From Candidatus Aenigmatarchaeota archaeon (lineage in GTDB: Archaea; Aenigmatarchaeota; Aenigmatarchaeia; CG10238-14; WAMV01): a stretch of 64,000 bases of DNA. The DNA is taken from the NCBI GenBank assembly GCA_015522145.1, contig WAMV01000007.1:15470-79469 (forward strand). Reading direction: 5' to 3'. The stretch's first letter is position 1, and every line of letters starts with the position of its first letter. The translations under genes and the position numbers were made by a program. Of this stretch, positions 1-64,000 are shown in pieces. The notes below the pieces were generated by a model. It did no database searches and was not told the origin of the DNA. It saw nothing but the letters and a program-made list of their open reading frames with translations.

Positions 1-924
1 ATTTGTTGCTTTCATTTCTATCCCATACTTAAGCCTTTTTAGGTTGGTTGTGTAGAGATCGTCGCCAACAACGAGTTTGCCAGTAAGGTTCTTAGTGAGT
101 ATAGAATGGCTTATAAAATCTTCTTGCTCAAAAGGATCTTCTATATAATGAATTCTAAACTTTTTTGCTAATTCCTGTATGTACTCTAGCTGCTCAATTT
201 TACTCAGTTTTTTGTTACTATAAGAATAGATTTTCTCATCTTCTTTCCAGATATTGCTTGCAGCTACGTCTAGGCCTATCAACATATCTTGTTCTTTTGC
301 TATGCTGTCTAGAATTTCTAATATTGTCTCTTCATCCAGCTTTGTTACCCAACCAGACTCTAGATTCCTGGCAAAGCTAAATGTTGGGTCTTTTTTTCTG
401 AATTCATCTGCTAACTTATAATAAATGTTAGAAACCGATTGTAGTGTTTTAACTATACTTTCTTGTTCTCTAGGGAGAACTAAAAATTCTTGAAAATTGG
501 TTTGTCCTCTCCAGCCACCTGCCATGTTACAAACTGGTTTAGGTATTTTAGGCTTAACCTTGAATAAATCCGATAAATATTGATAAACTTCCAAACCTTC
601 TTCACCAGCAAAAAAGTTTAAAAAAGCATAGGAAATTGCTAAGCTTAGATTGCTTCCTATAAAGCTAAAATCTTCTGTTCCATCTATAATCTTGAGTGTA
701 TCATCTACGTCGCTGATATCCTCAAACTTTTGATTTTTAAAGTGTCTCTTGATTATGTGGAATTTGTTTATCACTCTCTCTAATTCGAGAATTTTTGCTT
801 CATGTTTTCCTCTGCTAGTGCCTATGGGAGCAATACCTTTATACTTTCCATTAATCTCTACCTCTAATCCAAACTTTCCGTTAGTTAGCAAAACCTTTCT
901 TATTTCAATACTCTCTACTTTCAT
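1..924 (-). CDS. eno: Enolase (phosphopyruvate hydratase), N-terminal ~307 aa. The 3' end runs off the window start.
   Basis: Minus-strand translation from the ATG at 924 gives MKVESIEIRKV...GLDVAASNIW...YIEDPFEQEDF...LVVGDDLYTTNLKRLKYGIEMKATN. These match enolase motifs (SIEDPF, GDDLxVTN). Absent from the ORF track because the ORF is open at the edge. Confidence 0.8.
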   Translation of the reverse strand, partial: MKVESIEIRKVLLTNGKFGLEVEINGKYKGIAPIGTSRGKHEAKILELERVINKFHIIKRHFKNQKFEDISDVDDTLKIIDGTEDFSFIGSNLSLAISYAFLNFFAGEEGLEVYQYLSDLFKVKPKIPKPVCNMAGGWRGQTNFQEFLVLPREQESIVKTLQSVSNIYYKLADEFRKKDPTFSFARNLESGWVTKLDEETILEILDSIAKEQDMLIGLDVAASNIWKEDEKIYSYSNKKLSKIEQLEYIQELAKKFRIHYIEDPFEQEDFISHSILTKNLTGKLVVGDDLYTTNLKRLKYGIEMKATN

Positions 925-2102
925 AATTTCACATCAGGATACACAAGCTTCCAAAACTTCTTTCCAGATATGTTTTGATATTTGGTTTTTTGAGCGTTTT
1001 TTTCATGGAAATTTTTAACACCCTTTATTTTTTTCTTTGGATTGTATATCATGAATGGAACTGGGCCATGCATATGCTTTCCTGTTATACTTGATGTTAT
1101 GTGATCTCCTGTTATGACAATCTTTCCGTTGAAATTTTCTAATGTTTGGAGGTATTTGTCAAGTGTTTCGAAGAATTTAATTTTCTGTTTACGTTTTTTA
1201 TCATGACCTAATTCATCACATTTCTTGAGGTGAACTACTACCAGCTCGTTATCTATCATGACTTCTTCTAAAGCCTCAAAACTATTAGCTATGTATTTTT
1301 CTATGTTGTCCTCATGTTTTAACTCATAGATTTTGAAGCCAGCTAACAGAAAAACAGCTTTCACAACACCCCTTTCAGCTATACTCACAGCATTTTTTAT
1401 TTTCAGTCTCCTTAAAAATCTCGGAAAAGCAAATATTTTGTTACCAGGATCTCTCATGAGTAAATAGTTAGCAGGCAACATTCCAAGATCCCTTCTTTCC
1501 TTATTGATTGGATGTTTCGCTAATATTTGCTTTGCCTGCTCTAAAAAATCGTTTAGTAGTTTTGCTGTATGTAAGGCTTCTTTTTTTAGAGCGCTTATCC
1601 TCACAGGCGGCCTGCCTTCTTCCAGAGGATCATTACATCTAACCTCATCATTTAAATTCATTCTTATAACTAAAACTGCTCTGTGTTGAGAAGTATGAAA
1701 GAAGTCAAATGGGGCTTTAATCTTAACTTTTCTGTTTATGTCTTCGGCCATTTCTTTTAATCCATAATCGTCTCTACCAGCTCGACGGTCAACTATTACT
1801 CCGTTTTCTATAGTAGCAAAATTACACCTTACTGCTAGGTGCCCTTCTTTTAAATTATAATCTGATCCTATAGCTTCCAGCACCCCCCGCTTTAAATTTT
1901 TTCTTCTGACATCATAACCCAAAAGAGAAATTGTAGCGTAATGAGACCATACTGGAATTTTTTCGGGCAACAGTTGTAAAGTGCCTACTAAACTTTTAGA
2001 TGCCAACTTATCCCAAAAGGGTTTATTAGCTAGCTCAAGGGGTGTTTCTCCCTCATCAGCCAGACCATCTATGTAGAAAATTATTGTTTTTAATTTTCTC
2101 AT
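921..2102 (-). CDS. apgM: 2,3-bisphosphoglycerate-independent phosphoglycerate mutase, archaeal type (ApgM)
   Basis: 393 aa with N-terminal IIFYIDGLADEG motif. Its stop overlaps the enolase start (ATGA), giving a glycolytic gene pair. Confidence 0.7.
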   Translation of the reverse strand: MRKLKTIIFYIDGLADEGETPLELANKPFWDKLASKSLVGTLQLLPEKIPVWSHYATISLLGYDVRRKNLKRGVLEAIGSDYNLKEGHLAVRCNFATIENGVIVDRRAGRDDYGLKEMAEDINRKVKIKAPFDFFHTSQHRAVLVIRMNLNDEVRCNDPLEEGRPPVRISALKKEALHTAKLLNDFLEQAKQILAKHPINKERRDLGMLPANYLLMRDPGNKIFAFPRFLRRLKIKNAVSIAERGVVKAVFLLAGFKIYELKHEDNIEKYIANSFEALEEVMIDNELVVVHLKKCDELGHDKKRKQKIKFFETLDKYLQTLENFNGKIVITGDHITSSITGKHMHGPVPFMIYNPKKKIKGVKNFHEKNAQKTKYQNISGKKFWKLVYPDVKL

Positions 2103-2122
2103 AAAGAATTTTTTGTGTCAGA

Positions 2123-2458
2123 CTAAATAAAACCCATGTCTTTTAGAATGGATAAACTGTAATCTTTTAGTTTTTTAGATATTGCAAGCTTAGCTTTGAT
2201 TATAGCCTTCTTAGCTTCAGGATTGTTTTTAGCAAACTCTTCCATTGCTTTAATAAAAGCGAACCCAGTCAACACCTCTCCCCAGAAAAATGCTTTTTGC
2301 ATGGCTTTTATTCTTTTTTCTTCTTTAGTTTCGTTCAAAGCTCTAAGTTTCCACTTTTTATAATAATGATATGCAATCTTGAAATGTGTTCCATTCATTA
2401 TTAACCACCTAATAGTGGTTATAGTAAGAACTAGTATATAAAGCTTTCGTTTTGTCAC
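2123..2458 (-). CDS. Hypothetical small membrane-anchored protein
   Basis: 111 aa with an N-terminal hydrophobic segment. No recognisable family. Confidence 0.35.
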   Translation of the reverse strand: MTKRKLYILVLTITTIRWLIMNGTHFKIAYHYYKKWKLRALNETKEEKRIKAMQKAFFWGEVLTGFAFIKAMEEFAKNNPEAKKAIIKAKLAISKKLKDYSLSILKDMGFI

Positions 2459-2468
2459 TACCTATTAG

Positions 2469-3731
2469 TTATAACTTAAATGTTCTGTTGTTGGCTATGG
2501 GCGCAACAGCATCAAATCCCATCTCTTCCTTAAGCTCTGCAGCAAACTCTTGGGTATGATCGCCATGAACGCAAAAAATCTTTTCTGGATTAACATCTTT
2601 AATAAATTGCAAAAGCTCATCTCTACCAGAATGAGCTGAGAAGTCAAATCTAAAGACTTTCATATCAAGCTCCAAATCCACATCTTCTGTTACATATCTT
2701 CCAGTCTCTAACAAAACTCTGCCAGGGGTTCCTTCAACCTGATAACCTGTAAGTATTAAGCTCGATTTCTCATCTTTGTAAAGTTTTCTTATGTAAAAAT
2801 CTATAGGACCTCCGTGAAGCATACCGCTGGTTGTTAAAATAATACATGGTTGTTTTATTATTTTTTTCCTTTGAGTTTTGTTGTTAACATACTCTACATT
2901 TTCTAGCGCATTTTCTAAAGATTTTGGATTTCTTAGCAATTTGTTGTGCCTATTTATTATTGTTGTTGCTTTTTTGGCCATTCCATCCATGTATATTGGG
3001 AAATTGACCTTATACTTTCTAAGTATTAAAAGCACCTCCTGCAATCTACCTACTGCAAAACCACTGACTAAAGCAACACCATCTTCATAAATAGTTTCCT
3101 TGATAACTCTAACAAACTCCTTTTCCTGCTCCTCCCTGTTTGGATGGTTCCTATCGCTATAAGTACTTTCAGTTATTAACACATCTACCTCAGGCAAATC
3201 TTTTTCACATCCCTTAAGGAGTCTTGTATCTATAGCGTTAAAATCTCCCGTATATAAAATGTTTTTTTCACTCTCAACATATACCATAGCAGAACCGGGA
3301 ATATGACCTGCATCGAAAAAAGTTATTGTAGATTTGCCTATCCTAATAGGTTTTTTATAATCCAGGTGAACGAAGTTTCTTATGGTTTGGTCTACATCAT
3401 CCTTATTAAACGGTAAAGGAAAGCCTTCTTCGTTAGAGATTTTTATTGAGTCGTTAAGTAATAACTCTGTTAACTCTTTGGTAACCTCTTGGGCATAAAT
3501 AGGTACATTATCTCCTCTAGCCACAAAAATTGGAAGTCCTCCAGAATGATCAAGATGGGCATGGGTAAGAAATATAGCATCGACATTGCCTTTAATTGGT
3601 ATGGGAAAAATTGGTGGCACCTCTCGAGGTTTGGTTCCATAATCGAAAACAATTTTCTCACTACCAGTATCTAAAAGTATAGCACTTGCTCCTACGCTAG
3701 CCATCCCACCATGAAAGCTTAGTTCAATCAT
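2469..3731 (-). CDS. Metallo-beta-lactamase/beta-CASP ribonuclease (aCPSF2 / RNase J-like)
   Basis: HAHLDHSG motif, about 420 aa with beta-CASP length and layout, no KH domains. Confidence 0.65.
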   Translation of the reverse strand: MIELSFHGGMASVGASAILLDTGSEKIVFDYGTKPREVPPIFPIPIKGNVDAIFLTHAHLDHSGGLPIFVARGDNVPIYAQEVTKELTELLLNDSIKISNEEGFPLPFNKDDVDQTIRNFVHLDYKKPIRIGKSTITFFDAGHIPGSAMVYVESEKNILYTGDFNAIDTRLLKGCEKDLPEVDVLITESTYSDRNHPNREEQEKEFVRVIKETIYEDGVALVSGFAVGRLQEVLLILRKYKVNFPIYMDGMAKKATTIINRHNKLLRNPKSLENALENVEYVNNKTQRKKIIKQPCIILTTSGMLHGGPIDFYIRKLYKDEKSSLILTGYQVEGTPGRVLLETGRYVTEDVDLELDMKVFRFDFSAHSGRDELLQFIKDVNPEKIFCVHGDHTQEFAAELKEEMGFDAVAPIANNRTFKL

Positions 3732-3791
3732 TAAAATTTGTTATGGTAGTTAGGTTATTATTATTAACTTTCCTTTCCAATTGTTTTTTAT

Positions 3792-4724
3792 ATGAGAAAA
3801 TCTCGAAAAATTGAAAAGGTTGTTGAAAAAGTTTTACATCAACATCTTGCCGTAAAACCTTTTGAGAAATTAACAATAGTAAGTGATGATAAAAAAATGA
3901 AAATAGCCAAACACTTCTTCTCTTATGCAAAAAGAATTGCTATAGATGTTTCATGGTTTATGATGGAAGTGAGAAAAGAGGATGGAGAAGAGCCACCAGA
4001 GCAAATAAAGGCTGGTATGCTGGCTAGCGATGTCATAATAGCAATAACCTCTAAATCTCTAACTCACGCAAAATCAACAATAGAAGCAGTATCTAAAGGG
4101 GCCAGAGTTGCAAGCATGCCTGGTATAGAAGAAGAAATGTTGACTAAAGGTGCTATGACAGCAAGTTTTGAAAGTATTAAAGAAACAACACAAAATCTGA
4201 TGAGAAACTTGGAGGGGTCTAATTTTGTTGAAGTTAAAAGCTCCAACGGCACTAACCTATTTTTTAGTGTTAGAGGTAGAGAATGGTATGTTGATGATGG
4301 AGATTTGAGAGAACCTGGAAAAATAGGAAATTTGCCTTGTGGAGAAGTTTTCATAGCTCCCAATGAAAATTCTGTTAATGGAAAAATAGTATTTGATTAC
4401 TTTCCTGGAGTTAAAGGTAAGTTGAAATTGGATGTAGAGAGTGGAAAAATAGTTAAAACAAACAAGAAACTAAAATTGATAGAAGGTTTTGAGAATAAAA
4501 AAATGATAGGAGAATTTGGAATTGGTGCCAATCCAAAAGCAAAAATAATAGGAAACGTGCTAGAGGATGAGAAGGTTTTAGGTACTGTTCATATTGCTCT
4601 AGGGAGGAACATTGGATTTGGGGGAACATTAGATTTACCGTTTCACGTTGATGGAATAATTAAAAAACCGACGCTCAAAGTTGATAACAGAACTATTATA
4701 AAGTCTGGTAAGCTAGTCATATGA
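3792..4724 (+). CDS. Aminopeptidase, M29 (AmpS/AmpT)-like family
   Basis: NLPCGEVFIAP, FGIGANP and HIALG motifs resemble aminopeptidase T family. Shorter than typical members (310 aa). Confidence 0.45.
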   Translation: MRKSRKIEKVVEKVLHQHLAVKPFEKLTIVSDDKKMKIAKHFFSYAKRIAIDVSWFMMEVRKEDGEEPPEQIKAGMLASDVIIAITSKSLTHAKSTIEAVSKGARVASMPGIEEEMLTKGAMTASFESIKETTQNLMRNLEGSNFVEVKSSNGTNLFFSVRGREWYVDDGDLREPGKIGNLPCGEVFIAPNENSVNGKIVFDYFPGVKGKLKLDVESGKIVKTNKKLKLIEGFENKKMIGEFGIGANPKAKIIGNVLEDEKVLGTVHIALGRNIGFGGTLDLPFHVDGIIKKPTLKVDNRTIIKSGKLVI

Positions 4725-4826
4725 TTTTATAAAGTAGTTTTTTCCTATTACAATTTAAGGGGGAATGATATGAACCAATCCCAATAATGAAAACAACTTC
4801 TTTGAGTTTTGGTGAGGTGTTAATCT

Positions 4827-6113
4827 ATGTTTGATATTAATTTGATTCGAAAAAATCCAGAGTTGGTAAGGGAAAATTTAAAAAGAAGACAAGAACCAAA
4901 GTACCTAGAATTATTGGACAGAGCAATAGAGCTTGATAGAAAATGGAGGGAAATAAAAACAAAAGCAAATGAGCTAAGGGCAAAAAGAAACAAACTAAGT
5001 CAAGAAATAGCCAAGCTGAAAAAGCAAGGCATGCCTACAGAAACTTTAATGGAAGAAGCTAGAAAGGTTGCTCAAGAAATAGAAAAGTTGGAAGATGAAG
5101 AAAGAAAGGTGGAGGAGGAATTAAAAACGGTGTTAATGAAAATCCCAAACATGCTTCACGAAAGTGTGCCTTATGGAAAAGATGAAAATGATAACGTGGT
5201 TGTAAAGGTTGTTGGCAAGCCACCAAAATTTAATTTTCAGCCAAAGAGTCACATAGAAATTTTAACCAACTTAGGATTACTTGATTTAGAAAGAGGTTCT
5301 AAAGTAGCTGGCAGCAGATTCTATTACCTTAAACATGAACTGGCTTTGCTGGATTTGGCCTTACAAAGATTTGCTATAGACGAGTTAAGAAAAAAAGGTT
5401 ATATATTAGTTGAACCGCCATTCATGCTGAATAAAAGAGCTTACATGGGGGCTGTCGATTTTGAGTTCTTCCAGGATCAAATCTACAAAATTGAAAATGA
5501 GGATCTCTACATGATAGCTACAGCAGAACATCCTATAGCAGCCATGTTCATGGATGAGGTTTTAAACGCTGAAGATTTGCCATTAAAATTTGTTGGTGTA
5601 AGCCCATGTTTCAGAAAGGAAGTTGGAGCTCATGGAAAGTATACCAAAGGCTTGTTTAGAGTACACCACTTCAACAAAATAGAACAATTTATATTCTGTA
5701 AACCTGAAGAAAGTTGGGACTTGCATGAAGAACTGCAAAGGAATAGCGAAGAACTTTACAAAAAACTTGGCTTGCATTTCAGGGTAGTTAATGTTTGTAC
5801 AGGTGATATTGGGGAGTTTGCTGCAAAGAAGTATGACATTGAAGTATGGATGGCAGATGGAAAGTATAGGGAAGCGGGCTCAAACTCAAACTGTACAGAT
5901 TATCAAGCAAGAAGATTGAATATAAGATATAGAGAAAAGCCTGGTATGCCACCAAAAGGCTTTGTTCATACACTCAACAATACTGCACTGGCAACCAGCA
6001 GAACAATGATAGCTATAGTTGAGCAGTATCAGCAAGAGGACGGAACTGTTAAAATACCTAGAGTTCTATGGAAGTACATGAACGGTATCAAAAAACTAGA
6101 ACCAAGAAAGTAA
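4827..6113 (+). CDS. serS: Seryl-tRNA synthetase
   Basis: N-terminus MFDINLIRKNPELVRENLKRR, coiled-coil arm, class II core. GGTGAGG SD upstream. Confidence 0.9.
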   Translation: MFDINLIRKNPELVRENLKRRQEPKYLELLDRAIELDRKWREIKTKANELRAKRNKLSQEIAKLKKQGMPTETLMEEARKVAQEIEKLEDEERKVEEELKTVLMKIPNMLHESVPYGKDENDNVVVKVVGKPPKFNFQPKSHIEILTNLGLLDLERGSKVAGSRFYYLKHELALLDLALQRFAIDELRKKGYILVEPPFMLNKRAYMGAVDFEFFQDQIYKIENEDLYMIATAEHPIAAMFMDEVLNAEDLPLKFVGVSPCFRKEVGAHGKYTKGLFRVHHFNKIEQFIFCKPEESWDLHEELQRNSEELYKKLGLHFRVVNVCTGDIGEFAAKKYDIEVWMADGKYREAGSNSNCTDYQARRLNIRYREKPGMPPKGFVHTLNNTALATSRTMIAIVEQYQQEDGTVKIPRVLWKYMNGIKKLEPRK

Positions 6114-6857
6114 TGTAAAAATTAAAGCTAATAAAAATGCTGGGGCAAACCTAACACCTTCCTTTACCCAAACATATTTTTTCTTTTTTCTTAACTCTTG
6201 TAACTCTTTCTTTGTGATTCCGCGCCAAAGTCTAGAGTCTGCTATTACATCTCCTACTTTCAATTTTTCTATTGGTATTTTTCTTTTCATAACTATTCTA
6301 TCAACTATTTTAAGGTAAGTCATAAGCAAATAAAGTAAAACAAACAAGCTGGATAGGGCAAATGCCAAAACTAAAGAATATTCATAGCTCAAAACAAAGC
6401 TATAAGGTAAGTAAAATATAATCAACAAAACAAAAAAAGCTAACATAAGTCTGTTTTTGTTTTTAACTACTCTCTCTGAAAAAACTTTTCTAACTTTTTT
6501 GTTTTTGAAAGAAATTACGAAAGAGTATGCTATAATGTACAAAGCACCAAAAACAAAAACGTTAAAGAGATAAAGAAAGGCTTTCTCAAATTCAAAAATA
6601 CTACCTAGAGCAAATCCAACAGTTGTTAAAATAGCTGTGTCGCCATAACCCCACTGTCCAGTTACGTAGAAAATATAGCCTATGGTATAAAAGGTAAGGG
6701 CTATTATCAGTGAGTTGAAAAATGTATTGTTGGTTAATGAGATTAAAATGAAGAGAAATGAGAAAAGGTATGGTAGCTTATCGTCTATCTCTGTTGTTTT
6801 CAGATCCTGGTAAGAGGTTATTATTAAAAACAAAAAAAGTAAGAGTAAGGTTAACAT
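6096..6857 (-). CDS. Type IV prepilin/preflagellin peptidase (A24 family, FlaK/PibD/EppA-like) with C-terminal soluble extension
   Basis: Polytopic membrane protein with SYQDLKTTEIDD (first catalytic Asp region) and GYGD (GxGD) motifs. Extra C-terminal ~70 aa charged domain. Confidence 0.6.
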   Translation of the reverse strand: MLTLLLLFLFLIITSYQDLKTTEIDDKLPYLFSFLFILISLTNNTFFNSLIIALTFYTIGYIFYVTGQWGYGDTAILTTVGFALGSIFEFEKAFLYLFNVFVFGALYIIAYSFVISFKNKKVRKVFSERVVKNKNRLMLAFFVLLIIFYLPYSFVLSYEYSLVLAFALSSLFVLLYLLMTYLKIVDRIVMKRKIPIEKLKVGDVIADSRLWRGITKKELQELRKKKKYVWVKEGVRFAPAFLLALIFTLLSWF

Positions 6858-6862
6858 TTTCC

Positions 6863-7006
6863 CTAGCTGTATTTTTTAAATCCTATGTCCTTATAGACTT
6901 CTCTGATGCATTTTCTACAGTAAAAAAGGTTGTATTTTTTGATGACACCTCTAGTAGAACCACATCTCCTACATGTGTACTTGGCTCTACCATGTGGCTT
7001 TACCAT
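6863..7006 (-). CDS. rps14: 30S ribosomal protein uS14 (type Z, zinc-binding), 47 aa. Not in the ORF track.
   Basis: Minus-strand ORF MVKPHGRAKYTCRRCGSTRGVIKKYNLFYCRKCIREVYKDIGFKKYS. CxxC...CxxC zinc ribbon typical of S14 type Z. Position follows uL5 as in archaeal clusters. Confidence 0.8.
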   Translation of the reverse strand: MVKPHGRAKYTCRRCGSTRGVIKKYNLFYCRKCIREVYKDIGFKKYS

Positions 7007-7185
7007 GCAGCCTCACCTAGTACTGTTATGGGGTCTTTATCCATGAAGAAATTTATTTCGTTAATTTTTTCCATAATGTCCAAATAAAAGTTTTTGTAGT
7101 TTTTTCTTGCCTCTGCTATTTTAAGCAGTATGCCTGAGAGTTTTATTACTTCTTCCATAATTTCCTGATTTTCTTCAAACAACAT
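7000..7185 (-). CDS. Hypothetical small acidic protein inserted between uL5 and uS14
   Basis: 61-aa ORF (MLFEENQEIMEEVIKLSG...) with AAAGGAGGAG SD upstream. Its stop overlaps the uS14 start (ATGGTAA). Alternative TTG/GTG starts extend to 7194. Confidence 0.3.
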   Translation of the reverse strand: MLFEENQEIMEEVIKLSGILLKIAEARKNYKNFYLDIMEKINEINFFMDKDPITVLGEAAW

Positions 7186-7678
7186 TAACACCAAACTCCT
7201 CCTTTAGCCATTTAATTACTTCTTCCTTACTAATTTTATGCTTTTTTCCTATTTTACTTTTTTTAACTTTTCTTCTTTTAACTCTGTAGCCTGGCCTTTC
7301 TAGTGTTATAGCAACATCAAAACCTAACATACCTATTTCTGGATCGTATTTCATTCCTGGAATGTCTATGTACTCTTTTATTCCTATGTTAATATTACCG
7401 TCTTTATCAAGCTGAGAAGCCTTTATGGTGTTATCCAAAGCTTTCAACACCTTTTTAAAAAACTCATAAGCATCCTGTTTCCTCAATGTTACTTTAACGC
7501 CTACAGGTTTGCCTTTAGCTATGCCAAAAGTGCTTCTTTTTCTAGAAAGTGTTATTACAGGTTTCTTGCCTGTCATTCTTTCCAGAATTTTCTTTGCTTT
7601 TTCTATTTTTTGCATATCACCTGCACAACCTACGTTTATAGTTACTTTTTCTATTCTTATCTGCTTCATGGAATTCAT
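7175..7678 (-). CDS. rpl5: 50S ribosomal protein uL5
   Basis: Sequence similarity and position in cluster. Confidence 0.9.
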   Translation of the reverse strand: MNSMKQIRIEKVTINVGCAGDMQKIEKAKKILERMTGKKPVITLSRKRSTFGIAKGKPVGVKVTLRKQDAYEFFKKVLKALDNTIKASQLDKDGNINIGIKEYIDIPGMKYDPEIGMLGFDVAITLERPGYRVKRRKVKKSKIGKKHKISKEEVIKWLKEEFGVNVV

Positions 7679-8373
7679 TCCACCACCGTTATTACGGGCT
7701 TTTCTTTACCTACTATAAACACGTCTCTTTTTAAAGCTTCTACTTCTTCGTTATCTATAACTAGAATTACTTTTGAGGGAACTCTAAACTTCCCTGGTTT
7801 TATCTCTTTAATTTTACCTAGCTTTCCAGAGCTCTTGCCTTTAAGCACCAGACCCAACATTCCTTTTTTGAATTCTAGTTTTTCTTTAATTTTGTTTTCG
7901 GGGATTTGAACTAGTAAGCTATCATGCGTATTATATTCGTTTTTATCAACCACAAAAGTTCTGCCGTCATGAGTTCCAAGTTGTAGTTTACCGCCTTTAA
8001 TTTTTTTCTTAATTTTAATTTTACAAAGTTTTAGGTTAGCTTCTTTTTTGCTAATTTCTACAACACTCAAGAATTTCTTTGATGAAACAACTCTATAACT
8101 TTTATCTAATTTTGGTATGGTTATTACATCAAACAAGCCTACTGGAAAACGATGGTCCTTTCTAACTCGGCCATCAATCAAAATTTCTCCTCTTTTAATT
8201 ATTTTTTTAGCATCTCTGTACTTCTCTGCTAATTGCAAAACATCTCTAACCAAAACAAGCAACGGTATACTTTCAAATTTAGCATGAGGTCCTGGTATTG
8301 GTGCCACTACATATTTTCTAGCCTTTTTGGGAACTCTCCAAAATTCTGGAGCTAATAATCTTTTTAGTTTCAT
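7675..8373 (-). CDS. rps4e: 30S ribosomal protein eS4
   Basis: MKLKRLLAPEFWRVPKK... typical S4e N-terminus. Confidence 0.9.
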   Translation of the reverse strand: MKLKRLLAPEFWRVPKKARKYVVAPIPGPHAKFESIPLLVLVRDVLQLAEKYRDAKKIIKRGEILIDGRVRKDHRFPVGLFDVITIPKLDKSYRVVSSKKFLSVVEISKKEANLKLCKIKIKKKIKGGKLQLGTHDGRTFVVDKNEYNTHDSLLVQIPENKIKEKLEFKKGMLGLVLKGKSSGKLGKIKEIKPGKFRVPSKVILVIDNEEVEALKRDVFIVGKEKPVITVVE

Positions 8374-8738
8374 TCTTTAACCCCCAATTTCTCCTTTCTA
8401 TACTTATCTGAAAGGTCTAAATTTATAACTTTAAGGTTTGATGGATGAATGGGCACGTGATACTCTGTACCTACTGTTCTTTTTCTTTTAACCGTATCTA
8501 TGTAAACCTTGTATTTTTTGGTATCTATCCTTATTATTTTTCCTTTGGTTCCTTTGAAGCTACCTCTCATAACTTCGACTTCATCTCCAACCCTTAAAGG
8601 AACGCTTCTCCTTTTCAATTTTTCCCTTAATTCTTTTGATAAGTGAGCTGAAATGAGTTTTCTTCTTAAATGTAGAAAAGCGTTTATCAAAAATTTTCTT
8701 TGTTTTCTTGGTTTCTTGCTTTTAGGTCTTCTCATCAA
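8370..8738 (-). CDS. rpl24: 50S ribosomal protein uL24
   Basis: KOW motif VGDEVEVMRGSFKGTKGKI. Confidence 0.9.
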   Translation of the reverse strand: MMRRPKSKKPRKQRKFLINAFLHLRRKLISAHLSKELREKLKRRSVPLRVGDEVEVMRGSFKGTKGKIIRIDTKKYKVYIDTVKRKRTVGTEYHVPIHPSNLKVINLDLSDKYRKEKLGVKE

Positions 8739-9133
8739 ACCACCATAGTAGCTATTTTACCTATTGAGCTAAAACGTTCAACCGCTTCTTTAGCAACTGG
8801 GCCTTTAACCTCGCTTCCCATAGGGTCTCCTTTTTCATTTATCAAAACAGCAGCATTATCTTCAAAATAAACTCTTATACCATTTCTACGCCTGTACTCT
8901 TTTTTCTGCCTGACTATTACAGCACTAAAAACTTTTTTCCTAAGTTTAAATTCGCCTTTCTTAACAGTCACCTTAACTACAGAGCCTACACACGCTGACG
9001 GAAGTCTTTTTCTTCTGCCTTTATAACCAACAACGGAAATTATTTGAAGTAGTTTAGCTCCACTATTGTCTGCACAATTTATGTATGCACCTACTGGCAA
9101 GGCTCTTGTTACTTTTGCTTTCATTCCCTTCAT
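8735..9133 (-). CDS. rpl14: 50S ribosomal protein uL14
   Basis: INCADNSGAK motif. Confidence 0.9.
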   Translation of the reverse strand: MKGMKAKVTRALPVGAYINCADNSGAKLLQIISVVGYKGRRKRLPSACVGSVVKVTVKKGEFKLRKKVFSAVIVRQKKEYRRRNGIRVYFEDNAAVLINEKGDPMGSEVKGPVAKEAVERFSSIGKIATMVV

Positions 9134-9489
9134 GATGCTTCACCTCTCTTGACAATTTCGAATATAACAAAATGTTTTGTTTTTGATAAAGGCCTAGTTT
9201 CTCCAATTCTTACTATGTCTCCTTCTTTAGCTCTTATACATTCTGGGTTATGAACAGTTATTTTGCTTCTTCTCCTCTCATATCTTTCATATTTTGGTAC
9301 ATAATGCAAATACTCTATCTCTACAACAGCTGATTTGTAGGCTTTGGCTGAAACAACTTTACCCTGCAATACCTGGCCCCTTATCTTAACGTGCCCATGC
9401 CAAGGACACTTATTATCACTACATGTTTCTTCAGGGGGCTTAGCATCTATGCCTATGTTGTTTACTTTTTGTTGTTTGGCCATTATCAC
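9130..9489 (-). CDS. rps17: 30S ribosomal protein uS17
   Basis: CPWHGHVKIRGQVLQGKVVS motif. Confidence 0.85.
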   Translation of the reverse strand: MIMAKQQKVNNIGIDAKPPEETCSDNKCPWHGHVKIRGQVLQGKVVSAKAYKSAVVEIEYLHYVPKYERYERRRSKITVHNPECIRAKEGDIVRIGETRPLSKTKHFVIFEIVKRGEAS

Positions 9490-9538
9490 ACCTGTAATAA
9501 AAATTTATTTGAGCTTATCCCTTTAAAAATAAAATTGT

Positions 9539-9820
9539 TTACCATCTTGGTATTTTTTTCTTTATTCTATCTTCTGGTCTACCCACTAATAATTTACCAT
9601 CTACCTTTACCTTTGTCCCGTCGGGCAAAGTAAAAATAAAGGTACAGAGCTTCTTGATTACTTTTTTTTCACCTTTTTTGGTTTCTATAGTCAATGTATT
9701 GTAAGTTTCGTCAACCACCTTTCCTCTTATTCCTTTATAAGAGGGGTTTACAGAATCTTTTACCTGAACCCTTAGGCCAATCAACTCATGCCTAACCAGA
9801 TTTTTGGGAGTAATTGGCAT
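9539..9820 (-). CDS. rnp1: Ribonuclease P protein component 1 (Rpp29/Pop4)
   Basis: HELIGLRVQV...GIRGKVVDETYNTL motif. Conserved position between SUI1 and uS17. Confidence 0.75.
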   Translation of the reverse strand: MPITPKNLVRHELIGLRVQVKDSVNPSYKGIRGKVVDETYNTLTIETKKGEKKVIKKLCTFIFTLPDGTKVKVDGKLLVGRPEDRIKKKIPRW

Positions 9821-10140
9821 TAATTCAATATTTCAATCTGTTCACTTTTATAACCTAGCTGTATTAAATATTCTTTGACTTTTTTCTTATGGTCACCCTG
9901 TAGCTCTATTCTATCATTCTTAAATGTGCCGCCACAAGCAAGCTTTGATTTTAAGAAGGAAGCAACTTTCTTTGGGTTCTCTTTAATGCCTTCTATTATG
10001 GTCATGTTTTTACCAAATCTTCTTTTTTCAGTATAAATCTTTATTTTCTCCTCTTCTTTTTTCAAAGTGTCGCAGATGCAAACATCCTTTGGCAGCCCAC
10101 AAACCTGGCAGGTCTCTTGCATCATCTCTCTACTTTCCAC
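9820..10140 (-). CDS. Translation initiation factor SUI1 (aIF1)
   Basis: N-terminal CxxC zinc ribbon, SUI1 domain RRFGKNMTIIEG...ACGGT. Confidence 0.8.
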   Translation of the reverse strand: MESREMMQETCQVCGLPKDVCICDTLKKEEEKIKIYTEKRRFGKNMTIIEGIKENPKKVASFLKSKLACGGTFKNDRIELQGDHKKKVKEYLIQLGYKSEQIEILN

Positions 10141-10333
10141 CTCTTAGCTTTTCATTCCTTATTGTAAGAATTCTGGCAATAGTTTTTTTAATTAACCTTA
10201 TTTTGGCAGGATTTTTTATGGGTCTTCTTGCTTTAACATTAGCAAGTTCTTTCATAAGCTCTAATTTTAATTCTCTCAACTTTTTATTTAAATCTTCTAT
10301 GCCCATCTTTCTAAGCTCATCAACTCTCTTCAT
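10130..10333 (-). CDS. rpl29: 50S ribosomal protein uL29
   Basis: ELRKMGIEDLNKKLRELKLEL motif. Confidence 0.8.
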   Translation of the reverse strand: MKRVDELRKMGIEDLNKKLRELKLELMKELANVKARRPIKNPAKIRLIKKTIARILTIRNEKLRGGK

Positions 10334-10940
10334 TTGAACTCACCTCTTGCAAATTTTTCTCTAATGCTAATTCTGGTGGTGCTTCTTTTAAAATCCTTAC
10401 CTCTATACCAACAATTCCTGGTTTTAGCAAAGCTTGAGCTCTGCCAACATCTACATAACGTTCAGCATACTCACCAGAATGTATAATAAAGCCAGCTCTA
10501 AACTTCTGAGTTCTTGACCTTTGAACTCCAGCAAGTTTACCAGAAAGTCTTATCTCAACGCCTATAGCACCTTCTTGTAATATCCTCCTAACATAATAAT
10601 TACCAACTTTTTTAAAATGAATGCCTCTCTCCAAAGCCTTTTTGATGCGGGAAGCCACTATATTAGCATCTAAAAACGGATTTTCAACAGTCCTTACCTC
10701 TAATATGGGATTCTCAAACCCAAATTTTTCTTTGATTTCTTTGGCTATTTCTGCAGCTCTTCTTCCGGACCTACCAACAACTAATCCTGGTCTGAAAGCA
10801 TAAACAATTATTCTGGTGCCTAAAGGGGTTCTTTGTATTTCTGACCTGCTGTAGCCTGCTCTTTCAAACTTCTTCCTTAGAAATTCCTCTAAATCTGCTT
10901 CTTTAATTCCTTCCTTTACGAACAGCTTTTCTTTACCCAT
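10320..10940 (-). CDS. rps3: 30S ribosomal protein uS3
   Basis: KH domain plus RTPLGTRIIVYA motif. Confidence 0.9.
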   Translation of the reverse strand: MGKEKLFVKEGIKEADLEEFLRKKFERAGYSRSEIQRTPLGTRIIVYAFRPGLVVGRSGRRAAEIAKEIKEKFGFENPILEVRTVENPFLDANIVASRIKKALERGIHFKKVGNYYVRRILQEGAIGVEIRLSGKLAGVQRSRTQKFRAGFIIHSGEYAERYVDVGRAQALLKPGIVGIEVRILKEAPPELALEKNLQEVSSNEES

Positions 10941-11309
10941 TTATCTCTCCTCCAACACAATTGTTATGTTAGTTGACTTTCTTCTTCTTGCGGCAAACTT
11001 TGCTTTCTTAGCTGGATAGCTATATAAGGTTGTACCTTTATCTGCTTTTGCTATTTTAACAAATAGCTTATCTTCTTTCATATTTTTTTGTCTTGCGTTA
11101 GCCTCTGCTGCTTTCAGAACTTCTAAAATAACTTTAACAGTTTTAGTATAGTATTTCCCATCTATGCTCCTTTTTTTATCCAACAAATCTTGCAAAATTT
11201 TCTTTGCTTTTTTTAGTGGTTTATTTCTGATCAAAGAACAAACAACAACTGAATTCTTTAGCGATATAGGTTGATTTCTTGCAAAAGCTCTGGTCTGCAT
11301 GGCTATCAC
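10941..11309 (-). CDS. rpl22: 50S ribosomal protein uL22
   Basis: Similarity and cluster position. Confidence 0.85.
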
Positions 11310-11692
11310 TTCTTAACAGAAATGTGCTTACTGCTTCTGGAAGCACCTATTCCTGGGGCTGAATGCTCAACTTTCTTAACAGGTATTGAAAACTCACCAA
11401 GCCTTCTTCCTATCATCTCTGGCTTAATTTCAACTGTAACAAATTCTTTGCCATTATAAACTCCTATTTTCCTACCTACCATCTCAGGCAAAATAATCAT
11501 GTCTCGCAAATGAGTTTTTATGTACTTATCTGGATGCTTTCTTAGCTTTTCCAAAAATTTTTTCTCTTCTTCAGTTAAACCTCTAAGCAACTTTCTTCTT
11601 GCTCTTGCCTTAAAAAGTCTAGCCAATTCTTTAAGACTCATTTTCTTCAATTCTTCAAGTGTATAGCCTCTGTAGGTAAACTTCTTTGCCAT
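11306..11692 (-). CDS. rps19: 30S ribosomal protein uS19
   Basis: [21 protein letters not shown] motif. Confidence 0.9.
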
Positions 11693-11778
11693 AGTCTCGA
11701 TAAAAAATTGTTAGCAAGGTGATTTATAAATTTTTGAAATTGCTAGCATTTTAAAAATAAAATCATTAAATAAGAGTT

Positions 11779-13215
11779 ATGGAAGAAGAGAACATTAAGC
11801 CTGAGAAAATACCTGAAAAGGAAAATTTTATAGAATGGTATAATGCTGTAATACAGCTTGCTGAAGTTGTTGATAGGCGTTATCCTGTTAAAGGAACTTT
11901 TGTTTGGATGCCCTTTGGTTTAAAATTGATGAAAAAAATAGTAGCTTACTGGGATAAGCTATTTAAAGAGAATGGTATAGAAGAGGTTTACTTTCCTTTA
12001 TTTGTGCCTTTGGGTTATGCCAAAATAAATGAAGAGTGGTTTTCTGGTTTTAAAGATGAATTGTTTTACATTTATGATTCTCAGGGCAATTCTCTAGATT
12101 TGGTTCTAAGACCTACAGGAGAGCCTGCTATGTACCCAATCTTTAGAATGTGGATAAAAGATGGAAAGCTCCCAATAAAGGTTTACCAAACCGTTTCCTC
12201 TTTTAGAAAAGAGGGGAAGACTACACACACAATGATAAGAGACAGGGAAATAACTTTTTGGTATGAAATTCATACAGTGCATAAAACTAAAGAAGAGGCT
12301 GAAGAAGAAGTAAAAAAACATTTGGATATGAACATAAAAATTTGGAAAGAATTGTTAAACATTCCTCCTATAGTTGTTGCTAAGCCAAAATATGAAATAT
12401 TTCCTGGTGCAGTTTCTGCGCTAGAGTTTTACTCTATTTTGCCTAATGGTAGGCTTCTGGAAAACGGAAGCGTTAATAACTTAGGCCAGGCCTATGCAAA
12501 GAAATTTGATTTGTATATTGTGGAAAATGGAAAAAAGGAGTATTGCTGGCAAGTGTGTACGGGCAATGGTGCCAGATACTTGGTAGCTGTTATAGCTTTG
12601 CATGGAGATGAAAGAGGTTTAGTATTGCCTCCAAAAATTGCGCCTATAGAGGTTGTTATAATTCCTATTTACACAAAAGAAAACAAAGAAGGTGTTTTGG
12701 AAGAAGCTAAAAAGCTTGAAAAAAAGCTAAAAGAATTTGGCTTCAAAGCTTATGCTGATTTAAACGAAAAGATTACACCTGGTGAGAAATTCAACATATG
12801 GGATATAAAAGGCATACCTATAAGAATAGAGCTCGGCCCAAAAGAAATAGAAAGCCAAATACTAACTGTGTACAGAAGGGATAGGAAAGAAAGAATGAAA
12901 ATAAAATACAATGAAATAGAAAAAATAAAAGAATTGTTAAACCAAATAAGTGAAGATCTCTACGATAAAGTTCAAAACTTTTATGATGAAGTAATAAAAA
13001 GAGCCAATTCTTGGGAAGAAGTAGAAAAAATAGTTAAAGAGGGTAAAGTAGCTAAAGCAAATTGGTGTGAAAGTAAAGAATGTTATGATGAAATTTCTAT
13101 GCGTATAGAAAGTGTTGAGGCAATAGGAACGTTGATAGATGAAAAAGAAAATGGTAGCTGCGTGATTTGTGGTAAGGAAACTGAGAAGCTTGCGTTAATT
13201 GGTAAGGTTTATTGA
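11779..13215 (+). CDS. proS: Prolyl-tRNA synthetase (archaeal/eukaryotic type)
   Basis: Class II motifs, 478 aa, C-terminal zinc-binding domain (CVICGKE). Sits antisense between rps19 and rpl2. Confidence 0.9.
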   Translation: MEEENIKPEKIPEKENFIEWYNAVIQLAEVVDRRYPVKGTFVWMPFGLKLMKKIVAYWDKLFKENGIEEVYFPLFVPLGYAKINEEWFSGFKDELFYIYDSQGNSLDLVLRPTGEPAMYPIFRMWIKDGKLPIKVYQTVSSFRKEGKTTHTMIRDREITFWYEIHTVHKTKEEAEEEVKKHLDMNIKIWKELLNIPPIVVAKPKYEIFPGAVSALEFYSILPNGRLLENGSVNNLGQAYAKKFDLYIVENGKKEYCWQVCTGNGARYLVAVIALHGDERGLVLPPKIAPIEVVIIPIYTKENKEGVLEEAKKLEKKLKEFGFKAYADLNEKITPGEKFNIWDIKGIPIRIELGPKEIESQILTVYRRDRKERMKIKYNEIEKIKELLNQISEDLYDKVQNFYDEVIKRANSWEEVEKIVKEGKVAKANWCESKECYDEISMRIESVEAIGTLIDEKENGSCVICGKETEKLALIGKVY

Positions 13216-13919
13216 GTTTGTTTTTTCCTTCTTTTCCTGACACCAACTCTTCTTGCTGCTATGCTACCTACTTTAGCTCCTGGTGGGGCATGCCTGCTAA
13301 CAACTTTCTGTCTTGGTCTGTGGCTTTTTCCACCAAATGGATGGTCTACAGGATTCATAACGTTTGCTTTAACCCTAGGATAAAGTTTTCCTCTTGCTTG
13401 CATGGCTATATGCTTCTTTCCAGCCTTAACCCAAGGCTTTTCTTTTATTCCAGCTGCTGCTGGAACTCCTATGGTTGCTAAGCATTTCTCATCAAGCTCT
13501 TTAAGCTTACCACTAGCTAGTTGAATTATTACCTTATCTTTTGTTTTTCCAACAACAGTAGCATAGCTACCTGCACTTCTACAAAGCTTAGGTCCAGAAC
13601 CTGGATAAGTTTCTATACCAAAAATTTTGGTGCCTTCTGGTATGTTCTTGAGCTGAGCTATGCTACCTGTTGTTAGTTGAGAATTGAAATAAACTGTGTC
13701 CCCAACTTTTATTCCCATTGGGGCAATGTTCAAAAATTGCTCTCCCTCATTAGTCTTGATTATCATAACAGGAGCGCTTCTTCCAGGATCATGAAGTATG
13801 TCAACAACCTTGCCTGTGGTAAAAGGTTTATACTCAACTTTACCAACATACCTATGGCTAGGAGCCCTATACCTTGGTCCTCCTTTACCCCTGGCCCTAG
13901 CAATTATTCTCTTACCCAT
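13209..13919 (-). CDS. rpl2: 50S ribosomal protein uL2
   Basis: GRSAPVMIIK and HPFGG motifs. Confidence 0.9.
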   Translation of the reverse strand: MGKRIIARARGKGGPRYRAPSHRYVGKVEYKPFTTGKVVDILHDPGRSAPVMIIKTNEGEQFLNIAPMGIKVGDTVYFNSQLTTGSIAQLKNIPEGTKIFGIETYPGSGPKLCRSAGSYATVVGKTKDKVIIQLASGKLKELDEKCLATIGVPAAAGIKEKPWVKAGKKHIAMQARGKLYPRVKANVMNPVDHPFGGKSHRPRQKVVSRHAPPGAKVGSIAARRVGVRKRRKKQTQ

Positions 13920-13927
13920 AACATCAC

Positions 13928-14206
13928 CTACATTATACCTAGCTTAGTTGCTACATCTATAGCTTTATATTCTGGCTTTAGCTTAATTATTGCTTTCTTT
14001 TCACCTTTAAAAGTTATCATTGTGTTAACCTTATCCACTTTAACCTGGAAAAGTTTTTCAAAAGCCTCCTTTATTTGCTGCTTATTTGCTTTTCGATCCA
14101 CTATAAAGGTTATTTTATTTTCTTTCTCAATTAGGCTAATTGTTTTTTCAGTTACATAAGGGTACTTCAATATTTTAAAAGGGTCTTTTAGCTTAGTTTT
14201 TGCCAT
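13928..14206 (-). CDS. rpl23: 50S ribosomal protein uL23
   Basis: [11 protein letters not shown] motif. Confidence 0.85.
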
Positions 14207-15015
14207 ATTTCTCCCAACCTCTCTATAGCTGATTTTGTAAATATTGTTAGCCTGCCAGGATGTGCTCCTGGTGCAAGATATTCTGCGCTCAAATTCTCAA
14301 CCCTAACAACATGACAGCCAGGCAAGTTTTTAATAGCTTTGCCTATTCCCTCATCTTTATCCACCACAAATAATATGCCTACTCTTTTCCTATATCTTCT
14401 GCCTCTCATCTTGCCTTTGCCAGCCCTAACTTTCTTTTTCTTAATTCTTTTTAGCTCTTCTTCCAAGCCAATCTTCTTTAAAAACTCTACAAGCTCTTTG
14501 GTTTTAGAGATTTTTTGAATATCGTCCTCTACCACTATAGGCAAAGAAGATAAGTTTTGAACTTTGTGGCCTCTGGCTTGTACAAGCTCTTTGACTGCAG
14601 TGGCTGCTATCGCTGAAGCTATGGCAAGCCTTCTCTCTTTTTTGTTTATTTTTTGCTCCCAGACTTTCTCAACTTTTGGTGGATGGGCACGCATACCTTT
14701 CCTTACATTACTAGACCTTCTAGCAACGAACATCATATGGGGTGGTGCATTACCATGAATTCTTGCATGCCTTGCCATTTCCCTATCCATCATTAAGTAC
14801 TCTGCCCTTAGCCTTCTTCTGCCATGATAATGAGCTGAAGTTCTCTTGCCTGCATAAACATCTGTACCATAAGGTTGCCTTTTCTTGCTTTGCGTAGCTA
14901 GAAATGCTCTTTTTATCAAATCCTCCCTAATAGGAGTGGAAAAAACTTTTGGTAGCTTTACTTTGCCTACTACTTCACCATTTATCGAGTAAAGGTTAGC
15001 CTCTTTCATAAACAA
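14188..15015 (-). CDS. rpl4: 50S ribosomal protein uL4
   Basis: Similarity and position. Confidence 0.9.
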
Positions 15016-15976
15016 CCTCCTTTATTGGATAAATTACTTTTTTAAGTTTATGAGGTCTTATAGCTTCCCTTAAAATTATCAACCTCTTTTTTGGGCCGGG
15101 TACAGAGCCGTGAATTAATACATACTTAGTTCTTACTAAACCATATTTGTGATGACCTGATTTTGGATTTATCTCTTGACCATTACCTATCTTGAGAATT
15201 CTTTTATTATATTCTGTTCTTTGTTGAAAGCCTAGCTGTCCAGCTTGGGGAACTGTATAAAGCACTTTCGCAGGATTCTCTGATCCTAGAGTACCAACAT
15301 GTCTTCTTTTCTTTTTTGCTTTTCTTGTCTGGATTTTAACGCCAAACCTCTTGACAGGGCCTGCTGTACCTTTACCTTTGGTTATTCCTATAACATCAAC
15401 CAGAACACCTTCTTCAAAAACCTCGCTTATATCAAGCTCCTTGCCTAGTTTTTGTTTTGCGTATTCCCAAGCATCTTTAGCATTGCCTCCAACTTCGATT
15501 TCAAAAACTTCTGGTTTCTTTTTTCTTACGCCTGAGATTTTTGGCTGAGTAGCTACAATCAGCCTGACTTTCTCTATTTTATCCAAACTGTTTTCTATTT
15601 CCTTAAGTTTTTTGTCTATATCGTGTGGGTTTAATGTTTTTATCTTCCTCTTTATTTCTGGCGGCAAATTTTTGGTCCAAACTTCAGAAAAAACCTTTAA
15701 GCCTTTTGTTGTTTTTTCATACACTCTTATACCCACAACAAGTAGGGGTGGGACCTCTATTATAGTTGCTGGCAAAGCTATATCTTCGTTATAGCTTAAT
15801 GAAGTTTGGACAGGGTCCTTAGCTATTACGTGAACCATACCGACTTTGTAGCCTGCGAAAGCTAATGGCTTTACTTTTTCGCTTTTAGGAAAGTTTATTC
15901 TTGGATAGATTCTTCTAGCTCTAACTCTAGGATAAAAAGCCATGCTTCCTGCTCTTGGCTTGCTATCTTTTACCAT
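14996..15976 (-). CDS. rpl3: 50S ribosomal protein uL3
   Basis: FAGYKVGMVHV motif. First gene of the minus-strand half-cluster. Confidence 0.9.
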   Translation of the reverse strand: MVKDSKPRAGSMAFYPRVRARRIYPRINFPKSEKVKPLAFAGYKVGMVHVIAKDPVQTSLSYNEDIALPATIIEVPPLLVVGIRVYEKTTKGLKVFSEVWTKNLPPEIKRKIKTLNPHDIDKKLKEIENSLDKIEKVRLIVATQPKISGVRKKKPEVFEIEVGGNAKDAWEYAKQKLGKELDISEVFEEGVLVDVIGITKGKGTAGPVKRFGVKIQTRKAKKKRRHVGTLGSENPAKVLYTVPQAGQLGFQQRTEYNKRILKIGNGQEINPKSGHHKYGLVRTKYVLIHGSVPGPKKRLIILREAIRPHKLKKVIYPIKEVVYERG

Positions 15977-15996
15977 ATTCTAGCCTCTTTTTTGGT

Positions 15997-16007
15997 ATAT
16001 TATTAAT
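15997..16007. promoter_or_regulatory. Near-palindromic AT-rich element (TATATTATTAA), candidate shared TATA box for divergent leaderless rpl3 and HIT-like transcripts
   Basis: Only 54 bp separate the rpl3 ATG (15976) and the HIT ATG (16031). The element lies about 21-31 nt upstream of each start. Confidence 0.3.
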
Positions 16008-16030
16008 TTTTGGATAAGGTTAATATAGTT

Positions 16031-16504
16031 ATGGTAGATTGTGTAATTTGTTCTATAGCTCAAAAGAAAATTAAATCCTTTATTATCTATGAGAGCTCTG
16101 ACTTTATAGCATTTTTAGACATAATGCCTAGAGTTAAAGGCATGACAATTGTTGCTCCAAAAGAGCATGTAACTAGCTTAGTAGATTATGATAAAGCATT
16201 TGAGCTAATGAAAACAGTTTTGAAAGTTGCTAAACAAATTAAGGTCGAATTAAATGCAAAATCTGTAATAATTAGCAATTTACCCACACAATCCGGCCAT
16301 TTAATAATTAAACTGTACCCTATAAAAGAAGATACAGAATTCCCCTTATTTGAAAAAGATCCCATAAGGTTAGATGAAAAAGATCTAATGGATCTTTTAG
16401 AAAAATTGAAAATAGAAGAAATTGAAGAGTATGAAAAAAAGAAAATTCAAGAAAGGGATGTAGAATATATGGAAAAATTAAAACGGGAGTGGGAGTTTAC
16501 TTAA
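16031..16504 (+). CDS. HIT-family-like protein with degenerate histidine triad and acidic coiled-coil C-terminal tail
   Basis: MVDCVICSI...FLDIMPRVKGMTIVAPKEH matches the HIT fold. The triad position reads GHLIIKL rather than HxHxH. The ORF track's start at 16010 is a TTG. The ATG at 16031 fits HIT N-termini better. Confidence 0.45.
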   Translation: MVDCVICSIAQKKIKSFIIYESSDFIAFLDIMPRVKGMTIVAPKEHVTSLVDYDKAFELMKTVLKVAKQIKVELNAKSVIISNLPTQSGHLIIKLYPIKEDTEFPLFEKDPIRLDEKDLMDLLEKLKIEEIEEYEKKKIQERDVEYMEKLKREWEFT

Positions 16505-16536
16505 TTTTTTAAACCCCGTTTAAAAACTAAATTATT

Positions 16537-17028
16537 ATGGTTAAACTAGAGACTGTTAAAATAGAAGCTAGGGAAGGAGTTAATGTTATAATTGGTACAT
16601 CTCATTTCATAAAAACCGTAGAAGATTTATATGAGGCTTTAGTTAATAGCGTACCAGATATAAAGTTTGGTTTAGCATTTTGTGAAGCCTCTGGAGACAG
16701 GCTAGTAAGGTATGATGGAAATGATGAAGAGCTTATAGAATTAGCAAAACAAAAAGCTTTAGAGATTGGAGCTGGGCATAGCTTCATAATCTTCATAAAA
16801 AATGCTTTTCCCATAAACGTGCTTGATAGAATAAAAGCTGTACCCGAAGTTGTCAATATACTTGCAGCTACTGGCAATCCTGTAGAAATTATAATAGCTG
16901 AGACTGAGCAAGGGAGAGCTATTATTGGTATAGTAGACGGGCAAAAACCTTTAGGTATAGAAGATGAAAACAAAATAAAAGAAAGAAAAGAGTTCTTAAG
17001 AAAAATTGGTTATAAACAACAACCTTAG
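16537..17028 (+). CDS. Conserved archaeal protein, possibly PF04008 (adenosine-specific kinase-like) family
   Basis: 163 aa. Family assignment from memory of motifs ([17 protein letters not shown]), not verified. Confidence 0.3.
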
Positions 17029-17046
17029 CAAATAGTAAGATTTAAA

Positions 17047-17457
17047 TTGAAACCTTCTAAATTCATTAGTATGAGACACAATTTGCTGGCAGATGCGTTA
17101 TCAATGATAAAGAATGCTGAAAGAGTGGGAAAGAAAGAAGTAGTTATACCCGCTAGCAAACTAATAGGTAATGTGCTAGAAGTTATGAAAAAATACAATT
17201 ATATAGAGGGTTATGAATTTGTTGACGACGGCAAATCAGGCAAGTTTAAAGTTAAGCTCATAGGTAAGATTAACAACTGTAATGTTATATCACCAAGGTT
17301 TTCCACAAAGATTGATGAGTTTGAAAAGTGGGAAAAAAGATTTTTGCCAGCAGTTAACTTTGGTATTTTAATTTTAACTACCCCCAAAGGTGTTATGAGT
17401 CATCATGAAGCAAAAAAACTTGGTATAGGTGGTCAGCTTTTAGCTTATGTTTATTAA
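17047..17457 (+). CDS. rps8: 30S ribosomal protein uS8
   Basis: [19 protein letters not shown] motif. Confidence 0.9.
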
Positions 17458-17466
17458 GGTGAAACC

Positions 17467-18009
17467 ATGCCTTTCAAAAAAGTTATAGAAGTGCCAGAAG
17501 ATGTAAGCGTAGAAATTGAAAATTATAAAATAAAAGCTTCTGGTCCCTTAGGTGCGCTAGAAAAGGAACTTAAAGAGCTTGAACGTTTTGATGAAATAAA
17601 GATAGAGAAACAAGACAACAAAATAATTGTTAGAATAGAGGGAAAGGAAAGAAGAAAAGTAAAAGCAATGGCTGGTAAAATAGCTGCTTTAATCAGAAAT
17701 GCTATAAAAGGCGTAAAAGAAGGATTCACTTACAAAATGAGAATTGTTTATTCTCACTTCCCCATAAAAGTTGAAATAAAAGACAATGAAGTAATAATAA
17801 ACAACTTCCTGGGTGAAAGAACGCCAAGAATTGCTAAGATTGTTGGCAACACTAAGGTAGAAATTAAAGGTCAGGATATAATAGTGACATCTGTAGATAA
17901 AGAGGAGGCAGGACAAACAGCAGGAAATATAGAGCAAGCAACCAGAATAACAGGAAAGGACAGAAGAGTGTTTCAGGATGGAATTTTTATAGTGGAGAAG
18001 CCAAAATGA
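17467..18009 (+). CDS. rpl6: 50S ribosomal protein uL6
   Basis: Similarity and position. Confidence 0.9.
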   Translation: MPFKKVIEVPEDVSVEIENYKIKASGPLGALEKELKELERFDEIKIEKQDNKIIVRIEGKERRKVKAMAGKIAALIRNAIKGVKEGFTYKMRIVYSHFPIKVEIKDNEVIINNFLGERTPRIAKIVGNTKVEIKGQDIIVTSVDKEEAGQTAGNIEQATRITGKDRRVFQDGIFIVEKPK

Positions 18010-18482
18010 TGGCGAAAATAGTAAGTTTTGTCTTTTCTCTTTTATCCTATTTTTTCAAAAAACCTACCATAGCCACCGATGTGGTTGTTGAGAAGAATGG
18101 TAAAATTTTGCTTATAAAAAGAACTTTCTGGCCATATGATAATTACTATAGCTTACCAGGGGGCATGGTGGAATATGGAGAAAGAGTTGAAGATGCTGCT
18201 AAACGAGAGCTTTACGAAGAAACTGGTTTAAAAGCTAAGGAATTAAAACTGTTGGGTGTTTTCTCTGACCCCAAAAGAGACCCTAGATGGCATGCTATAA
18301 CTATAGCATTTGCTGTTACTAAATTCAGTGGTCAAATAAGACCTAGCATAGAAAGCAAAGAAGTTGTCTGGATGGACATTAGAAAAGTAAAAAAACTTAA
18401 ATTAGCATTTGACCATAACAAAATCATTAACACTTATTTAAGGTGGAAATATGGTCAATCCAAAGAAAAAAATAAGGTTTAG
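18006..18482 (+). CDS. NUDIX hydrolase
   Basis: Nudix box GGMVEYGERVEDAAKRELYEETGL. Overlaps rpl6 (ATGA) and rpl32e. Confidence 0.75.
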   Translation: MMAKIVSFVFSLLSYFFKKPTIATDVVVEKNGKILLIKRTFWPYDNYYSLPGGMVEYGERVEDAAKRELYEETGLKAKELKLLGVFSDPKRDPRWHAITIAFAVTKFSGQIRPSIESKEVVWMDIRKVKKLKLAFDHNKIINTYLRWKYGQSKEKNKV

Positions 18483-18798
18483 AAGACAGATGAGCGAAGC
18501 TTATGTTAGAGTTAAAGAAAGTTGGCGCAGGCCTAGAGGTCAAACCAATAAAGTTAGAAAAGAGTATAAGGGTAAAATCGCTAAAGTAAAGATTGGTTAT
18601 AAAGCTGATGCCAATCTTAGATTTTTACATCCTTCTGGCTACAAAGAAGTACTAGTTCATAACTTAAAAGAACTGGAAAAGGTGGATCCAAAAACTCAAG
18701 CTGTAAGAATTGCCAGCACTGTTGGTAAAAAGAAGAGAATGAAAATAATCAAAAAAGCCGAAGAGCTTGGAATAAAAGTTTTAAATCCTCAGCTATAA
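18451..18798 (+). CDS. rpl32e: 50S ribosomal protein eL32
   Basis: WRRPRGQTNKVR motif. Confidence 0.85.
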   Translation: MVNPKKKIRFRRQMSEAYVRVKESWRRPRGQTNKVRKEYKGKIAKVKIGYKADANLRFLHPSGYKEVLVHNLKELEKVDPKTQAVRIASTVGKKKRMKIIKKAEELGIKVLNPQL

Positions 18799-19574
18799 GC
18801 TAAGGCTCTTAACAAATCTTTTTTTGTTATTATGCCTACCAAGCTTCCATTTTCTATTACTGGCAGGCCAGAAATGTCATGCTCTAACATTATTTTGGCT
18901 GCCTTGCTCAGAGTATCTTCTGGACTTATTGTTATAACATTTTTGCTCATTATGTCTTGAACTGTATATTGTCTCAATTTTTCATTCCAGTGTTTTCCTT
19001 CTGCTCTTTGCCTAAACTTTTGCAGAAAGTTTGAAATATCAGAATAACAAAGCATGCCTACTAGCTCATTGCCCCTAACAACCGGCAAGCGAGAAATTTT
19101 TTTGTTAATGAGTATTTTTCTTGCCTCTAAAATTCTTGTGGTTGGTGCAACAGTAGTAACTTTTCTATGCATAAATTCCCTAACCTTTCTTTTATCTTGT
19201 ATCAGAGCTTTTATTAAATCCGTTTTTGTAATTATGCCTACTATTTTCTCATTATCAATAACAATTAAGCTAGATATATCATTTTTTAACATTAACTTTG
19301 CGGCTTCCTTTATGTCAGCATTTGCTTTTATAGTTACTAGTTTTTTTGAATAACAAGAAGAAACGTATACGTGAGCGTCTGATATGCTTCTTTCTTTTTC
19401 ATGTCCGAGTCTCCTAGCCAAATCTTTAAAAGTTACTATACCAACAATTTCTTTGTTTTTAGTAACTAAAAGACGAGAAATATTGTGTTTATTCATTAAT
19501 TTTACCGCATTACGCACTGGTGAGTTTGCATCTATAGTAATTAAGTTCTTGTTAGCAAGTTCTATAACCTTCAC
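18789..19574 (-). CDS. CBS-domain protein (four CBS repeats)
   Basis: Repeated hxxPxVxxxGxLVGIITxxDL motifs. Confidence 0.7.
   Translation of the reverse strand: MKVIELANKNLITIDANSPVRNAVKLMNKHNISRLLVTKNKEIVGIVTFKDLARRLGHEKERSISDAHVYVSSCYSKKLVTIKANADIKEAAKLMLKNDISSLIVIDNEKIVGIITKTDLIKALIQDKRKVREFMHRKVTTVAPTTRILEARKILINKKISRLPVVRGNELVGMLCYSDISNFLQKFRQRAEGKHWNEKLRQYTVQDIMSKNVITISPEDTLSKAAKIMLEHDISGLPVIENGSLVGIITKKDLLRALAYS
18819..18825 (+). terminator. Oligo-T tract, candidate archaeal terminator after rpl32e
   Basis: T7 run 21 nt past the rpl32e stop. Confidence 0.3.
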
Positions 19575-19612
19575 AAATATAGTTTTTTGTTTTCCAATTA
19601 AATTTTTATTTT

Positions 19613-20683
19613 ATGAAAAAATCAGGCATCTGTGATTTGCCTTTACATTACGGAAGAGCTCCGGCTTGGCTCTTCAAAAAAATGAAAATCTTGGCTAGAG
19701 AAATTTCCCAAATAATTATAGCTGAATATGGAACCAAGGAATTTTTGAAAAGAATTTCTAACCTTTATTTCTTTCAGTCTTTTGGTTGTGTGATTGGATT
19801 TGACTGGCATAGCTCCGGTCTAACAACAACGGTTTGTGGAGCTTTGAAAGAAAGCAAGTTAGAGGAGTTAGGAATATTTATTACTGGAGGGAAAGGCAGA
19901 ACAAGTACTAAGACACCTGAGGAAATTGTTAAAATAGGACACAAATTTGGAATAAATGATAAAAAAATAGAAAAAATGGTCTATGCGAGCAAAATTACAG
20001 CAAAAATTGATAATAGCGTACTGCAAGATAATTATACTTTATATCACCATACCTTTATTTTCGATGAAAACGGAAATTGGGCTGTTATTCAGCAGGGAAT
20101 GAATGAAAATTCTGGATTTGCCAGAAGATATCACTGGCTATCCTTTAACCTAAAAAATTTTGTAATGGAACCTCATGAAGCAATATGTGCAGAAAAAACT
20201 GAACCCAAAGTTTTAAATTTGGTGTCTAGAAAGAGCAAAGAAACTCAAAACTGCATAGTTGATTTAATAAATGAAAAGAACCTTGGTAAATGGTTGGCAC
20301 CTAAAAACTCACTAATAAAGTACTTAAGAATGCCTGCTAAGCACGAAATAGACAAATTTGTTTATCAAAAAATTTTAGAGCTTCAAAACTTCTCTCCTAG
20401 TAATTTTGAAGAGCTTATTGGCATAAGGGGGGTTGGAGCCAAAACAATAAGAGCCTTAGCTTTAATAAGCAAACTGGTTTATGGTAGTGAGATTGACTGG
20501 AAAGATCCTGCTAAATATTCTTTTGCCCATGGTGGTAAAGATGGTATACCATATCCTGTCGATATCAAAAATTATGAAAAAACCATAAAGTTTTTGGAAG
20601 ACATTGTTCAAGATTCTAGCATAAACAGAAAGGAAAAGCAAGAGGCTTTGAAAAGACTTTATACTAAAACTAAGTTTATATAA
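19613..20683 (+). CDS. Conserved hypothetical protein with C-terminal helix-hairpin-helix (HhH-GPD-like) motif. Possibly DUF763.
   Basis: LIGIRGVGAKTIRALALIS then GIPYPVD resembles the LPGVGxKTA...PVDTHV HhH-GPD signature. N-terminal 260 aa of unknown fold. Confidence 0.4.
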   Translation: MKKSGICDLPLHYGRAPAWLFKKMKILAREISQIIIAEYGTKEFLKRISNLYFFQSFGCVIGFDWHSSGLTTTVCGALKESKLEELGIFITGGKGRTSTKTPEEIVKIGHKFGINDKKIEKMVYASKITAKIDNSVLQDNYTLYHHTFIFDENGNWAVIQQGMNENSGFARRYHWLSFNLKNFVMEPHEAICAEKTEPKVLNLVSRKSKETQNCIVDLINEKNLGKWLAPKNSLIKYLRMPAKHEIDKFVYQKILELQNFSPSNFEELIGIRGVGAKTIRALALISKLVYGSEIDWKDPAKYSFAHGGKDGIPYPVDIKNYEKTIKFLEDIVQDSSINRKEKQEALKRLYTKTKFI

Positions 20684-20704
20684 GTAACCTGCAAATTTAA
20701 TTCT

Positions 20705-21136
20705 ATGACAAATTTAAGGTTGCAAAAAAGGTTAGCAGCACAAATACTCAAAGTGGGAGTAAGCAAAGTTTGGATAGACCCAACTAAAATTGAAGAAGTA
20801 AAAGAAGCTATTACTAAAAATGATGTCAGAAGGTTGATAGAAAAGGGTTATATCAAGAAATTGCCAGATAAACCAAAAATGCCTAAGAAAAGGAGGAAGA
20901 GAAGGGGTCCGGGGAGCAAAAAAGGAGCAAAACATTCTATTGTTGATAAGAAAAGAAGGTGGATAAACACTGTAAGACCATTACGCAAGCTTGCTAAACA
21001 GCTTAAAGAAGAAGGTAAGATTGATCAAAAAACTTTTAAGCAATTGTATAGATGGATAAAGGGTAATATGTTTAGGAGCAGAAGACACATGCTACTTTTC
21101 TTAAAGCAAAGAAAGCTTATTAAGGAAGAGAAATAG
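20705..21136 (+). CDS. rpl19e: 50S ribosomal protein eL19
   Basis: LRLQKRLAAQILKVG motif. Confidence 0.9.
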   Translation: MTNLRLQKRLAAQILKVGVSKVWIDPTKIEEVKEAITKNDVRRLIEKGYIKKLPDKPKMPKKRRKRRGPGSKKGAKHSIVDKKRRWINTVRPLRKLAKQLKEEGKIDQKTFKQLYRWIKGNMFRSRRHMLLFLKQRKLIKEEK

Positions 21137-21180
21137 TTTTGTTTTTATAATAATTTAGGAAAAAATTTAAGTGTGATAGC

Positions 21181-21708
21181 ATGCCAAAATTGAGCCCTAC
21201 CTATAAAATGCCTTTCAGAAGGAGGAGAGAAGGAAAAACTAACTATAGGAAAAGATTAAAGCTATTGCTGTCTGGCAAGCCTAGGCTTGTTGTTAGAAAA
21301 AGTAATCGTTACCTTATAGCTCAAGTAGTTACATACAATCCGAAAGGTGATGTTACAGTAGCTAGCGTTAACAGCAAATTTTTAAAGAAACTTGGCTGGG
21401 AATATTCTTGCAAAAATACGCCCGCTGCCTACTTAACTGGACTGATGATAGGTAAAAAAGCTTTGGAAAAGGGTGTAAAAGAAGCTATTTTGGATATGGG
21501 TCTTTATCCTTCTACCAGGGGCAATAGAATTTATGCTTTAGTTAAGGGTGCCATAGATGCTGGAATGCAAATTCCTGTTAGCGGGGAAATGTTCCCTAAT
21601 GAAGAAAGAATAAAAGGTTTGCACATAGAAGCTTACTTAGAAAAGGCTAAAGGAATGTCAAAAAAATTTGAAGAGATAAAGAAAATTATATTGGGTGATG
21701 CTCAATGA
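21181..21708 (+). CDS. rpl18: 50S ribosomal protein uL18
   Basis: RRRREGKTNYRKR motif. Confidence 0.9.
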   Translation: MPKLSPTYKMPFRRRREGKTNYRKRLKLLLSGKPRLVVRKSNRYLIAQVVTYNPKGDVTVASVNSKFLKKLGWEYSCKNTPAAYLTGLMIGKKALEKGVKEAILDMGLYPSTRGNRIYALVKGAIDAGMQIPVSGEMFPNEERIKGLHIEAYLEKAKGMSKKFEEIKKIILGDAQ

Positions 21709-22421
21709 CAGAAGAAAACAAGCAAGAACAGGAAGAAAAACCTGAACAAATGAAAATTGAAGAAGAAAATCCTCTAGAGAAATGGGAGCCAAAAACAAAA
21801 TTAGGTAAAATGGTTAAAGAAGGTAAGATTAAAAACTTGGATGAAATTCTTGAAAGAGGCTGGAAGATAAGAGAACCTGAAATTGTTGATTGGCTTGAAC
21901 CTAATATGAAAAGTGAGCTTATCTTAATTGGAGGAAGAACTGGAAAGGGTGGAGGTCAGCAAAGAATACCTATCAGAATAACAGCTGTTGTTAAAAAATC
22001 CGGAAAAAGGTTCAGGATGAGCGCAATGGCCGTTGTGGGTAATGAGAAAGGTATAGTTGGTGTAGGATTTGGTAAAGCTAAAGAAGCAAGATTAGCTGTA
22101 GAAAAAGCTATAAGAAAAGCTAAACTCAACTTGATAAAAGTTAAGATGGGTTGTGGAAGCTGGGAATGTAATTGTGGAGAGCCTCATTCCATACCTTATA
22201 AATCAGAAGGCAAGAGTGGTTCTGTAAGAGCTATAATTATGCCCGCTCCTAAGGGCGTGGGTTTGGTAGTGGATGACGAAACAAAGAAGCTAATGAGATT
22301 AGCTGGCATAAAGGACATATGGTCAAAAACGTTTGGTTCAACAACAACAAGGTTTAACTTGATTAAAGCTTATTTCAATGCTCTAAAGAATTTGCATGCT
22401 TATCAAAGGGGTAAGAAATGA
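21705..22421 (+). CDS. rps5: 30S ribosomal protein uS5
   Basis: Similarity and position. Confidence 0.9.
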   Translation: MTEENKQEQEEKPEQMKIEEENPLEKWEPKTKLGKMVKEGKIKNLDEILERGWKIREPEIVDWLEPNMKSELILIGGRTGKGGGQQRIPIRITAVVKKSGKRFRMSAMAVVGNEKGIVGVGFGKAKEARLAVEKAIRKAKLNLIKVKMGCGSWECNCGEPHSIPYKSEGKSGSVRAIIMPAPKGVGLVVDDETKKLMRLAGIKDIWSKTFGSTTTRFNLIKAYFNALKNLHAYQRGKK

Positions 22422-22873
22422 TAGCAGTCATAAGAATTAGGGGTAGGGTGGGAGTAAGGAGAGACATAGAAGATACTCTAAAGCTTTTAAGATTGAAAAG
22501 AGTTAACCATTGTGTCGTTGTGCCAGAAACACCTTCTTATCTAGGTATGATAAAAAAAGTCAAAGACTATGTTGCTTATGGAAAGATAAATTTTGAAACT
22601 TTTTTGGAATTGCTAAAGTGGCGCGGAAGGCTAGAAGGAGATAAAAGACTTACAGCAGAAGAAGTCAAAAAATTGGGTTTTGATAGCATAGAAGATCTTG
22701 CAAGAAAACTTTACAATGGGGAAATAAAGTTTAAAGATGTACCAAAACTTAAGCCTGTATTCAGATTAAGACCCCCAAAAGGCGGTCATAAATCCATAAA
22801 AGAACACTACCCTAGAGGTTCTTTAGGGAATTGGGGAGAAGATATAAACAAATTGCTTGAAAAAATGATTTAA
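22418..22873 (+). CDS. rpl30: 50S ribosomal protein uL30
   Basis: IAVIRIRG motif. Confidence 0.85.
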   Translation: MIAVIRIRGRVGVRRDIEDTLKLLRLKRVNHCVVVPETPSYLGMIKKVKDYVAYGKINFETFLELLKWRGRLEGDKRLTAEEVKKLGFDSIEDLARKLYNGEIKFKDVPKLKPVFRLRPPKGGHKSIKEHYPRGSLGNWGEDINKLLEKMI

Positions 22874-22882
22874 GGTGAAAAT

Positions 22883-23311
22883 ATGGTTGTTAGGAGAAGA
22901 AAAAAGGTAAGGAAGCAAAGAGGCTCCAGAACTTATGGTTGGGGAAGTCAAAAAAAGCACAGAGGTAAAGGTAGCAAGGGGGGTAAAGGCAAAGCTGGAA
23001 TGCACAAACATAAATGGACTTACACAGTAAAATATGAACCAGAGCATTTTGGAAAAAGAGGTTTTAAAAGGCCTATAAAAAACGTTGTTAAAGCTATAAA
23101 TTTGGGTGAGATAGAAAAATTAGTTTCTAAAAATCCCGATGTTGTGAAAAAGGAAAATGGTTCGCAAATAATAGATTTAACAAAACTTGGTTATGAAAAA
23201 GTTTTGGGGAAAGGTAAAATTAGCAAGCCATACGTTATTATAGCAAAGAAGTTTAGTGAAAAAGCAAAGCAAAAAATAGAGGTTGTTGGCGGTAAGGTAA
23301 TAGAATCATGA
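22883..23311 (+). CDS. rpl15: 50S ribosomal protein uL15
   Basis: Gly/Lys-rich N-terminus. Confidence 0.85.
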   Translation: MVVRRRKKVRKQRGSRTYGWGSQKKHRGKGSKGGKGKAGMHKHKWTYTVKYEPEHFGKRGFKRPIKNVVKAINLGEIEKLVSKNPDVVKKENGSQIIDLTKLGYEKVLGKGKISKPYVIIAKKFSEKAKQKIEVVGGKVIES

Positions 23312-24741
23312 AAGAAAACAATGAAAAATCACTGATAGAGAAAATAATCAAATATTTGCCTACTGTTGAAACTCCAAAATACCAAATTTCCACTAAGGAA
23401 AAAATAAAATGGACTGCATTGGTTTTGGGAATATACTTCTTACTTTCCTACACGACCCTTTTTGGTATAGAGCCAAGGGCTTATGAGCAATTCAGATTTT
23501 TTGAAATTGTGTTAGGTTCCAGATTTGGAACTTTAACTACTTTAGGTATCGCACCAATAGTCACTGCAGGTATAATAATGCAATTGCTTGTTGGATCAAA
23601 AATAATAAATTGGGATTTAACAGAGCCTGAAAATAGAAAAAAATTTCAAGCTTGGAATAAATTCTTAGCAATAGTTTTTGCGTTTTTAGAAGGCTTTGTT
23701 TATGTTATTAGCAATACAGTCCCAGCTAGCTCAGCAGCTCTAGTGCCTATAGTGGCTTTACAACTTGCTGCAGGGGCAATCATAATAATACTTCTAGACG
23801 AAATTGTTAGTAAATACGGTATTGGATCTGGTGTGAGTCTATTCATAGCAGCTGGTGTTGCAAGCCAAATTGTTATCAGAATGTTCTCACCATTTCCTTC
23901 AACTTGTACGGTACCAAGCTTGGAGTTATGCATTCCTACTTTAGCTAATCCACCAACAGGATTGTTCTGGGAAGTTATTATTGGATTGTTAACTTCCAAC
24001 TTAAGTCTTGTTATAACCACATTAATACCAATAATTTCTACAATAGTTGTTTTTGCTGTAGTAGCTTATACACAATCTATAAGGGTTGAAATACCTCTTG
24101 AGTTTGGAGCTGCTCGAGGCTTTGGAAGAGTATGGCCTTTAAATTTGTTCTATACAAGCAACATCCCAGTTATATTGGCAGCAGCCCTAATAGCTAACCT
24201 ACAATTGTTTGGCCGTGTTGGATTGGTAGAAACTGAACCTGGTGTGTTCTGTAACTTGCTTGGTTGCTACGATGCTGCTGGCAATGCAATTAGTGGATTG
24301 GCATATTATCTAACCGTGCCTACTAACTTTTTAATTAACTTATTTTCCGGAATTGTTACTGTTAATGAGATAATTAGAGCAATTTTTTACCTTTTCTTCT
24401 TTACGGCTCTTTGTATCATATTCTCAATATTCTGGGTTAATACTAGTGGTATGGATGCCACTAGCGTAGCTGAGCAAATAGAAGCTATAGGCTTTCATAT
24501 ACCTGGCTTCAGATCCCACAGAAAAGTTATAGAAAATATGTTAAACAAATATATACCTGCATTAACCTTTTTAGGTGGTTTGTTGGTTGGCTTGCTTGCT
24601 GTATTTGCTGACTTTACTGGAGCAATAGGCACGGGCACGGGAATACTTTTAACTGTTATGATACTCTATAATTTTTATGAAGTGCTTAAACAAGAACCTG
24701 AAGATCAGCTGCCCACATGGTTAAAAAAGGTGATGTATTAA
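23308..24741 (+). CDS. secY: Preprotein translocase subunit SecY
   Basis: 10-TM protein with SecY motifs. Confidence 0.9.
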   Translation: MKENNEKSLIEKIIKYLPTVETPKYQISTKEKIKWTALVLGIYFLLSYTTLFGIEPRAYEQFRFFEIVLGSRFGTLTTLGIAPIVTAGIIMQLLVGSKIINWDLTEPENRKKFQAWNKFLAIVFAFLEGFVYVISNTVPASSAALVPIVALQLAAGAIIIILLDEIVSKYGIGSGVSLFIAAGVASQIVIRMFSPFPSTCTVPSLELCIPTLANPPTGLFWEVIIGLLTSNLSLVITTLIPIISTIVVFAVVAYTQSIRVEIPLEFGAARGFGRVWPLNLFYTSNIPVILAAALIANLQLFGRVGLVETEPGVFCNLLGCYDAAGNAISGLAYYLTVPTNFLINLFSGIVTVNEIIRAIFYLFFFTALCIIFSIFWVNTSGMDATSVAEQIEAIGFHIPGFRSHRKVIENMLNKYIPALTFLGGLLVGLLAVFADFTGAIGTGTGILLTVMILYNFYEVLKQEPEDQLPTWLKKVMY

Positions 24742-25229
24742 TGGCTCTACCAATAACAGCAATGGTTGGAAAGGCTATGGACAGCGTACTTTATCCTTTG
24801 GCAAGCTTCAATCCAGTCCTTTCTTTAACTATAAGCTCATTGATTATGACTACGTTGCTTTTATCTTTATATCAGTACTTTTACAGGAAGAACAACTTAA
24901 AGGAGCTAAGGCAAAAATTAGAGTTCCTAAAAGAAGAGTTAATTAAAGTTCAAGTAAACAAGAGAAAAGAAGAAATGGAAAAAACGCTGAATGAGTACAT
25001 ACAGCTAAATAACAAGTTCATTAAATTCACTCTCCAAATAATGGTTATAAGCATAATAGTGGGCTTGCTTTTCTTTTCCTGGATGGAATTTAGATTTGAA
25101 AAAACAGCAAAGGTTATTTTACCTGTAAAACTGCCTATAGTAGGAAACCAATTAAATTGGTTTGGTTGGTATCTAATATTATCATTTACTATAGCTTGGG
25201 TAATCAGGAGGTTACTAGAATGGGAGTAA
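24717..25229 (+). CDS. DUF106-family membrane protein (archaeal YidC/Oxa1/EMC3-like)
   Basis: Three TM segments plus a coiled-coil. Sits downstream of secY as in other archaea, here with no adk between them. Confidence 0.5.
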   Translation: MVKKGDVLMALPITAMVGKAMDSVLYPLASFNPVLSLTISSLIMTTLLLSLYQYFYRKNNLKELRQKLEFLKEELIKVQVNKRKEEMEKTLNEYIQLNNKFIKFTLQIMVISIIVGLLFFSWMEFRFEKTAKVILPVKLPIVGNQLNWFGWYLILSFTIAWVIRRLLEWE

Positions 25230-25456
25230 GAAAAAAAAGAGTAAGAACAGCAACTAAAGTAGTAATAAGAAAAGTCAAGAAAAAACCTAAAATTGCTAAG
25301 TGTGCAGTATGTAAAAAGCCGTTGCATGGAGTACCAAGAGAAATACCTTCCCGTATGAGAAAACTGGCAAAAACTGAGAAAAGGCCAGAGAGACCTTTTG
25401 GTGGTTATTTATGTTCAGAATGCATGAGAGATTATTTTAGGAAGGTGATAGCATGA
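25220..25456 (+). CDS. rpl34e: 50S ribosomal protein eL34
   Basis: MGVRKKRVRTATKV...KCAVCKK motif. The AGGAGG SD precedes the internal ATG at 25220. The track ORF begins earlier, at 25157. Confidence 0.8.
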   Translation: MGVRKKRVRTATKVVIRKVKKKPKIAKCAVCKKPLHGVPREIPSRMRKLAKTEKRPERPFGGYLCSECMRDYFRKVIA

Positions 25457-25749
25457 TAGAAGTAGGCAGGATTTGCTACAAAGTTGCTGGCAGAGAAGCT
25501 GGAAGGTATTGTGTCGTTGTAAAAGTAATTAACAGCAATTTTGTTTTAGTGACTGGTCCAAAAAACGTTACTGGAGTTAGGAGAAGAAAAGTTAATATAA
25601 TGCATATTGAGCCAACAAAACACAAGCTTGATATTAAAGAGAATGCTAGCGATGAAGAAGTAGCAAAAGCTTGGCAAAAATCAAAACTTTTAAGCAAACT
25701 AGGCATAAAAGTTGAAAAGAAAACTAAGAAAAAACAAAAGGAAGTTTAG
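25453..25749 (+). CDS. rpl14e: 50S ribosomal protein eL14
   Basis: KOW motif IEVGRICYKVAGREAGRYCVVV. Confidence 0.8.
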   Translation: MIEVGRICYKVAGREAGRYCVVVKVINSNFVLVTGPKNVTGVRRRKVNIMHIEPTKHKLDIKENASDEEVAKAWQKSKLLSKLGIKVEKKTKKKQKEV

Positions 25750-26743
25750 CTCCGCAGGCTTTGCATTTATTCTTTTCTAAATTGACTATTCTTATGTTGT
25801 AAGCAAACCTCTCTATTAGCAAAGAGTTGCATTCATGACAATAGCTATTTTCTTTAAAACCTGGAACATTACCTATGTAAACATAATTTAAATGTTTTTT
25901 AGCTATGTTGTACAATTTTTCCAAAGTTTCTATAGGTGTTGGTGGTAAGTTTGATAATTTATAATGAGGAAAGAATCTTAGCAAGTGAAATGGGGTGTTT
26001 GGACTTAAATTGTCCGCTATCCATTTAACTAATCTTTCTAACTCTTTAGCATCATCTCCTATTTTTGGTATTACTAAATTCGTTATCTCTATGTGAATTT
26101 TCTTCTTCTTCATCTCAAGCAAAGTATCGAAAATTGGAGAAATTTCTGGCACTAACATGTGTTTAACATGCAATTCTTTATTGCCTGCTCCTTTGAAATC
26201 AACAGTGCACGCATGCAAATATTTAGCTATTTTGCCTAAAGCTTCTACTGTTATATAGCCATTCGTTACGAAAGTATTTTTCAAACCTTTTTTAACTGCT
26301 AACCTTGCTGTATCATACGCAAACTCAAAAAATATGGTTGGTTCTGTGTAAGTATAGCTTATAACTCTACATTCATGTTTTAAAGCCTGATCAACAATCT
26401 CTTTTGGGGTTTCATCTTGACCAACAACAACACCTAATTTCTTATCTCTAAAAATTTGACTTATTTCCCAATTTTGACAAAATGCACAAGCAAAATTACA
26501 ACCTGGACATGCTATAGAATAAGCAAATACACCAGGCAAAAAATGGAATAATGGTTTTTTCTCTATAGGATCTACATGCTCAGCAATAATTTTGCCGTAG
26601 TTCAAAGAGTATAGCTTGCCGTTAATGTTTTTTCTAACTAAACAAAAACCTAAGCCATTATTAGGTATTTTACATTTTCTATAGCAAAGATTACACTCCA
26701 CTAAATTTCCGTTAAGCTTTTTCCATAGCATTGCTTCTTTCAT
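25724..26743 (-). CDS. AmmeMemoRadiSam system radical SAM enzyme
   Basis: CPGCNFACAFCQNWEIS radical SAM motif and family-typical N-terminus. Confidence 0.7.
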   Translation of the reverse strand: MKEAMLWKKLNGNLVECNLCYRKCKIPNNGLGFCLVRKNINGKLYSLNYGKIIAEHVDPIEKKPLFHFLPGVFAYSIACPGCNFACAFCQNWEISQIFRDKKLGVVVGQDETPKEIVDQALKHECRVISYTYTEPTIFFEFAYDTARLAVKKGLKNTFVTNGYITVEALGKIAKYLHACTVDFKGAGNKELHVKHMLVPEISPIFDTLLEMKKKKIHIEITNLVIPKIGDDAKELERLVKWIADNLSPNTPFHLLRFFPHYKLSNLPPTPIETLEKLYNIAKKHLNYVYIGNVPGFKENSYCHECNSLLIERFAYNIRIVNLEKNKCKACGAKLPFVFS

Positions 26744-26773
26744 GATTAAAAAATATTTAACGTAAATTAAATT

Positions 26774-27541
26774 ATGAAAAGAAAACCTTTTGTTGCTGGC
26801 TATTTTTATCCAGAAAATAAGAAAATACTTGAGAAAGTTGTGAAAGAGTTGTTAAAATCTCAGAAAAGAAAAGTTAAAGAAAGAGTTAAGGCTTTAATAG
26901 TACCTCATGCAGCTTACGAATACTCTGGCCAAGTAGCCGCTATGGGTTACAAACAAATAGAGAATCAAAGTTATGAAAAGGTTATAATAATGGCAACAAA
27001 TCACAGCTACACATTTCTAGAAGGAATTTCTATTGGGCTTTATGACTGTTATGAAACTCCTTTGGGTTGTGTTGATGTTCATAAAGATGCAAAAAAATTA
27101 AAGTTTAATTTTGTGGAAGATGTGCATACTACGCATGTTATAGAAGTTCAGCTTCCCTTCTTGCAAGTAATGTTAAAGAATTTTAAGATAGTTCCGTTGA
27201 TTTTTGGTAAGGTTGATTGGAATTATTTAAGAAATGTTGCAAACAAGCTATTAGAAATAATTGACGAGAAAACTCTTTTAATAGCTAGCTCTGACTTATC
27301 CCATTATTACGATTATAGTACTGCTAAAAGATTGGATGAAGAAACAATAAAATCTATAGTAGAAATGAACCTAAACGATTTAGCTACAAAAGAAGCTTGT
27401 TCTCTAGAGGCTTTGATTGTTTTGGTCATGATTGCTAAAAAGCTTAAATGGAAAGCAAAATTTTTGGGATACATGAATAGTGGAGATGTATCAGACAATA
27501 AATACAGTGTTGTTGGTTATGCTAGCATAGTTTTTTATTGA
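26774..27541 (+). CDS. AmmeMemoRadiSam system protein B (Memo1-like)
   Basis: VAGYFYPE N-terminus. Divergent from the radical SAM partner. Confidence 0.7.
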   Translation: MKRKPFVAGYFYPENKKILEKVVKELLKSQKRKVKERVKALIVPHAAYEYSGQVAAMGYKQIENQSYEKVIIMATNHSYTFLEGISIGLYDCYETPLGCVDVHKDAKKLKFNFVEDVHTTHVIEVQLPFLQVMLKNFKIVPLIFGKVDWNYLRNVANKLLEIIDEKTLLIASSDLSHYYDYSTAKRLDEETIKSIVEMNLNDLATKEACSLEALIVLVMIAKKLKWKAKFLGYMNSGDVSDNKYSVVGYASIVFY

Positions 27542-27562
27542 ATTCGTTAAGATATTCTTAAT

Positions 27563-27757
27563 ATGAAAACTTGGGTTGACAAAGAAAAATGTATAGGTTG
27601 TAGCTTATGCTCTGCTTTAGTGCCAGATGTTTTCGAGCTAGAGGAAGATGGAAAGGCAAGAGCCAAAGTTGAAAAAGTTCCAGAAAATTTAGAAAAATTG
27701 GTTGAGCAGGCTAAAGACATGTGCCCAGTTTTTGCAATAATTGTTGAAAAAGATTAA
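27563..27757 (+). CDS. Ferredoxin (single Fe-S cluster)
   Basis: CIGCSLCSAL...CP motif, 64 aa. Confidence 0.65.
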   Translation: MKTWVDKEKCIGCSLCSALVPDVFELEEDGKARAKVEKVPENLEKLVEQAKDMCPVFAIIVEKD

Positions 27758-28908
27758 ACTATATGCCTGTACCATTTTCTCAAAAAGTAAGATAGTAATA
27801 AGGGTGATGTTATCGTTAATATTGTTATCGAGGAAATTATAGAGCTGAATAAAAGAGAATCAATAACATTATTTAAGTATAAAAATTGAGCCACAACTAT
27901 ACCTGTTGAAAACCTAACGGAGAGAGCAATTCCAAGCAAAATGGAATTTTTATAACCTAGCTCTTTTTTACTTCCTAAAATGCTTCCAGCTACTTTAGCA
28001 AAATAGCTGAGAAAAATTATAAGAAAAGTTAGCAATGGGTTTGCTATAACACTTGTTAAATTAACAGAATAGCCGACATCAAAAAAGAAAATGGGAGCTA
28101 GAAGGCCATAACCAACAAACTTTATCCCCTCTTCTATTACTTCGCTAGTTTTCTTACTCAAAAGATTTTTTAAAACTATGCCTGCCACAAAAGCAGAAAG
28201 TATTTCTGCAGAAGCCAAACTACCAAAGCTCATGAACACAAACAAAACAAATAAAGAAAAAAGGAACGCTTCTTCAATTTTCGGCACTTTAACAAGCCTC
28301 CTTTCTATGTTTTTGAATTTGATTAAAATTACGGAAAATGCTAAGATAGCTAATAAGGCTAGAGAAGCGTTGGCTAGAAACTCATAGCTCTGCCCAGCTA
28401 TTAAAATGGAAGCTAAAAGTATTGCGACAATCTCAAACAAATCGTCAAAAACGCCTATACCAATAATAGTGGTACCTAGCTTGCTTTTGAACAGTTTGAA
28501 CTCATCTAATATGGGCACCAAAACAGCTTCTCCAATTGTGGCTATGCTTAATGCTGTGATGAATGCTACAATTAGCGTATATCCAAAGCTTGATATTAGA
28601 AAAGTGCCTGCTAAAATATCTAGCAGGATTATAATGAATGTTGTGGCTATTATTGCTTTTCTTAATTTTTTGAATTTTTTCCAGTCAAACTCAAAACCTA
28701 TTAAAAAAAGTAAAAATATCATACCTAAGTTAGACAAAAATTGAAAATCGGGCGAGCTAGTAACCTGAGTTAAATCTACTGAAGTTATAGAAAAAAACAT
28801 TCCTAAAAACAAAGCCATAAAAAGCCAGGGTATTTTTATTTTTTCAATTTGTTTACCAAGAAAAAAAGTTACAGCATATATTATTGCTAGAAGGGCAAAA
28901 ATTTCCAT
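27754..28908 (-). CDS. Cation:proton antiporter (CPA / Na+/H+ exchanger family)
   Basis: Polytopic, about 12 TM, typical CPA composition. Confidence 0.65.
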   Translation of the reverse strand: MEIFALLAIIYAVTFFLGKQIEKIKIPWLFMALFLGMFFSITSVDLTQVTSSPDFQFLSNLGMIFLLFLIGFEFDWKKFKKLRKAIIATTFIIILLDILAGTFLISSFGYTLIVAFITALSIATIGEAVLVPILDEFKLFKSKLGTTIIGIGVFDDLFEIVAILLASILIAGQSYEFLANASLALLAILAFSVILIKFKNIERRLVKVPKIEEAFLFSLFVLFVFMSFGSLASAEILSAFVAGIVLKNLLSKKTSEVIEEGIKFVGYGLLAPIFFFDVGYSVNLTSVIANPLLTFLIIFLSYFAKVAGSILGSKKELGYKNSILLGIALSVRFSTGIVVAQFLYLNNVIDSLLFSSIISSITILTITSPLLLSYFLRKWYRHIV

Positions 28909-28948
28909 AATAATTTTTTAAGAGTTATGAAAATAAGCTTTTTATTAA

Positions 28949-29905
28949 ATGTGGTATATTAAGGCTAGAGAAGAAACTTTAGAAGAATTTGGAAAATCTC
29001 CTGAAGAAAGGAGTATAGGGGAGCTTATAGAATCTGCTGTAGTTATTGTTGATAAGCATGCAGGCCCCACAAGCCACCAAATAACGCAATGGACAAAAGA
29101 AATTTTTAACGCTAAAAAAGCTGGTCATGCTGGAACGCTGGACCCACAGGTAACAGGAGTTTTGCCTGTAGCTTTAAATGATGCAACAAAAGCTATGATA
29201 GTTTTGATGGGTCTGGATAAAGAGTATGTTGGAGTAATGCATCTACATAAAGAAGTTAGCGAAGGTGTTTTAAGGCAAGCCATGCAGAAATTTGTTGGAG
29301 AAATAATTCAAGTACCTCCAAAAAGGTCTGCTGTAGCAAGAAGACCTAGGAGAAAAAGAGTTTATGTATTTGATATAGTAGAAATGGAAGGAAAAGATGT
29401 TTTATTTTATGTTAAATGTGAAGCAGGCGTATATGTAAGGAAGTTAGTGCATGATTTGGGCCAAGCTCTAGGCATAGGTGCTCATATGACAGAGTTGAGA
29501 AGAACTAAAGCTGGTCATTTTGATGAAAAGCAAGCTAAGCCTTTAATCGAAATTAGAGATGCTTACGAAATTTGGAAAAGTGAAGGTGATGAAAGCATGT
29601 TAAAAGAAATTTTAATACCTATAGAGCATGCTATACCACATGTGAAAAAAGTGTTTGTTAAAGATACTGCTATAGCGCAAATATGTAATGGTGCCCCTGT
29701 TTACGCTAGTGGGCTCGTAAGAATACAAAAAGATATAAAGCCTGGTGAAATAGTCGGAATTTTTAGCTTAAAAAATGAATTGATTGCATTAGGCATAGCT
29801 AAAATGAGTGCAAAGGAAATGTACAATAAAAGTAGGGGAATTGCTGTAAGAACTGACAGGGTTATAATGAAAAAAGATGTTTACCCTGATTTCAGAAAAA
29901 AATAA
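28949..29905 (+). CDS. cbf5: tRNA/rRNA pseudouridine synthase Cbf5 (H/ACA RNP catalytic subunit)
   Basis: HAGTLDPQVTGVLPV TruB motif and C-terminal PUA domain. Confidence 0.85.
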   Translation: MWYIKAREETLEEFGKSPEERSIGELIESAVVIVDKHAGPTSHQITQWTKEIFNAKKAGHAGTLDPQVTGVLPVALNDATKAMIVLMGLDKEYVGVMHLHKEVSEGVLRQAMQKFVGEIIQVPPKRSAVARRPRRKRVYVFDIVEMEGKDVLFYVKCEAGVYVRKLVHDLGQALGIGAHMTELRRTKAGHFDEKQAKPLIEIRDAYEIWKSEGDESMLKEILIPIEHAIPHVKKVFVKDTAIAQICNGAPVYASGLVRIQKDIKPGEIVGIFSLKNELIALGIAKMSAKEMYNKSRGIAVRTDRVIMKKDVYPDFRKK

Positions 29906-29937
29906 AGTTTAAAAAATCAACCAAAGCAAATTAAAAT

Positions 29938-29967
29938 TAGTCTCAAGGTCTGATAGCAAGATGATGA
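29938..29967 (+). ncRNA. Box C/D-like guide element in the tRNA-Ser 5' leader: 12-nt guide, CUGA (D'), 7-nt spacer, AUGAUGA (C') K-loop
   Basis: 29938-29950 is a 13-bp complement (11 Watson-Crick, one G-U, one C-G) of 30013-30025, which covers anticodon stem, loop and intron start. The D'-N7-C' arrangement matches a K-loop. Confidence 0.35.
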
Positions 29968-29982
29968 GCACTGGCTTTGCAT

Positions 29983-30130
29983 GCCCGGGTGGCGGAACCA
30001 GGCTAACGCGCCGGCCTTGAGACTACCATGAGAATGTTGGCTTGACCCTGAAAAACATGATGATAAGGAGGTGAGTCGAGAAAGCCGGTGCCCCTTACGG
30101 GGCGTGTGGGTTCAAATCCCACCCCGGGCG
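29983..30130 (+). tRNA. tRNA-Ser (anticodon UGA) with ~61-nt intron at the canonical 37/38 position (30022-30082)
   Basis: The acceptor stem GCCCGGG/CCCGGGC, the T-arm GUGGG-UUCAAAU-CCCAC, the long variable arm and the anticodon loop CUUGAG^A were folded by hand. Discriminator G. No CCA encoded. Confidence 0.85.
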
Positions 30131-30171
30131 TAGAAATTTTAGCTATCTAAAGAAAGTTAAATTTAAATCTC

Positions 30172-30753
30172 GTGGAATTATATTTAATGGAAAAAATAAC
30201 CTGCAGCTATTGTGGCAGAAAGTTTGATAATGAAAATTCTTTAAAACAACATAAACAAGCCAAACACCCCAGCGAGTTCCAAAAAGAAATAGAAAACAAA
30301 ATTAAAGAGCATACACAAAGAAGGCAATTAATCAGCATAGCTAAGTATTCTGTAGCTCTTTTAATTCTAGCTATAGCAGCTTTTTACTTACCAACACTTA
30401 TCCAAATTAAGTATTACCCACCAACAACTATTGAGGGACATGTGGAAGCTTATCCTCCAGCTAGAGTTGTAAAAGAACCTATACCAGAACCTATACAAAA
30501 ACATATTCTGGAGCATGTACCGACTAGCTTTGGAAACAGACCTGGCGTTCTAATACAATATAATTGTGAAAAGTTTGATTGTGCTCCTGATTTAATTGTT
30601 AAACTGGAAAACTTGACAAGATTTTATGAGTATTTGTACGTTGCTCCCAATCCTAAGATAGATGCTAAAATTGCTCTAACAAAATTTGGACAGATATTAA
30701 TTTTGGATGATTATGACGAACAAAGAATAAGGGAATTTATAGAAAGTTTTTAA
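30172..30753 (+). CDS. Membrane-anchored protein with N-terminal cytoplasmic C2H2 zinc finger and His-rich extracytoplasmic domain
   Basis: CSYCGRKFDNENSLKQHKQAKH C2H2 finger, one TM, then EGHVEAY...QKHILEHV. 24 nt upstream of copB. Confidence 0.4.
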   Translation: MELYLMEKITCSYCGRKFDNENSLKQHKQAKHPSEFQKEIENKIKEHTQRRQLISIAKYSVALLILAIAAFYLPTLIQIKYYPPTTIEGHVEAYPPARVVKEPIPEPIQKHILEHVPTSFGNRPGVLIQYNCEKFDCAPDLIVKLENLTRFYEYLYVAPNPKIDAKIALTKFGQILILDDYDEQRIREFIESF

Positions 30754-30777
30754 GCAAATAAACTAAACTAATTTTAC

Positions 30778-32922
30778 ATGGAACATTCCCATCATGACCA
30801 TGCTCATCATATGGAAGAATTTAAGAAAAAATTCATTATAGCAACTATACTAACGATACCAGTTCTTTTACTTTCAGAAACTATACAGCTTTGGCTGGGC
30901 TTTAGCTTTCAAATTCCTTATCAAAAATATGTTGTTCTTGCTTTAAGCTCTATTATTTATTTCTACGCAGGAATGCCTTTCTTGAAAGGTAGTTATAATG
31001 AATTGAAGGCAAGACAGCCAGGCATGATGACACTTGTTGCAAGCGCTATAAGCGTAGCTTATTTTTACTCTGTTTTTGTTGTGTTTACTGGTAGAGGTAG
31101 GGAATTTTTCTGGGAGCTAGCAACGCTTATAGATGTGATGCTTCTAGGTCATTGGATTGAGGCTAAAAGTGTTTTAGGAGCAAGTAAAGCTTTAGAAGAA
31201 TTAGCAAAGTTGATGCCAACCTACGCTCATCTAATCAAAAATGGCGAAGTTGTGGATGTAAGTGTAGAAGAGTTAAAGGTTGGTGATATAGTTTTGGTTA
31301 AGCCTGGGGAAAAAATACCTAGCGATGGTGTTATCATAGAAGGTTCTTCTTTTGTAAATGAAGCTTTACTAACTGGCGAGTCCAAACCTGTTAGCAAAAA
31401 GGAAGGTGATAAAGTTATAGCTGGTTCTATTAATGGTGAAGGAAGTTTAAAAGTTAAGGTAGAAAAAACTGGAAAGGATATTTACCTTGCCCAAGTAATG
31501 GAACTTGTTAAGCAAGCTCAGCAAAGCAAAAGCAGAACGCAAGATTTAGCTAATAAAGCAGCTTCCCTGTTGTTTTATGTTGCATTAATTTCTGGTATTA
31601 TTACTTATTCTGTTTGGAGTTTCTACGGCATGCCAGATGCAGCATTGGAAAGGACAGTAACAGTTTTAGTAATTGCATGCCCTCATGCTCTTGGCCTGGC
31701 TATTCCTCTTGTCGTTGCAATTTCTACAGCTATAACAGCTAAGCAAGGAATACTAATAAGGAATAGAAAAGCATTTGAGGAAGTTAAGGATGTTGATGTT
31801 GTTGTTTTTGATAAAACTGGTACGCTAACTCTTGGAGAGCTAGAAGTTAGCGATGTCTGGAGTAAGATTGATGAGAAAGAATTGCTTAGCTATGCTGCAA
31901 GCCTAGAAGTTCATTCTGAGCATATTATCGGAAGGGCAATAGTTGATTATGCTAAGAAAAAAGGCATAGAAATTAAACAAGTTAATGAATTTAAAGCCAT
32001 TCCTGGAAAGGGAGTCTTTGGCATCATAGATGGTAAAGAGATTTATGTGGGAAGTGAGGAATTGTTAAAAGACCTGGAGCTCCAAGAAACAAACGAAAAA
32101 ATAAAAGAATGGCAGAGCAAAGGAAAATCTATAATTTTTGTTGTTGTTAATAAAGAAGTAGTTGGGGCATTTGCTTTGGAAGACAAAATAAGAGAAGAGT
32201 CTTTGCAAGCAGTTGAAAAACTTAAGGAAATAGGAATAAAAGTTTACATGATAACAGGAGATGCTGAGGAAGTTGCTAAAGATGTGGCTACAAGGCTAGG
32301 AATAGACAATTTCTTCGCTAGAGTATTACCAGATCAAAAAGCAAACAAAATAAAAGAACTTCAAGAAAAAGGCTATAAAGTTGCCATGGTTGGTGATGGT
32401 ATAAATGATGCTCCAGCCTTAATGCAGGCTGATGTTGGTATAGCTATTGGCGCTGGCACAGATGTGGCTATAGAAAGTGCCGACATAATATTAGTAAGAA
32501 ATAATCCTCTGGATGTTGTTAAAATAATTAAAATAGCTAGAAGTGTTTACTCTAAGATGGTTCAGAATTTATGGTGGGCAGCAGGCTATAACATTATTGC
32601 AATACCTTTAGCTGCAGGAATACTAGCTAATTATGGAATAATAATTTCTCCAGCCATAGGAGCTATTTTAATGTCTCTAAGCACCATAATAGTTGCAATA
32701 AATGCGCAAACATTAAGAAAATTGGAGCCAAAAACTGAGGTAAAGGAAGTGGTTTATAGGGATGTTGTGTGTGGTATGAATGCAGAAAACTCTGACATTA
32801 AGTTTGAGTATGAAAACATAGTTTACCACTTCTGTTCTGAAAACTGCTTAAAAGAATTTAAGAAAAATCCTAAAAAATACTTAAAGGGTGGTTCTGAGCA
32901 TATGCACGCCCATCATCATTGA
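30778..32922 (+). CDS. copB: Copper-exporting P1B-type ATPase (CopB-like) with N-terminal His-rich stretch and C-terminal YHS/TRASH domain
   Basis: MEHSHHDHAHHM, CPH transmembrane motif, DKTGTLT, GDGINDAPAL. C-terminal CGM...HFCSENC TRASH/YHS. Confidence 0.85.
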   Translation: MEHSHHDHAHHMEEFKKKFIIATILTIPVLLLSETIQLWLGFSFQIPYQKYVVLALSSIIYFYAGMPFLKGSYNELKARQPGMMTLVASAISVAYFYSVFVVFTGRGREFFWELATLIDVMLLGHWIEAKSVLGASKALEELAKLMPTYAHLIKNGEVVDVSVEELKVGDIVLVKPGEKIPSDGVIIEGSSFVNEALLTGESKPVSKKEGDKVIAGSINGEGSLKVKVEKTGKDIYLAQVMELVKQAQQSKSRTQDLANKAASLLFYVALISGIITYSVWSFYGMPDAALERTVTVLVIACPHALGLAIPLVVAISTAITAKQGILIRNRKAFEEVKDVDVVVFDKTGTLTLGELEVSDVWSKIDEKELLSYAASLEVHSEHIIGRAIVDYAKKKGIEIKQVNEFKAIPGKGVFGIIDGKEIYVGSEELLKDLELQETNEKIKEWQSKGKSIIFVVVNKEVVGAFALEDKIREESLQAVEKLKEIGIKVYMITGDAEEVAKDVATRLGIDNFFARVLPDQKANKIKELQEKGYKVAMVGDGINDAPALMQADVGIAIGAGTDVAIESADIILVRNNPLDVVKIIKIARSVYSKMVQNLWWAAGYNIIAIPLAAGILANYGIIISPAIGAILMSLSTIIVAINAQTLRKLEPKTEVKEVVYRDVVCGMNAENSDIKFEYENIVYHFCSENCLKEFKKNPKKYLKGGSEHMHAHHH

Positions 32923-33605
32923 AGGAACTGATTAATTACAGTCTCAAACGTTTGGTAAGGTTGAGCTCCAACTATTTTTACACCATTTATGAAGAATGTT
33001 GGTGTTCCTTGGACACCGTAGCTTACACCATCTTGATAATCTTTTTGTACTTCTTGAGCATATTTGCCAGAATCTAAGCAGGAGCTAAATTGCTCCAAAT
33101 CCAAACCAAGTTCTGCAGCGTAGTCTTTGAATTTTTGAACTCCCTGAGTTGACCATTCAGATTGTCTTTCAAACAATATGTCGTGGTATTCCCAATACTT
33201 ACCCTGCTCTCCAGCACACTCTGCTGCCTCAGCAGCTTTTTGAGCATATTGGTGGAAGTTTAAAGGAAAGTCTCTATAAACAAGTTTGACCTTGCCTGTA
33301 TCTATGAAATTTTGTTTGATTAAAGGCAATGTTTGTTGCCAGAATCTCCTACAGAATGGGCATTGGTAATCGCTAAACTCTATGATGGTTACAGGAGCGT
33401 TTGGATCGCCTAGCACAGGATCGTCATCAGCACTAACTTGAACTCGAGTAGGCTGTTGTTTAGGCACTTCTTTAGGAATCGCTTGATCTGCTGTGTCTGT
33501 GGGTGTTTCTGTGGGTGTTAATTGAGAGTATATACTAAAAGTCGCAACTAGATTAATAGCCACTAATATTGTTAAGACTATTAACAAAGTTTCATAGCGT
33601 CTCAT
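32916..33605 (-). CDS. DsbA-like thioredoxin-fold thiol:disulfide oxidoreductase (membrane-anchored)
   Basis: CPFC active site, N-terminal TM anchor. Confidence 0.7.
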   Translation of the reverse strand: MRRYETLLIVLTILVAINLVATFSIYSQLTPTETPTDTADQAIPKEVPKQQPTRVQVSADDDPVLGDPNAPVTIIEFSDYQCPFCRRFWQQTLPLIKQNFIDTGKVKLVYRDFPLNFHQYAQKAAEAAECAGEQGKYWEYHDILFERQSEWSTQGVQKFKDYAAELGLDLEQFSSCLDSGKYAQEVQKDYQDGVSYGVQGTPTFFINGVKIVGAQPYQTFETVINQFLQ

Positions 33606-33642
33606 AAATTAAATATGGGGAAGGATTTATAATTGTTATTTA

Positions 33643-34332
33643 ATGTTCAACAAACACAACTTGTTAAAAATATTATTTGTAACCATATTACTAATGGTTT
33701 TTCCTTTGTACGTCCAGAATGCTATATGGTTATGGCAAAACACAGATTTGCTGATAGTGAATAACTGGCTTCTTGTTGTTTTTTACGTTTTTCTATTTTT
33801 GTTAATATTGATGTTTTTAAGACCGGATAAAAATAAGGGCATGTGGAAAAAGGTCAAGGGAGTTTATGTTGCCTACATAGTTGCTTTGTTTACAGAAATG
33901 TTTGGAATACCTCTAACTTTATACTTCTTTTCTTTTTCTTTCGCGAATTTTGAGCCTGTTGAAACTCTGTTTGCGTTAGAGTTTGAATTTATGGGTAGTA
34001 AGATGAGATTATTAGCAACCAGTGCCATAGCTGGTGTAATTAGCTTGCTATCTGCTATAATCATAGCTATTGCATGGAAGCAAATTTATAACGCTAAAGG
34101 AAAGTTAGTTACTGATGGTATTTACCGATTTTCCAGACATCCTCAATACTTCGCTCTTATTCTAATCATTGCCTTCTGGACAATGGCATGGCCGACTGTT
34201 TTAACTATAACCTTGGGTACGATTTTGATTGTAAGCTATGTATGGTTAGCAAAGCAAGAAGAAAAGGAGCTTGAAAAGATTTTTGGTAAGAAATATTTAA
34301 GGTATAAAAAAACTGTTCCAATGTTTATTTAA
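33643..34332 (+). CDS. Isoprenylcysteine carboxyl methyltransferase (ICMT/PEMT) family membrane methyltransferase
   Basis: LVTDGIYRFSRHPQYFA and EEKELEKIFGKKYLRYKKTVPMFI motifs. Confidence 0.6.
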   Translation: MFNKHNLLKILFVTILLMVFPLYVQNAIWLWQNTDLLIVNNWLLVVFYVFLFLLILMFLRPDKNKGMWKKVKGVYVAYIVALFTEMFGIPLTLYFFSFSFANFEPVETLFALEFEFMGSKMRLLATSAIAGVISLLSAIIIAIAWKQIYNAKGKLVTDGIYRFSRHPQYFALILIIAFWTMAWPTVLTITLGTILIVSYVWLAKQEEKELEKIFGKKYLRYKKTVPMFI

Positions 34333-34452
34333 TGGCATGCTTTATTATCTCTAAATTGCAGGAATTGTGTTCTCTACACCATTCTTCACATTTCTGAGCT
34401 AACTCAAAAGATTTATATTTATTAGAACATTCTTCACAAACAAATATGCCAT

Positions 34453-34962
34453 TTATCTCCTTGACCGTTTTATCCTCCTCTTTCTCCTAACCACCTTAGT
34501 TGTTCTAGCAGGCTTGGAACTGCTCATTGCAACAATTAGTATGAGGAGTAATAAAAATAAGAAGAAAAACATTCCAAAATACCAGAATCCCATACCCCAG
34601 CCCCAATATGGATACATCATCATACCACCCATCATGCCATAAGTTCCATAGTTGTTTACTCCTTCAAAAGTATATTGATTTTCCCCACAATATATTCTCC
34701 TAGCCATCAGTATATGCATTTGTCTTAAGCTTTCAGAGCCTTCGCCTCCCATCATCTGATCCATTATTTCATGAGCTTGGCCGGGATGCATTAATTCCAT
34801 GTAATAATCGCCTATAGCCTCAAGCTGCTCATCTGTAAGCTGAGAGCAGGGTACTTGCTGATTTATTATTTGTTCTATCTCAGTTACGTTCGCATCCGTA
34901 TGAGCAAAAACACTAGGTAGAATAGTTAAAAGTACCACCAATGTTATTGCGATTCTTTTCAT
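34453..34962 (-). CDS. Secreted Met/His-rich protein with C-terminal TM anchor, putative metal (Cu) binding
   Basis: Signal peptide, then HPGQAHEIMDQMMGG and MMGGMMMY Met clusters. C-terminal TM plus basic tail. Confidence 0.4.
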   Translation of the reverse strand: MKRIAITLVVLLTILPSVFAHTDANVTEIEQIINQQVPCSQLTDEQLEAIGDYYMELMHPGQAHEIMDQMMGGEGSESLRQMHILMARRIYCGENQYTFEGVNNYGTYGMMGGMMMYPYWGWGMGFWYFGMFFFLFLLLLILIVAMSSSKPARTTKVVRRKRRIKRSRR

Positions 34963-34994
34963 TTTAACATCACCTTGATGCTTAATACTTTATT

Positions 34995-35459
34995 TTAGGC
35001 CCTTATAAAGGTAAATATGTTGCTGCCATCATAAGCATATATGGTAAACAAAGAGGTTTTAATTCCGGACATTCCTGGTGAGCCAGGAGGCATTCCAGGC
35101 AATGCTATTCCTTTTATGTTTGGTTTTTCCTCAAGTAATTTATTTATGGCTTCTATAGGCACATGACCCTCAACAAAATAATTGCCTATTTTAACAGTGT
35201 GACATGACCAAAGATTTTGGGGAATTCCTAGTTCTGTTTTTATTTGGACTAGTTGTGCTTCATTAACCTCTACAGAGTTTACTTGCAATCCAAAACCTCT
35301 TAAATAATTTTCATAAAGCTTGCAACATCCACATGTTGGCGAATAATATATCGTAATCGTATCAGAATAATTTGCTACAGGTCTAAAGAATTGAAATGAA
35401 AACATTACAGCCAAAAATATCAAGATTCCTAATGCTGCATATAGGGTTTTGTCTTTCAT
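34995..35459 (-). CDS. CopG/DUF411-like periplasmic metal-binding protein
   Basis: YYSPTCGCC motif matching the CxCC signature I recall for CopG/DUF411. Signal anchor. Confidence 0.5.
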   Translation of the reverse strand: MKDKTLYAALGILIFLAVMFSFQFFRPVANYSDTITIYYSPTCGCCKLYENYLRGFGLQVNSVEVNEAQLVQIKTELGIPQNLWSCHTVKIGNYFVEGHVPIEAINKLLEEKPNIKGIALPGMPPGSPGMSGIKTSLFTIYAYDGSNIFTFIRA

Positions 35460-35932
35460 TCTTTACAGCACTCCAGCATCTTTTTCAGTATTTTTACAAA
35501 ATTTCTGTTTGAAAATCCTATTTTTTCTGATTTAAATTTCTTCAGGTTTAACTGCCAAAACAATGAATAAAGGTAAAATGCGTCCTCAAAAGCCTCTTTG
35601 GCCATTTTCTCATTTCCTTTGGAAAGGTACTTGTTACCTGTTTCTATTAGACGCATAGATGCTGCTAAAAGATGTTTAGAAATACACCAAACCTCGCCTT
35701 CTGGATCTTTTACTATTTCTTTCATAAACTTCTTTCTTATCTTTCTAACATTTTCTATAAGGTCTAAGTAAATTTTCTTATTTGTTTTTATGGCGGTAAA
35801 GAAAAGATGTTCCTCTATAGATATCAAATTCATTAACCCAATGCTTAAGTCTTCTTCTAGCGATAGGTCTTTCATCTCTTTCATTTTGTTAACTTTTTCA
35901 AGCAATTCCTTAGCGTTTTTAGCTCTTTTCAT
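35456..35932 (-). CDS. Hypothetical cytoplasmic protein
   Basis: 158 aa, no family recognised. Confidence 0.35.
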   Translation of the reverse strand: MKRAKNAKELLEKVNKMKEMKDLSLEEDLSIGLMNLISIEEHLFFTAIKTNKKIYLDLIENVRKIRKKFMKEIVKDPEGEVWCISKHLLAASMRLIETGNKYLSKGNEKMAKEAFEDAFYLYSLFWQLNLKKFKSEKIGFSNRNFVKILKKMLECCKE

Positions 35933-35935
35933 TTT

Positions 35936-36406
35936 TCACCACCAAAACAAAAACAATATGCTAACCAAGGTTAGTGTTAAAAGTGTTATAACAATAGATT
36001 GGTAGCCTATTTTTTTGGGAAGTGATTTTGCAACATTAAGCACTAATAAAGTTAGAATAGCACCTATCAGGATGGATAAAGTAAGCCTGTCTATCCCAAA
36101 AATCATATGATAAGAAACTATACCCGCATAATAGAATGGAATTATTGTCAAGCCCAAAGCTAGGAAAACTAATAAAACTGTTAATCCTGGATTTTCGTTT
36201 TTGTTTATTACTCTGTCCATCCATAATGCCGTTGAAATTATAAAAGCTCCTAACCACAAACCAACTATAGAATCATTAACACCATAAAATCTTGCAACCA
36301 TTACAGCTGTGCCAGTAGCAGCTGTGCACAATGGACAGTGAGCTAAGCTTGGTTGAGCTAAAAGCGTGCTCATCATTATTGCAAAAACAATTAAAGCAAT
36401 TTTCAT
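35936..36406 (-). CDS. Membrane protein with signal peptide and N-terminal HCPLC motif
   Basis: Likely start at the internal ATG at 36406 (MKIALIVF...LAQPSLA|HCPLC). Three to four TM segments. Confidence 0.4.
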   Translation of the reverse strand: MKIALIVFAIMMSTLLAQPSLAHCPLCTAATGTAVMVARFYGVNDSIVGLWLGAFIISTALWMDRVINKNENPGLTVLLVFLALGLTIIPFYYAGIVSYHMIFGIDRLTLSILIGAILTLLVLNVAKSLPKKIGYQSIVITLLTLTLVSILFLFWW

Positions 36407-36456
36407 GATAAAAAAGTGGTGTGAAACAACTTTTAAGGGTTGGTGTGAAACTAGTT

Positions 36457-36912
36457 TCACTTGGCTATTATTAGATTTGTCATACCTCTCCTTTTTCTTT
36501 CTATGAGGCCTTTTGCTTCCAAGCTGTCAAGGATTCTGGTAACTTTAGATTTGGAAAACCCTGTTTCTTTTATAATTTCGGATTGAAAAATTGCATTGCC
36601 AGACTTTTTTATTAGCCCAAAAACCTTTTTCTCATCTGGATTGAGCTTTGCTAGCTGCTTCTTCAGCTTTAAGGAAGGTGAGGTAAGAAGCAAATAAAAG
36701 CCTAAAGCTCCCAAAAGTGTGGAGATTGTTATACCTAAGTAAGTTTGTGGTGGAATGTAATCTTCATGAGGACAAGCACTTGCATTTGCATTGCAAACAT
36801 CTTCACAAATTTGAGAGGAGTAATAAACAATGCTACTGGTTGTAACATAAGTAAAGTAAAGAGTTATTAGGGCCATTACCATTAAAGTGTAGCCCAAAAT
36901 TGTGTTTTTCAT
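36457..36912 (-). CDS. Membrane-tethered winged-helix transcriptional regulator with Cys-rich extracytoplasmic loop
   Basis: TM1, then CEDVCNANASACPHEDY, then TM2, then a wHTH (IFQSEIIKETGFSKSKVTRILDSLEAKGLIERKRRG). Confidence 0.5.
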   Translation of the reverse strand: MKNTILGYTLMVMALITLYFTYVTTSSIVYYSSQICEDVCNANASACPHEDYIPPQTYLGITISTLLGALGFYLLLTSPSLKLKKQLAKLNPDEKKVFGLIKKSGNAIFQSEIIKETGFSKSKVTRILDSLEAKGLIERKRRGMTNLIIAK

Positions 36913-36934
36913 AATGTGTATTTTAAGGTTTGAT

Positions 36935-37258
36935 TTAAATTTTTTTCCAAACTGCTACTATTCCAGCTATTAAGAATGTGATAGCTAAAGGAAGAATGAT
37001 GAAGCCTGTGAATGGAGAAATTATTAGGAGGAATAAGGCGTAGATTAGTGTTATAGCTCCAACTACCCTCATCCACTTCTGCAAATAAAGCAAAACAACA
37101 AAAATTATGCCTATGCCTGTAAACAAATAGCTTATTAGCGCAATACCAGCAAAAATAACACCTATTAAGCCTAGATCCTTAAAAGCAAAGAAAAAGGTTG
37201 AAAGCGCTAATTGAATTATTATTCCTATAGCAGCTATTATCCAGCTGCCTTTTTTCAT
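36935..37258 (-). CDS. Small polytopic membrane protein
   Basis: 107 aa, three TM. Confidence 0.4.
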   Translation of the reverse strand: MKKGSWIIAAIGIIIQLALSTFFFAFKDLGLIGVIFAGIALISYLFTGIGIIFVVLLYLQKWMRVVGAITLIYALFLLIISPFTGFIILPLAITFLIAGIVAVWKKI

Positions 37259-37343
37259 TAAAGGAAATTTAAAATTGGGGTATATTTAACTTTTACGGAA
37301 ATTTTTATATCTTGCTAATTTGCCTATTAAATAAGGTGAAACT

Positions 37344-37928
37344 GTGAAAAGATTTGAATTGCCTCCTTTGCCTTATAGCTACGACGCTTTGGAACCAGTA
37401 ATATCTAGAAAAATAATGGAATTACATCATGACAAGCATCATGCAGCATACGTTAAAGGAGCTAATGTAGCCCTAGAAAAATTGGAAAAGGCTAGAAAAG
37501 GAGAAATGGAGATTAATGTAAGAGAGGTACTAAGAGATCTAAGCTTCAACCTAAATGGTCATATACTACATTCAATATTCTGGAACAATATGCGTCCTCC
37601 ACAAGAAAACAACAGGCCTGGTGGTGAAATAGAAGACCTAATAGTAAAGAATTTTGGCTCATTCGAAGCTTTCCAACAAGAATTTAGCAAAGCTGCTACA
37701 AGCGTAGAAGGTGTGGGCTGGACAATACTAGCTAAAGATGAAGAAAATAATCTGTACGTAGTACAAATAGAGAAACATAATTTAATGCACATAGCTGGCT
37801 TGAAGCCAATACTGGTAATAGACGTTTGGGAACATGCATACTACCTAGATTACTTGAACAAAAGAGCAGAGTACGTAAACAATTGGTGGCAAGTGGTTAA
37901 CTGGGATGATGTAGAGAAAAGGCTTTAG
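37344..37928 (+). CDS. sod: Superoxide dismutase (Fe/Mn family)
   Basis: LPYSYDALEP, HHDKHH and DVWEHAYY motifs. GTG start with AAGGTGA SD. Confidence 0.9.
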   Translation: MKRFELPPLPYSYDALEPVISRKIMELHHDKHHAAYVKGANVALEKLEKARKGEMEINVREVLRDLSFNLNGHILHSIFWNNMRPPQENNRPGGEIEDLIVKNFGSFEAFQQEFSKAATSVEGVGWTILAKDEENNLYVVQIEKHNLMHIAGLKPILVIDVWEHAYYLDYLNKRAEYVNNWWQVVNWDDVEKRL

Positions 37929-37930
37929 CC

Positions 37931-37943
37931 CTTTTTATTTTTT
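37931..37943 (+). terminator. T-rich tract (CTTTTTATTTTTT) after sod, in the convergent gap with nfo
   Basis: Oligo-T immediately after the stop codon. Confidence 0.3.
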
Positions 37944-38780
37944 GAATTTGTAGCCTAGCTTTTCAAAGATTTTTTTCATTTTTATGCTGTCTTTTTCAAG
38001 TATAGGAGTTTCTGAAATAATGGTTATGTTAACTTTTCTTTTCAAAATTTCTTTAGCCAAAGGTTCAAATTTTGGATGGGAATTCATTGGCTCATGAATA
38101 TCAACAAATTGTTTTTTGTTCAAATTATACCTCACGTTTGTGAAATGAGTGTGTATATGCTTAAGTTTTAACTTCTTTAGCTTATCGAAAATTTCTCCAT
38201 AATTTATTTTGCCATTACCTAAGCAGTACATATGGCCCCAATCAACACACACAGTTAGTTGTTTATGATCAATCTCTCTAACAAATTTTATTAGAGTATC
38301 TAAATCTGCAAACTGACTTTGTTTGGCCATTGTCTCCAAGGCTATTTGTGTATTAACAATTTTCTTTTTTTCCATTTCTTCAAGAATTTTTTCTATCTGT
38401 TGTTTGACTATTTCATAAGTCTTTTCTCTATCGTTTTTTAGGTAATAGGCTGTATGTACAACAACAGGGCTTGCGTTCATAACTTCTCCTATCTTAGCGG
38501 ATGCTAAAATGAATTGGATACTTTTTTTAATAACTTCTTTTTTCTCTGAAGCCAAATTGATGTAGTATGGGGCATGAATAGAGAGTTTTATGTCTAGCTC
38601 TTCAGCAAGCCTGCCCAGTTTTTTCGCTTTATCTTCTTTCAGGTAAATGCTTCTAACAAACTCTATTTCTTGTGCGTTTAAGCCAAGTTCAACTATTCTT
38701 TCAAAAGAAGCCTCTGTACCTGGTTTTTTAGCTGTAATACAATTGCCAGCTGGCCCAAGCCTTATTTCAAATTTAGTCAT
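37935..38780 (-). CDS. nfo: Endonuclease IV (AP endonuclease, Nfo family)
   Basis: IHAPYYINLAS, IALETMA and CVDWGH motifs parallel the E. coli Nfo metal-binding motifs. Confidence 0.65.
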   Translation of the reverse strand: MTKFEIRLGPAGNCITAKKPGTEASFERIVELGLNAQEIEFVRSIYLKEDKAKKLGRLAEELDIKLSIHAPYYINLASEKKEVIKKSIQFILASAKIGEVMNASPVVVHTAYYLKNDREKTYEIVKQQIEKILEEMEKKKIVNTQIALETMAKQSQFADLDTLIKFVREIDHKQLTVCVDWGHMYCLGNGKINYGEIFDKLKKLKLKHIHTHFTNVRYNLNKKQFVDIHEPMNSHPKFEPLAKEILKRKVNITIISETPILEKDSIKMKKIFEKLGYKFKK

Positions 38781-38813
38781 AATTTAATAATCATTAGTTA
38801 AAAAAATAATTTA

Positions 38814-40985
38814 ATGAGATTGTTGGGAATTATTCTGATTTTGATTTCTACAGGATTGTTTTTAGTTAATGCTGCAAGTTTTAACGCAAACGTCAGTCCT
38901 AGCAGTATAGAAGCAGACCAATCAGAAATTTTCAATTTTACTGTAACAAACACAAATACATTAAACATAACTAAAGTAGAAATAAAGTTACCAACTTACA
39001 TAGATTATGTAGGCTCGCAGGGAAACTCTAAAGGAGCAACTTTTTCTTACGAGTCTAGTACAAAAACTTTGACATGGCAATCAAACAATCTAGTGCAACC
39101 TGGTGAAACAGTTTATTTTTGGTTTGAAGGAAAGGCGTTAGCTTATTCTGGAAGTCAAGACTTTCTTTTAATAACAACGGATGAAAACGCAACAACATCC
39201 AACACAACGCTTACCATAACTATAACTGATACAACGCCTCCAAGCTGGAGCAATGTTGCTTCTTATCCTTCATCACCAAAAAAATATGATGAAACTTCTG
39301 TTTATTTCAATGTTACTTGGAATGATAACGTTAATGTAAGTGAAGTAGTGTTTGAAACGAATGTAACTGGAAGTGCTCAAAATCAAACAGCTAACAAAAA
39401 CAATAATGTTTATTACATTAAAATTTCAAACCTTACTCCCGGAACCTATTACTGGATTAGTTATGCAAGAGATAGTAGTGGAAACTGGAACAAAACTAAT
39501 AAAATCATTTATGTGGTGGAAAAAGGTAATAACATAGTAGAGATTTACGTAAATGGCCAACCAGTAAACCAGAAAATTAAAGTAAGCAATGAGTCGAAGA
39601 TAAACATAACTGGTTTCGGTAAAGGCAATGTTTTTATTTATTTAAATAATGTTCAGGTAGCTTCTGGAACAGATAAAGCTACTTACAACGATTATCTAAG
39701 CGTGAATAATTATACTGTTAAAGTTAACGCTAGTGGAAATAGCTTATACGTTTCCAACGCTAGTGGAAAAAGCATTACTCTACAAGTCAGCTATCCTGCC
39801 CCATACGTCGTCAGCGTAAATACGGACATACCTAGCTATTATGAAAACAGGAGCTCTGTTTTTGAGGTTGTATGGGGAGATTATTATGATCCTGACGTGT
39901 TTAGTGTTAGTTATATTGAGGCTAACTTTTCTGGGTCAGCTAAAAATTACACAATGAATAAAGATGGTAATAAAAGTACATATTCGATAGTTTTAGATGC
40001 TGGTAGCTACTACTGGAGAGCTTATGCTAAAAACAAATTTGGAGAATGGGGTAAAACTCAGAAATATTACTTTACCATAAAAAAAGCTTCGCCAAATTTG
40101 GCCATATCTGTCTTTCCTAAATCAATTGTTTACGAAGGCACACAATTAACTGTTGTCTGCTTGGGGGAAGGCAGTCTAATATTGAAACTTTACAGAAACG
40201 GAACTTTAGTGGATAACCCAGATTATGCTAATTTGAGCTATGGTACTTACCTTTACACATGTGAAACTTCGGGAAACAAGAATTACAATGCAGAAAATGT
40301 TAGCAAAATAGTCCAAGTTTTAAGATATACGGCCAAGCTTGATATAACTAAGTATCCAGAAAAGATAATAGCAGAAAAGAATGAAACTGTGAGTTTTGAA
40401 GTAGAAGTTCAAAATTCAGGAGAAAAGCCTCAACTTGTCAGTGTTGTGGTAGAAGGAATAGATGATTATGATATTTCAAGAAAATCTGTAAGGTTGGAGT
40501 ATAAAGACAAGGCCAGATTTGAAATCAAAATTAATACCACAACACTAAATATTGGTGAATATAGTTTGGTTATTAAAGCAGTGGGTAACGAATCGGAAGA
40601 TTCAGCTAGCGTTACGCTTGTTATCTTGTTGCCGGAGTATCAGCTAAGAGCTTATAATCAGACTCTAACGAATCTTAGTAAAACTCTTGAGACTCTGGAA
40701 AATAAAGCTAAAGAATTTAACAATGAAAATCTTACTTTGCTTATCAATCAAACAAAAAACTTGATTGAATTGGGCAACTCTTATATTAACAGTGAGAAGC
40801 ATGATAAACTGGTTGAGTTAGTAAATAAGGTTAAAAGCAACGTTGAAAAAATCGATAACTTAATTAATGATATGGAAAGAGCTAAGCAAACTGAAAGATT
40901 CAGAAGAATTATTACCTATGTTGCAATAGTTGTAGTAGCTATTGTGACCATGTTCTTCATTTATTTGCTTTGGCCTACGCCTTAA
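38814..40985 (+). CDS. Large secreted surface protein (S-layer/glycoprotein-like) with internal ~95-aa repeats, C-terminal coiled-coil and TM anchor
   Basis: Signal peptide, more than 40 N-x-S/T sequons, duplicated W..D..V..FE.N.SG.A.N.T......Y.I.L..G.YYW..A.D..G.W.KT.K modules. Confidence 0.55.
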   Translation: MRLLGIILILISTGLFLVNAASFNANVSPSSIEADQSEIFNFTVTNTNTLNITKVEIKLPTYIDYVGSQGNSKGATFSYESSTKTLTWQSNNLVQPGETVYFWFEGKALAYSGSQDFLLITTDENATTSNTTLTITITDTTPPSWSNVASYPSSPKKYDETSVYFNVTWNDNVNVSEVVFETNVTGSAQNQTANKNNNVYYIKISNLTPGTYYWISYARDSSGNWNKTNKIIYVVEKGNNIVEIYVNGQPVNQKIKVSNESKINITGFGKGNVFIYLNNVQVASGTDKATYNDYLSVNNYTVKVNASGNSLYVSNASGKSITLQVSYPAPYVVSVNTDIPSYYENRSSVFEVVWGDYYDPDVFSVSYIEANFSGSAKNYTMNKDGNKSTYSIVLDAGSYYWRAYAKNKFGEWGKTQKYYFTIKKASPNLAISVFPKSIVYEGTQLTVVCLGEGSLILKLYRNGTLVDNPDYANLSYGTYLYTCETSGNKNYNAENVSKIVQVLRYTAKLDITKYPEKIIAEKNETVSFEVEVQNSGEKPQLVSVVVEGIDDYDISRKSVRLEYKDKARFEIKINTTTLNIGEYSLVIKAVGNESEDSASVTLVILLPEYQLRAYNQTLTNLSKTLETLENKAKEFNNENLTLLINQTKNLIELGNSYINSEKHDKLVELVNKVKSNVEKIDNLINDMERAKQTERFRRIITYVAIVVVAIVTMFFIYLLWPTP

Positions 40986-41142
40986 GCAAATCTTGTAAAG
41001 TTTTTATTTGTTTTTCTATTATTTCTATTTCCTTTTCTAAAAGTTCTTTTTCTTCTGGATCTGTTGTTATGCTTAACTTGCTTGCGATTTCCAGCTTTTT
41101 TTCTCTTAGCTTTTCTATCTCTTCCAAAATCCTATCTCTCAT
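40975..41142 (-). CDS. Possible small coiled-coil protein (55 aa)
   Basis: MRDRILEEIEKLREKKLEI... lies in the infB upstream gap. Could equally be noncoding. Confidence 0.2.
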   Translation of the reverse strand: MRDRILEEIEKLREKKLEIASKLSITTDPEEKELLEKEIEIIEKQIKTLQDLLKA

Positions 41143-41175
41143 CGATATTAAATTGTGAAAAATGAATAAAAATAT

Positions 41176-42921
41176 ATGGCTGAAATTAGAGCTCCTATAA
41201 TAGTAACGCTTGGTCACATAGATGCTGGAAAAACAACTTTGCTAGACGCTATAAGAGGTACATCTGTGGCTAAATCAGAAGCTGGAGGCATAACTCAACA
41301 TGTTGGTGCTAGTTTTGTGCCCAGTGATATAATAATAAAAATATGTAAACCTCTGTTAGAGAAATATAAAATTAAGTTGGAAATTCCTGGATTGCTTTTT
41401 ATAGATACGCCCGGGCATCATGCATTTTTTACGCTAAGAAAAAGGGGAGGGGCTGTAGCAGACCTAGCCATTCTAGTTGTAGATATTAACAAGGGTTTTG
41501 AGCAGCAAACAGATGAAAGTTTAGCCATATTAAAAGAATTTAAAGTTCCTTTTGTAGTTGCGGCAACAAAAATTGATAGAATACATGGCTGGTTCGCAAC
41601 GAACACAACATCATTCTTGGAAAGCTTTGAAAGACAGAGAGATTTTGTAAAGGAAGAGTTGGAAGAAAAAGTTTATCAGCTAGTTGCTCAGTTTGCAGAA
41701 AGAGGGTTTAATGCTGAAAGGTTTGACAGAGTTGAAGACTTTACCAAGACGCTTGCTATAGTTCCCTGCTCAGGTGTTACAAAAGAGGGGGTGTCTGAGC
41801 TTTTAATGGTGCTCAGCGGGCTTGCACAAGTTTACTTGAAAGGCAAACTAGAACTTGGCAAAATAGCTAGAGGTAACATACTTGAGGTCAAAGAAATGAC
41901 GGGTTTGGGTACAACTGTTGATGCTATCCTTTATGATGGTAAGATGAGAAGAGGTGATTTTATTGTTATAGGGGGTAAAGAACTTGTTGTTACTAAAATA
42001 AGAGCTTTGCTTCGTCCAAAGCCACTTAAAGAGTTAAGAACAGAAAGAAAGTTCGAAAGTGTAGAAGAGGTTAAGGCTGCTGCTGGAATAAAAATAGTTG
42101 CGCCTGAATTGGATAAGGTTGTAGCTGGCAGCCCATTCATTGCTGTTAAATCAGAAAAAGAAATAGATTGGGCCAAAGAAATTCTACAAAAAGAGGTTGA
42201 AGAAGTTGAAATAAGTAAAGAAACTGAGGGCATTGCGTTAAAGGCAGACACGCTGGGTAGTTTAGAAGCATTGATAAAACTAGTTTCTGAGAAAAAATTC
42301 CCCATAAAACTGGCTAGCGTTGGTAGCATTACCAAGAAAGATTTGGTTGAAATGGATACCGTAAAAGATGAAAAATTGAGAGTATTCCTTTGCTTTAACG
42401 TTAAAGTTTCTGAAGAGATTGAGAAGCTTGCCAAAGACCTGAACATAAAGATATTCAAAGGCAATATAATTTACAGACTTATCGAAGATTTTGAAAACTG
42501 GTATAAGGAGATGAAGCAGAACGAAATAAAAAGAAAGCTTGAATCTTTGGTGTGGCCTGGAAAAATAAAAATACTTCCTGGATTTGTGTTTAGGCAGAGT
42601 AAACCTGCTGTTGTGGGTATAGAAGTTTTAATTGGAAAGATTAGACCTGGGGTTAAGCTTATGAGAAAAGACAGTAAAGAAGTTGGGGAAGTGTTGCAGA
42701 TACAGAAAGAAGGTAGGAACGTTAAAGAAGCGTCTAAAGGGGATAAAGTTGCCATATCTATAGAAGGTGCTGTCATAGGCAGGAACGTTAAAGAAGGTGA
42801 TACACTTTATACTGCTGTTCCCGACAAGCATTATGAGGTTTGGATTAATGAGATGGGTTGGAATTTGAGCGAAGAGGAATTGGAGCTTTTAAAAGAAATT
42901 AAATCGATAAAAAGTGCTTAA
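41176..42921 (+). CDS. infB: Translation initiation factor aIF5B (IF-2 homologue)
   Basis: G-domain GHIDAGKTTLLD and DTPGH motifs, 581 aa. Confidence 0.9.
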   Translation: MAEIRAPIIVTLGHIDAGKTTLLDAIRGTSVAKSEAGGITQHVGASFVPSDIIIKICKPLLEKYKIKLEIPGLLFIDTPGHHAFFTLRKRGGAVADLAILVVDINKGFEQQTDESLAILKEFKVPFVVAATKIDRIHGWFATNTTSFLESFERQRDFVKEELEEKVYQLVAQFAERGFNAERFDRVEDFTKTLAIVPCSGVTKEGVSELLMVLSGLAQVYLKGKLELGKIARGNILEVKEMTGLGTTVDAILYDGKMRRGDFIVIGGKELVVTKIRALLRPKPLKELRTERKFESVEEVKAAAGIKIVAPELDKVVAGSPFIAVKSEKEIDWAKEILQKEVEEVEISKETEGIALKADTLGSLEALIKLVSEKKFPIKLASVGSITKKDLVEMDTVKDEKLRVFLCFNVKVSEEIEKLAKDLNIKIFKGNIIYRLIEDFENWYKEMKQNEIKRKLESLVWPGKIKILPGFVFRQSKPAVVGIEVLIGKIRPGVKLMRKDSKEVGEVLQIQKEGRNVKEASKGDKVAISIEGAVIGRNVKEGDTLYTAVPDKHYEVWINEMGWNLSEEELELLKEIKSIKSA

Positions 42922-43723
42922 GCTTACCTAAGTATATTCCATCGAGCGAATAAATTTCTGCTTCATTCAAATCCAAGAAGTCTTTAGAGACAAAAAAGAA
43001 ATTTTCTATACTATCTCTGTTTAAAACCAAACTACCAAGTAATGAATTGAATGCTGGTAAAATTATTATCTCTAAATTTCCCAGCTTTCTTAATCTTAGT
43101 GCATCTTTTATTTTTTGTTTGTTCAGTTTTGATTTAACCCAAACTCTTATCCTTCTAGTATACCCCATTTCATCTTTTATTTCAATGCCTGGCTGCAAGT
43201 GACCACAAAAAATAATATCGCAAAAATATGCTCTCAAATCTGGTGATGAGCTTCCGTGAAAAAAATAGTATTTGCTTAAAACAAATCCTTTTTGATCAAA
43301 GATTTTAAACTCTGGTAATATGTTTTCTAGTTTCCCGTCATGATTTCCTTTTACTATAAAAATGTCTTCAAAATGTTTTTTTAAATCTAAAAAGAAAGAA
43401 CGAATAAATTTTTCCTCTTTGTATGTTGCTATACCTATGCTATGCTTAACATCCCCTAAAACTATCAGCTTGTTTGCCTTGGTTTTTTGAGCTAGCTCTA
43501 TTAGGGTTTTTTTCATTTTTTCGTGAACTGGCTTTATGTTAACCCCCTTCTCTCTATACTCTTCTTCTATACCTAAATGTAAATCAGAAATTACCAGAGA
43601 GTTTAGAGGTTTGACATAGCAAGCTGGATATCCTTTCAGGAATTTTACTTTCATTAATTTTTTATTTAACACAACAACTTTAATTTTATGAGAATACTTG
43701 GAGAGGTAGTTTCTGAACCCCAT
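42899..43723 (-). CDS. Calcineurin-like metallophosphoesterase (SbcD/Mre11-related small phosphoesterase)
   Basis: ISDLHLG, VLGDVKH and GNHDG motifs. Confidence 0.6.
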   Translation of the reverse strand: MGFRNYLSKYSHKIKVVVLNKKLMKVKFLKGYPACYVKPLNSLVISDLHLGIEEEYREKGVNIKPVHEKMKKTLIELAQKTKANKLIVLGDVKHSIGIATYKEEKFIRSFFLDLKKHFEDIFIVKGNHDGKLENILPEFKIFDQKGFVLSKYYFFHGSSSPDLRAYFCDIIFCGHLQPGIEIKDEMGYTRRIRVWVKSKLNKQKIKDALRLRKLGNLEIIILPAFNSLLGSLVLNRDSIENFFFVSKDFLDLNEAEIYSLDGIYLGKLKHFLSI

Positions 43724-45118
43724 GCTCCCAATACCATGGAATTTTGGTTTTTAGTAAAAGAAAGTGTTAATAAAAACCAATTTGTAAAAGTAAACAATCT
43801 TGTAGCTAGAGTTATCGAAATTTTCAACGAAAATGATATCTACAGAAATTTGCAACAGATTTCGCAAGTGATGAAGAGGAATAACAGATTTAGCGATTTC
43901 GTAAAAAGAGAGGAGTATAGCTATACTTTAGCTAAGGCCGAAATTCTGGATAGTTTAGATGGAAGCTACGTTAAGCCACCTTCGCCAGGTGATGTGGTGG
44001 AAGAAATTTCTAATGAAGAGTTATCAAAATTCTTAGGTTTAGAAGAGGGTGAATTAATGATTGGTACCTTAGAGTTTCATGAATTGCCCATCAGGCTAGA
44101 TGTTGAAAGATTGCTTAAAAAACATTTAGCAATTCTTGCCATGAGCGGTGCTGGTAAAAGTCATCTAGCTAGCGTAATAATGGAGGAATTGCTAAAATTG
44201 GAAAACAAGCCTATAATCATTGTTTTCGATGTTCATGGCGAATACATTGGGTTTGCAAAAGACTCAAATTTCGCTAAGGATGTGTTGCTTATAGATAGGA
44301 GCCAATTAAAAGTGCCTGTATGGGGTTTAAGCGTTTATGATTTTTCTAACCTGTTTCCTGAAATTTCTGGTCCGCAGAGAAGATTGCTAGATGATGCTAT
44401 ATCTGAGCTGAAGGATAGCATTTATGATTTAGAGGATATAATTAAGGTTGTAGAAGAGAAAGATGCTAAAGCAAACACAAAAGATTCTTTATTAGGTAAG
44501 CTTAAGTACATGCAAAGATTCTACTCTTTGAGTAAAGAAGAGTATCCAACAACAAATCTGTTAAATAACTATGGTTTAGTTATAATTGACCTATCCGAAA
44601 TCTTAGATGTTGAGGAGAAACAGCTAATCGTTTATTACTTAATGAAAAAACTTTTTGAAGCCAGGAGAATGAAGCAGGTCAAGCCAGTTGTGTTTTTTGT
44701 AGAAGAGGCCCATCAATTCGCACCCCAAAGATCAGAAGTTTCAACAATAACAAAAAACATTATAGAGAAAATTGCTAGAGAAGGAAGGAAATTCAACACA
44801 TCTATTGTTTTAATAAGCCAAAGGCCTGTAAATTTATCCACAACTGCTTTAAGCCAATGCAACACTCAAATAATAATGAGAATAACCAACCCAAATGATC
44901 TGGATCAAGTAAGCAAAAGTTCAGAAAAGATATCCAGAGAATTCATTAACCAGTTACCGGGGTTAAAAGTAGGACAGGCATTGATAGTTGGAGAGGCTGT
45001 TGATTATCCTATTTTAATAAGAGTTAGACCAAGGGAAAGTAGAAAAGAAGAGAAGTGGCTAAGTTTTAAGGAAGAGCTAAAAGCTTTTTCCAAACCAAAA
45101 GAAGAGCTTATGTTATAA
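43688..45118 (+). CDS. herA: HerA-like ATPase (FtsK-HerA superfamily, DUF87)
   Basis: Walker A GMSGAGKSH, Walker B VFFVEEAHQF, ISQRP...IMRITNPND. Start may be at the downstream ATG (43736). Confidence 0.7.
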   Translation: MRILGEVVSEPHAPNTMEFWFLVKESVNKNQFVKVNNLVARVIEIFNENDIYRNLQQISQVMKRNNRFSDFVKREEYSYTLAKAEILDSLDGSYVKPPSPGDVVEEISNEELSKFLGLEEGELMIGTLEFHELPIRLDVERLLKKHLAILAMSGAGKSHLASVIMEELLKLENKPIIIVFDVHGEYIGFAKDSNFAKDVLLIDRSQLKVPVWGLSVYDFSNLFPEISGPQRRLLDDAISELKDSIYDLEDIIKVVEEKDAKANTKDSLLGKLKYMQRFYSLSKEEYPTTNLLNNYGLVIIDLSEILDVEEKQLIVYYLMKKLFEARRMKQVKPVVFFVEEAHQFAPQRSEVSTITKNIIEKIAREGRKFNTSIVLISQRPVNLSTTALSQCNTQIIMRITNPNDLDQVSKSSEKISREFINQLPGLKVGQALIVGEAVDYPILIRVRPRESRKEEKWLSFKEELKAFSKPKEELML

Positions 45119-47470
45119 TTTTACTATTTTTGTGGGTTCATCTACAGCCTTATTTCTGCTTAACAAATAAGCATGGCCTGTGATAGCGTCCTCCATTTTT
45201 TCATCATGAGTAATTATTAAAACTTGTTCCAAAAACTCTGATACTCTTTCTCTTAGAGCTCTTGCTAACTCCTCAACAGCCTTCTTGTCGAGGTTATGTG
45301 TTGGTTCATCTAAGACTAAAAGCTTTAGCTGTGGCGCCAAAACCAAAGCCAAAGCTATTCTTAATGCTAAAACCGCTAAGCTTCTTTCACCACCAGAAAC
45401 AAAACCATCAACACTTACCCACCTACCAGCTTTATCTTGTAGCTGCAAAACATAATCGCCCTCTTCAACATTCAGCCTTATAGCAACATAATCCCCATAT
45501 GGGTAAAGCGTTTCCCATACTCTATTCATTTCTAAATTTATAGAAGTCACGAATTCCTGTCTTAATTGAGTTTGTGTAAGCTTTAATGCTTTTTCCATTA
45601 TTTTTAGGTTGGAGTATATTTTATCTAACTTTTCAATTTCTTCTTTGAGTTTCTTGATGTTTTCTAGTTGAGAATTTAGTTTTTCTACGCTGACATTTTT
45701 CTCCCTTTTCTCTCTCTCCAAAGACTCTAGCTCTTTTTCTAAAGATGCCTTCTTAGCTATAATTTTCTGTATTGTTTTTTCTATCTGTGTTAGCTTAGCT
45801 TCGTCAACTTCTCGAGAAATTTCCTCATGCTGCCTTAACAGGCTTGCTAGCTTGGCTTTTATACCGTTTACTTCATCTTCTAATTTAACATACTCTTCTA
45901 TTTTTTCTATTAAAGAATCGTAAGCATCTATTTCCTTTTCTAATTCTCTTAGATGAACTTCTTTCTTTTCTATAAGAGCTTCTTTTTCTTGCAGAGCTTT
46001 GCTTAGAGAGTTTAGCATTGACTCTCTTTTTCTTAATTCAAAAGTTAGGGTATCTGACTTTTTCTTAAGTTCGTCTAAGTCTGAAATTTCCTGATTCAAC
46101 AATCTAATTTTCTCGTCTATTTTCTCTAATGTTTCTAACTCTTTCTTCTCTAACTCTAAGTTTCTGATGAGCGTTGCAAGTTCGCTCTCTGTTTCTTTCA
46201 ATTCTTTGTTTTTTTTCTGAGAAATTTCAAAAATGTGTTCTGGCGTCAATGGAGAATTGCAAATTGGGCACTTTTCTTTAGCTTCTCTTAACTTTTCTAG
46301 ACTTTCTTTTATTTCACTTGCCTTCATTTCCAAAAACTTTATCTTGGCTAATTTGCTCTCAACTTCTATTTTTTTATTTTTCAAAATTTCGTCAATGTTT
46401 GGATAGGTTTTGAGTAAACTATCTAATTGTTTTTTACTTTCTTCTTTTTCGGAAATTTTTAATTTTAAGTCAGCTATTTCGTTTTCTAGGGATTTTTTAG
46501 TGGATGTGTGGTGTATGATTTCCTCTCTTAACTTTGCTAACTCATTCTTTTCTTTTTCCAACTCGTTTTTTAAGGTTTCTAATTTCGTCAAGAGCTCTTG
46601 TTTTTTATTTTCAAGGATTTCTTTAGACCTTCCCTCAACTTCCATCTTTAGTTGGGAAAGTCTTTTTGTTTTCTCCTCAAGCAAAGCCCTAGTTTTTTCC
46701 AGCTCTATAACAATATCATCAAGCTCTTTTTTCCTATTTCTTAAATATTCATAGTTGCTAGAAATTTGGGTTAGTTCTGTCTCAAGCGCATTTAGTTGTT
46801 GGGTGATTTCATGTATGTGTTTATTAATTTCATCCAATCTACTTTCTAACTCAGAAATTTCTTTCTCTAACTCCTCTACATTGTAGGATTCATAAGCTTT
46901 TGCTATAGAATTTCTTTGATCTCTTATTCTGTTAGCCAAAGTAACGAGGTTTGATCTAATCTTTTCAAGTCTTTCAATCATTAACAACTCATCAACTTTC
47001 TTTATTCTCTGCCCTTTAGGCAATCTCAAAAAGTAGTCTAGGGAGTTTTGCTCTGAATAAATAACTTTGGAAAATAATTCATAGCTTGTTTTTAATATTT
47101 TCTCAATAAGTTCGCTAACCCTAGAGGGTTGAGCTTCTATTATTTTTCCGTTCTCAACAAGTTCTGCCTTTGTAGTACCTTTGCCCCTTTCTATTCTTCT
47201 ACGAACAATGTATTCATTGTTTCTAAAACTGAAATGAAGCTCGACTTCTGCGTAATCTTTTAGCATTGGTTTTCTCATTATTATATCCTCAAGCTTTATT
47301 TTCTTCGAGCTCAGCGCAGGAAAAGTACCGTACAAGGCAAAACAAATAGCATCTAGCACAGAGCTTTTACCACTACCTATTATGCCTATTAAGGCATTCG
47401 TGCCCAAACCAAACTCTAAGCTAGAGTTAAGATGGGATTTCCAGTTTTTGAGCACCACTTTTTTTATCAT
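45113..47470 (-). CDS. rad50: DNA double-strand break repair ATPase Rad50
   Basis: Walker A GIIGSGKSS, long coiled coils, zinc hook CPICNSPL, signature and D-loop motifs. Confidence 0.9.
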   Translation of the reverse strand: MIKKVVLKNWKSHLNSSLEFGLGTNALIGIIGSGKSSVLDAICFALYGTFPALSSKKIKLEDIIMRKPMLKDYAEVELHFSFRNNEYIVRRRIERGKGTTKAELVENGKIIEAQPSRVSELIEKILKTSYELFSKVIYSEQNSLDYFLRLPKGQRIKKVDELLMIERLEKIRSNLVTLANRIRDQRNSIAKAYESYNVEELEKEISELESRLDEINKHIHEITQQLNALETELTQISSNYEYLRNRKKELDDIVIELEKTRALLEEKTKRLSQLKMEVEGRSKEILENKKQELLTKLETLKNELEKEKNELAKLREEIIHHTSTKKSLENEIADLKLKISEKEESKKQLDSLLKTYPNIDEILKNKKIEVESKLAKIKFLEMKASEIKESLEKLREAKEKCPICNSPLTPEHIFEISQKKNKELKETESELATLIRNLELEKKELETLEKIDEKIRLLNQEISDLDELKKKSDTLTFELRKRESMLNSLSKALQEKEALIEKKEVHLRELEKEIDAYDSLIEKIEEYVKLEDEVNGIKAKLASLLRQHEEISREVDEAKLTQIEKTIQKIIAKKASLEKELESLEREKREKNVSVEKLNSQLENIKKLKEEIEKLDKIYSNLKIMEKALKLTQTQLRQEFVTSINLEMNRVWETLYPYGDYVAIRLNVEEGDYVLQLQDKAGRWVSVDGFVSGGERSLAVLALRIALALVLAPQLKLLVLDEPTHNLDKKAVEELARALRERVSEFLEQVLIITHDEKMEDAITGHAYLLSRNKAVDEPTKIVKL

Positions 47471-48702
47471 ACAAATCTACCAAGAGTTTTTTGTTTGTTG
47501 GTTAAAATGTTTAATGCTTTATCAACATCTTCTTCCAAAATCCTCATTATTTCTTCGTAGTCAATCAAATTAAAGTCAAACCCCATAGCTTCTAGATTCT
47601 TCCTTAGAATATTTGCGGAAATTTCCTCTATTGATAAAGATTTGTCCCTTATCTCCCTTAATAGCTCAATACTTTTCCTGTATTCCTCAGAAATTATTTC
47701 TTTAGAAATTTTGACTATGGCTTTTTCTTTGAATTGATTTTCTATCTTTTTTATATTAGCTTCCCATGTTTGGTTAGCTTTTGTAATTACTTTAACCTTT
47801 ATTATGGGTTTTTTAGAAAATTGCTGAGAAAGTGCTTTAGATATTTTCTCCTTTATATCATCTTCGCTTACAACATCCTTTCTAATCTCTAGATAAATGA
47901 ACTTTCTTTGATTTTTAAAGGGTATGAATTGAATATCAAAATTATTTTCGTTGATAGTTATTTTGTAGTACCCCTTTTCTTCCTCAGATTCGTTTTTTTC
48001 AAATTGAGTGACTATGGAGCTTCCTGTTATGAGTAGGGTTGTGTTCCCTATTTTATCAATAGCTTTTTTATGAACATGTCCATTTATAATCAAATCAAAA
48101 CCTTTTGGTAAATCCCCAATTCTAATGCTTGGTATGTCTAGGGGCGAATATACATAGGGGTGTACATTCTGATGAAGCATTAATATATTAAAAGCGTTCT
48201 CCAAAGGCTTTGGATTCCAATTTTGAAGCATTTGTAACGCATAAGCTTCTGGTACATTGCTCATACCAAATATAGCCACTTTCATGTCATCTTTCTCAAA
48301 AACCAATCTGTTTTGATGTAGATGGATTAAAAATCCTCCCCTCTCTAAAGCTTGAACGGGATTTATTTCACTTCTTGTTCTTCTTTCATGATTTCCATGC
48401 AAAGCAATAACAGGAATTGAGCTAAGAGTTTTTGATGAAGAATCGAGTAGCTCTTTATCTGCATCTATAAGCTTAATTTTGGATTTTCCTTTTAAAGGAA
48501 CTGAAAATACTTGCAAAGCTTTACCCCAAGTTGCTGTTCTTGGACTTCTGCTATCAAATATATCACCAGCTACCAGAATCAAATCACAATCCAGCATATT
48601 TTCAAAAGCTTCTCGAGCTAACTCAAAGCTATCGTTTTCATACTCTGTATTGTAACCAAAACCCAGGTGCAAATCTGAAATTACTCCAATCTTTATAGAC
48701 AT
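47467..48702 (-). CDS. mre11: DNA double-strand break repair nuclease Mre11
   Basis: ISDLHLG, GDIFDSR and HGNHE phosphoesterase motifs. Confidence 0.9.
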   Translation of the reverse strand: MSIKIGVISDLHLGFGYNTEYENDSFELAREAFENMLDCDLILVAGDIFDSRSPRTATWGKALQVFSVPLKGKSKIKLIDADKELLDSSSKTLSSIPVIALHGNHERRTRSEINPVQALERGGFLIHLHQNRLVFEKDDMKVAIFGMSNVPEAYALQMLQNWNPKPLENAFNILMLHQNVHPYVYSPLDIPSIRIGDLPKGFDLIINGHVHKKAIDKIGNTTLLITGSSIVTQFEKNESEEEKGYYKITINENNFDIQFIPFKNQRKFIYLEIRKDVVSEDDIKEKISKALSQQFSKKPIIKVKVITKANQTWEANIKKIENQFKEKAIVKISKEIISEEYRKSIELLREIRDKSLSIEEISANILRKNLEAMGFDFNLIDYEEIMRILEEDVDKALNILTNKQKTLGRFV

Positions 48703-48740
48703 AATTAACTTTTTATAAGAAACTAATTAATCTTAAGTAT

Positions 48741-50132
48741 ATGCGCAGCCTCAGTTTATCTAATATCTTGTTTTACGGTAGCGCTCTAACAATTTCCTTT
48801 CTGATATTGACTTTCATTTCACCCTTTAATCTAACTCTATTTGTCCAATATTATTTATCAAGTAGACCTGACATAGTCCTCATGGGATTAATTGTAATAG
48901 TGGCATTTTCTTACTCCTTATCGTATTTCATGGAATATTTAGCAAAGAGATTTGAATTCTTGTTAAAACCTTATAAAAATTTGTTTGTTGTCAGCTCTGT
49001 TGTGTTTTACATAATTTCATTTGTTTTAATGTTAGGCAACACATCTTACAACATTTTTTCTTATGTTGAGATGAACAACTTCATTTATACACTTCTCAAC
49101 TTTATTCTTTTAGCTCCTATTATAGCATATACATCCCTCTTTCTAGTCAACATTTTTGCATCAATAAAAGACAATACCATCAGGACATTTGGATCAGGCG
49201 GTCTACTAGCAGGCTTATTTTCAATGGGTTGTCCTACATGTGGTGCATTACTCTACTCACTAATAGGATTGAGTGCGGGCTTAACCTTATTTCCATTAAA
49301 CGGGCTAGAGATAAGGCTTGTCTCTCTTGGTCTCTTAGTTTATGCTTCCACAAAAATAACTCCTAAATTGTGTAAAGAATGTTTAGCTCCTAGAAGAAAA
49401 AACCAATTTGAAATAGTCGGCACAAGACCTTTGTTTGATAGTATAACAGACAAAATAATTCTAATTTCCTTTGTTGCCATGATTGGTTTAATAGGTTTTA
49501 ACCAACTACAAATACAAATGATAAACTCTTCTATTACATCACTTTCTTTAGCAGCTTTCGGAAGAGTTTCGGGAGCAAATTTAGATAATGTTGATGTTTA
49601 TAAAGTAAGTTCAACGGCTATGGCTATAGCTACGGTATTTCCAGAAATAAAGTCTGTATCTAGTATAGATGAAATAGCAAGTATTTTAATTCCAACCGGG
49701 ACCCCAGAATATAGTGAAGCTTTAGGAGGCATCACTTTTGATGATATTCCAAATTCATTAACATATTTATCCCGATGGTATTTCCAATTGAAAGATGAAG
49801 TAAAGAATAACGATCCCGAAACATGGCAGAGATACTTGAAGTTGGCAGCAGCTCCAAGAGGCATTAGCTGTGAGTTTTGTTGTGGTGTAGGACCTCAAGG
49901 TATAACTAGTGATGGAAACTTGAGATGTGGATGCTCGCATAATATTGCGTTACAAGCTTTAACATTAGGATTAATGAAGTACACGGATTATAGTGATGCT
50001 GAAATATTAAGAGAAGTGTTAAGATGGAAGGCGGCTTTCTTCCCAAGAGGAATGGTTAATCTAGCTGCCCAGACAATAGGCCAAGATCCCTCCCAGTTGG
50101 GTTCTCTTCCTGGAATGGTTGGTGGTTGCTAA
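48741..50132 (+). CDS. Polytopic membrane protein with intramembrane GCPTCG motif, Cys-rich C-terminal domain and ...LPGMVGGC* terminus
   Basis: About 8 TM. CPTC sits in a TM segment. CEFCCGVGP and CGCSHN clusters. The terminal motif is shared with the next ORF. Confidence 0.45.
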   Translation: MRSLSLSNILFYGSALTISFLILTFISPFNLTLFVQYYLSSRPDIVLMGLIVIVAFSYSLSYFMEYLAKRFEFLLKPYKNLFVVSSVVFYIISFVLMLGNTSYNIFSYVEMNNFIYTLLNFILLAPIIAYTSLFLVNIFASIKDNTIRTFGSGGLLAGLFSMGCPTCGALLYSLIGLSAGLTLFPLNGLEIRLVSLGLLVYASTKITPKLCKECLAPRRKNQFEIVGTRPLFDSITDKIILISFVAMIGLIGFNQLQIQMINSSITSLSLAAFGRVSGANLDNVDVYKVSSTAMAIATVFPEIKSVSSIDEIASILIPTGTPEYSEALGGITFDDIPNSLTYLSRWYFQLKDEVKNNDPETWQRYLKLAAAPRGISCEFCCGVGPQGITSDGNLRCGCSHNIALQALTLGLMKYTDYSDAEILREVLRWKAAFFPRGMVNLAAQTIGQDPSQLGSLPGMVGGC

Positions 50133-50166
50133 AAATTTAAAAGGTATATAAACCATTTATATTGTT

Positions 50167-50406
50167 ATGAAAAGCAGGCAGAAGTTTGTTAGTGGCTGGG
50201 TTTTAATTCTAATTACATTAGTAATGATAACAATAACAGCTGTACAAGCTTATCAGTTAATGAACCTTCAGTCTCAAATTTTAACACTGTCCGAATCTTT
50301 AAAAGAATATAAGCCAGTCACGTCAACTTTATCTTCACCAGGTTCAAGCACTTCTCTCCTTCAGCAAAATTTACAAAATTTACCATCTATGGTAGGCGGT
50401 TGTTAG
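50167..50406 (+). CDS. Small single-pass membrane protein ending ...LPSMVGGC*
   Basis: 79 aa with N-terminal TM. The last 12 residues align with the C-terminus of the upstream protein. Confidence 0.4.
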   Translation: MKSRQKFVSGWVLILITLVMITITAVQAYQLMNLQSQILTLSESLKEYKPVTSTLSSPGSSTSLLQQNLQNLPSMVGGC

Positions 50407-50420
50407 AGAGGTGAATTAAG

Positions 50421-51800
50421 TTGAAAATGAAAAAACAAAAACTCTACTTTATATTTTTCGTTTCTATTCTTTTTGTTTTAGTCGTTTATAATTATTATTT
50501 GGCTCAACACACACAAACTCTAATTAATTTGGTTAATAGCCAAATCGAGGAGTTAAAAAAGCCCGTTAACTTAAAAATGATTATAATAGATGCCAATTGT
50601 GATGTTTGTTTCGATATAAAAGAGGTTGTAGATAACATTAGAAGTAATGAAAGAATAAACGTAACAGAAGTCGAAGTTTATTCTTTAACTGACAGTGATG
50701 TTAGAGCTCTAGTTTTATCATATTCCATAGATAGGCTTCCAACCGTGATACTAGAGGGTGAAATAGATAAAGTTCAGCTAGCAGGTTTTGAGAATAAAGG
50801 AAGCGCTTTAGTATTTACTGCTATAAACCCTCCCTACTACGATACTAAAAGTAAGAAAGTAGTTGGTTTAGTTAAAGCCATATACATAAATGCCAGTTAC
50901 TGTGATTTGTGTCGAGAAAATTATCAGACCATAGAATTTCTAGAGCAAAATGGTGTTGTTTTTGAATCTAAGCTTTTCTTAGATATAAACTCTTCACAGG
51001 CCCAACAAATAATAAACACATATAATTTAAAGAGTATTCCGGTGTTATTGTTATCTCAAGACATAGAAGCTTATAACATACAATTATCTGACTTAGGCCT
51101 AAATAAAGTGAATGATTTCTATATTGTCTATTCAGCACCACCTTATGTAGATTCTGAAAGTGGTGAGATTAGAGGCTTAGCTGAGCTTATTCTTTTGAGA
51201 AACAGTTCTTGCGACCAATGTTATGATGTTTCAATACATTCGGAGATTTTAAGAAATAGGTTTGGTGTAGCTATTATTAACGAAACTTATGTTGAAGTAG
51301 ATTCGGAATTTGGTCAACAACTCATTTCTAAGTATAATATAACAAAGATTCCAACGATCATAATTTTGGGTGATTTAGAACCATACACAGCTCTTAATAA
51401 TATATGGCCTAATGTGGGAAGCATTGAAAATGATGGAGCTTATGTTTTTAGAAATATGGATGCTTTGGGTAATGCTGTTTATATAGATCTAACGTTAAAC
51501 AAAATTGTTGGAGCTGAAGAAGTTAGAGAAATAGTAATAGCAGGTTCCGACTTCAACTTTACTCCCAACGAGATTAGAGTAAAAGTAGGTGAAAAGGTTA
51601 GAATAGTGTTTAGAAATGAAGGTGAAGTTGGACATAATTTGGTCATAGAAGGTTATAATATAGGAACTAATGTCATTCCGTCTGGGGCGACACAACCAAT
51701 AGAGTTTGTAGCAGACCAAGTAGGAGAGTTTGCATTCTACTGTAGTGTACCGGGTCACAGAGATTTAGGGATGGAAGGTTTGCTAATAGTTGAAGAGTAA
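50421..51800 (+). CDS. Secreted multidomain redox protein: three thioredoxin-like domains (CDVC, CDLC, CDQC) plus a C-terminal type-1 copper cupredoxin domain
   Basis: Each repeat has CDxC followed by a cis-Pro loop (RLPTVIL, SIPVLLL, KIPTIIIL). The C-terminal HNLVIE...FYCSVPGHRDLGM matches plastocyanin/azurin ligands. Confidence 0.6.
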   Translation: MKMKKQKLYFIFFVSILFVLVVYNYYLAQHTQTLINLVNSQIEELKKPVNLKMIIIDANCDVCFDIKEVVDNIRSNERINVTEVEVYSLTDSDVRALVLSYSIDRLPTVILEGEIDKVQLAGFENKGSALVFTAINPPYYDTKSKKVVGLVKAIYINASYCDLCRENYQTIEFLEQNGVVFESKLFLDINSSQAQQIINTYNLKSIPVLLLSQDIEAYNIQLSDLGLNKVNDFYIVYSAPPYVDSESGEIRGLAELILLRNSSCDQCYDVSIHSEILRNRFGVAIINETYVEVDSEFGQQLISKYNITKIPTIIILGDLEPYTALNNIWPNVGSIENDGAYVFRNMDALGNAVYIDLTLNKIVGAEEVREIVIAGSDFNFTPNEIRVKVGEKVRIVFRNEGEVGHNLVIEGYNIGTNVIPSGATQPIEFVADQVGEFAFYCSVPGHRDLGMEGLLIVEE

Positions 51801-51853
51801 GCAAAGCTTTTATAAATCATACTACAATATTTTATCAATACTTTTTAAGGTGG

Positions 51854-52486
51854 TTGCTCCTTATGGAAATGAAAAATTTGGTTAAGAAAACTGGTACAAC
51901 AACAGTGGGTATTGTATGCAAGGATGGTGTAGTGGTGGCTGCAGAAAAAAAAGCTACTATGGGTCATCTAGTAGCTTCTAAAGAGGCAAAGAAAATATTT
52001 GCCCTAAACGATAGAATAATGCTCACAACAGCTGGACTATCTGCAGATAATGATTCATTGGTTAGAGTACTTAGAGCAGAAATAAAGCTCTATGAATTGC
52101 AACATAAGAAAAGAATAAGCGTTGGTGCTGCAGCAACTTTGCTTTCAAACATACTTTACTCTGGTAGGTGGACATTCATACCTTACATGGTTCAACTGAT
52201 AATAGCTGGTATTGATGAAAAACCAAGGCTATATGATTTAGATGCTTATGGAGCCAAAGAAGAACAAACAACGTTTTTTGCTACAGGCTCTGGTTCACCT
52301 TTTGCTCTTGGCGTTTTGGAAGCTGGTTATAGTAGGGATATAAGCGTGAAGGAAGCTGAAGAGTTGGCAATAAAAGCAATAAAATCTGCTGTTGAAAGAG
52401 ATATAGGCTCTGGAGGAAATGCTATAGATATTGGTATAGTAACTGAGAGAGGTATAGAGATTAAGACAATTCCTTTGCAGAAATAA
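51854..52486 (+). CDS. psmB: Proteasome subunit beta
   Basis: Propeptide, then TTTVGIVCKDGVVVA, the Thr1 nucleophile context. Confidence 0.9.
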   Translation: MLLMEMKNLVKKTGTTTVGIVCKDGVVVAAEKKATMGHLVASKEAKKIFALNDRIMLTTAGLSADNDSLVRVLRAEIKLYELQHKKRISVGAAATLLSNILYSGRWTFIPYMVQLIIAGIDEKPRLYDLDAYGAKEEQTTFFATGSGSPFALGVLEAGYSRDISVKEAEELAIKAIKSAVERDIGSGGNAIDIGIVTERGIEIKTIPLQK

Positions 52487-52517
52487 AAATTAATTTTCCT
52501 TTTGGAGGTGAAGAATT

Positions 52518-54389
52518 TTGGAAATTCTAGAGAAGCTTAAGGAAATTTTCCCAAAGGGAAGTATAAGCAAGATTGAGTTAGAGGCATCTGAAATTATAGT
52601 CTACACAAAAAACAAAGAGTTTTTCTTAAATTATGAGCCTTACGTTAAGGAAGCCGTAAGTCAGTTAAAGAAGAGAATTGAAGTCAGAGCTGAAAAAGAG
52701 TTGCTTATGGAAAAATCTGAAACTAAAAAGAAAATACAGGAAATTGTGCCTAAAGAGGCTCAGATAAACAAAATATATTTTGAGCCTGAGAGAAGCATAG
52801 TAATAATCTCTGCTGTAAAACCTGGCTTAGTTATAGGCAAAGGAGCAGAGAACCTTAAGAAAATAAAAAAATCCACTTTCTGGACGCCACGTGTAGAGAG
52901 AATTCCGCCAATAAAGTCTGATGTGGTAGCTGCTATAAGAAAGATGATGCACACAGAAATTAGATTCAGAAAAAAGTTTTTGAACAATGTTGGTAAGAGA
53001 ATTTTTGAAAAAAGAGAAACGAATAGGAAGTGGGTAAGGATAATTGGCTTAGGTGGGTGGGGGGAAGTTGGCAGAAGTTGTACGCTTGTAGAAACTCCTA
53101 AATCCAAGGTGCTTATAGATTGTGGTATAAGTGTTGGTGGCAAAGATCCAAACACAATGTATCCTTATCTTTACACAAAAGAGTTTGATCCTAATGAAAT
53201 AGATGCCATAATTTTAAGCCATGCCCACTTAGACCATTGTGGAATGATACCTTATTTGTATGAGATGGGTTATGACGGGCCTCTTTATGCAACTACACCA
53301 ACAATAGATTTGTTTGCTTTGCTATCATTGGATTATATAGACGTGTTGCAAAAAAGTGGTAAAAATCCTATCTACACAGCTAAAGGTGTTAAGGAAGCGG
53401 TTAGACATGCTATAATGCTTGAGTATAATGAAGTTACAGATATAAGCCCAGACATAAGATTAACTTTCCAAAATGCTGGCCATATATTGGGCTCAGCTTT
53501 GGTTCATTTGCACATAGGTAATGGGTTGCACAACATACTTTACGCTTTAGACCAGAAATTTGGAAGGAGTAATTTGCTAGAGCCTGCTTCAACAAATTTC
53601 CAAAGAGTTGAGACCTTGATAATAGAATCAACTTACGGTGCTAAAGAAGATGTGATGCCTCCTAGAGCTGAAGTAGAAAAACAATTAATGGAAGTTGTCA
53701 ACAGAACGATGGAAAGGAATGGTATTGTGCTCATTCCAAGCTTTTCCGTAGAAAGGGCTCAGGAAGTTATGGTAATACTGGCTAAGCATGGTTTTAGCTA
53801 TCCTGTTTACTTAGATGGTATGATTTGGGATGCTAACGGTATATTTACCGCATACCCAGAATATTTGTCAAAGTATATGCAAAAGCTTATTTTTAGTGGC
53901 AATGACCCATTCACAAACCCAATTTTTAAGAGAATAACAACAAGGCAAGAAAGAGAAAAGGTTTGGGAAGATAGACCTTGTGTAATAATTTCTACCAGCG
54001 GAATGCTTGTTGGAGGCCCAGCAATAGAGCACTTAAAGCATTTAGGTGGAGATGAAAGAAACACATTAGTTTTTGTAGGATTCCAAGCAGAAGGTACTTT
54101 AGGTAGGAGAATACAACGTGGCTTAAGGGAAATTCCTTTTGAAAACGATGAAGGTAAAACTGAAGTGCTCGAGCTAAAAATGGAGGTTGTTAGCATAGAA
54201 GGTTTGTCTGGCCACTCTGACAGAAGGCAACTGCTTGCATATGTTAATAATTTGCCTGTTAAGCCAAGAAAAATAATTTTGGTGCACGGAGATTACAGAA
54301 AAATGATAAGCTTGCAAGCCGCTTACCAAAAACTTTTTGGAATAGAAACTTACAGGCCAATAAATCTTGAAAGCATAAGAGTTGTTTAG
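52518..54389 (+). CDS. aCPSF1 / FttA (KH-KH-MBL-beta-CASP ribonuclease, transcription termination factor)
   Basis: Two N-terminal KH domains, HAHLDHCG motif, beta-CASP domain, 623 aa. Confidence 0.85.
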   Translation: MEILEKLKEIFPKGSISKIELEASEIIVYTKNKEFFLNYEPYVKEAVSQLKKRIEVRAEKELLMEKSETKKKIQEIVPKEAQINKIYFEPERSIVIISAVKPGLVIGKGAENLKKIKKSTFWTPRVERIPPIKSDVVAAIRKMMHTEIRFRKKFLNNVGKRIFEKRETNRKWVRIIGLGGWGEVGRSCTLVETPKSKVLIDCGISVGGKDPNTMYPYLYTKEFDPNEIDAIILSHAHLDHCGMIPYLYEMGYDGPLYATTPTIDLFALLSLDYIDVLQKSGKNPIYTAKGVKEAVRHAIMLEYNEVTDISPDIRLTFQNAGHILGSALVHLHIGNGLHNILYALDQKFGRSNLLEPASTNFQRVETLIIESTYGAKEDVMPPRAEVEKQLMEVVNRTMERNGIVLIPSFSVERAQEVMVILAKHGFSYPVYLDGMIWDANGIFTAYPEYLSKYMQKLIFSGNDPFTNPIFKRITTRQEREKVWEDRPCVIISTSGMLVGGPAIEHLKHLGGDERNTLVFVGFQAEGTLGRRIQRGLREIPFENDEGKTEVLELKMEVVSIEGLSGHSDRRQLLAYVNNLPVKPRKIILVHGDYRKMISLQAAYQKLFGIETYRPINLESIRVV

Positions 54390-55651
54390 AAAGGATAGGA
54401 AAGAGCAAGAGTAAATCTGAAAACTTCAAACATGTCTTGGTTGTAGGTTATAATGTAATCCTGAAAAACTCCATACTTCAAATAAGTTGGTATTTGCTCT
54501 TTTTTGTTGCTTGCCCAAATGATTAAAGCTTTAACTAAGTTAGCTTCAGCGTCATCTAATCCGTTTTTGAAAATGTTGAATGTCCAGGCTACTCTTTCTT
54601 GATTTCTCTCGTCTACTATAACTACAGGATATTCATGCGTTTGGTTTTTTGCAACAATTAAAATTCTTGTTTCATCATTATCGCTAGGTTGCATGAAAGC
54701 AAAACTATTTGGTAAGTAATTTTGGTATGAGAAATTTCTGTAGCTCAGTGTAACGAAGGTTTTGTTATAGCCAATATAGTTTAAGAACATGGTTTGAGAT
54801 TCTATAGAGAAAAGGCTACCTAGGGTTGTGTTTGCATCCAGGTCACCATTTCCGTCAGAATCATAATAAACAAACGTTGAATTACAGATTAAAAATCTAT
54901 GAGACCTAGAATAAAAGTCCAGAAAGAATTCTCTAGTTTCTGGATCACAGCCAGCTAGAGAAAAGGATGGTGTAGTGTTAAAGAATAAAGGCAAGTAAAC
55001 CAGATACTTATAAGCTTTGTAAGATTCGTAGCTAACATTTTTTGGTTTTATGATTGTTAGGTTAAGGTTGTTGTTTGCAATAGTTCCTGAATAGTTAAAA
55101 TTAAAGATTAATTTGTGTGTTTCATCTGGCTCTTGAATAATATCACTGAATTCAACTATACCATTTCCAGATGAAAGATATCTTTGCAATTCCTTTCTAT
55201 AGGGCGTTAAATTTTTGTATCCTATAATAACCAAAACGTCTGAAGACGGAATTTTGTCCAGATTTGTTTGGACAAAATTCAGAGTTACTGTTCGATTGTT
55301 GAAAAATAAAGTTTGTGTTTTGGAGAGTTCATTTATTTGAGCCTCGCTACAATTGCATGCTACTATTATCGTTTTTTTCAAAGCTCCTTGTGTGGAGCTG
55401 GCTGGAAGTAATGTAAAATTCTCATACTTAAGGTAAGAAAGAATATAGTTTTCCAGAGATATTTTGTCAAAAGCATAATGATAGCTAAGATTTTTCGCTT
55501 CAAGGGTCGAAAGAATATCCCTAGCAAAAATAACTAGCTTGGCTTGCTCCCAATAATTCTCAAAACTGAGATCTGGTAGAATATATGAAATGGCTATGAA
55601 TAAAATTACGCTGGCTGTAATCAGTTCTAGTACGGAAACTATGCCCTTCAT
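54386..55651 (-). CDS. Large pilin-like/pilus-associated secreted protein with class III-type signal (MKG|IVSVLEL...)
   Basis: Short basic N-terminus plus about 22 hydrophobic residues. 421 aa with many N-x-S/T sequons. Last gene of the pilus operon. Confidence 0.4.
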   Translation of the reverse strand: MKGIVSVLELITASVILFIAISYILPDLSFENYWEQAKLVIFARDILSTLEAKNLSYHYAFDKISLENYILSYLKYENFTLLPASSTQGALKKTIIVACNCSEAQINELSKTQTLFFNNRTVTLNFVQTNLDKIPSSDVLVIIGYKNLTPYRKELQRYLSSGNGIVEFSDIIQEPDETHKLIFNFNYSGTIANNNLNLTIIKPKNVSYESYKAYKYLVYLPLFFNTTPSFSLAGCDPETREFFLDFYSRSHRFLICNSTFVYYDSDGNGDLDANTTLGSLFSIESQTMFLNYIGYNKTFVTLSYRNFSYQNYLPNSFAFMQPSDNDETRILIVAKNQTHEYPVVIVDERNQERVAWTFNIFKNGLDDAEANLVKALIIWASNKKEQIPTYLKYGVFQDYIITYNQDMFEVFRFTLALSYPF

Positions 55652-56149
55652 TCAATCACCTACTGAAACTATGAGCGTTGCTTCTGTATTATTAACTATT
55701 ACAAATCTTGTTAAGCTAGCTTTTTCCCTTAACTTGCCAAGACAGCTCAGATACAGTATTTTTTTATCAGAAGAAAAAATTGTTAAAGAAAAATTGTAAT
55801 TAGAGGCTAGAAGGTTTTTAACAAGAGAGTAATTGGACTGACATGTCTGATTTAACTGTGTTATTTTCTCTATAGATAGATAGTTTGACATATTATAGTT
55901 TTCGTCCATTAACCCAATGTAAATTATTTGTGAAGCTGGTAAGGTTTGCCAATTTGCAGGCTTGCCTGGTGTTGCAACTAGCAATTGGGAAATTCTGTAA
56001 GCTTCTGTGTTGAAGATTTGAAGCTCTTCGGCTTGTGAAAAATATATGTGATAAGGCAAAAGTTGTATGAATAAATAAGATATTAGGATTATGAAAACTC
56101 CCAGAGCTAGATAAAAGTCATAGCTGATTTGGGATTTATAGTAAGACAC
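55652..56149 (-). CDS. Pilin-like protein (KS|Q-hydrophobic N-terminus)
   Basis: MSYYKSQISYDFYLALGVFIILI... The Q at +1 resembles DUF361-type archaeal pilins. Confidence 0.35.
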   Translation of the reverse strand: MSYYKSQISYDFYLALGVFIILISYLFIQLLPYHIYFSQAEELQIFNTEAYRISQLLVATPGKPANWQTLPASQIIYIGLMDENYNMSNYLSIEKITQLNQTCQSNYSLVKNLLASNYNFSLTIFSSDKKILYLSCLGKLREKASLTRFVIVNNTEATLIVSVGD

Positions 56150-57059
56150 CCAACCTCACCATAACACTAAACGTTGCTATAGTTATGCCCAACATAATTG
56201 TGCTATGCTTTAAGCCAGCTATGTAAGAGTTTTCTGTTATCTGACCCACAACCAAACCTGCAAAGAAAGCCTGTATGACAGCCATGTAAAAGAATAAGGA
56301 TAAATAGTAGGATGAGGGGGAGGCAGGATCTACAGAGAATAGGTTTGATGAGGTTGATTCATAAAGAGAGCAGATGTAGCAACTTAAGTCTACACAGGTA
56401 TTACATGGATTCTGTATTCCTAGTTCTGGAACCTCTACTAACGTTGAGAGAAACATGGGCATGATAAGCCTGTTTATGCTTACTATGATTACTATAAAAA
56501 TCAGAGTTATTGCATAGATTACTAAAACATATTGGTTTATGATACTTCTCTTCTCCTTTTCCGCTTCTTCAAGCATCCTTAGATTGTTTACAACAGAGTC
56601 TAGAGTAGAAACTAGATCTCCGCCAAGCAGGTAAGCTTCTTTGATTATTTCAACGCTTCCCGCAATTCTTCTAGATTTTACTTTTTTGGCAAACTCTGTT
56701 AAAACTTTTTCTACCGGTATCCCCCAGCTAATTTTGTTGGCCATGCTTTCTACTTCTTTGGAAAGTCTTCCATAATTTATCTTCTTTAGGTTGTATATTG
56801 CTTCCGACAAAGACATGCCAGACCTTATGTTTTCTTGCAAGTCCCTAACAAAAACTGGAAACTTTTCTTCCATTTCTCTTATTTCTTTATGAGCTTGGTA
56901 TCTGAGAAAAACCGCAACTATAAAAAGCTCTACGCTGGCAAACAATATCATATTGCCTAAAACTCCTACATCAGAACTTAAATAACCAAAGAAAATCATT
57001 ATGCTGGCTAATAAAATTGCTATTAATATTATTTGCGTGTTTTTGCTTATTTTCATCAT
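56136..57059 (-). CDS. Type II/IV secretion system membrane platform protein (TadC/FlaJ C-terminal-half-like, one T2SSF domain)
   Basis: TM, cytoplasmic helical domain, then 2-3 TM. Overlaps the upstream partner by 4 nt. Confidence 0.6.
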   Translation of the reverse strand: MMKISKNTQIILIAILLASIMIFFGYLSSDVGVLGNMILFASVELFIVAVFLRYQAHKEIREMEEKFPVFVRDLQENIRSGMSLSEAIYNLKKINYGRLSKEVESMANKISWGIPVEKVLTEFAKKVKSRRIAGSVEIIKEAYLLGGDLVSTLDSVVNNLRMLEEAEKEKRSIINQYVLVIYAITLIFIVIIVSINRLIMPMFLSTLVEVPELGIQNPCNTCVDLSCYICSLYESTSSNLFSVDPASPSSYYLSLFFYMAVIQAFFAGLVVGQITENSYIAGLKHSTIMLGITIATFSVMVRLGVLL

Positions 57060-57919
57060 TCTCCCTTCGGCGTGCTAGCTTTTACTAAATATAAAAATGC
57101 CAAAGATACTGCTGGAAGGAAAACAAACATAAGGATGAACTGGAATATAACTATATCAGTTATGACGCCTCCTATAATTGAGATTATGGATGTTAATATG
57201 GTAAAGAATATTGCTCCTAAAACTATTGCTGTCAGATAAATTTCTATGTAAATGGTTAGGTTTTTAGAAAATTCATAAAGTTCACGTCTGTAATCATCCA
57301 TCAAACTTCTTGATTTTTGCTCCAAAAATTCTCCTAGGTCTGCACCACTTTTCAAAACACTAAGTATACCAACCAGAACATCTGATAACTGCTTAGATGG
57401 TGAGCGCTTTATAGCATTTTCCAATGCAGTATTTATATCCAAACCAAAAAATTCTATATCATTAATGATATCTTCAAATTCCTCGACTATTTCTTCGTAC
57501 CTTCCGAACTTTGTAAAAATTTTTATGCCTTCGACAAAAGAAATTCTGCTCTTCATTATGGCTGATAGGTAAAGCATGGCAAAAGGTAATGATTGATTTA
57601 TCTTTCTAGATCTCATAGAAACCAGTATTTTTGGATAGTTCAGAAAAAAGAAAAATATTAGAACGGCAAAAACAATGCTAGTAGTTATAGAAAAAATGAA
57701 AGAGAACAAAAAAGTAGCAAAAAACAATCCATAGAAAAATGAGAAAACCGGTAAGCTGAGCAAGAATGCTACGAAAGATACGAAAATCGCTATGCTCAAA
57801 TATTCAGAAGGTGAATACCTTAATTTGCTCTTAACTAAATCATCCTTTATTTCTGGAAATAGCTTTATCAGAGGCTCGGTATACGCACTAAACATTTTAA
57901 ATGCAATGCTTTTTATCAT
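57056..57919 (-). CDS. Type II/IV secretion system membrane platform protein (TadB/FlaJ N-terminal-half-like)
   Basis: T2SSF-like topology. Split from the partner above. Confidence 0.6.
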   Translation of the reverse strand: MIKSIAFKMFSAYTEPLIKLFPEIKDDLVKSKLRYSPSEYLSIAIFVSFVAFLLSLPVFSFFYGLFFATFLFSFIFSITTSIVFAVLIFFFFLNYPKILVSMRSRKINQSLPFAMLYLSAIMKSRISFVEGIKIFTKFGRYEEIVEEFEDIINDIEFFGLDINTALENAIKRSPSKQLSDVLVGILSVLKSGADLGEFLEQKSRSLMDDYRRELYEFSKNLTIYIEIYLTAIVLGAIFFTILTSIISIIGGVITDIVIFQFILMFVFLPAVSLAFLYLVKASTPKGE

Positions 57920-57920
57920 T

Positions 57921-59642
57921 TCAACTACCTCTTATAGCTGCCAACAGCCTAGATGGGTAAGCGTAATACATTTTGAAGACTTTGTAAACATCTCTGTAGT
58001 CTGTTATGTTTTTGTCTTTCATCCACTTTAGTATCATAACCCTTCTTTTAAACTCTTCCATTATTTCCTCTTTGCTTAGACCAAAGTCTTCCGCTATTTT
58101 TTCCAGAACATGGCTTTTGGATATTATGTTGAAGGTATCCTGGCTTGCGTCCCATTTGAAAAGTAAATTAAATGTTGGTTCTTCTTTTTCTTTGTCATAG
58201 CCTGTAATCTCTAGCACTTCTCTAACCTTTCTTACAAATTTATTTCTATACAAGGTTCTGGAAACAAATACAACGCAATCAAGAGCTTCTATCAAGCTAG
58301 GTGGTAGAGATATTGGTGGTGTGGTAAGCCTGTCTATAAGCCTGTATAAATTTTCAGCATGTATGGTAGCTAGGGATGGATGGCCAGTAGCCATCTGCTG
58401 GAAAAGTATGTAAGCCTCTTTACCCCTAACTTCTCCAAGAATTATATAGTCAGGTCTTTGTCTGAAGCTTGCCTTCAACAAATCAAATAAATCTATCTCT
58501 CCTTTTTTGCCAGAAGATATTGGCGTCCTTGCTACCATTGGGACCCAGTGTGTATGGGGTAGTTGTAGTTCAGCTGTATCTTCTATAGACACAATTTTTC
58601 TGTCCGGTCTTATGAATAAAGATAGTACATTCAACAAAGTGGTTTTGCCTGATGCTGTACCTCCAGCAATCAAAACGTTTCTTCCATAATCAACTATAAG
58701 CCATAGATAAGCCAAAACCTTTTCATCAAGCGTTCTGTACTTCAATAAATGTATTGGCGTTAAAGGTGTTTTAGTAAACTTTCTTATGGTAAAATTGCTC
58801 CCTTTTCTAGCAATATCTGTTGCTAACGTGGCTTGTAGTCTGCTACCATCTGGTAAAGTGCCATCAACAAGGGGCTCGGCAACAGATATGGATTTGCCGC
58901 ATAATTGAGCAAGTCTAACCACAAAAGCATCAAGCTCATCCCTATCTTTAAATACAACATTGGTCTCCACTGTGCCTATCATTGGATTTCTGTGAAATAC
59001 GTGAATTGGTATGTTGACGCCATCGCAGCTTATATCCTCTATTTCCTCATCCTGCATTAAAGGTTCTATTTTACCCAACCCTACAAAATCTCTAGTTATG
59101 TAATACATTAAGATATCTTTTTCTTCACTAGTTAAGTTGAATCCGAACTGCTTTATTATGTCGCTAGCCTCTTTCTTTAAATATTCTATTGCTTCTTCCC
59201 TCTTTATTTTTCTGAAATCTACGTTAAGCCTGGTTTCCAAAATTTCTTTAACTTTGTTCATAGCATAACTTATTTTTTTGTCTATAGCAGGTTCTATAAC
59301 ATTATAAACGTACTTCTGCTCCTCTTTATTCCAGATTATTTCTGCATAAGCAAAAACTTTCTCTCCTTTTTTGGGTTTTTTAGGTATGAGGGGATATTTT
59401 ATCCTTAATTTTTGTATTGGTTTTGGCTCTGGAGGAGATACGACATCAATCATTTCTGGTAGCTCAATACCTTCAGCTTTTACAATTTTGATTTCTTTCT
59501 TTTTCTGCTGAGTGGGTTGTTGAACAAATGGGATAAAAATTTGCTGTGCTATTTGAGGTTGTTGAATCATAACTTCTTTTTTCTTTTCTGATAGTTTTTT
59601 GTAACCTTCTACAAATTTATTGAAAATTTTTTTGGCTTTCAT
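57921..59642 (-). CDS. Type IV pilus/archaellum assembly ATPase (FlaI/PilB/GspE family) with Gln/Pro/Lys-rich N-terminal extension
   Basis: Walker A GGTASGKTT, ...SIEDTAELQLPH, Asp/His boxes. N-terminal ~90 aa of low complexity. Confidence 0.85.
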   Translation of the reverse strand: MKAKKIFNKFVEGYKKLSEKKKEVMIQQPQIAQQIFIPFVQQPTQQKKKEIKIVKAEGIELPEMIDVVSPPEPKPIQKLRIKYPLIPKKPKKGEKVFAYAEIIWNKEEQKYVYNVIEPAIDKKISYAMNKVKEILETRLNVDFRKIKREEAIEYLKKEASDIIKQFGFNLTSEEKDILMYYITRDFVGLGKIEPLMQDEEIEDISCDGVNIPIHVFHRNPMIGTVETNVVFKDRDELDAFVVRLAQLCGKSISVAEPLVDGTLPDGSRLQATLATDIARKGSNFTIRKFTKTPLTPIHLLKYRTLDEKVLAYLWLIVDYGRNVLIAGGTASGKTTLLNVLSLFIRPDRKIVSIEDTAELQLPHTHWVPMVARTPISSGKKGEIDLFDLLKASFRQRPDYIILGEVRGKEAYILFQQMATGHPSLATIHAENLYRLIDRLTTPPISLPPSLIEALDCVVFVSRTLYRNKFVRKVREVLEITGYDKEKEEPTFNLLFKWDASQDTFNIISKSHVLEKIAEDFGLSKEEIMEEFKRRVMILKWMKDKNITDYRDVYKVFKMYYAYPSRLLAAIRGS

Positions 59643-60064
59643 GCAACAACTACCCTTAAATAATTTTGTATTTTATCAATACTAAAGATTTTGTTTTTTG
59701 CCACAGAGTAAATATTAGAAGAAATTGTATAGATTTTGTTCAGGTTGTTTATTTTATCGTTAACGCTTACAATTCTTAGGCTTTCACATACTAACTCGTT
59801 ATTTACGCTAGAAAGTTTGTAAGCATTTCCAAGCATCTTTTCAGGCAAAGTTATAGATAAGTTAGCTACTTGGCAAATACTACAGGATTCAAAGTTAATT
59901 GCTTCGACAGCCAAATAATTACAAACTATTCTCATCGCATTTTCCTGGTTGGTTTTTCTAAAATTATTGGCATAAAAATCAAAAACGCCCGTAACAAGAG
60001 AAAAAACGCTTAACCCTATAACAAAGAACAATAAAAATTGTAGCACTAAAGCTTGGCTTTTCAT
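59639..60064 (-). CDS. Pilin-like protein (MKS|QALVLQFLLFF...)
   Basis: Class III signal-like N-terminus with Q at +1. Confidence 0.4.
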   Translation of the reverse strand: MKSQALVLQFLLFFVIGLSVFSLVTGVFDFYANNFRKTNQENAMRIVCNYLAVEAINFESCSICQVANLSITLPEKMLGNAYKLSSVNNELVCESLRIVSVNDKINNLNKIYTISSNIYSVAKNKIFSIDKIQNYLRVVVA

Positions 60065-60672
60065 GATAATAAAACTATAACCTCAGTTTCTATTAATTGT
60101 TGGGTTTGGAAAGTGTTGCCCCTGTTCAAAATTATTAAATTGCCAGAACTTTTAGAAGGTCCTCCAGGATTTCGTACTAGCTTTATCCTGTAAGTTTTGT
60201 CTGTTGCTTGGTCTACCAAATCTCTAAGATAAACCCTGTAGCTTATTTCATAACCATCTGTAACGTTTTTAGATTGGACGCAAACAACAGTAGCCCTATC
60301 TTTACCAACTATACCGCTTGCTGGTGGACAAGAGGCACCTGGCGTTAATGCAATCCAGCCTAAATCTGGTGCATAGGGCGTTGTTTTCGAGAAAAAGGAA
60401 AATTCTATGTAATTTTCGGTTTCGTTTAATCGCCAAACTCCCTTTGTTTCAAGTCTAAAAGTTTCCTCTCCTCCAAGATTGGCAACGTTTTCTATTTTAG
60501 AAGGTAAAGATAGTTCGCTTTGTTGATCAAAGAAACTTTTAACTTGATTTATTTGTGAAGAGTATTGTCTTTTTTCAATAAGCGGTCTGCCCCATAAATA
60601 AACAGCTGAAAATAAAGAAAGAGAAATGCCTACAATAATTAGAACTGCTATTATTTCGTTAACGGCTTTCAT
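60061..60672 (-). CDS. Type IV pilin-like protein (MKA|VNEIIAVLIIVG...)
   Basis: Class III signal peptide-like N-terminus, 203 aa. Confidence 0.45.
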   Translation of the reverse strand: MKAVNEIIAVLIIVGISLSLFSAVYLWGRPLIEKRQYSSQINQVKSFFDQQSELSLPSKIENVANLGGEETFRLETKGVWRLNETENYIEFSFFSKTTPYAPDLGWIALTPGASCPPASGIVGKDRATVVCVQSKNVTDGYEISYRVYLRDLVDQATDKTYRIKLVRNPGGPSKSSGNLIILNRGNTFQTQQLIETEVIVLLS

Positions 60673-60681
60673 AAATTAAAT

Positions 60682-61110
60682 TTATTTGATTTGCTTCTTT
60701 AAAATTGGGTAAATTGGTCTTCTTAAACTTTTTTCTATTGATTGAAGCAAGGATATGATGGTTCTGTTTGCTTCAAGAAGCTTTTTGTTTGTTTCTAAGA
60801 CTTTATCTAGCTTGCTTTCTCCTTCTTGGGAAATTTCGCCCTCCTCGCTAGCAGCAGCCTTTATGTAATTTATAAGCTCTTGTATGTTTTTAATCAAATT
60901 TTCTATCTGTGGAACTAGTCTAGCAATCTCAAGCCTTAATGCATCATTAGACTTTGCAAGCTCGTCAACAATTTCCTGGTTTAATCTTATGACGCTAACC
61001 AATTCTTTGTAGAATTCTTTTGTTTCTTCATCTAGCTTTCTTTCAAGAATAGACAATTTATCTTCCAATCTTTTGAGTGGTGTTTTGGATACTATTTCAT
61101 AATCTGTCAT
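60682..61110 (-). CDS. Hypothetical coiled-coil protein, first gene of the pilus operon
   Basis: 142 aa, charged alpha-helical, no TM. Confidence 0.35.
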   Translation of the reverse strand: MTDYEIVSKTPLKRLEDKLSILERKLDEETKEFYKELVSVIRLNQEIVDELAKSNDALRLEIARLVPQIENLIKNIQELINYIKAAASEEGEISQEGESKLDKVLETNKKLLEANRTIISLLQSIEKSLRRPIYPILKKQIK

Positions 61111-61142
61111 TAAATAATTTTTGGATTAGCATAAATAAAAAT

Positions 61143-61571
61143 ATGAAAAAGGAAAGGTCTGCGGGCGTTGTTATATTCAGGAAAGAAGGGAAGGTGTTGA
61201 AATTTTTGTTGCTTCACTATAAGTTCAAATCTGTATACTGGGATTTTCCTAAAGGTCATATAGAGCAAGGAGAAACAGAGCTGCAAGCTGCTAAAAGAGA
61301 AGTTTATGAGGAAACTGGTATAAGAGAATTAAACTTTTTACTTGGATTTAGAACTGAATCGAGGTATTTCTTCAGAAACAACAATCAGCTTGTTGAAAAA
61401 ACTGTGGTTTATTTTCTGGCTCAGACCACGCAGAAAGAGGTTAAGATTTCTTATGAGCACATAGGCTATGGTTGGTTTAGTTATGAAGAAGCTATGAAAT
61501 TGCTTAAGCCTGAGTCGCAAAAAGTTTTGAAGAAGGCAATGGAATTTTTAGTTAAAACGGGTTTGGTTTAA
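61143..61571 (+). CDS. NUDIX hydrolase (Ap4A hydrolase-like)
   Basis: Nudix box [23 protein letters not shown]. Start taken at the ATG at 61143 (MKKERSAG). Confidence 0.7.
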
Positions 61572-63202
61572 ATTTCCTCACTTTCTCCTTTTTCTGAGCC
61601 ACCTTTACTAACCTTGGTTGCTGCTATTACGTCATCTATGCGTAATATCATCTCTGCAGCTTCTGCAGCGCTCTTGATTGCTTGGGACTTTACTTTTAAT
61701 GGTTCTACTATTCCTTTTTCTACTGCATCAACAATCTTGCCTTCAAAAACATCGACGCCTGCATTCTTATTGCCTTTGTCGTGTTCTGCTCTTAAGCTAA
61801 CCAAGATGTCTATAGAATCAAGGCCAGCATTCTCTGCCAGGCTTCTAGGTATAATCTCCAGAGCGTCTGCAAAAGCCATTACAGCAAGCTGCTCCTTGCC
61901 TGGCAAGGATTCAGCAAATTCCCTAAGCTTTCTAGCTACCTCTACCTCTGGAGCACCTGCACCAGGCACAACCTTGCCTAGCTCTAAGCTTGAGGCAACT
62001 GCACCTATTGCATCCTCTATAGCTCTGTCAACCTCATCAGTTACGTGCTCTGTTGAACCTCTTACCAAGATACTTACTGCTTTAGGATCTTTGCAACCCC
62101 TAACAAAAATTATTTCTTCACCAGCTATTCTTTTCTCCTCAACCAAAGCTGCATAGCCTAAAGCGTCTTGGCTCAAATCATCTAAGTTAGAAACGATTTT
62201 GGCGCCGGTTGCCTTTGCTAATGCTTCCATGTCGCTCTTCTTGACTCTTCTAGCTGCCAGTATGCCGTTTTTAGCAAGGTAATGCTGAGCTAAGTCATCA
62301 ATTCCTTTTTGGCAGAAAACTACGTTTGCTCCAGACTTAACGATTTTGTTGACCATTTCCATTAGCATTTTTTCTTCTTGCTCTATGAATGCCTGCAACT
62401 GTTCTGGACTTGTTATTCTTATTTGAGCGTCTGTTTCAGTTTCCTTAACCTCTAAAGGTGTGTCTATAAGGGCTATTTTAGCATCTTTAACAGCTTTAGG
62501 CATGCCTGGATGAACAACTTCTTTATCAATAACTATGCCTTCAATAAGTTCAGTTTCTTCAGCAGAAGCACCGTGTTTTTTAACACGCTTTATGTCTTCT
62601 TTGTCTATGATAACTTTACCATTCTCTATTTTAGCAACTTTCCTTACTGCATCTACAACAATTTTTGCAAGCTTGTCAGATGCTCTTTCAGCTGATTTAC
62701 CTGTCATTGCTGTCTTAGCTATTTTAATTAACATTTCTTCGTCTTCTAAACTGACTGGTATTGCCATCTCCTCCAGAACTTTCAAAGCTTCCTGCTTTGC
62801 CAAATTATAGCCATAGGTTATGACTGTTGGATGAATATCTTGATCTAGCAGTTCTTCAGCTTTCTTTAATAGTTCGCCTGCAATAACCACGCTAGTAGTT
62901 GTTCCATCTCCAACTTCCTCATTTTGAGTTTTAGCAACCTCAACAAGCATTTTTGCTGCTGGATGCTCAATTTCCATTTCTTCCAGAATAGTTACGCCAT
63001 CGTTAGTTATAACAATGTCACCAACAGAATCTACAAGCATTTTGTCCATTCCTTTTGGACCAAGAGTAGTTCTTACAGCATCTGCTATAGCCTTAGCTGC
63101 AGCTATGTTGTTGCGCTGAGCATCTCTACCAATTTGTCTAAGCGTACCTTCTGGTAAAATTAAGATTGGTTGGCCTGACAATTGTGGTTGAATCTGTGCC
63201 AT
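61568..63202 (-). CDS. thsA: Thermosome subunit (group II chaperonin)
   Basis: [24 protein letters not shown] and C-terminal Gly/Ser/Glu tail. Confidence 0.9.
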
Positions 63203-63236
63203 ATTAATTGTATACGTACAAACACATTTAAATTTT

Positions 63237-63968
63237 TTACGCCTCTTCTTGCAATAAATTGTGCGGTCTTTGCTTATTCAAAAAATAGAATCGCATTTCA
63301 AAGAAATTTGCGAGTTTTTCTGCTTCCTTAATTCTATCTTTATTAAGTTTAAAAGCAACAACCTCTTTCATCTTAGAAATTAGTTGTATGGGCATGTTTA
63401 TCAAAGCACTTACTTCATAGCCAAGTTCTTCAAGCATTCTGTAAAGCTCTAGCTCTTCTTTGCTTTTGGGCATTATTTTTTCAAACCTTGGCTTCATAAC
63501 TTCTTCTTTTGTTAGGGTTTTGACAAGCTTCGTATTTAAGGCTTTTTCTATTTTTCTTGCTGTCTGTATTCTTGGCCTGATTTTTCCTGACTCTATTTCG
63601 TAAAGGCATTTCTTGCTTATTCCTGTTTTATAAGAAAGTTTGGCTAGAGAAATTTTCTTTTCTTGTCTAACCCTTTTCATTTTTTCGCAATCTAACTGGA
63701 CTACATGAGCGCCTCTTACAGAATAGCTTAAAAATTCATTACGTCTTATCATCTTCTTGAATAAATTGAAGTGTAAAACAGCAACTTCGTGCCTATGATA
63801 AACCGATTTATCGCTTAACTCTTTCCTGTTATCTTTTTTGGCTACTATCAAAGGTTTTGCGTTTAAAAAATAGGAAAGTACTTTAATGTTGTTGGCTTGC
63901 CATTCTTTCAAAGCGTCTATGTTGAAAAGGGTTTTAATAATAAACTTTTCTTCTCCTTTTGTTGCCAC
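63237..63968 (-). CDS. XRE-family helix-turn-helix domain protein
   Basis: Central HTH_3-like motif [27 protein letters not shown]. Flanking domains are unknown. Confidence 0.5.
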
Positions 63969-64000
63969 ATCAAAGCTACCAAAATAATCAAGAGTTTCAT

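Follow-up and report, generated by a model that had tools for sequence, protein, structure and literature searches.

The tRNA-Ser(UGA) gene of a DPANN archaeon (Aenigmatarchaeota) is preceded by a short conserved leader module in which an antisense guide, complementary to the anticodon loop of the tRNA that follows, directly abuts a D'/C' K-loop. We favor, by a modest margin, the interpretation that this module is a "half-mer" C/D guide for 2'-O-methylation of U34 in pre-tRNA-Ser(UGA). A prior reading made without database searches (the sequence-only reading) had proposed a C/D-type leader guide directed against its own anticodon loop and lying beside a D'/C' K-loop. That much holds; that the leader is transcribed, that it forms an RNP with L7Ae, Nop5 and fibrillarin, and that methylation takes place are still inferences.

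The window (the whole stretch of DNA analyzed, 64,000 nucleotides) carries the tRNA-Ser(UGA) gene at 29983-30130 on the + strand, as are the parts of its transcription unit described below. The gene was identified with Rfam model RF00005 (43.8 bits) and with ARAGORN in intron mode; ARAGORN in default mode recovered no tRNA in the window. The 5' exon (29983-30021) includes the anticodon UGA at 30018-30020 and G37 at 30021, and the 3' exon (30083-30130) has the long variable arm and a G73 discriminator, CCA not being encoded. Between them, at the canonical 37/38 position, is a 61-nt intron (30022-30082) with a canonical hBHBh' splice motif (central helix 30016-19/30077-80; bulges 30020-22 and 30081-83). 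Upstream, the stop codon of cbf5 is at 29903-29905, and a TATA-like box of the tRNA-Ser transcription unit (TTTAAAAA, 29908-29915), read from the sequence, begins 3 nt beyond it.

The leader segment 29938-29950 (UAGUCUCAAGGUC) is complementary over its full length to 30013-30025, with 12 Watson-Crick pairs and one G-U. It runs into a D'-type box CUGA (29950-29953), a 7-nt K-loop linker UAGCAAG (29954-29960) and a C'-type box AUGAUGA (29961-29967). These elements and this pairing had been claimed by the sequence-only reading and held, but the pairing needs narrowing. The D' box starts with C29950, which is therefore unlikely to be free for target pairing, and U29938 probably sits just upstream of the transcription start, an inference for which there are no RNA data. 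For these reasons the working duplex is likely 29939/40-29949 with 30014-30023/24, that is 10-11 bp, a length that is also conserved among orthologues. The guide so defined, AGUCUCAAGGU (29939-29949), is the antisense of a stretch made up of nt 30-31 of the anticodon stem, nt 32-37 of the loop and nt 1-2(3) of the intron. Its target (GCCUUGAGACU, 30014-30024) contains the predicted 2'-O-methylation site, U34 (30018), which is the partner of A29945, the fifth base upstream of CUGA. Canonical archaeal box C/D sRNAs have an internal D'/C' motif closed by a short loop (K-loop) and a guide of 10-12 nt directly 5' of D or D' that is complementary to a tRNA or rRNA, with the target at N+5; self-targeting guides of the pre-tRNA-Trp type are embedded in the precursor of their target tRNA and aimed at position 34. 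The leader module has all three features, its K-loop taking the form CUGA-6-7 nt-AUGA[U/A]GA across the loci. From the C' box to G1 of the tRNA there is a variable spacer (29968-29982), 15 nt in the window and 0-17 nt in orthologues. Its sequence is not conserved, and the module is therefore not in a fixed register with the tRNA body.

The complementarity of the leader guide is real and far above chance. The guide:target duplex has an energy of -18.1 kcal/mol; shuffling the guide 500 times gave -4.5 +/- 2.1, and the best shuffle reached -14.4. The K-loop pattern CTGA-N3-9-RTGATGA has two copies in the 64 kb, both strands searched, and both are inside the tRNA-Ser precursor (shuffled sequence gives 0.34).

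The same module is found ahead of tRNA-Ser(UGA) in 43 loci, giving 39 distinct guide:target rows. The loci come from a cbf5-synteny set and a metagenome scan. The scan made no use of the C' box or the anticodon, its sole requirements being the guide core, CUGA and the tRNA 5' end. CUGA, which is invariant (43/43), is thus fixed by the search pattern in the metagenome set but was recovered freely in the cbf5-synteny set. A C'-like box, which neither search had asked for, is present in all 43 loci (AUGAUGA in 20, AUGAAGA in 15, other variants in 8), as compared with an expectation of about 4% in random spacers. The linker is 6-7 nt long in 33/43 loci and mostly ends in AAG, and in every locus both boxes keep the G and A residues on which a K-loop depends. 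Absence of the complementarity from orthologous loci, named by the sequence-only reading as a result that would refute it, was not borne out: in the unbiased cbf5-synteny set the module precedes 16/16 tRNA-Ser(UGA) genes of the G37 type and 0/6 of the A37 type (loci L018, L024, L028, L029, L031 and L053). All 29 archaeal metagenome hits are tRNA-Ser(UGA) genes with G37, a 37/38 intron and a C' box. The module extends to loci with Cbf5 proteins that share only 60-69% identity with that of the window. Among the 98 tRNAs in the DNA examined such a leader occurs at tRNA-Ser(UGA) alone; no leader guide was found before other tRNAs, or before the cbf5-adjacent tRNA-Ser(GGA) of other phyla. In one sub-clade the tRNA 5' end is directly repeated around the module, an arrangement resembling an insertion scar.

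Register and pairing are conserved along with the boxes. The fifth base upstream of CUGA lies opposite U34 in every locus, so that the claim that the N+5 rule points to the wobble base also held. In-register pairing is seen in 92.3% of alignment cells, versus 46-49% with the partner slid by one column. Double changes occur at four pairs (11 cells), a value reached by 1 of 500 shuffles. Covariation is seen at stem nt 31, where G-C changes to A-U, and at intron nt 1-2, where A-U, G-C, U-A and G-U pairs occur. Two features of the sample limit this count: because the guide core was fixed in the metagenome selection, independent covariation can be seen only in the flanking pairs, and several alignment rows are from close relatives. 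The anatomy, conservation, covariation and pairing register of the module are nonetheless established by these data.

Where transcription begins has to be inferred. In an alignment of 42 loci anchored at the D' box, TTTAAA shows up as a weak, positionally conserved signal at -38 to -33. The spacing from TATA box to start in archaea is around 26 nt, and a TATA spacing of -27 is reported for Nanoarchaeum equitans (PMC3491384). From the position of the TTTAAA signal and the usual ~26-nt spacing we predict a start at about -11/-10 (29939/29940), in which case the primary transcript would probably start with the 10-11 nt of the guide. The predicted start-to-D' distance equals the conserved 10-bp duplex length and agrees with the canonical guide length of 10-12 nt. 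Set against this are the AT-rich composition of the intergenic DNA and the weakness of the TATA signal, and it remains possible that the start is downstream of the guide, which sequence alone cannot exclude.

The leader module does not have the terminal C/D K-turn of a canonical box C/D sRNA. No upstream C-like box was found in the 42 aligned loci, the TATA-like signal occupying that place, and a trailer CUGA within 15 nt of the tRNA 3' end is present in only 5/37 loci and absent from the window. Lacking both an upstream C box and a conserved trailer D box, the module is a natural single-K-loop half-mer. Two candidates for the missing box D were considered and rejected. One was a trailer box D pairing with the leader AUGAUGA across the acceptor stem, which the 5/37 count and the absence of CUGA in the window rule out. 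The other was tRNA nt 11-14 (CGGA), 12 nt past C', which lacks conservation (the other tRNA type has CAUA there), while the distance from C' to G1 ranges over 0-17 nt. Searches of Rfam at E <= 10 returned no C/D family for either the leader or the intron module, the sole match being to sR3 (10 bits, 29957-80).

As for the folding of the leader, a hairpin predicted by ViennaRNA (CUCA/UGAG, GUCU/AGAU) was set aside as a conserved structure, being unconserved and broken by the common AUGAAGA variant of C'; it may still compete as an alternative fold. When the guide:target duplex is forced, the fold is only ~4 kcal/mol above the minimum free energy. The leader of one sub-clade is able to close into a stem.

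The intron of the same precursor is a complete C/D sRNA homologous to Nanoarchaeum sR13, as the homology of its guides shows. The sequence-only reading had noted a second CUGA-N5-AUGAUGA at 30048-30063 within the 61-nt intron, which held, and had seen no obvious target in the window for its guide. The K-loop is not an orphan: it is the C'/D' motif of the complete sRNA. The sRNA (30028-30079) has the layout AUGAGAA-13 nt-CUGA-5 nt-AUGAUGA-12 nt-UCGA, repeated in 13 loci. It consists of a variant box C, AUGAGAA (30028-30034); the D' guide UGUUGGCUUGACC (30035-30047); the internal D'/C' K-loop (30048-30063); the D guide UAAGGAGGUGAG (30064-30075); and a variant box D, UCGA (30076-30079). The variant boxes pair with each other as G.A, A.G, G-C and A-U, retaining the G.A pairs, and C-box position 6 covaries with D-box position 1 across loci (A-U, G-C, U-A). 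The D' guide core GGCUUGAC is conserved in the 13 parsed loci and identical to that of the NeqsR13 D' guide, and the D guide core GGAGGUGA likewise recurs in the D guide of NeqsR13, the comparison being with the NeqsR13 sequence given in PMC4644070 (supplement). The intron thus has what defines an sR13-type RNA, namely C-D'-C'-D order, spacers of ~12 nt and both guide cores. The definition of a pre-tRNA-Trp-type RNA, a complete intron C/D + C'/D' RNA with two self-directed guides, is not fulfilled, the self-directed guide being located in the leader and having one K-loop.

In N. equitans, sR13 pairs with 16S 1405-1415 and directs Am1408, with a second site at Am1534 (PMC5389701). By analogy, the likely target of the intron D' guide is 16S 1405-1413 (expected motif GUCAAGCCA), although the organism's own 16S was not compared; N+5 falls on the A of GUC[A]AGCC, as for Am1408 in sR13. 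The D guide is complementary to the 16S 3' tail UCACCUCC, and its target is probably the anti-Shine-Dalgarno tail of 16S, again by analogy and with methylation inferred; here N+5 is C1535, a shift of one from A1534 in N. equitans. No rRNA is present in the window or in any fetched locus. The D-loop of the tRNA itself was considered as the D' guide target (9 bp, two of them G-U) and rejected: the match breaks at the target position in locus L009, in which the guide is conserved, and the NeqsR13 precedent leads us to prefer 16S 1405-1413. Inspection of the tRNA sequence revealed no T-arm or acceptor complement of the D guide. The leader guide can pair with the intron D' guide over no more than 5 bp, and this possibility was also ruled out.

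Both guide systems impinge on the splice motif. The leader target takes in nucleotides of the central BHB helix, on its 5' strand, and of the bulge at the 5' splice site; the duplex and the motif use the same nucleotides and are mutually exclusive. The sequence-only reading had further claimed that methylation is made to precede splicing by the inclusion of intron bases in the pairing, and this anatomy is consistent with that claim. On the other side, UCGA overlaps the 3' strand of the central helix (30077-80), and so the terminal K-turn of the intron sRNA and the splice motif cannot form simultaneously.

In the mechanism that we propose, the primary transcript would open with the 10-11-nt antisense guide, followed by CUGA, a loop of 6-7 nt and AUGAUGA as one K-loop module. 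L7Ae would bind this K-loop and Nop5-fibrillarin would be recruited. The guide would pair with anticodon-arm nt 30-37 and the first two or three intron bases of unspliced pre-tRNA-Ser(UGA), in the same molecule or in a sister molecule, and a methyl group would be added at the 2'-OH of wobble U34, the base that faces the fifth nucleotide of the guide, counting upstream from D'. Since duplex and BHB motif use the same bases, methylation would have to precede splicing. RNase P would remove the leader afterwards, or would do so earlier, in which case the leader would become a free guide of ~30 nt. The excised intron sRNA would guide 2'-O-methylation of two sites in 16S, A1408 and one in the anti-Shine-Dalgarno tail. 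Where transcription starts, that the proteins bind, that methylation occurs, and whether the guide works in cis or in trans are in every case inferred, and none has been shown. The complete conserved C/D sRNA in the same transcript gives indirect support, as it implies that the lineage uses C/D machinery. Inference is limited by the lack of any RNA-seq, modification map or biochemistry for this lineage, and by the absence from the leader of a terminal C/D K-turn, which specificity in vitro required. A tblastn search of 0.95 Mb of related DNA with M. jannaschii fibrillarin and L7Ae sequences detected neither gene; from so small a sample and with these queries, this result says little.

The nearest precedent is the intron guide of pre-tRNA-Trp (Haloferax volcanii; Pyrococcus sR50). 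It too is embedded in the precursor of its target, acts on position 34 and uses the intron-containing form. It differs in being intronic, in possessing all four boxes (C, D', C', D) and in carrying one guide for C34 and another for U39, whereas the tRNA-Ser element is in the 5' leader, has a D'/C' K-loop only, and has one guide, for U34 of tRNA-Ser(UGA). The intron sRNA shares its box order, 12-13-nt spacers and guide cores with NeqsR13; however, NeqsR13 is listed at its own genome coordinates, whereas the present sRNA makes up the intron of tRNA-Ser(UGA), with terminal boxes of variant sequence (AUGAGAA/UCGA). The sole intron-borne N. equitans sRNA reported is in tRNA-Met. Dicistronic tRNA-C/D units (N. 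equitans tRNA-Val-sR8, Ignicoccus hospitalis tRNA-Ser, Thermoproteus tenax tRNA-Pro, Pyrobaculum tRNA-Met-sR44 and plant tRNA-snoRNA genes) likewise place a guide and a tRNA on one transcript that would be split by a tRNA end-processing enzyme. In these units a complete sRNA lies downstream of the tRNA and is released by RNase Z, with no report of one directed against the tRNA that shares its transcript (the assigned target of sR44 is in 23S); the leader guide, in contrast, is an upstream half-mer, to be released by RNase P, with the host tRNA as its target. C/D guides are also predicted for U34 elsewhere (Pyrobaculum sR27 for tRNA-Gln and sR46 for tRNA-Thr), and Pyrococcus has guides for position 34 of tRNAs Leu, Met and Trp. 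These resemble the leader module in guided wobble 2'-O-methylation but are independent complete genes outside the tRNA precursor. Finally, synthetic half-mer or single-site C/D RNPs (Hardin & Batey 2006, PMC1635284) and C/D-free guides (PMC9670817) also combine one K-turn or K-loop with one guide, but are engineered constructs; the single-site RNP was active in vitro but not site-specific, specificity requiring both motifs (Hardin & Batey 2006). In the literature searched, which did not cover most subscription journals, we found neither a leader-encoded guide in a tRNA precursor nor a natural conserved half-mer C/D guide.

Three other explanations can be offered. The strongest, which we nevertheless rate as less likely than not, is that the ~30-nt leader is freed by RNase P and methylates other pre-tRNA-Ser molecules as a trans-acting mini-sRNA, its linkage to the tRNA reflecting co-transcription only. 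This touches the cis claim alone and is compatible with U34 methylation. It is favored by the likeness to C/D sRNAs located just downstream of tRNA genes, by the spacer of 0-17 nt, which implies no fixed geometry with the tRNA body, and by the sub-clade leader stem, which would stabilize a free RNA. The pre-tRNA-Trp guide, moreover, was first proposed to act in cis and later shown to act in trans, and the cis action assumed by the sequence-only reading is not established. Against it, an RNA of just 30 nt whose guide forms a free 5' end beside a single K-loop might not be stable. Present data do not separate cis from trans.

A second and unlikely alternative is that the leader is an antisense chaperone or processing timer that pairs with the anticodon arm, perhaps with L7Ae on the K-loop, without any methyl transfer. 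Its purpose would be to keep the precursor unspliceable or from misfolding, or to set the sequence in which RNase P cleavage and splicing take place. Archaeal RNase P also has L7Ae as a subunit. In favor of this view, duplex and BHB motif are mutually exclusive, the C' box often abuts the RNase P site (0-2 nt from G1 in 17/43 loci), half-mer RNPs lose site specificity in vitro, and chaperone roles of C/D guides have been discussed for rRNA. However, a pure chaperone would need neither the exact N+5 = U34 register nor a 10-11-nt guide abutting CUGA, and the K-loop G and A residues are kept in both boxes throughout. The third explanation, chance complementarity or a non-functional relic such as a mobile C/D element inserted before the tRNA gene, can draw on the proposed mobility of C/D sRNAs and on the scar-like direct repeat in one sub-clade, but is made very improbable by the conservation of guide, boxes and register across loci at 60-69% Cbf5 identity, by the compensatory changes, and by the occurrence of the C' box at 43/43 against an expected 4%.

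A bolder version of the half-mer guide reading is that the C/D RNP acts in cis from the extreme 5' end of the pre-tRNA, with three guides on one transcript (for its own U34, 16S A1408 and the 16S anti-Shine-Dalgarno tail) and an imposed maturation order of methylation, then splicing and RNase P cleavage. We hold this to be less probable than not. If true, it would couple the decoding properties of tRNA-Ser to small-subunit biogenesis in a reduced-genome DPANN archaeon, and would mean that site-specific C/D methylation can occur in vivo without a bipartite guide architecture.

Even in its simpler form the half-mer guide reading bears on the prevailing view that RNA-guided 2'-O-methylation needs a bipartite guide with two K-turns. 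The leader half-mer is a natural test case, being conserved, covarying and in exact N+5 register, and the locus is a concrete construct with which to reconstitute the minimal requirements of a C/D RNP. If the reading is correct, a tRNA 5' leader would for the first time be seen to carry a methylation guide, such guides having been known only from tRNA introns, downstream complete sRNAs and separate genes, and one small transcript of a reduced-genome, symbiont-type archaeon would pack guides for modification of both a tRNA and the 16S decoding center. There is also a lesson for the annotation of DPANN genomes, in which default tools miss or misname tRNA-Ser(UGA) genes (ARAGORN in intron mode called multi-intron genes Ile, Val, Phe, Thr or Leu) and sR13-like sRNAs lie hidden in introns.

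The only tRNA that Rfam finds in the window (29983-30130, 43.8 bits) is a tRNA-Ser(UGA). Its anticodon occupies 30018-20, it has G37, G73 and a long variable arm, and it is interrupted at the canonical 37/38 site by a 61-nt intron (30022-30082). The gene starts 78 nt downstream of the end of cbf5 (28949-29905), whose product matches Pfam DKCLD, TruB_N and PUA. The window is AT-rich (34.6% G+C) and is matched by an 89-kb metagenome scaffold (ENA ERZ23495147); in a species-level genome collection its nearest relatives are Aenigmatarchaeota (DPANN) MAGs, with 60-69% Cbf5 identity. A ribosomal-protein/secY cluster (7175-25749; L19e, L18, S5, L30, L15, SecY and others) adjoins the locus, placing this guide-rich tRNA gene in a translation-apparatus neighbourhood.

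The sequence-only reading had proposed that the 5' leader of this gene carries a guide complementary to the tRNA's own anticodon loop, joined to a K-loop, and that a second K-loop, CUGA-N5-AUGAUGA, lies in the intron. Both elements are present. Nucleotides 29938-29950 and 30013-30025 form a duplex of 12 Watson-Crick pairs plus one G-U, and the guide is followed immediately by CUGA (29950-53, box D'), a 7-nt loop and AUGAUGA (29961-67, box C'). The fifth guide base before CUGA, A29945, is opposite U34 (30018). The pattern CTGA-N3-9-RTGATGA occurs just twice in the 64 kb (both strands), in the leader and intron of this one precursor, against 0.34 matches in shuffles. The guide:target duplex is worth -18.1 kcal/mol vs -4.5 +/- 2.1 with shuffled guides.

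Absence of the complementarity from orthologous loci would have refuted the proposal. Many archaea have a tRNA-Ser gene downstream of cbf5, and a synteny sample of such loci was chosen without regard to the leader. The module stands in front of all 16 of the 16 G37-type tRNA-Ser(UGA) genes adjoining cbf5 (L002-4, L006, L009-11, L017, L019, L021-23, L025, L027, L030 and the window), with the consensus ..(G/A)(A/G)CUCAAG(G/A)N for the guide, then CUGA, a 4-9-nt loop and AUGA(U/A/G)GA; the claim therefore held. No module was found in six A37-type genes (intron-less L018, L024, L031 and L053; intron-containing L028 and L029) or at the tRNA-Ser(GGA) genes adjoining cbf5 in other phyla. A single metagenome scan was run with the guide core, CUGA and the tRNA-Ser 5' end as the sole fixed elements of its pattern, and 62 stretches matched. 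Those from AT-rich archaeal DNA were all G37 tRNA-Ser(UGA) genes with a 37/38 intron; the GC-rich ones were chance matches in bacterial coding DNA, and a guide match before a tRNA-Leu(CAA)-like gene (L122) had no C' box. The combined set comprised 43 loci, among which 39 guide:target rows are distinct. All 43 have a 37/38 intron and a C'-like box, the latter including 29/29 metagenome loci for which no C' box had been required (random same-length spacers, 4%). Among 98 tRNA genes in all DNA examined, only tRNA-Ser(UGA) carried such a leader.

Pair counts were taken on alignment A1. In the proposed register 92.3% of cells are paired, and sliding the partner by one column lowers this to 46-49%. 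The six loop pairs are unable to vary, and variation is confined to the flanks: guide position -2 (counted upstream from box D') with stem nt 31 is G-C in 31 rows and A-U in 5; -9 with intron nt 1 is A-U in 27, G-U in 8, G-C in 2 and U-A in 1 (the window); -10 with intron nt 2 is G-C in 33, A-U in 2 and G-U in 2. Both-sided changes affect four pairs and 11 cells, a result matched by 1 of 500 shuffles. The guide core was preset in selecting the metagenome rows, and some rows are closely related. Since pairing weakens past -11, the conserved duplex is 10 bp long (nt 30-37 plus two intron bases). Ten base pairs is the usual size of archaeal C/D guides. In two genes with two introns (L085, L135) the D'-adjacent guide base has as its partner the final nucleotide of the upstream intron, again indicating that the unspliced precursor is the target.

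Related tRNA-Ser(UGA) genes can have two introns, the extra one lying before nt 32 in L019, L022, L085, L132 and L135 and in the 3' acceptor/T region in L025 and L144. ARAGORN names two-intron genes of this kind Ile, Val, Phe, Leu or Thr.

The leader module appears to be a half-mer, that is, a guide RNA with a single K-turn or K-loop. No C-like box lies upstream of the guide in 42 loci aligned on D'. The same alignment shows a weak but position-conserved TTTAAA at -38 to -33, whose counterpart in the window is a TATA-like box (TTTAAAAA) at 29908-15. Archaeal promoters have a usual spacing from box to start. On this basis the transcription start is predicted, from sequence alone, to be A29939 or G29940, so that the RNA would open with the guide as its first 10-11 nt, in agreement with the limit of conserved pairing. 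A trailer CUGA was considered as a partner of the leader AUGAUGA on the far side of the acceptor stem; it occurs in just 5/37 loci, not including the window, and was rejected. As there is no upstream C box and no conserved trailer CUGA, and as the spacer from C' to G1 varies from 0 to 17 nt (15 nt in the window), we take the module to be an autonomous single K-loop.

The window tRNA also has a canonical hBHBh' splice motif: anticodon stem 30011-15/30084-88, 5' bulge AG|A (30020-22), a 4-bp central helix (30016-19/30077-80), 3' bulge AA|A (30081-83) and outer helix 30023-27/30070-75. Because the leader duplex occupies 30014-30024, the two structures are mutually exclusive. With the leader duplex forced, the fold is at -66.9 vs an MFE of -70.7, about 4 kcal/mol higher.

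The intron element was reassigned. It is a complete box C/D sRNA, with a variant box C AUGAGAA (30028-34), a 13-nt D' guide (UGUUGGCUUGACC), a D' box CUGA, a 5-nt loop, a C' box AUGAUGA, a 12-nt D guide (UAAGGAGGUGAG) and a variant box D UCGA (30076-79). In these boxes the G.A/A.G pairs are retained, G-C stands in place of U.U, and A-U in place of G-C; across 13 loci there is covariation between position 6 of box C and position 1 of box D (A-U, G-C, U-A). Both guide cores are identical to those of the Nanoarchaeum equitans sRNA NeqsR13, GAUGAUGU-AGGUGGCUUGACU-CUGA-UUA-GUGAUGA-GAGGAGGUGAUA-CUGA (supplement of PMC4644070), of which it is a homologue. For NeqsR13, mass spectrometry and RiboMeth-seq located methylation at 16S A1408, with pairing to 1405-1415, and at A1534 in the anti-Shine-Dalgarno tail, with pairing to 1531-1540 (PMC5389701). 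By analogy, the N+5 rule would direct the intron sRNA to A1408 and C1535, the latter differing from the A1534 of NeqsR13. No rRNA lies in the window or in any of the loci, and the 16S targets of the intron sRNA are unverified. The earlier remark that the intron guide has no obvious target in the window is, on the same analogy, very likely explained by a target outside it. Because box D shares nucleotides with the BHB central helix, the terminal K-turn of this sRNA needs the splice motif open or the intron excised.

In one locus (L060, about 4110-4300) a G37 tRNA-Ser(UGA) directly follows its promoter without a leader guide, and its intron has box C, an sR13-type D' guide (AUAUGGCUUGACU), D' and C', with a different 3' half and no clear D box. 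Leader and intron guides can thus occur independently. The shorter introns of L025 and L144 resemble a decayed intron sRNA (e.g. ..CAAUGAAA..GAAUUGAGAAAG), with only C-/D-like remnants, and those of L002-L004, L023 and L027 are 10-14 nt long. Such introns look derived from the sR13-like sRNA by deletion, which suggests that this tRNA's short introns are what remained after the sRNA was lost, the BHB-forming ends being kept.

The sequence-only reading was right in its essentials, the leader element being real and conserved; its function has not been shown experimentally. We favor, with moderate confidence, a leader K-loop RNP that methylates U34 of unspliced pre-tRNA-Ser(UGA). L7Ae would bind the leader K-loop and Nop5-fibrillarin would be recruited; the 5'-terminal guide would pair with the unspliced precursor, and U34 would be 2'-O-methylated. 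Splicing and RNase P cleavage would come afterwards, or RNase P may act earlier and free the leader. Action in cis and action in trans are both possible; for the pre-tRNA-Trp guide cis action was proposed first and trans action shown afterwards (reviews). On the biochemical side, the chief reservation comes from in vitro work in which a fully single-site C/D RNP was active but lacked site specificity (PMC1635284). Two precursors dimerised on the Nop5 dimer, or the length limit of a 5'-terminal guide, might restore specificity, but this is speculation. The main rival, a non-catalytic chaperone or timer role for the leader, is unlikely and leaves the exact N+5 register unexplained.

Guides to tRNA position 34, including predicted U34 guides, are already known, as are guides in tRNA introns (Trp, N. 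equitans Met) and complete sRNAs co-transcribed with tRNAs, every one of them downstream of the tRNA. According to a 2014 review, the intron of tRNA-Trp is a "unique example", a part of a pre-tRNA encoding a modification unit for its own tRNA. The literature searched, which left out most subscription journals, described neither a guide placed in the 5' leader of a tRNA nor a half-mer guide occurring in nature. Because it lacks the terminal K-turn, one of the defining features of canonical C/D sRNAs, we class the leader module as one that would work like a C/D guide without being a canonical member.

Some minor observations concern the surroundings of the module. Linkage of cbf5 to tRNA-Ser is widespread over many phyla (L001-L080), tRNA-Ser(UGA) being the Aenigmatarchaeota version; tRNA-Ser(GGA) follows cbf5 in Thermoplasmata, Methanomassiliicoccales, Thermofilaceae and one Micrarchaeota MAG. 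The L024 leader has AGGCUUGAUAU-CUGA about 20 nt upstream of the A37-type intron-less tRNA-Ser(UGA) at 4486. This stretch is similar to the sR13 D' guide (GGCUUGAC), but no C' box can be recognised; the similarity may be fortuitous, or the element may be a guide that has decayed or moved. The window spacer (29968-29982, GCACUGGCUUUGCAU) contains UGGCUUUG, similar to the sR13 D' guide core UGGCUUGA and without equivalent in orthologues. One sub-clade (L085, L089, L097, L098, L104-L106, L118, L120, L133, L135, L140) has (U)GCCGAG(G), a direct repeat of the tRNA 5' end that the window lacks, about 15-25 nt upstream of the guide, near the transcription start expected from TATA spacing. In L097, L104, L106, L120 and L140, pairing between the repeat and a U-rich ...UUUUGGU just before G1 can form a hairpin that encloses guide and K-loop; in L098 and L135 this hairpin cannot form. 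The repeat may represent the scar of an insertion (target-site duplication), an initiator region that was retained, or a stem with a stabilising role.

Follow-up and report, generated by a model that had tools for sequence, protein, structure and literature searches.

The window, by which we mean the whole analyzed stretch of 64,000 nucleotides (64 kb), contains on its minus strand an open reading frame at 36457..36912 for a small membrane regulator, abbreviated REG in the following, whose translated sequence reads MKNTILGYTLMVMALITLYFTYVTTSSIVYYSSQICEDVCNANASACPHEDY... A perfect palindrome separates the REG gene from the genes of a membrane protein with an HCPLC motif, a helical protein, a CopG-like DUF411 protein and a Met/Gly-rich secreted protein (Table 1). 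The helical-protein gene has its start codon (35930-35932) 3 nt below the stop codon of the HCPLC gene (35936-35938) and shares its last 4 bp with the DUF411 gene. The original prediction had placed REG next to a CxxC membrane protein (35936-36406) and near CopB, and both are indeed there. In the HCPLC family A22, H23, C24, P25, L26, and C27 are invariant (35-sequence alignment); the protein could be assigned to neither Pfam nor NCBIfam and matched no fold in the PDB. Pfam and NCBIfam also gave no match for F0 and F1, which are the main operator targets, nor for the helical and Met-rich proteins. For the DUF411 protein there is a precedent: copG of Vibrio parahaemolyticus is copper-induced and belongs to the CueR regulon (PMC12341060). 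Elsewhere in the window Rfam finds a tRNA-like sequence at 29983-30130, for which ARAGORN gives no match.

Table 1. Features of the REG locus (positions in the window; aa, residues of REG unless stated otherwise)
Feature	Position	Strand	Remarks
REG gene	36457..36912	-	151 aa, ATG start; two-TM hairpin, then C-terminal winged helix
TM1 core, aa 5-23	36844..36900	-	19-residue Kyte-Doolittle mean 1.82
Loop with Cys, aa 24-58, proposed sensor	36739..36843	-	K/R-poor, acidic, predicted extracytoplasmic
Loop residues	C36 36805-36807; C40 36793-36795; C47 36772-36774; H49 36766-36768	-	
TM2 core, aa 59-77	36682..36738	-	19-residue Kyte-Doolittle mean 1.83; AF2 helix 55-77; includes near-invariant G71
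Winged helix, aa 92-150, cytoplasmic (predicted)	36463..36639	-	recognition helix aa 121-133; wing ERKRRGMTN aa 138-146
Candidate operator GTGAAACTAGTTTCAC	36445..36460	.	perfect 16-bp palindrome between REG and HCPLC membrane gene
Palindrome core TGAAACTAGTTTCA	36446-36459		14 bp, near-invariant family-wide
TATA-like box CTTAAAAG	36430..36437	-	minus-strand sequence; starts 30 nt upstream of the ATG of 35936-36406
Extra half-site GTTTCA	36422..36427	-	directly downstream of TATA box, 25 nt from palindrome center
HCPLC membrane protein, first presumed target	35936..36406	-	signal peptide, then invariant A|HCPLCT
Helical protein, second presumed operon gene	35456..35932	-	158 aa, ends CCKE
DUF411 (CopG-like) protein, third gene	34995..35459	-	CGCC motif, N-terminal anchor; Pfam DUF411 4.4e-25
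Met/Gly-rich secreted protein, fourth gene	34453..34962	-	C-terminal anchor; 32-bp gap to preceding gene
DsbA-like oxidoreductase (CPFC), membrane-anchored	32916..33605	-	Pfam Thioredoxin_4 3.9e-41, DSBA 2.5e-25
CopB-type P1B ATPase	30778..32922	+	CPH, MSLST, His-rich N-terminus, C-terminal YHS; Pfam E1-E2_ATPase, Hydrolase, YHS

The loop between the two TM cores of REG comprises 35 residues, somewhat fewer than the approximately 40 predicted originally, and contains no Lys or Arg and four Asp/Glu; Lys-rich are the N-terminus (K2) and the 25 residues following TM2. Two TM segments (stretches of 19 or more residues whose Kyte-Doolittle mean is 1.6 or higher) are predicted in 109 of 109 aligned homologues, in which the mean number of Lys plus Arg is 1.9 in the six N-terminal residues, 1.7 in a loop of 30 residues and 7.5 in the 25 residues after TM2. 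By the positive-inside rule this bias puts the loop outside, and an even number of TM segments in a protein with a DNA-binding C-terminus leads to the same orientation. Hydropathy and charge bias thus support the topology proposed at the outset, a predicted N-in/C-in hairpin whose Cys loop faces the exterior. The proposed motif C-x3-C-x6-C-PH is also matched exactly (C36-x3-C40-x6-C47-P48-H49). Family-wide, however, only part of it is kept: C36 is invariant in the 109-sequence alignment and C47, like G71 in TM2, is at least 90% conserved, whereas C40 is lineage-specific. The AF2 model of REG (overall pLDDT 84.5), in which the TM1 helix reaches residue 39 (helix 3-39), gives the loop a pLDDT of 56-68, and the geometry of a metal site or a disulfide is therefore not readable from it.

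The C-terminal domain is a winged helix, predicted to be cytoplasmic, as had been claimed. Residues 92-149 correspond to positions 3-60 of the 62 in Pfam DUF7343 (PF24034) with 50.8 bits (cut-off 27.6), and the same domain is present in all 111 full-length homologues. When tested for MarR family character, taken as a score above gathering for PF01047 or PF12802, REG exceeded both (MarR_2, 36.6 bits with a cut-off of 27; MarR, 29.8 bits with a cut-off of 24.6). AF2 folds residues 92-150 as alpha1-beta1-alpha2-alpha3-beta2-beta3 at a pLDDT of about 90 (H92-103, E107-109, H110-117, H121-133, E137-142, E145-150). Foldseek matches this fold to the DNA-binding domains of MarR, ArsR, and BlaI with an rmsd of 1.2-3 Å over 60-75 residues, the oxidized MarR structure 4jba being among the matches; the profile of REG finds the PDB MarR entry 8xt8 at 1.4e-5. 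Invariant in the wHTH alignment are Q110, K121, R126, D129, E138, R139, and R141-N146.

This does not mean that REG belongs to one of the well-known families. It resembles MarR proper in sequence and fold of the wHTH but lacks the N- and C-terminal dimerization helices (alpha1, alpha5, alpha6), its chain ending after the wing with beta3 (residue 150 of 151). Its presumed reactive Cys are extracytoplasmic. E. coli MarR, for comparison, is released from DNA by copper-driven Cys oxidation. Membership in ArsR/SmtB is contradicted by 15.9 bits for NCBIfam HTH_metalloreg (cut-off 55) and by a wHTH without Cys or His, where ArsR/SmtB proteins would have alpha3N or alpha5 metal sites, and a copper repressor of the CopY/BlaI type with its C-terminal CxCx4CxC site for Cu(I)/Zn by the absence of Cys after residue 47, BlaI being a generic wHTH fold match only. 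An archaeal CopR would have an Lrp/AsnC-type HTH fused to a C-terminal TRASH or YHS-like domain, but REG matches none of TRASH, YHS, and AsnC at E<0.01 and ends at the wing. Against a ToxR/CadC protein speak the absence of Trans_reg_C from the 16 Pfam matches, the reversed order of the domains, and a second TM segment. REG, with a wHTH and two TM segments, is, however, a transmembrane transcription regulator (TTR) as understood by Demey et al. (2023), i.e., one polypeptide with a predicted DNA-binding domain and at least one predicted TM region (PMC10269533).

Relatives of REG were found in more than 580 species-representative genomes, all of DPANN lineages, and span Aenigm-, Woese-, Pace-, Nano-, Micr-, Iain-, and Altiarchaeota; at 50% identity they form 221, 986, and 4386 clusters at E<1e-30, 1e-10, and 1e-3, respectively. 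In 48 of 79 loci, which were selected for REG and for which the background frequency of CopA (per 16 kb) is an estimate, a P1B ATPase gene lies within 8 kb of REG, often adjacent and on the same strand, and 35 of the 40 full-length ATPases carry the Cu(I) CopA signature (CPC + YN + MxxSS). Genes for HMA, DUF411, cupredoxin, DsbA, and redoxin proteins recur as neighbors. Of the genes in Table 1, that of the HCPLC protein is present in about 20 REG loci and is followed in 12 by that of the helical protein; DUF411 is found in 14, and the Met/Gly-rich protein has homologues in six other loci. The copper context asserted in the original prediction is therefore not a coincidence of this window but recurs across DPANN phyla. 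Our literature search revealed no paper on DUF7343 (matches for COG2512 were irrelevant strings) and none that joins DPANN, copper, and a membrane regulator; the family, its linkage to copper ATPases and the palindrome that accompanies it are new here.

The original prediction had also suggested where to look for a palindromic operator, namely in the upstream regions of copB or the zinc-finger gene at 30172. A conserved palindrome exists, although not there: within two mismatches no match to it was found upstream of either gene, copB thus being linked to REG without having the motif, and scans for inverted repeats in 29880-30200, 33590-33660, 34320-34470, and 37230-37360 yielded AT-only palindromes alone, which were discounted because they are of the kind expected in DNA of 35% GC. 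The palindrome at 36445-36460 is the only exact match within the 64-kb window. It overlaps the stop codon TGA of REG (36457-36459), and its center lies 46 bp upstream of the ATG of the HCPLC gene (35936-36406). The exact core is found in 62 of the 79 REG-selected loci, with 65 matches in 921 kb where 0.1 would be expected in total, and 45 of the 65 sites are within 120 bp of REG. An RNA hairpin or terminator is not a feasible reading, the arms being only 2 nt apart and a loop of 2 nt infeasible. Coding constraint does not account for the palindrome either, since it is found in front of REG as well as at promoters lacking REG.

At the homologous promoters the center of the palindrome is located 44-47 bp upstream of the ATG of the target gene, abutting the BRE/TATA region, and the genes behind it are Cys/Met-rich envelope genes. 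In 45 of these promoters a TTATATA-like box starts at −28/−29 from the ATG, which is +16 from the palindrome center. Given the spacing of TATA box and transcription start that is established for archaeal promoters, the distance from TATA to ATG suggests that the transcript of 35936-36406 is leaderless or nearly so. A third half-site, GTTTC, is present at exactly +25 in 15 of the 45 promoters from REG-selected loci.

From these data we propose that REG is probably a switch in which a single protein transmits a copper or redox signal from outside the cell to the genes. In the hypothesis that we consider somewhat better than evenly supported, REG is a one-component TM regulator whose outer Cys pair senses Cu(I)/Ag(I) or copper-driven oxidation and which, via the palindrome, controls copper and thiol genes of the envelope. 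The hairpin would expose to the outside the Cys pair of the loop, which in most cases has His or Met beside it, and the winged helix would bind the 14-bp palindrome directly upstream of BRE/TATA of leaderless promoters, often with the third half-site just past TATA. Binding is probably as a dimer, and dimerization, if any, would have to come from the TM hairpin or the linker. In the window the targets would be the four genes that follow the palindrome (for the HCPLC, helical, CopG-like DUF411 and Met-rich proteins). At other loci they would include genes for membrane proteins rich in Cys/Met, DsbA, redoxins of the TlpA type, fusions of DsbD_2 and cupredoxin, HMA chaperones, and CopA downstream. 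As signal we envisage either that the outer Cys pair binds Cu(I) (or Ag(I)) or that it undergoes copper-driven oxidation, which would reposition TM2 and the linker helix and thereby change the spacing or availability of two winged helices. Rigid, piston-like coupling is disfavored since the linker between TM2 and the wHTH varies by about 30 residues across the family. The TATA boxes of the promoters are near-consensus, and the sign of regulation is therefore not decidable from sequence. We favor repression, in which unliganded REG would occlude BRE and the post-TATA half-site and would be released upon the signal, over constant binding with copper-dependent activation as in CopR from Pyrococcus furiosus.

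It should be noted that, with protein and operator unchanged, the Cys pair could act as a thiol-disulfide switch and not as a metal site. The pair would be oxidized by the co-encoded DsbA or by copper or oxidant chemistry and reduced by partners of the TlpA/DsbD_2 type, and REG would monitor envelope redox state in a way comparable to the modulation of ToxR, TcpP, and CadC by their periplasmic Cys; ToxR and CadC are controlled by periplasmic disulfides. Among 137 independent two-TM representatives 136 have at least two Cys in the loop, only two are conserved, and their spacing varies from 4 to 16. The subgroup LGCFNNQECFAVE, which is without His or Met near the pair, fits a bare disulfide switch no less well than a metal site. 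DsbA, AhpC/TSA-redoxin, and DsbD_2 proteins are, moreover, among the direct operator targets, and a gene for a DsbA-like protein, found also in this window, is present in 20 of the 79 loci and is itself the direct target in two (L008 and L010). Nevertheless, it is with Cu(I) ATPases, HMA chaperones, CopG-like proteins, and cupredoxins that REG is chiefly linked, and His or Met is found between or just after the Cys pair in 82% of the representatives with at least two loop Cys, which is typical of Cu(I) ligand sets. Many of the source genomes also come, judging from record titles, from anoxic groundwater, where extracellular thiols would be reduced. We therefore consider a pure redox switch a serious but rather unlikely alternative to the copper-responsive one.

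Less probable still is that REG binds the palindrome without being a sensor. Its hairpin would then be an anchor or docking site with the Cys pair as a structural disulfide, and control over its activity would lie with a second membrane protein as partner, in the style of CadC-LysP or TcpP-TcpH, or with regulated proteolysis releasing the wHTH; alternatively, the locus could be tethered to the membrane for co-translational insertion of envelope products. A linker of variable length would suit a tether, the targets are without exception membrane or secreted proteins, and partners or proteolysis are used by other transmembrane regulators (PMC10269533, PMC11323476). However, no gene for a protease or a conserved partner recurs beside REG, that for a 107-aa membrane protein adjoining it (36935-37258) being confined to close relatives. 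Two outward Cys that are near-invariant over hundreds of divergent sequences are what is expected of a ligand or redox site. The same holds for the paralogues of REG that occur at one locus, in which the DNA-binding domain is kept and the loop differs, a divergence suggestive of the diversification of a sensor.

The assumption common to these readings, namely that REG is the factor that binds the palindrome, is strongly supported, albeit as a prediction from sequence. In principle the motif could be the site of another factor or be non-regulatory, REG being a mere neighbor that regulates something else, and ArsR-like and PadR-TRASH regulators are indeed encoded in some of the same islands (in 13 and 12 of the 79 loci, respectively). 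But these are missing from most of the loci that bear the motif. In a metagenome scan that started from the motif, REG was within 150 bp of 61 of the 125 sites (49%) and was the sole DNA-binding family that recurred near the site (74 of 120 loci). The motif adjoins the REG gene at either end, and its invariance is mirrored by that of the recognition helix and wing, which makes another factor very improbable. That REG is a soluble MarR-like regulator with an intracellular Cys site, its hydrophobic segments not crossing the membrane or its loop being cytoplasmic, can, for a topology derived from hydropathy and charge bias, practically be dismissed in view of the hydrophobic stretches common to all 109 homologues, the strong positive-inside bias, the two long helices of the AF2 model, the outward loop dictated by an even TM count with a DNA-binding C-terminus and the lack of MarR dimerization helices.

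Outward-facing Cys pairs matter for the activity of ToxR, TcpP, and CadC. REG would be like these in that one membrane-spanning protein couples a predicted extracytoplasmic input to promoter binding, which is the TTR concept (PMC10269533), but they have an N-terminal OmpR-type wHTH, a single TM segment and a folded periplasmic domain, whereas in REG the hairpin, with no more than a 35-residue loop outside, comes first and a MarR-like wHTH last. REG is also archaeal and would work with BRE/TATA promoters. ArnR carries its HTH at the N-terminus and its TM helices at the C-terminus. The view that membrane-anchored regulators are poorly described in archaea, expressed in the original prediction, has to be qualified: ArnR and ArnR1 from Sulfolobus acidocaldarius are studied membrane-bound one-component regulators (PMC6396743), and a census counts 1,384 transmembrane regulators in archaea, without mention of MarR, copper, or DPANN (PMC10269533). 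ArnR and ArnR1 share with REG that they are archaeal, membrane-anchored, DNA-binding, and one-component. As described in the literature, however, their domain order is different (PMC6396743). ArnR, which is crenarchaeal rather than from DPANN, acts on archaellum and pili genes upon starvation and is not known to have a Cys-loop sensor or a metal context.

CopR (P. furiosus PF0739; Saccharolobus), which consists of an Lrp-type HTH and TRASH, controls copper-defense genes beside copA. At copper-induced promoters of P. furiosus its semi-palindromic site is directly upstream of BRE (PMC7830388), the same geometry as that of the REG palindrome. But CopR is soluble and octameric, senses cytoplasmic copper via TRASH and recognizes TTNNCAWWWTGNNAA, whereas REG is without TRASH and membrane-embedded, with Cys predicted outside and TGAAACTAGTTTCA as predicted site. 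The sensor kinases CusS, CopS, and PcoS have two TM helices with an outside sensing segment between them, detect envelope copper and induce envelope copper defense. REG would share with them this topology and the position of the proposed sensing segment. They belong, however, to two-component phosphorelays and have a folded periplasmic domain of approximately 150 residues with His/Met/Phe ligands, whereas REG has no kinase and would contact DNA itself.

More broadly, but with a confidence just short of even, the data may be read as a hitherto undescribed pan-DPANN system, in which a minimal transmembrane sensor with a two-Cys loop would respond to copper, or to thiol stress driven by copper, outside the cell and, without a relay, act through a near-invariant 14-bp operator next to BRE/TATA on a Cys/Met-rich and largely uncharacterized envelope regulon composed of the HCPLC family, a Met-rich membrane family of 227 residues, a CEYCCG...CGCxH...GGC family and the CopG-like protein, and which would constitute a new archaeal module for copper defense of the envelope. 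The system is compact: a protein of 151 residues, an operator of 14 bp, a fixed promoter geometry, and a coherent regulon. DPANN archaea are mostly uncultured, and to our knowledge essentially nothing is known of their gene regulation. If the proposal is true, this would be the first predicted triplet of transcription factor, operator, and regulon for DPANN archaea. It would assign a function to Pfam DUF7343, provide a handle on several uncharacterized families of Cys/Met-rich envelope proteins and yield a portable operator-regulator pair for engineering. And it would mean that archaea sense envelope copper or thiol stress via a single membrane-spanning DNA-binding protein, where bacteria employ two-component systems.

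The gene for the regulator (REG) is a genuine ORF with an ATG start codon, and its product begins with MKNTILGY, followed by a hydrophobic stretch, the loop SSIVYYSSQICEDVCNANASACPHEDYIPPQTY, a second hydrophobic stretch, a Lys-rich linker and then ...FQSEIIKETGFSKSKVTRILDSLEAKGLIERKRRGMTNLIIAK. The loop carries the Cys motif C36-x3-C40-x6-C47-P-H49, exactly as predicted originally. The hydrophobic cores are at aa 5–23 (mean 1.82) and aa 59–77 (mean 1.83) in a 19-residue Kyte-Doolittle scan, and the two-segment pattern is found in all 109 aligned homologues, in which K + R average 1.9 in the N-terminus of about 6 aa, 1.7 in the loop of about 30 aa and 7.5 in the first 25 aa past TM2. With a DNA-binding domain at the C-terminus and an even number of TM segments, the loop must face the outside. 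Residues 92–149 match Pfam DUF7343 (50.8 bits, cut-off 27.6) and are also above the curated Pfam thresholds for MarR_2 and MarR. The AF2 model, for which the 109-sequence alignment was the input (mean pLDDT 84.5), has helices at aa 3–39 and 55–77 and a short one at 79–88, a low-confidence region in the loop (aa 40–54), and a canonical alpha1-beta1-alpha2-alpha3-beta2-beta3 winged helix with a pLDDT of about 90. Foldseek matches are DNA-binding domains of MarR, ArsR, HlyU and BlaI (rmsd 1.2–3 A), and the top PDB-sequence matches in a profile search are MarR proteins. REG is anchored in the membrane, has a winged helix and exposes a conserved Cys pair to the outside: hydropathy, charge bias and the even TM count bear out the outside Cys loop of the original prediction, and Pfam, AF2 and Foldseek its C-terminal winged helix; neither a cytoplasmic Cys loop nor a C-terminal domain of another fold, the two outcomes set beforehand as speaking against it, was found.

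Features of the window and of homologous loci (L numbers)
Feature	Locus	Position	Strand	Remarks
REG gene	window	36457-36912	-	151 aa
Candidate operator core	window	36446-36459		single exact copy in 64 kb
16-bp palindrome	window	36460-36445	-	
Half-site TGTTTCA	window	36428-36422	-	
HCPLC membrane protein	window	35936-36406	-	
Gene string	window	36406 down to 34453	-	one strand, tightly packed
107-aa polytopic membrane protein	window	36935-37258	-	stop 22 nt before REG ATG
tRNA gene	window	29983-30130	+	148 nt; just upstream of zinc-finger/copB pair; Rfam 43.8 bits (gathering score 29)
Zinc-finger gene	window	30172-30753	+	C2H2, TM segment, DUF3105 domain; 24 bp upstream of copB
copB	window	30778-32922	+	CopB-type P1B ATPase
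Second Cys-rich envelope cluster	window	48741-51800	+	three genes, without operator
M(V/T)GGC tail	window	50167-50406		
M(V/T)GGC tail	L012	1412-2077		
M(V/T)GGC tail	L046	6221-6475		
M(V/T)GGC tail	L025	8016-8234		
227-aa membrane protein	L055	4087-4770		example from loci L003-L201
227-aa membrane protein	L021	7231-7914		example from loci L003-L201
PadR-like regulator	L027	2870-3283		C-terminal TRASH-like Cys cluster

REG is not an isolated case but a member of a family. Of 111 proteins found by a word-indexed search (112–187 aa), nearly all are 150–175 aa long and many align end to end with the query; where named, they are MarR family regulators or uncharacterised membrane proteins from Pace-, Woese-, Aenigmat- and Micrarchaeota. 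When 1.84 billion representatives were searched exhaustively with a profile, 221 clusters came up at E < 1e-30 and 986 at E < 1e-10, and a scan of one genome per species found at least 582 relatives, which among the matches listed are all in DPANN-type MAGs, a few of them labelled Methanosarcinales by their depositors. Invariant in the 109 sequences are C36, Q110, K121, R126, D129 and the wing residues E138, R139 and R141–N146; C47, G7 and G71 are at least 90% conserved, and C40 is restricted to the lineage of the window. The commonest loop is C-S-H-G-P-x-C-x-M-Y, others having C...C-P-(x)-H and a minority being without His or Met. Two TM segments are present in 137 of 142 independent full-length representatives, at least two loop Cys, spaced by 4–16 residues, in 136 of these 137; in 82% of the 136 a His or Met lies between the two Cys or directly follows them. 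Paralogues at the same locus share the wing and recognition helix and differ in their loops, one of which (C-x3-C-x7-C-x4-C...H type) is similar to that of the window; sensor modules usually diversify in this way. Pairs of paralogous regulators, within a locus or a genome, whose wings are almost identical and whose Cys loops differ, occur at L013, L027, L048, L052, L054, L064, L065, L068 and L070, which suggests several inputs onto one operator type, or heterodimers.

The REG gene is tied to Cu(I) export and to envelope thiol and copper proteins. When the window's neighbours were compared by tblastn with 79 homologous loci chosen for REG (flanks up to 8 kb), a P1B ATPase was found in 48 of them, often directly adjoining REG on the same strand, so that the copper setting first noted in the window holds at homologous loci; chance linkage would by our own estimate amount to about a few percent per 16-kb window, assuming one or two such ATPases in a genome of about 1 Mb. 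DsbA-like and HCPLC membrane proteins are each found in 20 of the 79 loci, DUF411 in 14, the helical protein in 12 and the Met-rich protein in 6. CPC, YN and MxxSS, the Cu(I)/Ag(I) CopA signature under the standard P1B classification, are present in 35 of 40 full-length linked ATPases, and CPH/MSxST, as in the window's CopB, in one. Clustering of all neighbours revealed HMA chaperones in 16 loci and, as further recurrent families, cupredoxin-like proteins, DsbD_2-cupredoxin fusions and AhpC/TSA-redoxins; several Cys- or Met-rich neighbour families have no Pfam model. DUF411 corresponds to CopG, a protein that copper induces in Vibrio parahaemolyticus as part of the CueR regulon (PMC12341060).

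Other regulators share some of these islands. ArsR-like regulators (13 of the 79 REG-selected loci) and PadR-like regulators with the TRASH-like cluster (12 of 79: L027 and 11 others) are presumably cytoplasmic metal sensors working in parallel to REG. The gene for the 107-aa protein, which is found only in the near-identical relatives L001 and L002, may be co-transcribed with REG. The zinc-finger protein, with similar genes in a few further islands (L048, L074; family 20 in 6 loci), is possibly another membrane-associated nucleic-acid-binding protein. The tRNA gene, for which there was no ARAGORN call, has a long intron, as follows from its length.

Gapped palindromes were enumerated in the intergenic regions adjoining REG or ATPase genes, and TGAAAC/GTTTCA emerged. 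The 79 loci, 921 kb in all, contain 65 exact copies of TGAAAC-NN-GTTTCA, with 0.1 expected from composition and no copy in 20 shuffles. An exact copy is present in 62 of 79 loci (TA centre at 59 sites), and several loci without one have a variant with 1–2 mismatches beside REG. The sites, 45 of 65 of which are within 120 bp of the REG gene, either follow the REG stop codon closely or fall upstream of REG, in the intergenic region between divergent genes; the left arm takes in the TGA stop codon itself in the window, as it does at eight or more further loci. Conversely, a protein-blind search of metagenome contigs with TGAAACTAGTTTCA-N14-20-GTTTCA yielded at least 125 sites on at least 120 stretches. 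Among the matches listed, a REG homologue (profile E < 1e-5) was within 150 bp of 61 of 125 sites, anywhere on the often short contig at 78 of 125, and within 150 bp of 35 of the 71 sites flanked on each side by 700 bp or more; the sole DNA-binding family recurring within 1.5 kb of the motif was REG (74 of 120 loci, among the matches listed). An RNA hairpin was rejected since the arms are only 2 nt apart. The palindrome has the form of a DNA site for a dimer, and the invariance of the motif across phyla parallels that of the REG recognition helix and wing, from which we strongly infer that REG would bind it as a dimer. An operator had been looked for upstream of copB or the zinc-finger gene; there is no such site at either.

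The near-invariant palindrome has a fixed promoter position. The distance from its centre to the ATG of an ORF downstream peaks sharply at 44–47 bp, with 93 of 222 candidate cases; the palindrome abuts the BRE, and a TTATATA-like box starts at +16 from the centre, which is −28/−29 from the ATG. An extra GTTTC half-site is at exactly +25, just past the TATA box, in 15 of 45 promoters of the REG-selected set, and at L007, L009 and L015 symmetric sites serve two divergent promoters. Archaeal TATA boxes usually have their centre some 26 nt before the transcription start, and given the measured distance to the ATG these promoters would therefore be leaderless or near-leaderless. In the window the minus strand reads ...GCC AAG TGA, then GTGAAACTAGTTTCAC, ACCAACC, CTTAAAAG (TATA), T, TGTTTCA, CACCACTTTTTTATC and ATG (36406), where the string of HCPLC membrane protein, helical protein, DUF411 and Met-rich protein begins; this string recurs at L001 and L002, relatives of 97% identity.

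The genes that immediately follow the operator, counted over all loci, most often encode a polytopic, Met/Cys-rich membrane protein of 227 aa (69 sites) and a protein of about 220 aa with CEYCCG...CGCAHS...GGC (35). REG itself, where divergently arranged, comes next (17), then small Cys-rich proteins that are secreted (11) and a Cys-rich protein of 74 aa (6); DUF411, DsbA, redoxin, DsbD_2-cupredoxin and HMA proteins are also among them. CopA is further along the same-strand string in at least six loci. The 227-aa protein, the most frequent target, is rich in MxxGM and GKCCG motifs, has no family assignment, is absent from the window and may be copper-handling. The HCPLC family, without a Pfam or NCBIfam family or PDB fold match, has an invariant A|HCPLCT right after the signal peptide, so that the mature protein would begin His-Cys-Pro-Leu-Cys, a possible copper site of N-terminal His and CxxC. 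The second Cys-rich cluster of the window encodes three proteins. One, of 463 aa, fuses a CPTCG membrane part to a CEFCCG...CGCSHN...MVGGC domain, whose family is the second most common operator target at other loci; another, of 79 aa, has MVGGC at its C-terminal end; and the third, of 459 aa, combines thioredoxin-like repeats with a C-terminus resembling cupredoxin. The C-terminal tail ...M(V/T)GGC is common to several unrelated small secreted island proteins and could serve to bind metal or to direct processing.

The overall reading of the original prediction, a metal or redox sensor, is supported, and we infer that the Cys pair in the outer loop is the input site of REG. Linear bis-thiolate coordination of Cu(I) is known from CueR, and two Cys of a flexible loop would suit such a site, with His or Met as third ligand. 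The CopA, HMA, CopG and cupredoxin context, together with the His/Met beside the pair, leads us to rank direct sensing of Cu(I) or Ag(I) at the pair first. A reversible disulfide switch, ranked second, would suit the pair equally, as only the Cys are universal in the loops and DsbA, TlpA and DsbD_2 genes are direct operator targets. Since copper catalyses thiol oxidation, the switch and direct copper sensing may coincide.

The palindrome ends 8 nt before the TATA box, and a winged-helix dimer on it would cover the BRE; TFB and RNAP bind in the region of the +25 half-site, and the TATA boxes come close to consensus. On these grounds we favour repression that the signal would lift. It should be noted, however, that the CopR motif of P. 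furiosus is likewise directly upstream of the BRE, that the genes bound are copper-up-regulated and that CopR is both repressor and activator (PMC7830388), for which reason we consider repression by REG only somewhat more probable than activation. The linker between TM2 and the winged helix varies in length across the family, which disfavours a rigid piston; more plausibly, the signal would alter the packing of the hairpin dimer or the distance between subunits. That membrane-bound REG reaches its chromosomal site is plausible because DPANN cells are very small, and co-translational insertion of the envelope-protein targets would probably hold the locus at the membrane anyway.

REG falls outside the families of the known systems compared here. 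It is like ToxR/CadC in being a transmembrane regulator, but is without the Trans_reg_C domain and has the reverse domain order; it resembles the periplasmic copper sensors CusS/CopS in function, but has no kinase; and it fills the regulatory niche of archaeal CopR without a TRASH domain. Its ArsR family score is below threshold, the Cys cluster of CopY is missing, and the dimerisation helices of MarR proper are absent. For DUF7343, of which REG is a member, and for DPANN, copper and regulator combined, no relevant literature was found. By the working definition in the literature REG counts as a transmembrane transcription regulator, a class already known to be common in archaea (1,384 in 404 species), the census being silent on MarR-type members, copper and DPANN (PMC10269533), and ArnR and ArnR1 have been studied by experiment (PMC6396743). 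Transmembrane one-component regulators being already known, new in REG are the architecture, the operator and a regulon of mostly uncharacterised proteins; family-wide copper linkage, conserved operator, promoter architecture and regulon are what is added here to the original prediction. In a lineage in which almost nothing is known of gene regulation, REG, although a specialised topic, shows unusually clean conservation and is directly testable.

What the first reader, a model, noticed from the sequence alone, without database searches (positions are those of the whole stretch)
50106..50406. Two adjacent membrane proteins share a strictly conserved C-terminal tail ...Q.L..LPxMVGGC*, under apparent purifying selection
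The 463-aa polytopic protein ends QDPSQLGSLPGMVGGC*. The next ORF is a 79-aa single-pass protein ending LLQQNLQNLPSMVGGC*.

At the DNA level the shared codons differ almost only at synonymous third positions: ctt/tta, cct/cca, gtt/gta, ggt/ggc, tgc/tgt. That argues for functional constraint on the peptide rather than a recent duplication. I know of no C-terminal sorting or processing signal that ends in a free Cys with no downstream TM. It differs from PGF-CTERM, PEP-CTERM, LPXTG and MYXO-CTERM, which are tripartite.

Possible roles include a recognition tag for a protease or transpeptidase, a lipidation or methylation site, or a thiol used in metal or redox chemistry. An ICMT-family isoprenylcysteine carboxyl methyltransferase homologue lies 15 kb upstream at 33643-34332.
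Basis: seen in the sequence. Interest (0 to 1): 0.62.

Follow-up and report, generated by a model that had tools for sequence, protein, structure and literature searches.

The report
Paired cysteine-ended tails in DPANN archaea
Two neighbouring membrane proteins of a tiny (DPANN) archaeon end in the same ...LPxMVGGC tail; this gene pair is conserved and its tails co-evolve across well over a hundred related genomes, in copper-handling and thiol-redox gene clusters, so the tail is probably an undescribed flexible arm carrying a reactive cysteine.

Summary
ORF A (48741-50132, 463 aa) and ORF B (50167-50406, 79 aa) both end in LPxMVGGC-COOH.

Conservation:
- ORF A's family has 298 representatives at 50% identity, essentially all from DPANN archaea, with no Pfam or NCBIfam model and no Foldseek match in the PDB.
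- In 134 of 139 informative loci the ORF A-type gene has a small single-pass partner with the same tail. It lies downstream in 131 of 134, with a median gap of 27 nt.
- Tail variants (M/Q at -5, LP present or absent, GSC) match within a locus, while most shared residues use different codons.
- The small protein is the large one minus its globular domain.

Inference: both tails lie outside the cell. The terminal Cys is the only outside Cys in 140 of 145 small proteins.

Context is copper plus thiol redox: a triple-thioredoxin protein (fused to a cupredoxin here), CcdA, CopG/DUF411 (sometimes between the two genes), P1B ATPases and BlaI/CopY-type repressors.

Best reading (about 0.45): tethered Cys-terminated arms that dock on the large protein's Cys5-His domain and relay Cu(I), kept reduced by the thioredoxin pathway. 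The ICMT idea is not supported.

The parts
48741..50132 (+). ORF A, the 'large tail protein' (463 aa, long form). By my reading of hydropathy and charge it has 7 TM helices, N-terminus inside and C-domain outside.
   Evidence: It has 108 word-indexed homologues and 298 HMM representatives. There is no Pfam or NCBIfam hit.
49227..49244 (+). GCPTCG motif (aa 163-168) inside a TM helix of the N-terminal polytopic domain. It is invariant (GCPxCG) in all 11 long-form proteins aligned.
   Evidence: Long-form loci rarely have a CcdA gene nearby (1 of 8, against 53 of 73 short-form loci).
49371..49382 (+). CKEC (aa 211-214) in the positively charged, presumably cytoplasmic, loop before the last TM helix. 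It is only partly conserved among long forms.
49578..50075 (+). Extracytoplasmic, mostly helical globular domain (about aa 280-445) with invariant G320, P322, Y324, R364, W429, K430, P435 and M438.
   Evidence: AF2 gives pLDDT 90.7 and pTM 0.87 for the domain alone. Foldseek against the PDB finds nothing (best E = 3, TM below 0.2). Alignments A1-A3.
49869..49940 (+). Cys/His-rich loop C377-E-F-C380-C381-G ... C396-G-C398-S-H400. All five Cys and the His are invariant.
   Evidence: The loop has no regular secondary structure but is confidently modelled.
50106..50129 (+). Tail of ORF A, LPGMVGGC (aa 456-463), with the stop codon at 50130-50132.
   Evidence: pLDDT is about 85 in the domain-only model and below 50 in the full-length model.
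50167..50406 (+). ORF B, the 'small tail protein' (79 aa). It consists of a short basic N-terminus, a TM helix (aa 11-26), QAYQL (aa 27-31), a short helix, a Ser/Thr-rich linker and the tail LPSMVGGC (50380-50403). Its only Cys is the last residue.
   Evidence: hhalign shows it equals the large protein's anchor plus tail.
50427..51800 (+). ORF C. It has an N-terminal TM helix, three thioredoxin-like modules (CDVC 50598-50609, CDLC 50901-50912, CDQC 51210-51221) and a C-terminal cupredoxin domain. The ORF listing starts it at the TTG at 50421; gene callers use the ATG at 50427.
   Evidence: The homologous 'Trx3' gene follows the small gene in 68 of 80 loci.
34995..35459 (-). DUF411/CopG-like protein (CGCC motif), part of a second, functionally linked island.
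   Evidence: Pfam DUF411, E = 4e-25. Homologues lie within the tail-gene cluster in 20 of 80 loci, and directly between the large and small genes in 7.
30778..32922 (+). P1B-type ATPase with a His-rich N-terminus, a CPH motif and a C-terminal YHS domain.
   Evidence: Pfam E1-E2_ATPase, Hydrolase and YHS. Homologous ATPases lie next to the tail pair in many loci.
35456..36912 (-). Three genes whose homologues (clusters c18, c16, c6) usually sit just upstream of the large tail gene in other genomes. They are a helical protein ending ...ECCKE (35456-35932), a TM protein with an AHCPLC motif (35936-36460) and a membrane-anchored MarR-like regulator (36457-36912).
32916..34962 (.). Further island genes: a DsbA-like thioredoxin (32916-33605, -), a PEMT/ICMT-like protein (33643-34332, +; not a conserved partner) and a Met-rich membrane protein (34453-34962, -; cluster c20).

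Best explanation
The tail [LI]-P-x-[MQ]-[VI]-G-[GSDE]-C-COOH is a flexible extracytoplasmic arm whose working part is the terminal cysteine thiol.

Anatomy. The large protein carries the arm behind a novel helical domain that holds an invariant Cys5-His centre (CxxCC...CxCxH). The small protein is the same membrane anchor and the same arm with the domain left out.

Proposed mechanism. Both arms dock at one site, most likely the Cys/His centre of the large protein's domain. There the terminal thiolate, possibly helped by the Met or Gln at -5, binds a thiophilic metal, most likely Cu(I), and passes it on. The small protein would act as a membrane-tethered fishing line that delivers or removes the metal in trans. 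The co-encoded triple-thioredoxin protein keeps these exposed thiols reduced. It would be fed by CcdA, or in long forms such as this window by the fused GCPxCG membrane domain. The module works with CopG, cupredoxins and P1B ATPases in copper homeostasis.

Shown here:
- conservation, pairing and co-variation of the tails
- the anchor-plus-tail homology of the small protein
- the gene context

Inferred, not shown:
- outside topology
- docking of the arm
- metal identity
- direction of transfer
- reduction by Trx3
For: Pairing and conservation:
- The pair is present in 134 of 139 informative loci. The small gene is downstream in 131 of 134, with a median gap of 27 nt.
- MVGGC is invariant in 157 proteins of the first locus set. 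The terminal Cys is the constant feature across the divergent variants found among 142 family representatives.

One common reader for both tails:
- Variants co-vary within loci. Q at -5 occurs in both or neither, 11 against 0 discordant. [LIVM]P is in both in 98 pairs, in neither in 38, and discordant in 3. GSC/GSC, AP/AP and VP/VP pairs also occur.
- 57% of shared degenerate residues use different codons.

- Only the large and small genes are always together.
- AF2 places the tail with pLDDT about 85 on the isolated domain.
- The small protein aligns to the large one in two pieces: anchor (probability 91.7%) and tail (probability 95.9%).

Thiol function:
- The terminal Cys is the only Cys after the TM helix in 140 of 145 small proteins.
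- All 10 Cys of ORF A sit in conserved or recognisable motifs.

Metal, probably copper:
- DUF411/CopG lies in 20 of 80 loci, and between the two genes in 7.
- Cupredoxin occurs in 19 loci and is fused to Trx3 in this window.
- P1B ATPases, YHS domains, BlaI/CopY-type repressors and Met-rich proteins recur.
- In the more divergent locus set the copper genes persist (ATPase in 14, DUF411 in 13 of 43 loci of at least 6 kb), while CcdA drops to 4.
- Cytoplasmic N-termini are His-rich in 12 of 153 small and 21 of 144 short large proteins, and carry a CC motif in 12 of 153 small proteins.

Reducing pathway:
- Trx3 with three CxxC motifs is present in 68 of 80 loci, and CcdA (Pfam DsbD_TM) accounts for 62 genes.

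Precedent for copper-linked DsbD/Trx systems and for CopG as a Cu-thiol protein: PMC10907172, PMC8900818, PMC8456105.
Against: - No metal binding was or could be tested.
- I had no model coordinates, so contact between C463 and the Cys/His centre is not shown.
- In the full-length AF2 model the last residues have pLDDT below 50, so the docking is model-dependent.
- Six invariant outside cysteines is an even number and could simply form three disulfides.
- M/Q exchange at -5 argues against Met as an obligatory soft ligand.
- The co-variation counts are not corrected for phylogeny. Part of the codon-identity excess (0.43 against 0.33) may reflect occasional gene conversion or shared codon bias.
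- Gene context supports copper but does not exclude Ag, Hg, Cd or Zn, or a purely redox role.
- No CcdA gene lies in this 64-kb window.
Confidence: 0.45

Rival explanations
1. Pure redox swinging arm. The terminal Cys shuttles reducing equivalents by mixed disulfides between the Trx3/CcdA pathway and a catalytic disulfide in the large protein's domain. From my own knowledge, comparable tails exist in ribonucleotide reductase R1, thioredoxin reductase and DsrC. The large protein would be an extracytoplasmic reductase or oxidase. The small protein would be a tethered shuttle or competitor, and copper would be only the stress that makes the system necessary.
For: - Trx3 and CcdA are the most constant neighbours in the window's own clade (68 of 80 loci for Trx3, 62 genes for CcdA).
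- The GCPxCG membrane domain and CcdA are nearly mutually exclusive (1 of 8 against 53 of 73 loci). This is what one would expect if the N-domain is a transmembrane thiol conduit.
- A Gly-Gly-Cys end is sterically suited to enter a thioredoxin active site (inference).
- The Scs systems are a precedent for a Cu-induced redox system (PMC10907172).
Against: - In the divergent locus set CcdA (4 of 43) and Trx3 (12 of 43) are far less constant than the pair itself and than the copper genes.
- His-rich and CC cytoplasmic N-termini, and CopG inserted between the two genes, point to metal handling.
- A CxxCC plus CxCxH arrangement is more typical of a metal site than of a catalytic disulfide (own knowledge).
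Confidence: 0.25
2. Structural or covalent stapling. The terminal Cys forms a fixed disulfide with the odd cysteine of the domain (for example C381), pinning the tail. The small protein uses the same chemistry to become disulfide-linked to the large protein or to itself, giving a covalent membrane complex.
For: - The outside of the large protein has an even number (6) of invariant Cys.
- The small protein has exactly one outside Cys, as expected for an intermolecular disulfide.
- Co-variation of the tails fits a shared docking groove.
- AF2 docks the tail in the domain-only model.
Against: - A reductive pathway (CcdA plus Trx3) is co-encoded. By my own knowledge it would undo such bonds rather than make them.
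- Many source environments are anoxic groundwater and sediments (own knowledge).
- Adjacent Cys in CxxCC and CxC are poor candidates for three independent structural disulfides (own knowledge).
- The tail is not confidently placed in the full-length model.
Confidence: 0.12
3. A new C-terminal sorting, processing or lipidation tag. A separate enzyme recognises ...LPxMVGGC and cleaves it, or attaches the terminal Cys to a lipid, the S-layer or another molecule.
For: - A strictly conserved C-terminal peptide is shared by proteins that otherwise differ.
- It begins with LPx, like the sortase motif (own knowledge).
- In 12 loci a third type of small ORF, with a lipobox and ending ...PSGPIGGGC(G), sits in the same position.
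Against: - In about 1.5 Mb of related DNA the tail occurs only on the large family, its paralogues and the small family, so there is no varied cargo.
- No protease, transpeptidase or transferase is consistently co-encoded. BlaR1-like peptidases occur in only about 10 of 80 loci and the ICMT-like gene in 1 of 80.
- There is no TM helix or basic cluster after the motif, and no NCBIfam sorting-domain hit.
- Both proteins already have an N-terminal anchor.
- The loci are centred on the module, so cargo elsewhere in the genomes was not surveyed.
Confidence: 0.08
4. Chance resemblance or recent local duplication or gene conversion with no function, with ORF B not being a real gene.
For: - Only two ORFs in this window carry the tail.
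- ORF B is short and low in complexity, and had only 2 hits in a word-indexed search.
Against: - The pair is conserved across DPANN lineages in 134 loci.
- The small family has a conserved TM helix, a QAxQL motif and the tail.
- Most shared residues use different codons.
- ORF B is called as a gene on 7 contigs.
Confidence: 0.01

Closest known systems
Scs (ScsABCD) and TlpA-ScoI type systems: a DsbD/CcdA-fed periplasmic thioredoxin pathway coupled to copper handling
   Same: A membrane electron conduit (CcdA/DsbD_TM) is combined with membrane-anchored thioredoxin-fold CxxC proteins encoded alongside copper genes. ScsC binds Cu(I) tightly and is reduced by ScsB (PMC10907172, PMC8900818, PMC5524982).
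   Different: The two tail proteins have no counterpart in Scs or TlpA systems. Trx3 is a three-module protein, fused here to a cupredoxin. In the divergent branch the tail pair occurs without CcdA or Trx3 nearby. These systems resemble the context, not the finding itself.
[quoted passage not shown]
   Same: It is an extracytoplasmic Cys-cluster protein (CxCC) of copper-resistance loci (PMC8456105, citing Hausrath et al. 2020). A CopG homologue is a frequent member of this cluster and sometimes sits between the two tail genes. The large protein also has a CxxCC motif.
   Different: The large protein gives no Pfam DUF411 hit. It is mostly helical rather than thioredoxin-like. CopG has no conserved Cys-terminated tail and no tail-only partner.
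Flexible C-terminal cysteine arms of known enzymes and transporters: the MerA C-terminal Cys pair fed by MerT/MerP, the C-terminal HCH of Ctr1, DsrC, the ribonucleotide reductase R1 tail and the GCUG end of thioredoxin reductase (own knowledge, not checked here)
   Same: In each, a disordered or mobile C-terminal peptide with a terminal or near-terminal Cys carries a thiophilic metal or reducing equivalents into or out of a buried site. The mer relay also uses Cys pairs inside a TM helix and in a cytoplasmic loop, as the GCPTCG and CKEC motifs of ORF A may.
   Different: There is no sequence or fold relation. None of them has a separately encoded, membrane-tethered 'arm-only' paralogue whose tail co-evolves with that of the domain protein. 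Here the Cys is the very last residue, after an invariant V-G-G.
Tripartite C-terminal sorting signals (PGF-CTERM, PEP-CTERM, LPXTG, GlyGly-CTERM) and CaaX prenylation with ICMT
   Same: A short conserved C-terminal motif is shared by different proteins. The motif starts with LPx, as in LPXTG.
   Different: There is no TM helix or basic tail after the motif. No sortase, archaeosortase or rhombosortase partner was found. The Cys is the last residue, not at -4. The tail is predicted to face outside. The ICMT-like gene is not conserved with the pair.

Membership tests
Tripartite C-terminal sorting domains (PGF-CTERM / PEP-CTERM / LPXTG / GlyGly-CTERM) | The signature motif is followed by a hydrophobic TM helix and a basic cluster at the C-terminus. 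| tested here: not met
   Both ORFs stop immediately after the Cys. No NCBIfam or Pfam sorting-domain model matches.
Tripartite C-terminal sorting domains (PGF-CTERM / PEP-CTERM / LPXTG / GlyGly-CTERM) | A dedicated sortase, archaeosortase, exosortase or rhombosortase, and many different cargo proteins per genome. | tested here: inconclusive
   In about 1.5 Mb of loci only the two families and their paralogues carry the tail, and I did not recognise such an enzyme among the recurrent neighbour clusters I looked at. Whole genomes could not be surveyed.
CaaX / Rab-type prenylation with ICMT methylation | Cys at -4 (CaaX), or a CC/CXC end, on a cytosolic protein. | tested here: not met
   The Cys is the last residue after V-G-G. 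Basic or His-rich N-termini before the single TM helix place the C-termini outside (positive-inside inference).
CaaX / Rab-type prenylation with ICMT methylation | A co-occurring ICMT-type methyltransferase. | tested here: not met
   The ORF at 33643-34332 matches PEMT (E = 1.4e-9) and ICMT (E = 1e-6). It has a homologue in only 1 of 80 related loci.
Ubiquitin-like / sulfur-carrier proteins with a Gly-Gly C-terminus (ThiS, MoaD, SAMP) | A beta-grasp fold ending in GG, cytosolic, with an E1-like partner. | tested here: not met
   The model of ORF A is almost entirely helical. ORF B is a TM helix plus a linker. I did not recognise an E1-like gene among the recurrent neighbours I examined.
HMA-type metallochaperones (CopZ / Atx1 / MerP) | A ferredoxin-like HMA domain with an MxCxxC loop (Pfam PF00403). 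| tested here: not met
   No Pfam hit at E up to 1 for ORF A, and only two sub-threshold chance matches (DUF267, MHC2-interact; E about 0.09) for ORF B.
CopG / DUF411 | The Pfam DUF411 domain on a thioredoxin-like fold with a CxCC motif. | tested here: not met
   ORF A gives no DUF411 hit. The genuine DUF411 gene of the window is at 34995-35459.
DsbD/CcdA transmembrane electron conduit (as a description of ORF A's N-domain) | The DsbD_TM fold with two TM-embedded Cys in separate helices (Pfam PF02683 / PF13386). | tested here: not met
   No Pfam hit. ORF A has a single GCPxCG motif in one helix. Only the complementary distribution with CcdA suggests an analogous role.
The family proposed here: DPANN 'MVGGC-tail' pair | A large protein with CxxCC...CxCxH and a terminal [MQ][VI]G[GSDE]C, an adjacent single-pass small protein with the same tail, and tails that match within a locus. 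| tested here: met
   The window pair has all these features. 134 other loci share them.

The most novel reading that the evidence does not exclude
The pair is a new kind of two-component device. A 'reader' domain with a Cys5-His centre works with interchangeable Cys-terminated peptide arms: its own, cis-encoded arm and one or two trans-encoded membrane-tethered ones. The arms might jointly build or gate a multinuclear copper-thiolate (or other metal-sulfur) centre at the cell surface, or pass metal through the membrane via GCPxCG, His-rich or CC anchors. On this reading it is a DPANN-specific metal-acquisition or detoxification machine, or a covalent attachment chemistry, with no described analogue, built on a fold absent from the PDB.
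Probability: 0.3. Interest if true: 0.85.

Novelty: new variant of a known kind. Interest (0 to 1): 0.68.

Why it matters
DPANN archaea have very small genomes, and many of their conserved genes have no known function (own knowledge).

This module is one of those unknowns:
- It is widespread: relatives in 171 GTDB species genomes and at least 555 metagenome stretches.
- It is absent from Pfam and NCBIfam.
- It has no structural match in the PDB.
- It has an unusually clean, testable feature: a free terminal cysteine on a flexible arm, present on both a domain protein and its domain-less partner.

If the copper-relay reading is right, it shows how cells without quinones or a periplasm handle a toxic, thiol-reactive metal at their surface. 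It would also add a new design, an 'arm-only' tethered chaperone, to metal trafficking. If it is a redox arm or a tag instead, it is still a new motif with a defined partner set. It also supplies sequence signatures for annotating hundreds of hypothetical proteins.

Tried and rejected
Searches that found nothing:
- Pfam and NCBIfam scans of ORF A and ORF B.
- A PDB sequence-profile search, which returned only chance TM-helix matches.
- Foldseek against the PDB with the full-length and the domain-only models.
- A literature search for 'MVGGC', which returned only unrelated uses.
- A 'DPANN' plus 'cupredoxin' literature search, which listed 15 papers. Judging from titles and abstracts only, none concerns this module; I opened none of them.

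Searches that could not be run or were uninformative:
- A word-indexed search with ORF B found only 2 close relatives. The small family had to be recovered from genomic context instead.
The 40-column version returned only short fragments of the same two families. So whether other cargo exists remains open.

Ideas tested and dropped:
- Homology of ORF A's N-domain to the neighbouring TM proteins c7 and c16. hhalign gave only weak local similarity around the Cys motif (probability 19% and 3%).
- The ICMT link.
- Gene conversion as the cause of the shared tails. Codons mostly differ.

Not attempted:
- Locating C463 relative to the Cys/His centre. Model coordinates are not returned by the tools.
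- A mutual-information analysis of the tail against the domain. The tail is nearly invariant and the linker varies in length.
Full report
1. WHAT IS IN THE WINDOW

The window is archaeal and AT-rich (34.6% GC). Near the finding it encodes Rad50/Mre11, a proteasome beta subunit and an aCPSF1-like nuclease.

ORF A (48741-50132, +, 463 aa) ends ...SLPGMVGGC. After 34 nt comes ORF B (50167-50406, +, 79 aa), which ends ...NLPSMVGGC. No other ORF in any frame of the window ends in VGGC.

ORF C follows directly (50427-51800). It is a membrane-anchored protein with three thioredoxin-like CxxC modules and a C-terminal cupredoxin domain.

ORF A and ORF B match nothing in Pfam or NCBIfam above noise.

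2. THE TAIL IS A FAMILY TRAIT

A database search with ORF A found 108 homologues. They come in two architectures:
- about 460 aa, with a polytopic N-domain plus the C-domain;
- about 260 aa, with one TM helix plus the C-domain.

Practically all complete sequences end in LPGMVGGC.

Invariant positions in the C-domain are C377, C380 and C381 (CEFCCG); C396, C398 and H400 (CGCxH); G320, P322, Y324, R364, W429, K430, P435 and M438; and G461 and C463.

An exhaustive HMM search found 298 representatives at 50% identity. In the more distant ones the tail drifts to LPxQVGGC, MVGSC, MVGDC, MRGGC, QVGSC or WVGEC. The terminal Cys stays.

The generalised tail is [LI]-P-x-[MQ]-[VI]-G-[GSDE]-C-COOH.

Where named, the hosts are DPANN lineages: Woese-, Pace-, Nano-, Micr-, Aenigm- and Iainarchaeota, Burarchaeum and Nanoanaerosalina. 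A few bins carry labels that I suspect are wrong, such as 'uncultured Methanosarcinales' or 'bacterium'.

3. THE PAIR IS CONSERVED AND ITS TAILS CO-EVOLVE

I fetched 80 loci from GTDB species genomes, out of 171 that encode a relative. I fetched 80 more from metagenomes with a divergent QVGGC-type query, out of at least 555 confirmed relatives.

- Of 139 loci with a complete large gene and at least 1.5 kb of downstream sequence, 134 also encode a small single-pass protein with the same kind of tail.
- The small gene is downstream in 131 of 134. The median gap is 27 nt. Eleven loci have two small genes.

The small family has an optional His-rich or Cys-Cys N-terminus, a TM helix ending in V-Q-A-x-Q-L, a short helix, a Ser/Gly-rich linker and then LPxS[LI]xNLPxMVGGC.

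Profile-profile comparison aligns the small family to the short-form large family in two separate pieces:
- the anchor (69 columns, probability 91.7%, E = 8e-7);
- the tail (22 columns, probability 95.9%, E = 5e-9).

So the small protein is the large one without its globular domain.

Tail variants match within loci, across 139 non-redundant pairs:
- Q at -5 is in both partners in 11 pairs and discordant in none (Fisher p = 1.6e-16).
- [LIVM]P at -8/-7 is in both in 98 pairs, in neither in 38, and discordant in 3 (p = 5e-31).
- GSC/GSC, AP/AP and VP/VP pairs, and pairs that have both lost LP, also occur.

These counts are not corrected for phylogeny.

Recent gene conversion does not generally explain the match. 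57% of shared degenerate residues in the last eight codons use different codons (identical fraction 0.43, against 0.33 for shuffled partners). The simplest reading is that one common partner reads both tails.

4. TOPOLOGY AND STRUCTURE

Basic, His-rich or CC-containing N-termini precede the single TM helix in both families. By the positive-inside rule the domains and tails therefore face outside. This is an inference.

My reading of ORF A's hydropathy and charge gives seven TM helices with the N-terminus inside. On that reading:
- GCPTCG (aa 163-168) lies within TM5;
- CKEC (aa 211-214) lies in a basic cytoplasmic loop;
- the C-domain lies outside.

ORF A has exactly ten cysteines, all in these motifs, the domain centre or the tail. 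The terminal Cys is the only Cys beyond the TM helix in 140 of 145 small proteins.

AF2 models the C-domain confidently: pLDDT 90.7 and pTM 0.87 for the domain alone, and pLDDT 85.3 for the full length. It is mostly helical. The Cys-rich stretch forms an ordered loop without regular secondary structure.

The tail is placed with pLDDT about 85 in the domain-only model, but below 50 in the full-length model. It is therefore a mobile arm that may dock. I had no coordinates, so the docking site is not established.

Foldseek against the PDB finds nothing for either model. Other structure libraries were unavailable.

5. GENE CONTEXT

I clustered the ORFs of the first 80 loci. The usual order is large - small - Trx3 - CcdA.
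- Trx3 occurs in 68 loci. It typically carries three CxxC motifs and six Cys in total.
- CcdA accounts for 62 genes and matches Pfam DsbD_TM.

Other recurrent neighbours:
- DUF411/CopG occurs in 20 loci. In seven it sits directly between the large and small genes, with overlapping or near-abutting ends.
- Cupredoxins occur in 19 loci, either stand-alone or fused to Trx3 as in this window.
- P1B ATPases and ArsP_1 permeases occur, the latter with YHS-like N-termini.
- BlaI/CopY-type repressors occur together with BlaR1-like peptidases.
- A membrane MarR-like regulator, TM proteins with AHCPLC or SCHNLC motifs, a helical protein ending CCKE, Met-rich proteins, and DsbA- and DoxX-type proteins also recur.

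In the window these partners form a second island at 30.1-36.9 kb:
- P1B ATPase with a His-rich N-terminus, a CPH motif and a YHS domain, 30778-32922;
- DsbA-like protein, 32916-33605;
- Met-rich protein, 34453-34962;
- DUF411, 34995-35459;
- homologues of clusters c18, c16 and c6, 35456-36912.

In the divergent locus set the copper genes remain frequent (ATPase in 14, DUF411 in 13, c16 in 14 of 43 loci of at least 6 kb). Trx3 (12) and CcdA (4) are less constant. The invariant core is therefore the pair itself, and its most stable association is with copper genes.

Long-form loci, which have the GCPxCG N-domain, rarely have CcdA nearby: 1 of 8 against 53 of 73 short-form loci. This hints that the fused membrane domain substitutes for CcdA. 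The long forms may be a single clade, so this is only suggestive.

6. INTERPRETATION

Directly shown:
- a DPANN-wide operonic pair with a shared, co-varying, Cys-terminated tail;
- a tail-only paralogue;
- a novel Cys5-His domain;
- a copper and thiol-redox neighbourhood.

Inferred:
- The tails are outside.
- They are read by the same site, most economically the large protein's own domain, since nothing else always co-occurs.
- The functional group is the terminal thiol.

My best mechanistic reading (about 0.45) is a tethered thiolate relay for Cu(I). The arms bind and hand over the metal at the Cys/His centre. Trx3, fed by CcdA or by the GCPxCG domain, keeps them reduced. This parallels the way Scs and TlpA-Sco systems couple DsbD-type reduction to copper handling (PMC10907172, PMC8900818), and it places the pair alongside CopG, a Cu-thiol cluster protein (PMC8456105).

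Main rivals:
- a purely redox swinging arm (0.25);
- structural or intermolecular disulfide stapling (0.12);
- a new processing or lipidation tag (0.08).

Chance or gene conversion is excluded.

7. COMPARISON AND NOVELTY

The tail fails the defining features of several known classes:
- tripartite sorting signals, because there is no TM helix or basic segment;
- CaaX/ICMT, because of the Cys position, the side of the membrane, and the ICMT-like gene being present in only 1 of 80 loci;
- Gly-Gly ubiquitin-like carriers, because of fold and location.

The proteins are not members of the HMA, DUF411 or DsbD families.

In function the tail resembles known C-terminal cysteine arms (MerA, Ctr1, DsrC, RNR, TrxR; from my own knowledge). 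A separately encoded arm-only partner with a co-evolving tail is not something I know to be described. I found no literature on it (in one search I judged the listed papers by title and abstract only).

I rate it a new variant of a known kind (surface copper or thiol handling). I give about 0.3 to the possibility that it is a categorically new device.

Interest is 0.68.

Noticed in passing
L021 6444-6590; L030 8936-9127; L033 8656-8829; L046 8722-8880; L049 4607-4753; L059 2309-2446; L063 781-948; L064 6686-6853; L067 1059-1181; L068 1-105; L080 8684-8881: A third kind of tiny ORF (34-65 aa) in the same clusters, often immediately after the large tail gene. It has a signal peptide with a lipobox-like ...[GA]C, a Pro-rich linker and an end ...PSGPIGGGC(G). 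This is another membrane-tethered peptide with a Gly-Gly-(Gly)-Cys end but a different motif. None is present in the window.
   Followed up: partly
window 30172-36912: A copper and thiol island: a DUF3105 protein with a C2H2 zinc finger, a P1B ATPase (His-rich N-terminus, CPH, YHS), a DsbA-like protein, a PEMT/ICMT-like protein, a Met-rich membrane protein, DUF411/CopG, a helical protein ending ...ECCKE, a TM protein with AHCPLC, and a membrane-anchored MarR-like regulator. Homologues of most of these flank the tail pair in other genomes, so the window's module is split into two islands about 12 kb apart.
   Followed up: yes
window 35456-35932 (-) and cluster c18 in L002-L004, L071 and others: A presumably cytoplasmic helical protein family with no Pfam match. 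It ends in a Cys-Cys motif (...ECCKE, ...DCCKEW). This is another protein of the cluster with cysteines at its C-terminal end.
   Followed up: no
small tail proteins in L099, L110, L125, L133/L134, L138, L143/L144, L150, L154 (and others): Some small tail proteins start with a cytoplasmic D-C-C or E-C-C motif (for example MEDCCKP..., MKEECCIS..., MHDCCKEKKHEK...). Others have long His-rich repeats (for example HEHKPHEHKPHEHK in L015). These look like metal-binding sequences at the opposite, inside end of a single-pass protein.
   Followed up: partly
L092, L114, L129, L133, L134, L136, L139, L141, L149, L164 (set 2) and L019, L080 (set 1): Some loci carry extra tail-bearing genes. Most have two small tail genes in tandem. 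L019 has a second small one on the other strand (1711-1971). L080 has a second large-family paralogue (11503-12459, 318 aa). The number of arms per system therefore varies.
   Followed up: partly
window 50427-51800; L005 9271-10632; L056 9065-10534: The triple-thioredoxin protein is fused to a cupredoxin domain in a minority of lineages. Elsewhere the cupredoxin is a separate membrane-anchored gene of about 140-170 aa in the same cluster. This domain fusion ties the thioredoxin protein to copper.
   Followed up: yes
window 42899-48702: A DNA double-strand-break repair cluster lies immediately upstream of ORF A on the opposite strand or nearby. It comprises a metallophosphoesterase, a HerA-like DUF87 ATPase (43688-45118), Rad50 (45113-47470) and Mre11 (47467-48702). 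It appears unrelated to the finding.
   Followed up: no
window 38814-40985: A 723-aa secreted protein, rich in Asn, Ser and Thr and repetitive, with a C-terminal TM anchor. It may be a surface or S-layer-like protein. It does not carry the tail.
   Followed up: no
P0116; L041: A few family members are labelled 'Patescibacteria group bacterium' or 'bacterium', and several as 'uncultured Methanosarcinales'. I did not check whether this reflects mis-binning or real occurrence outside DPANN.
   Followed up: no
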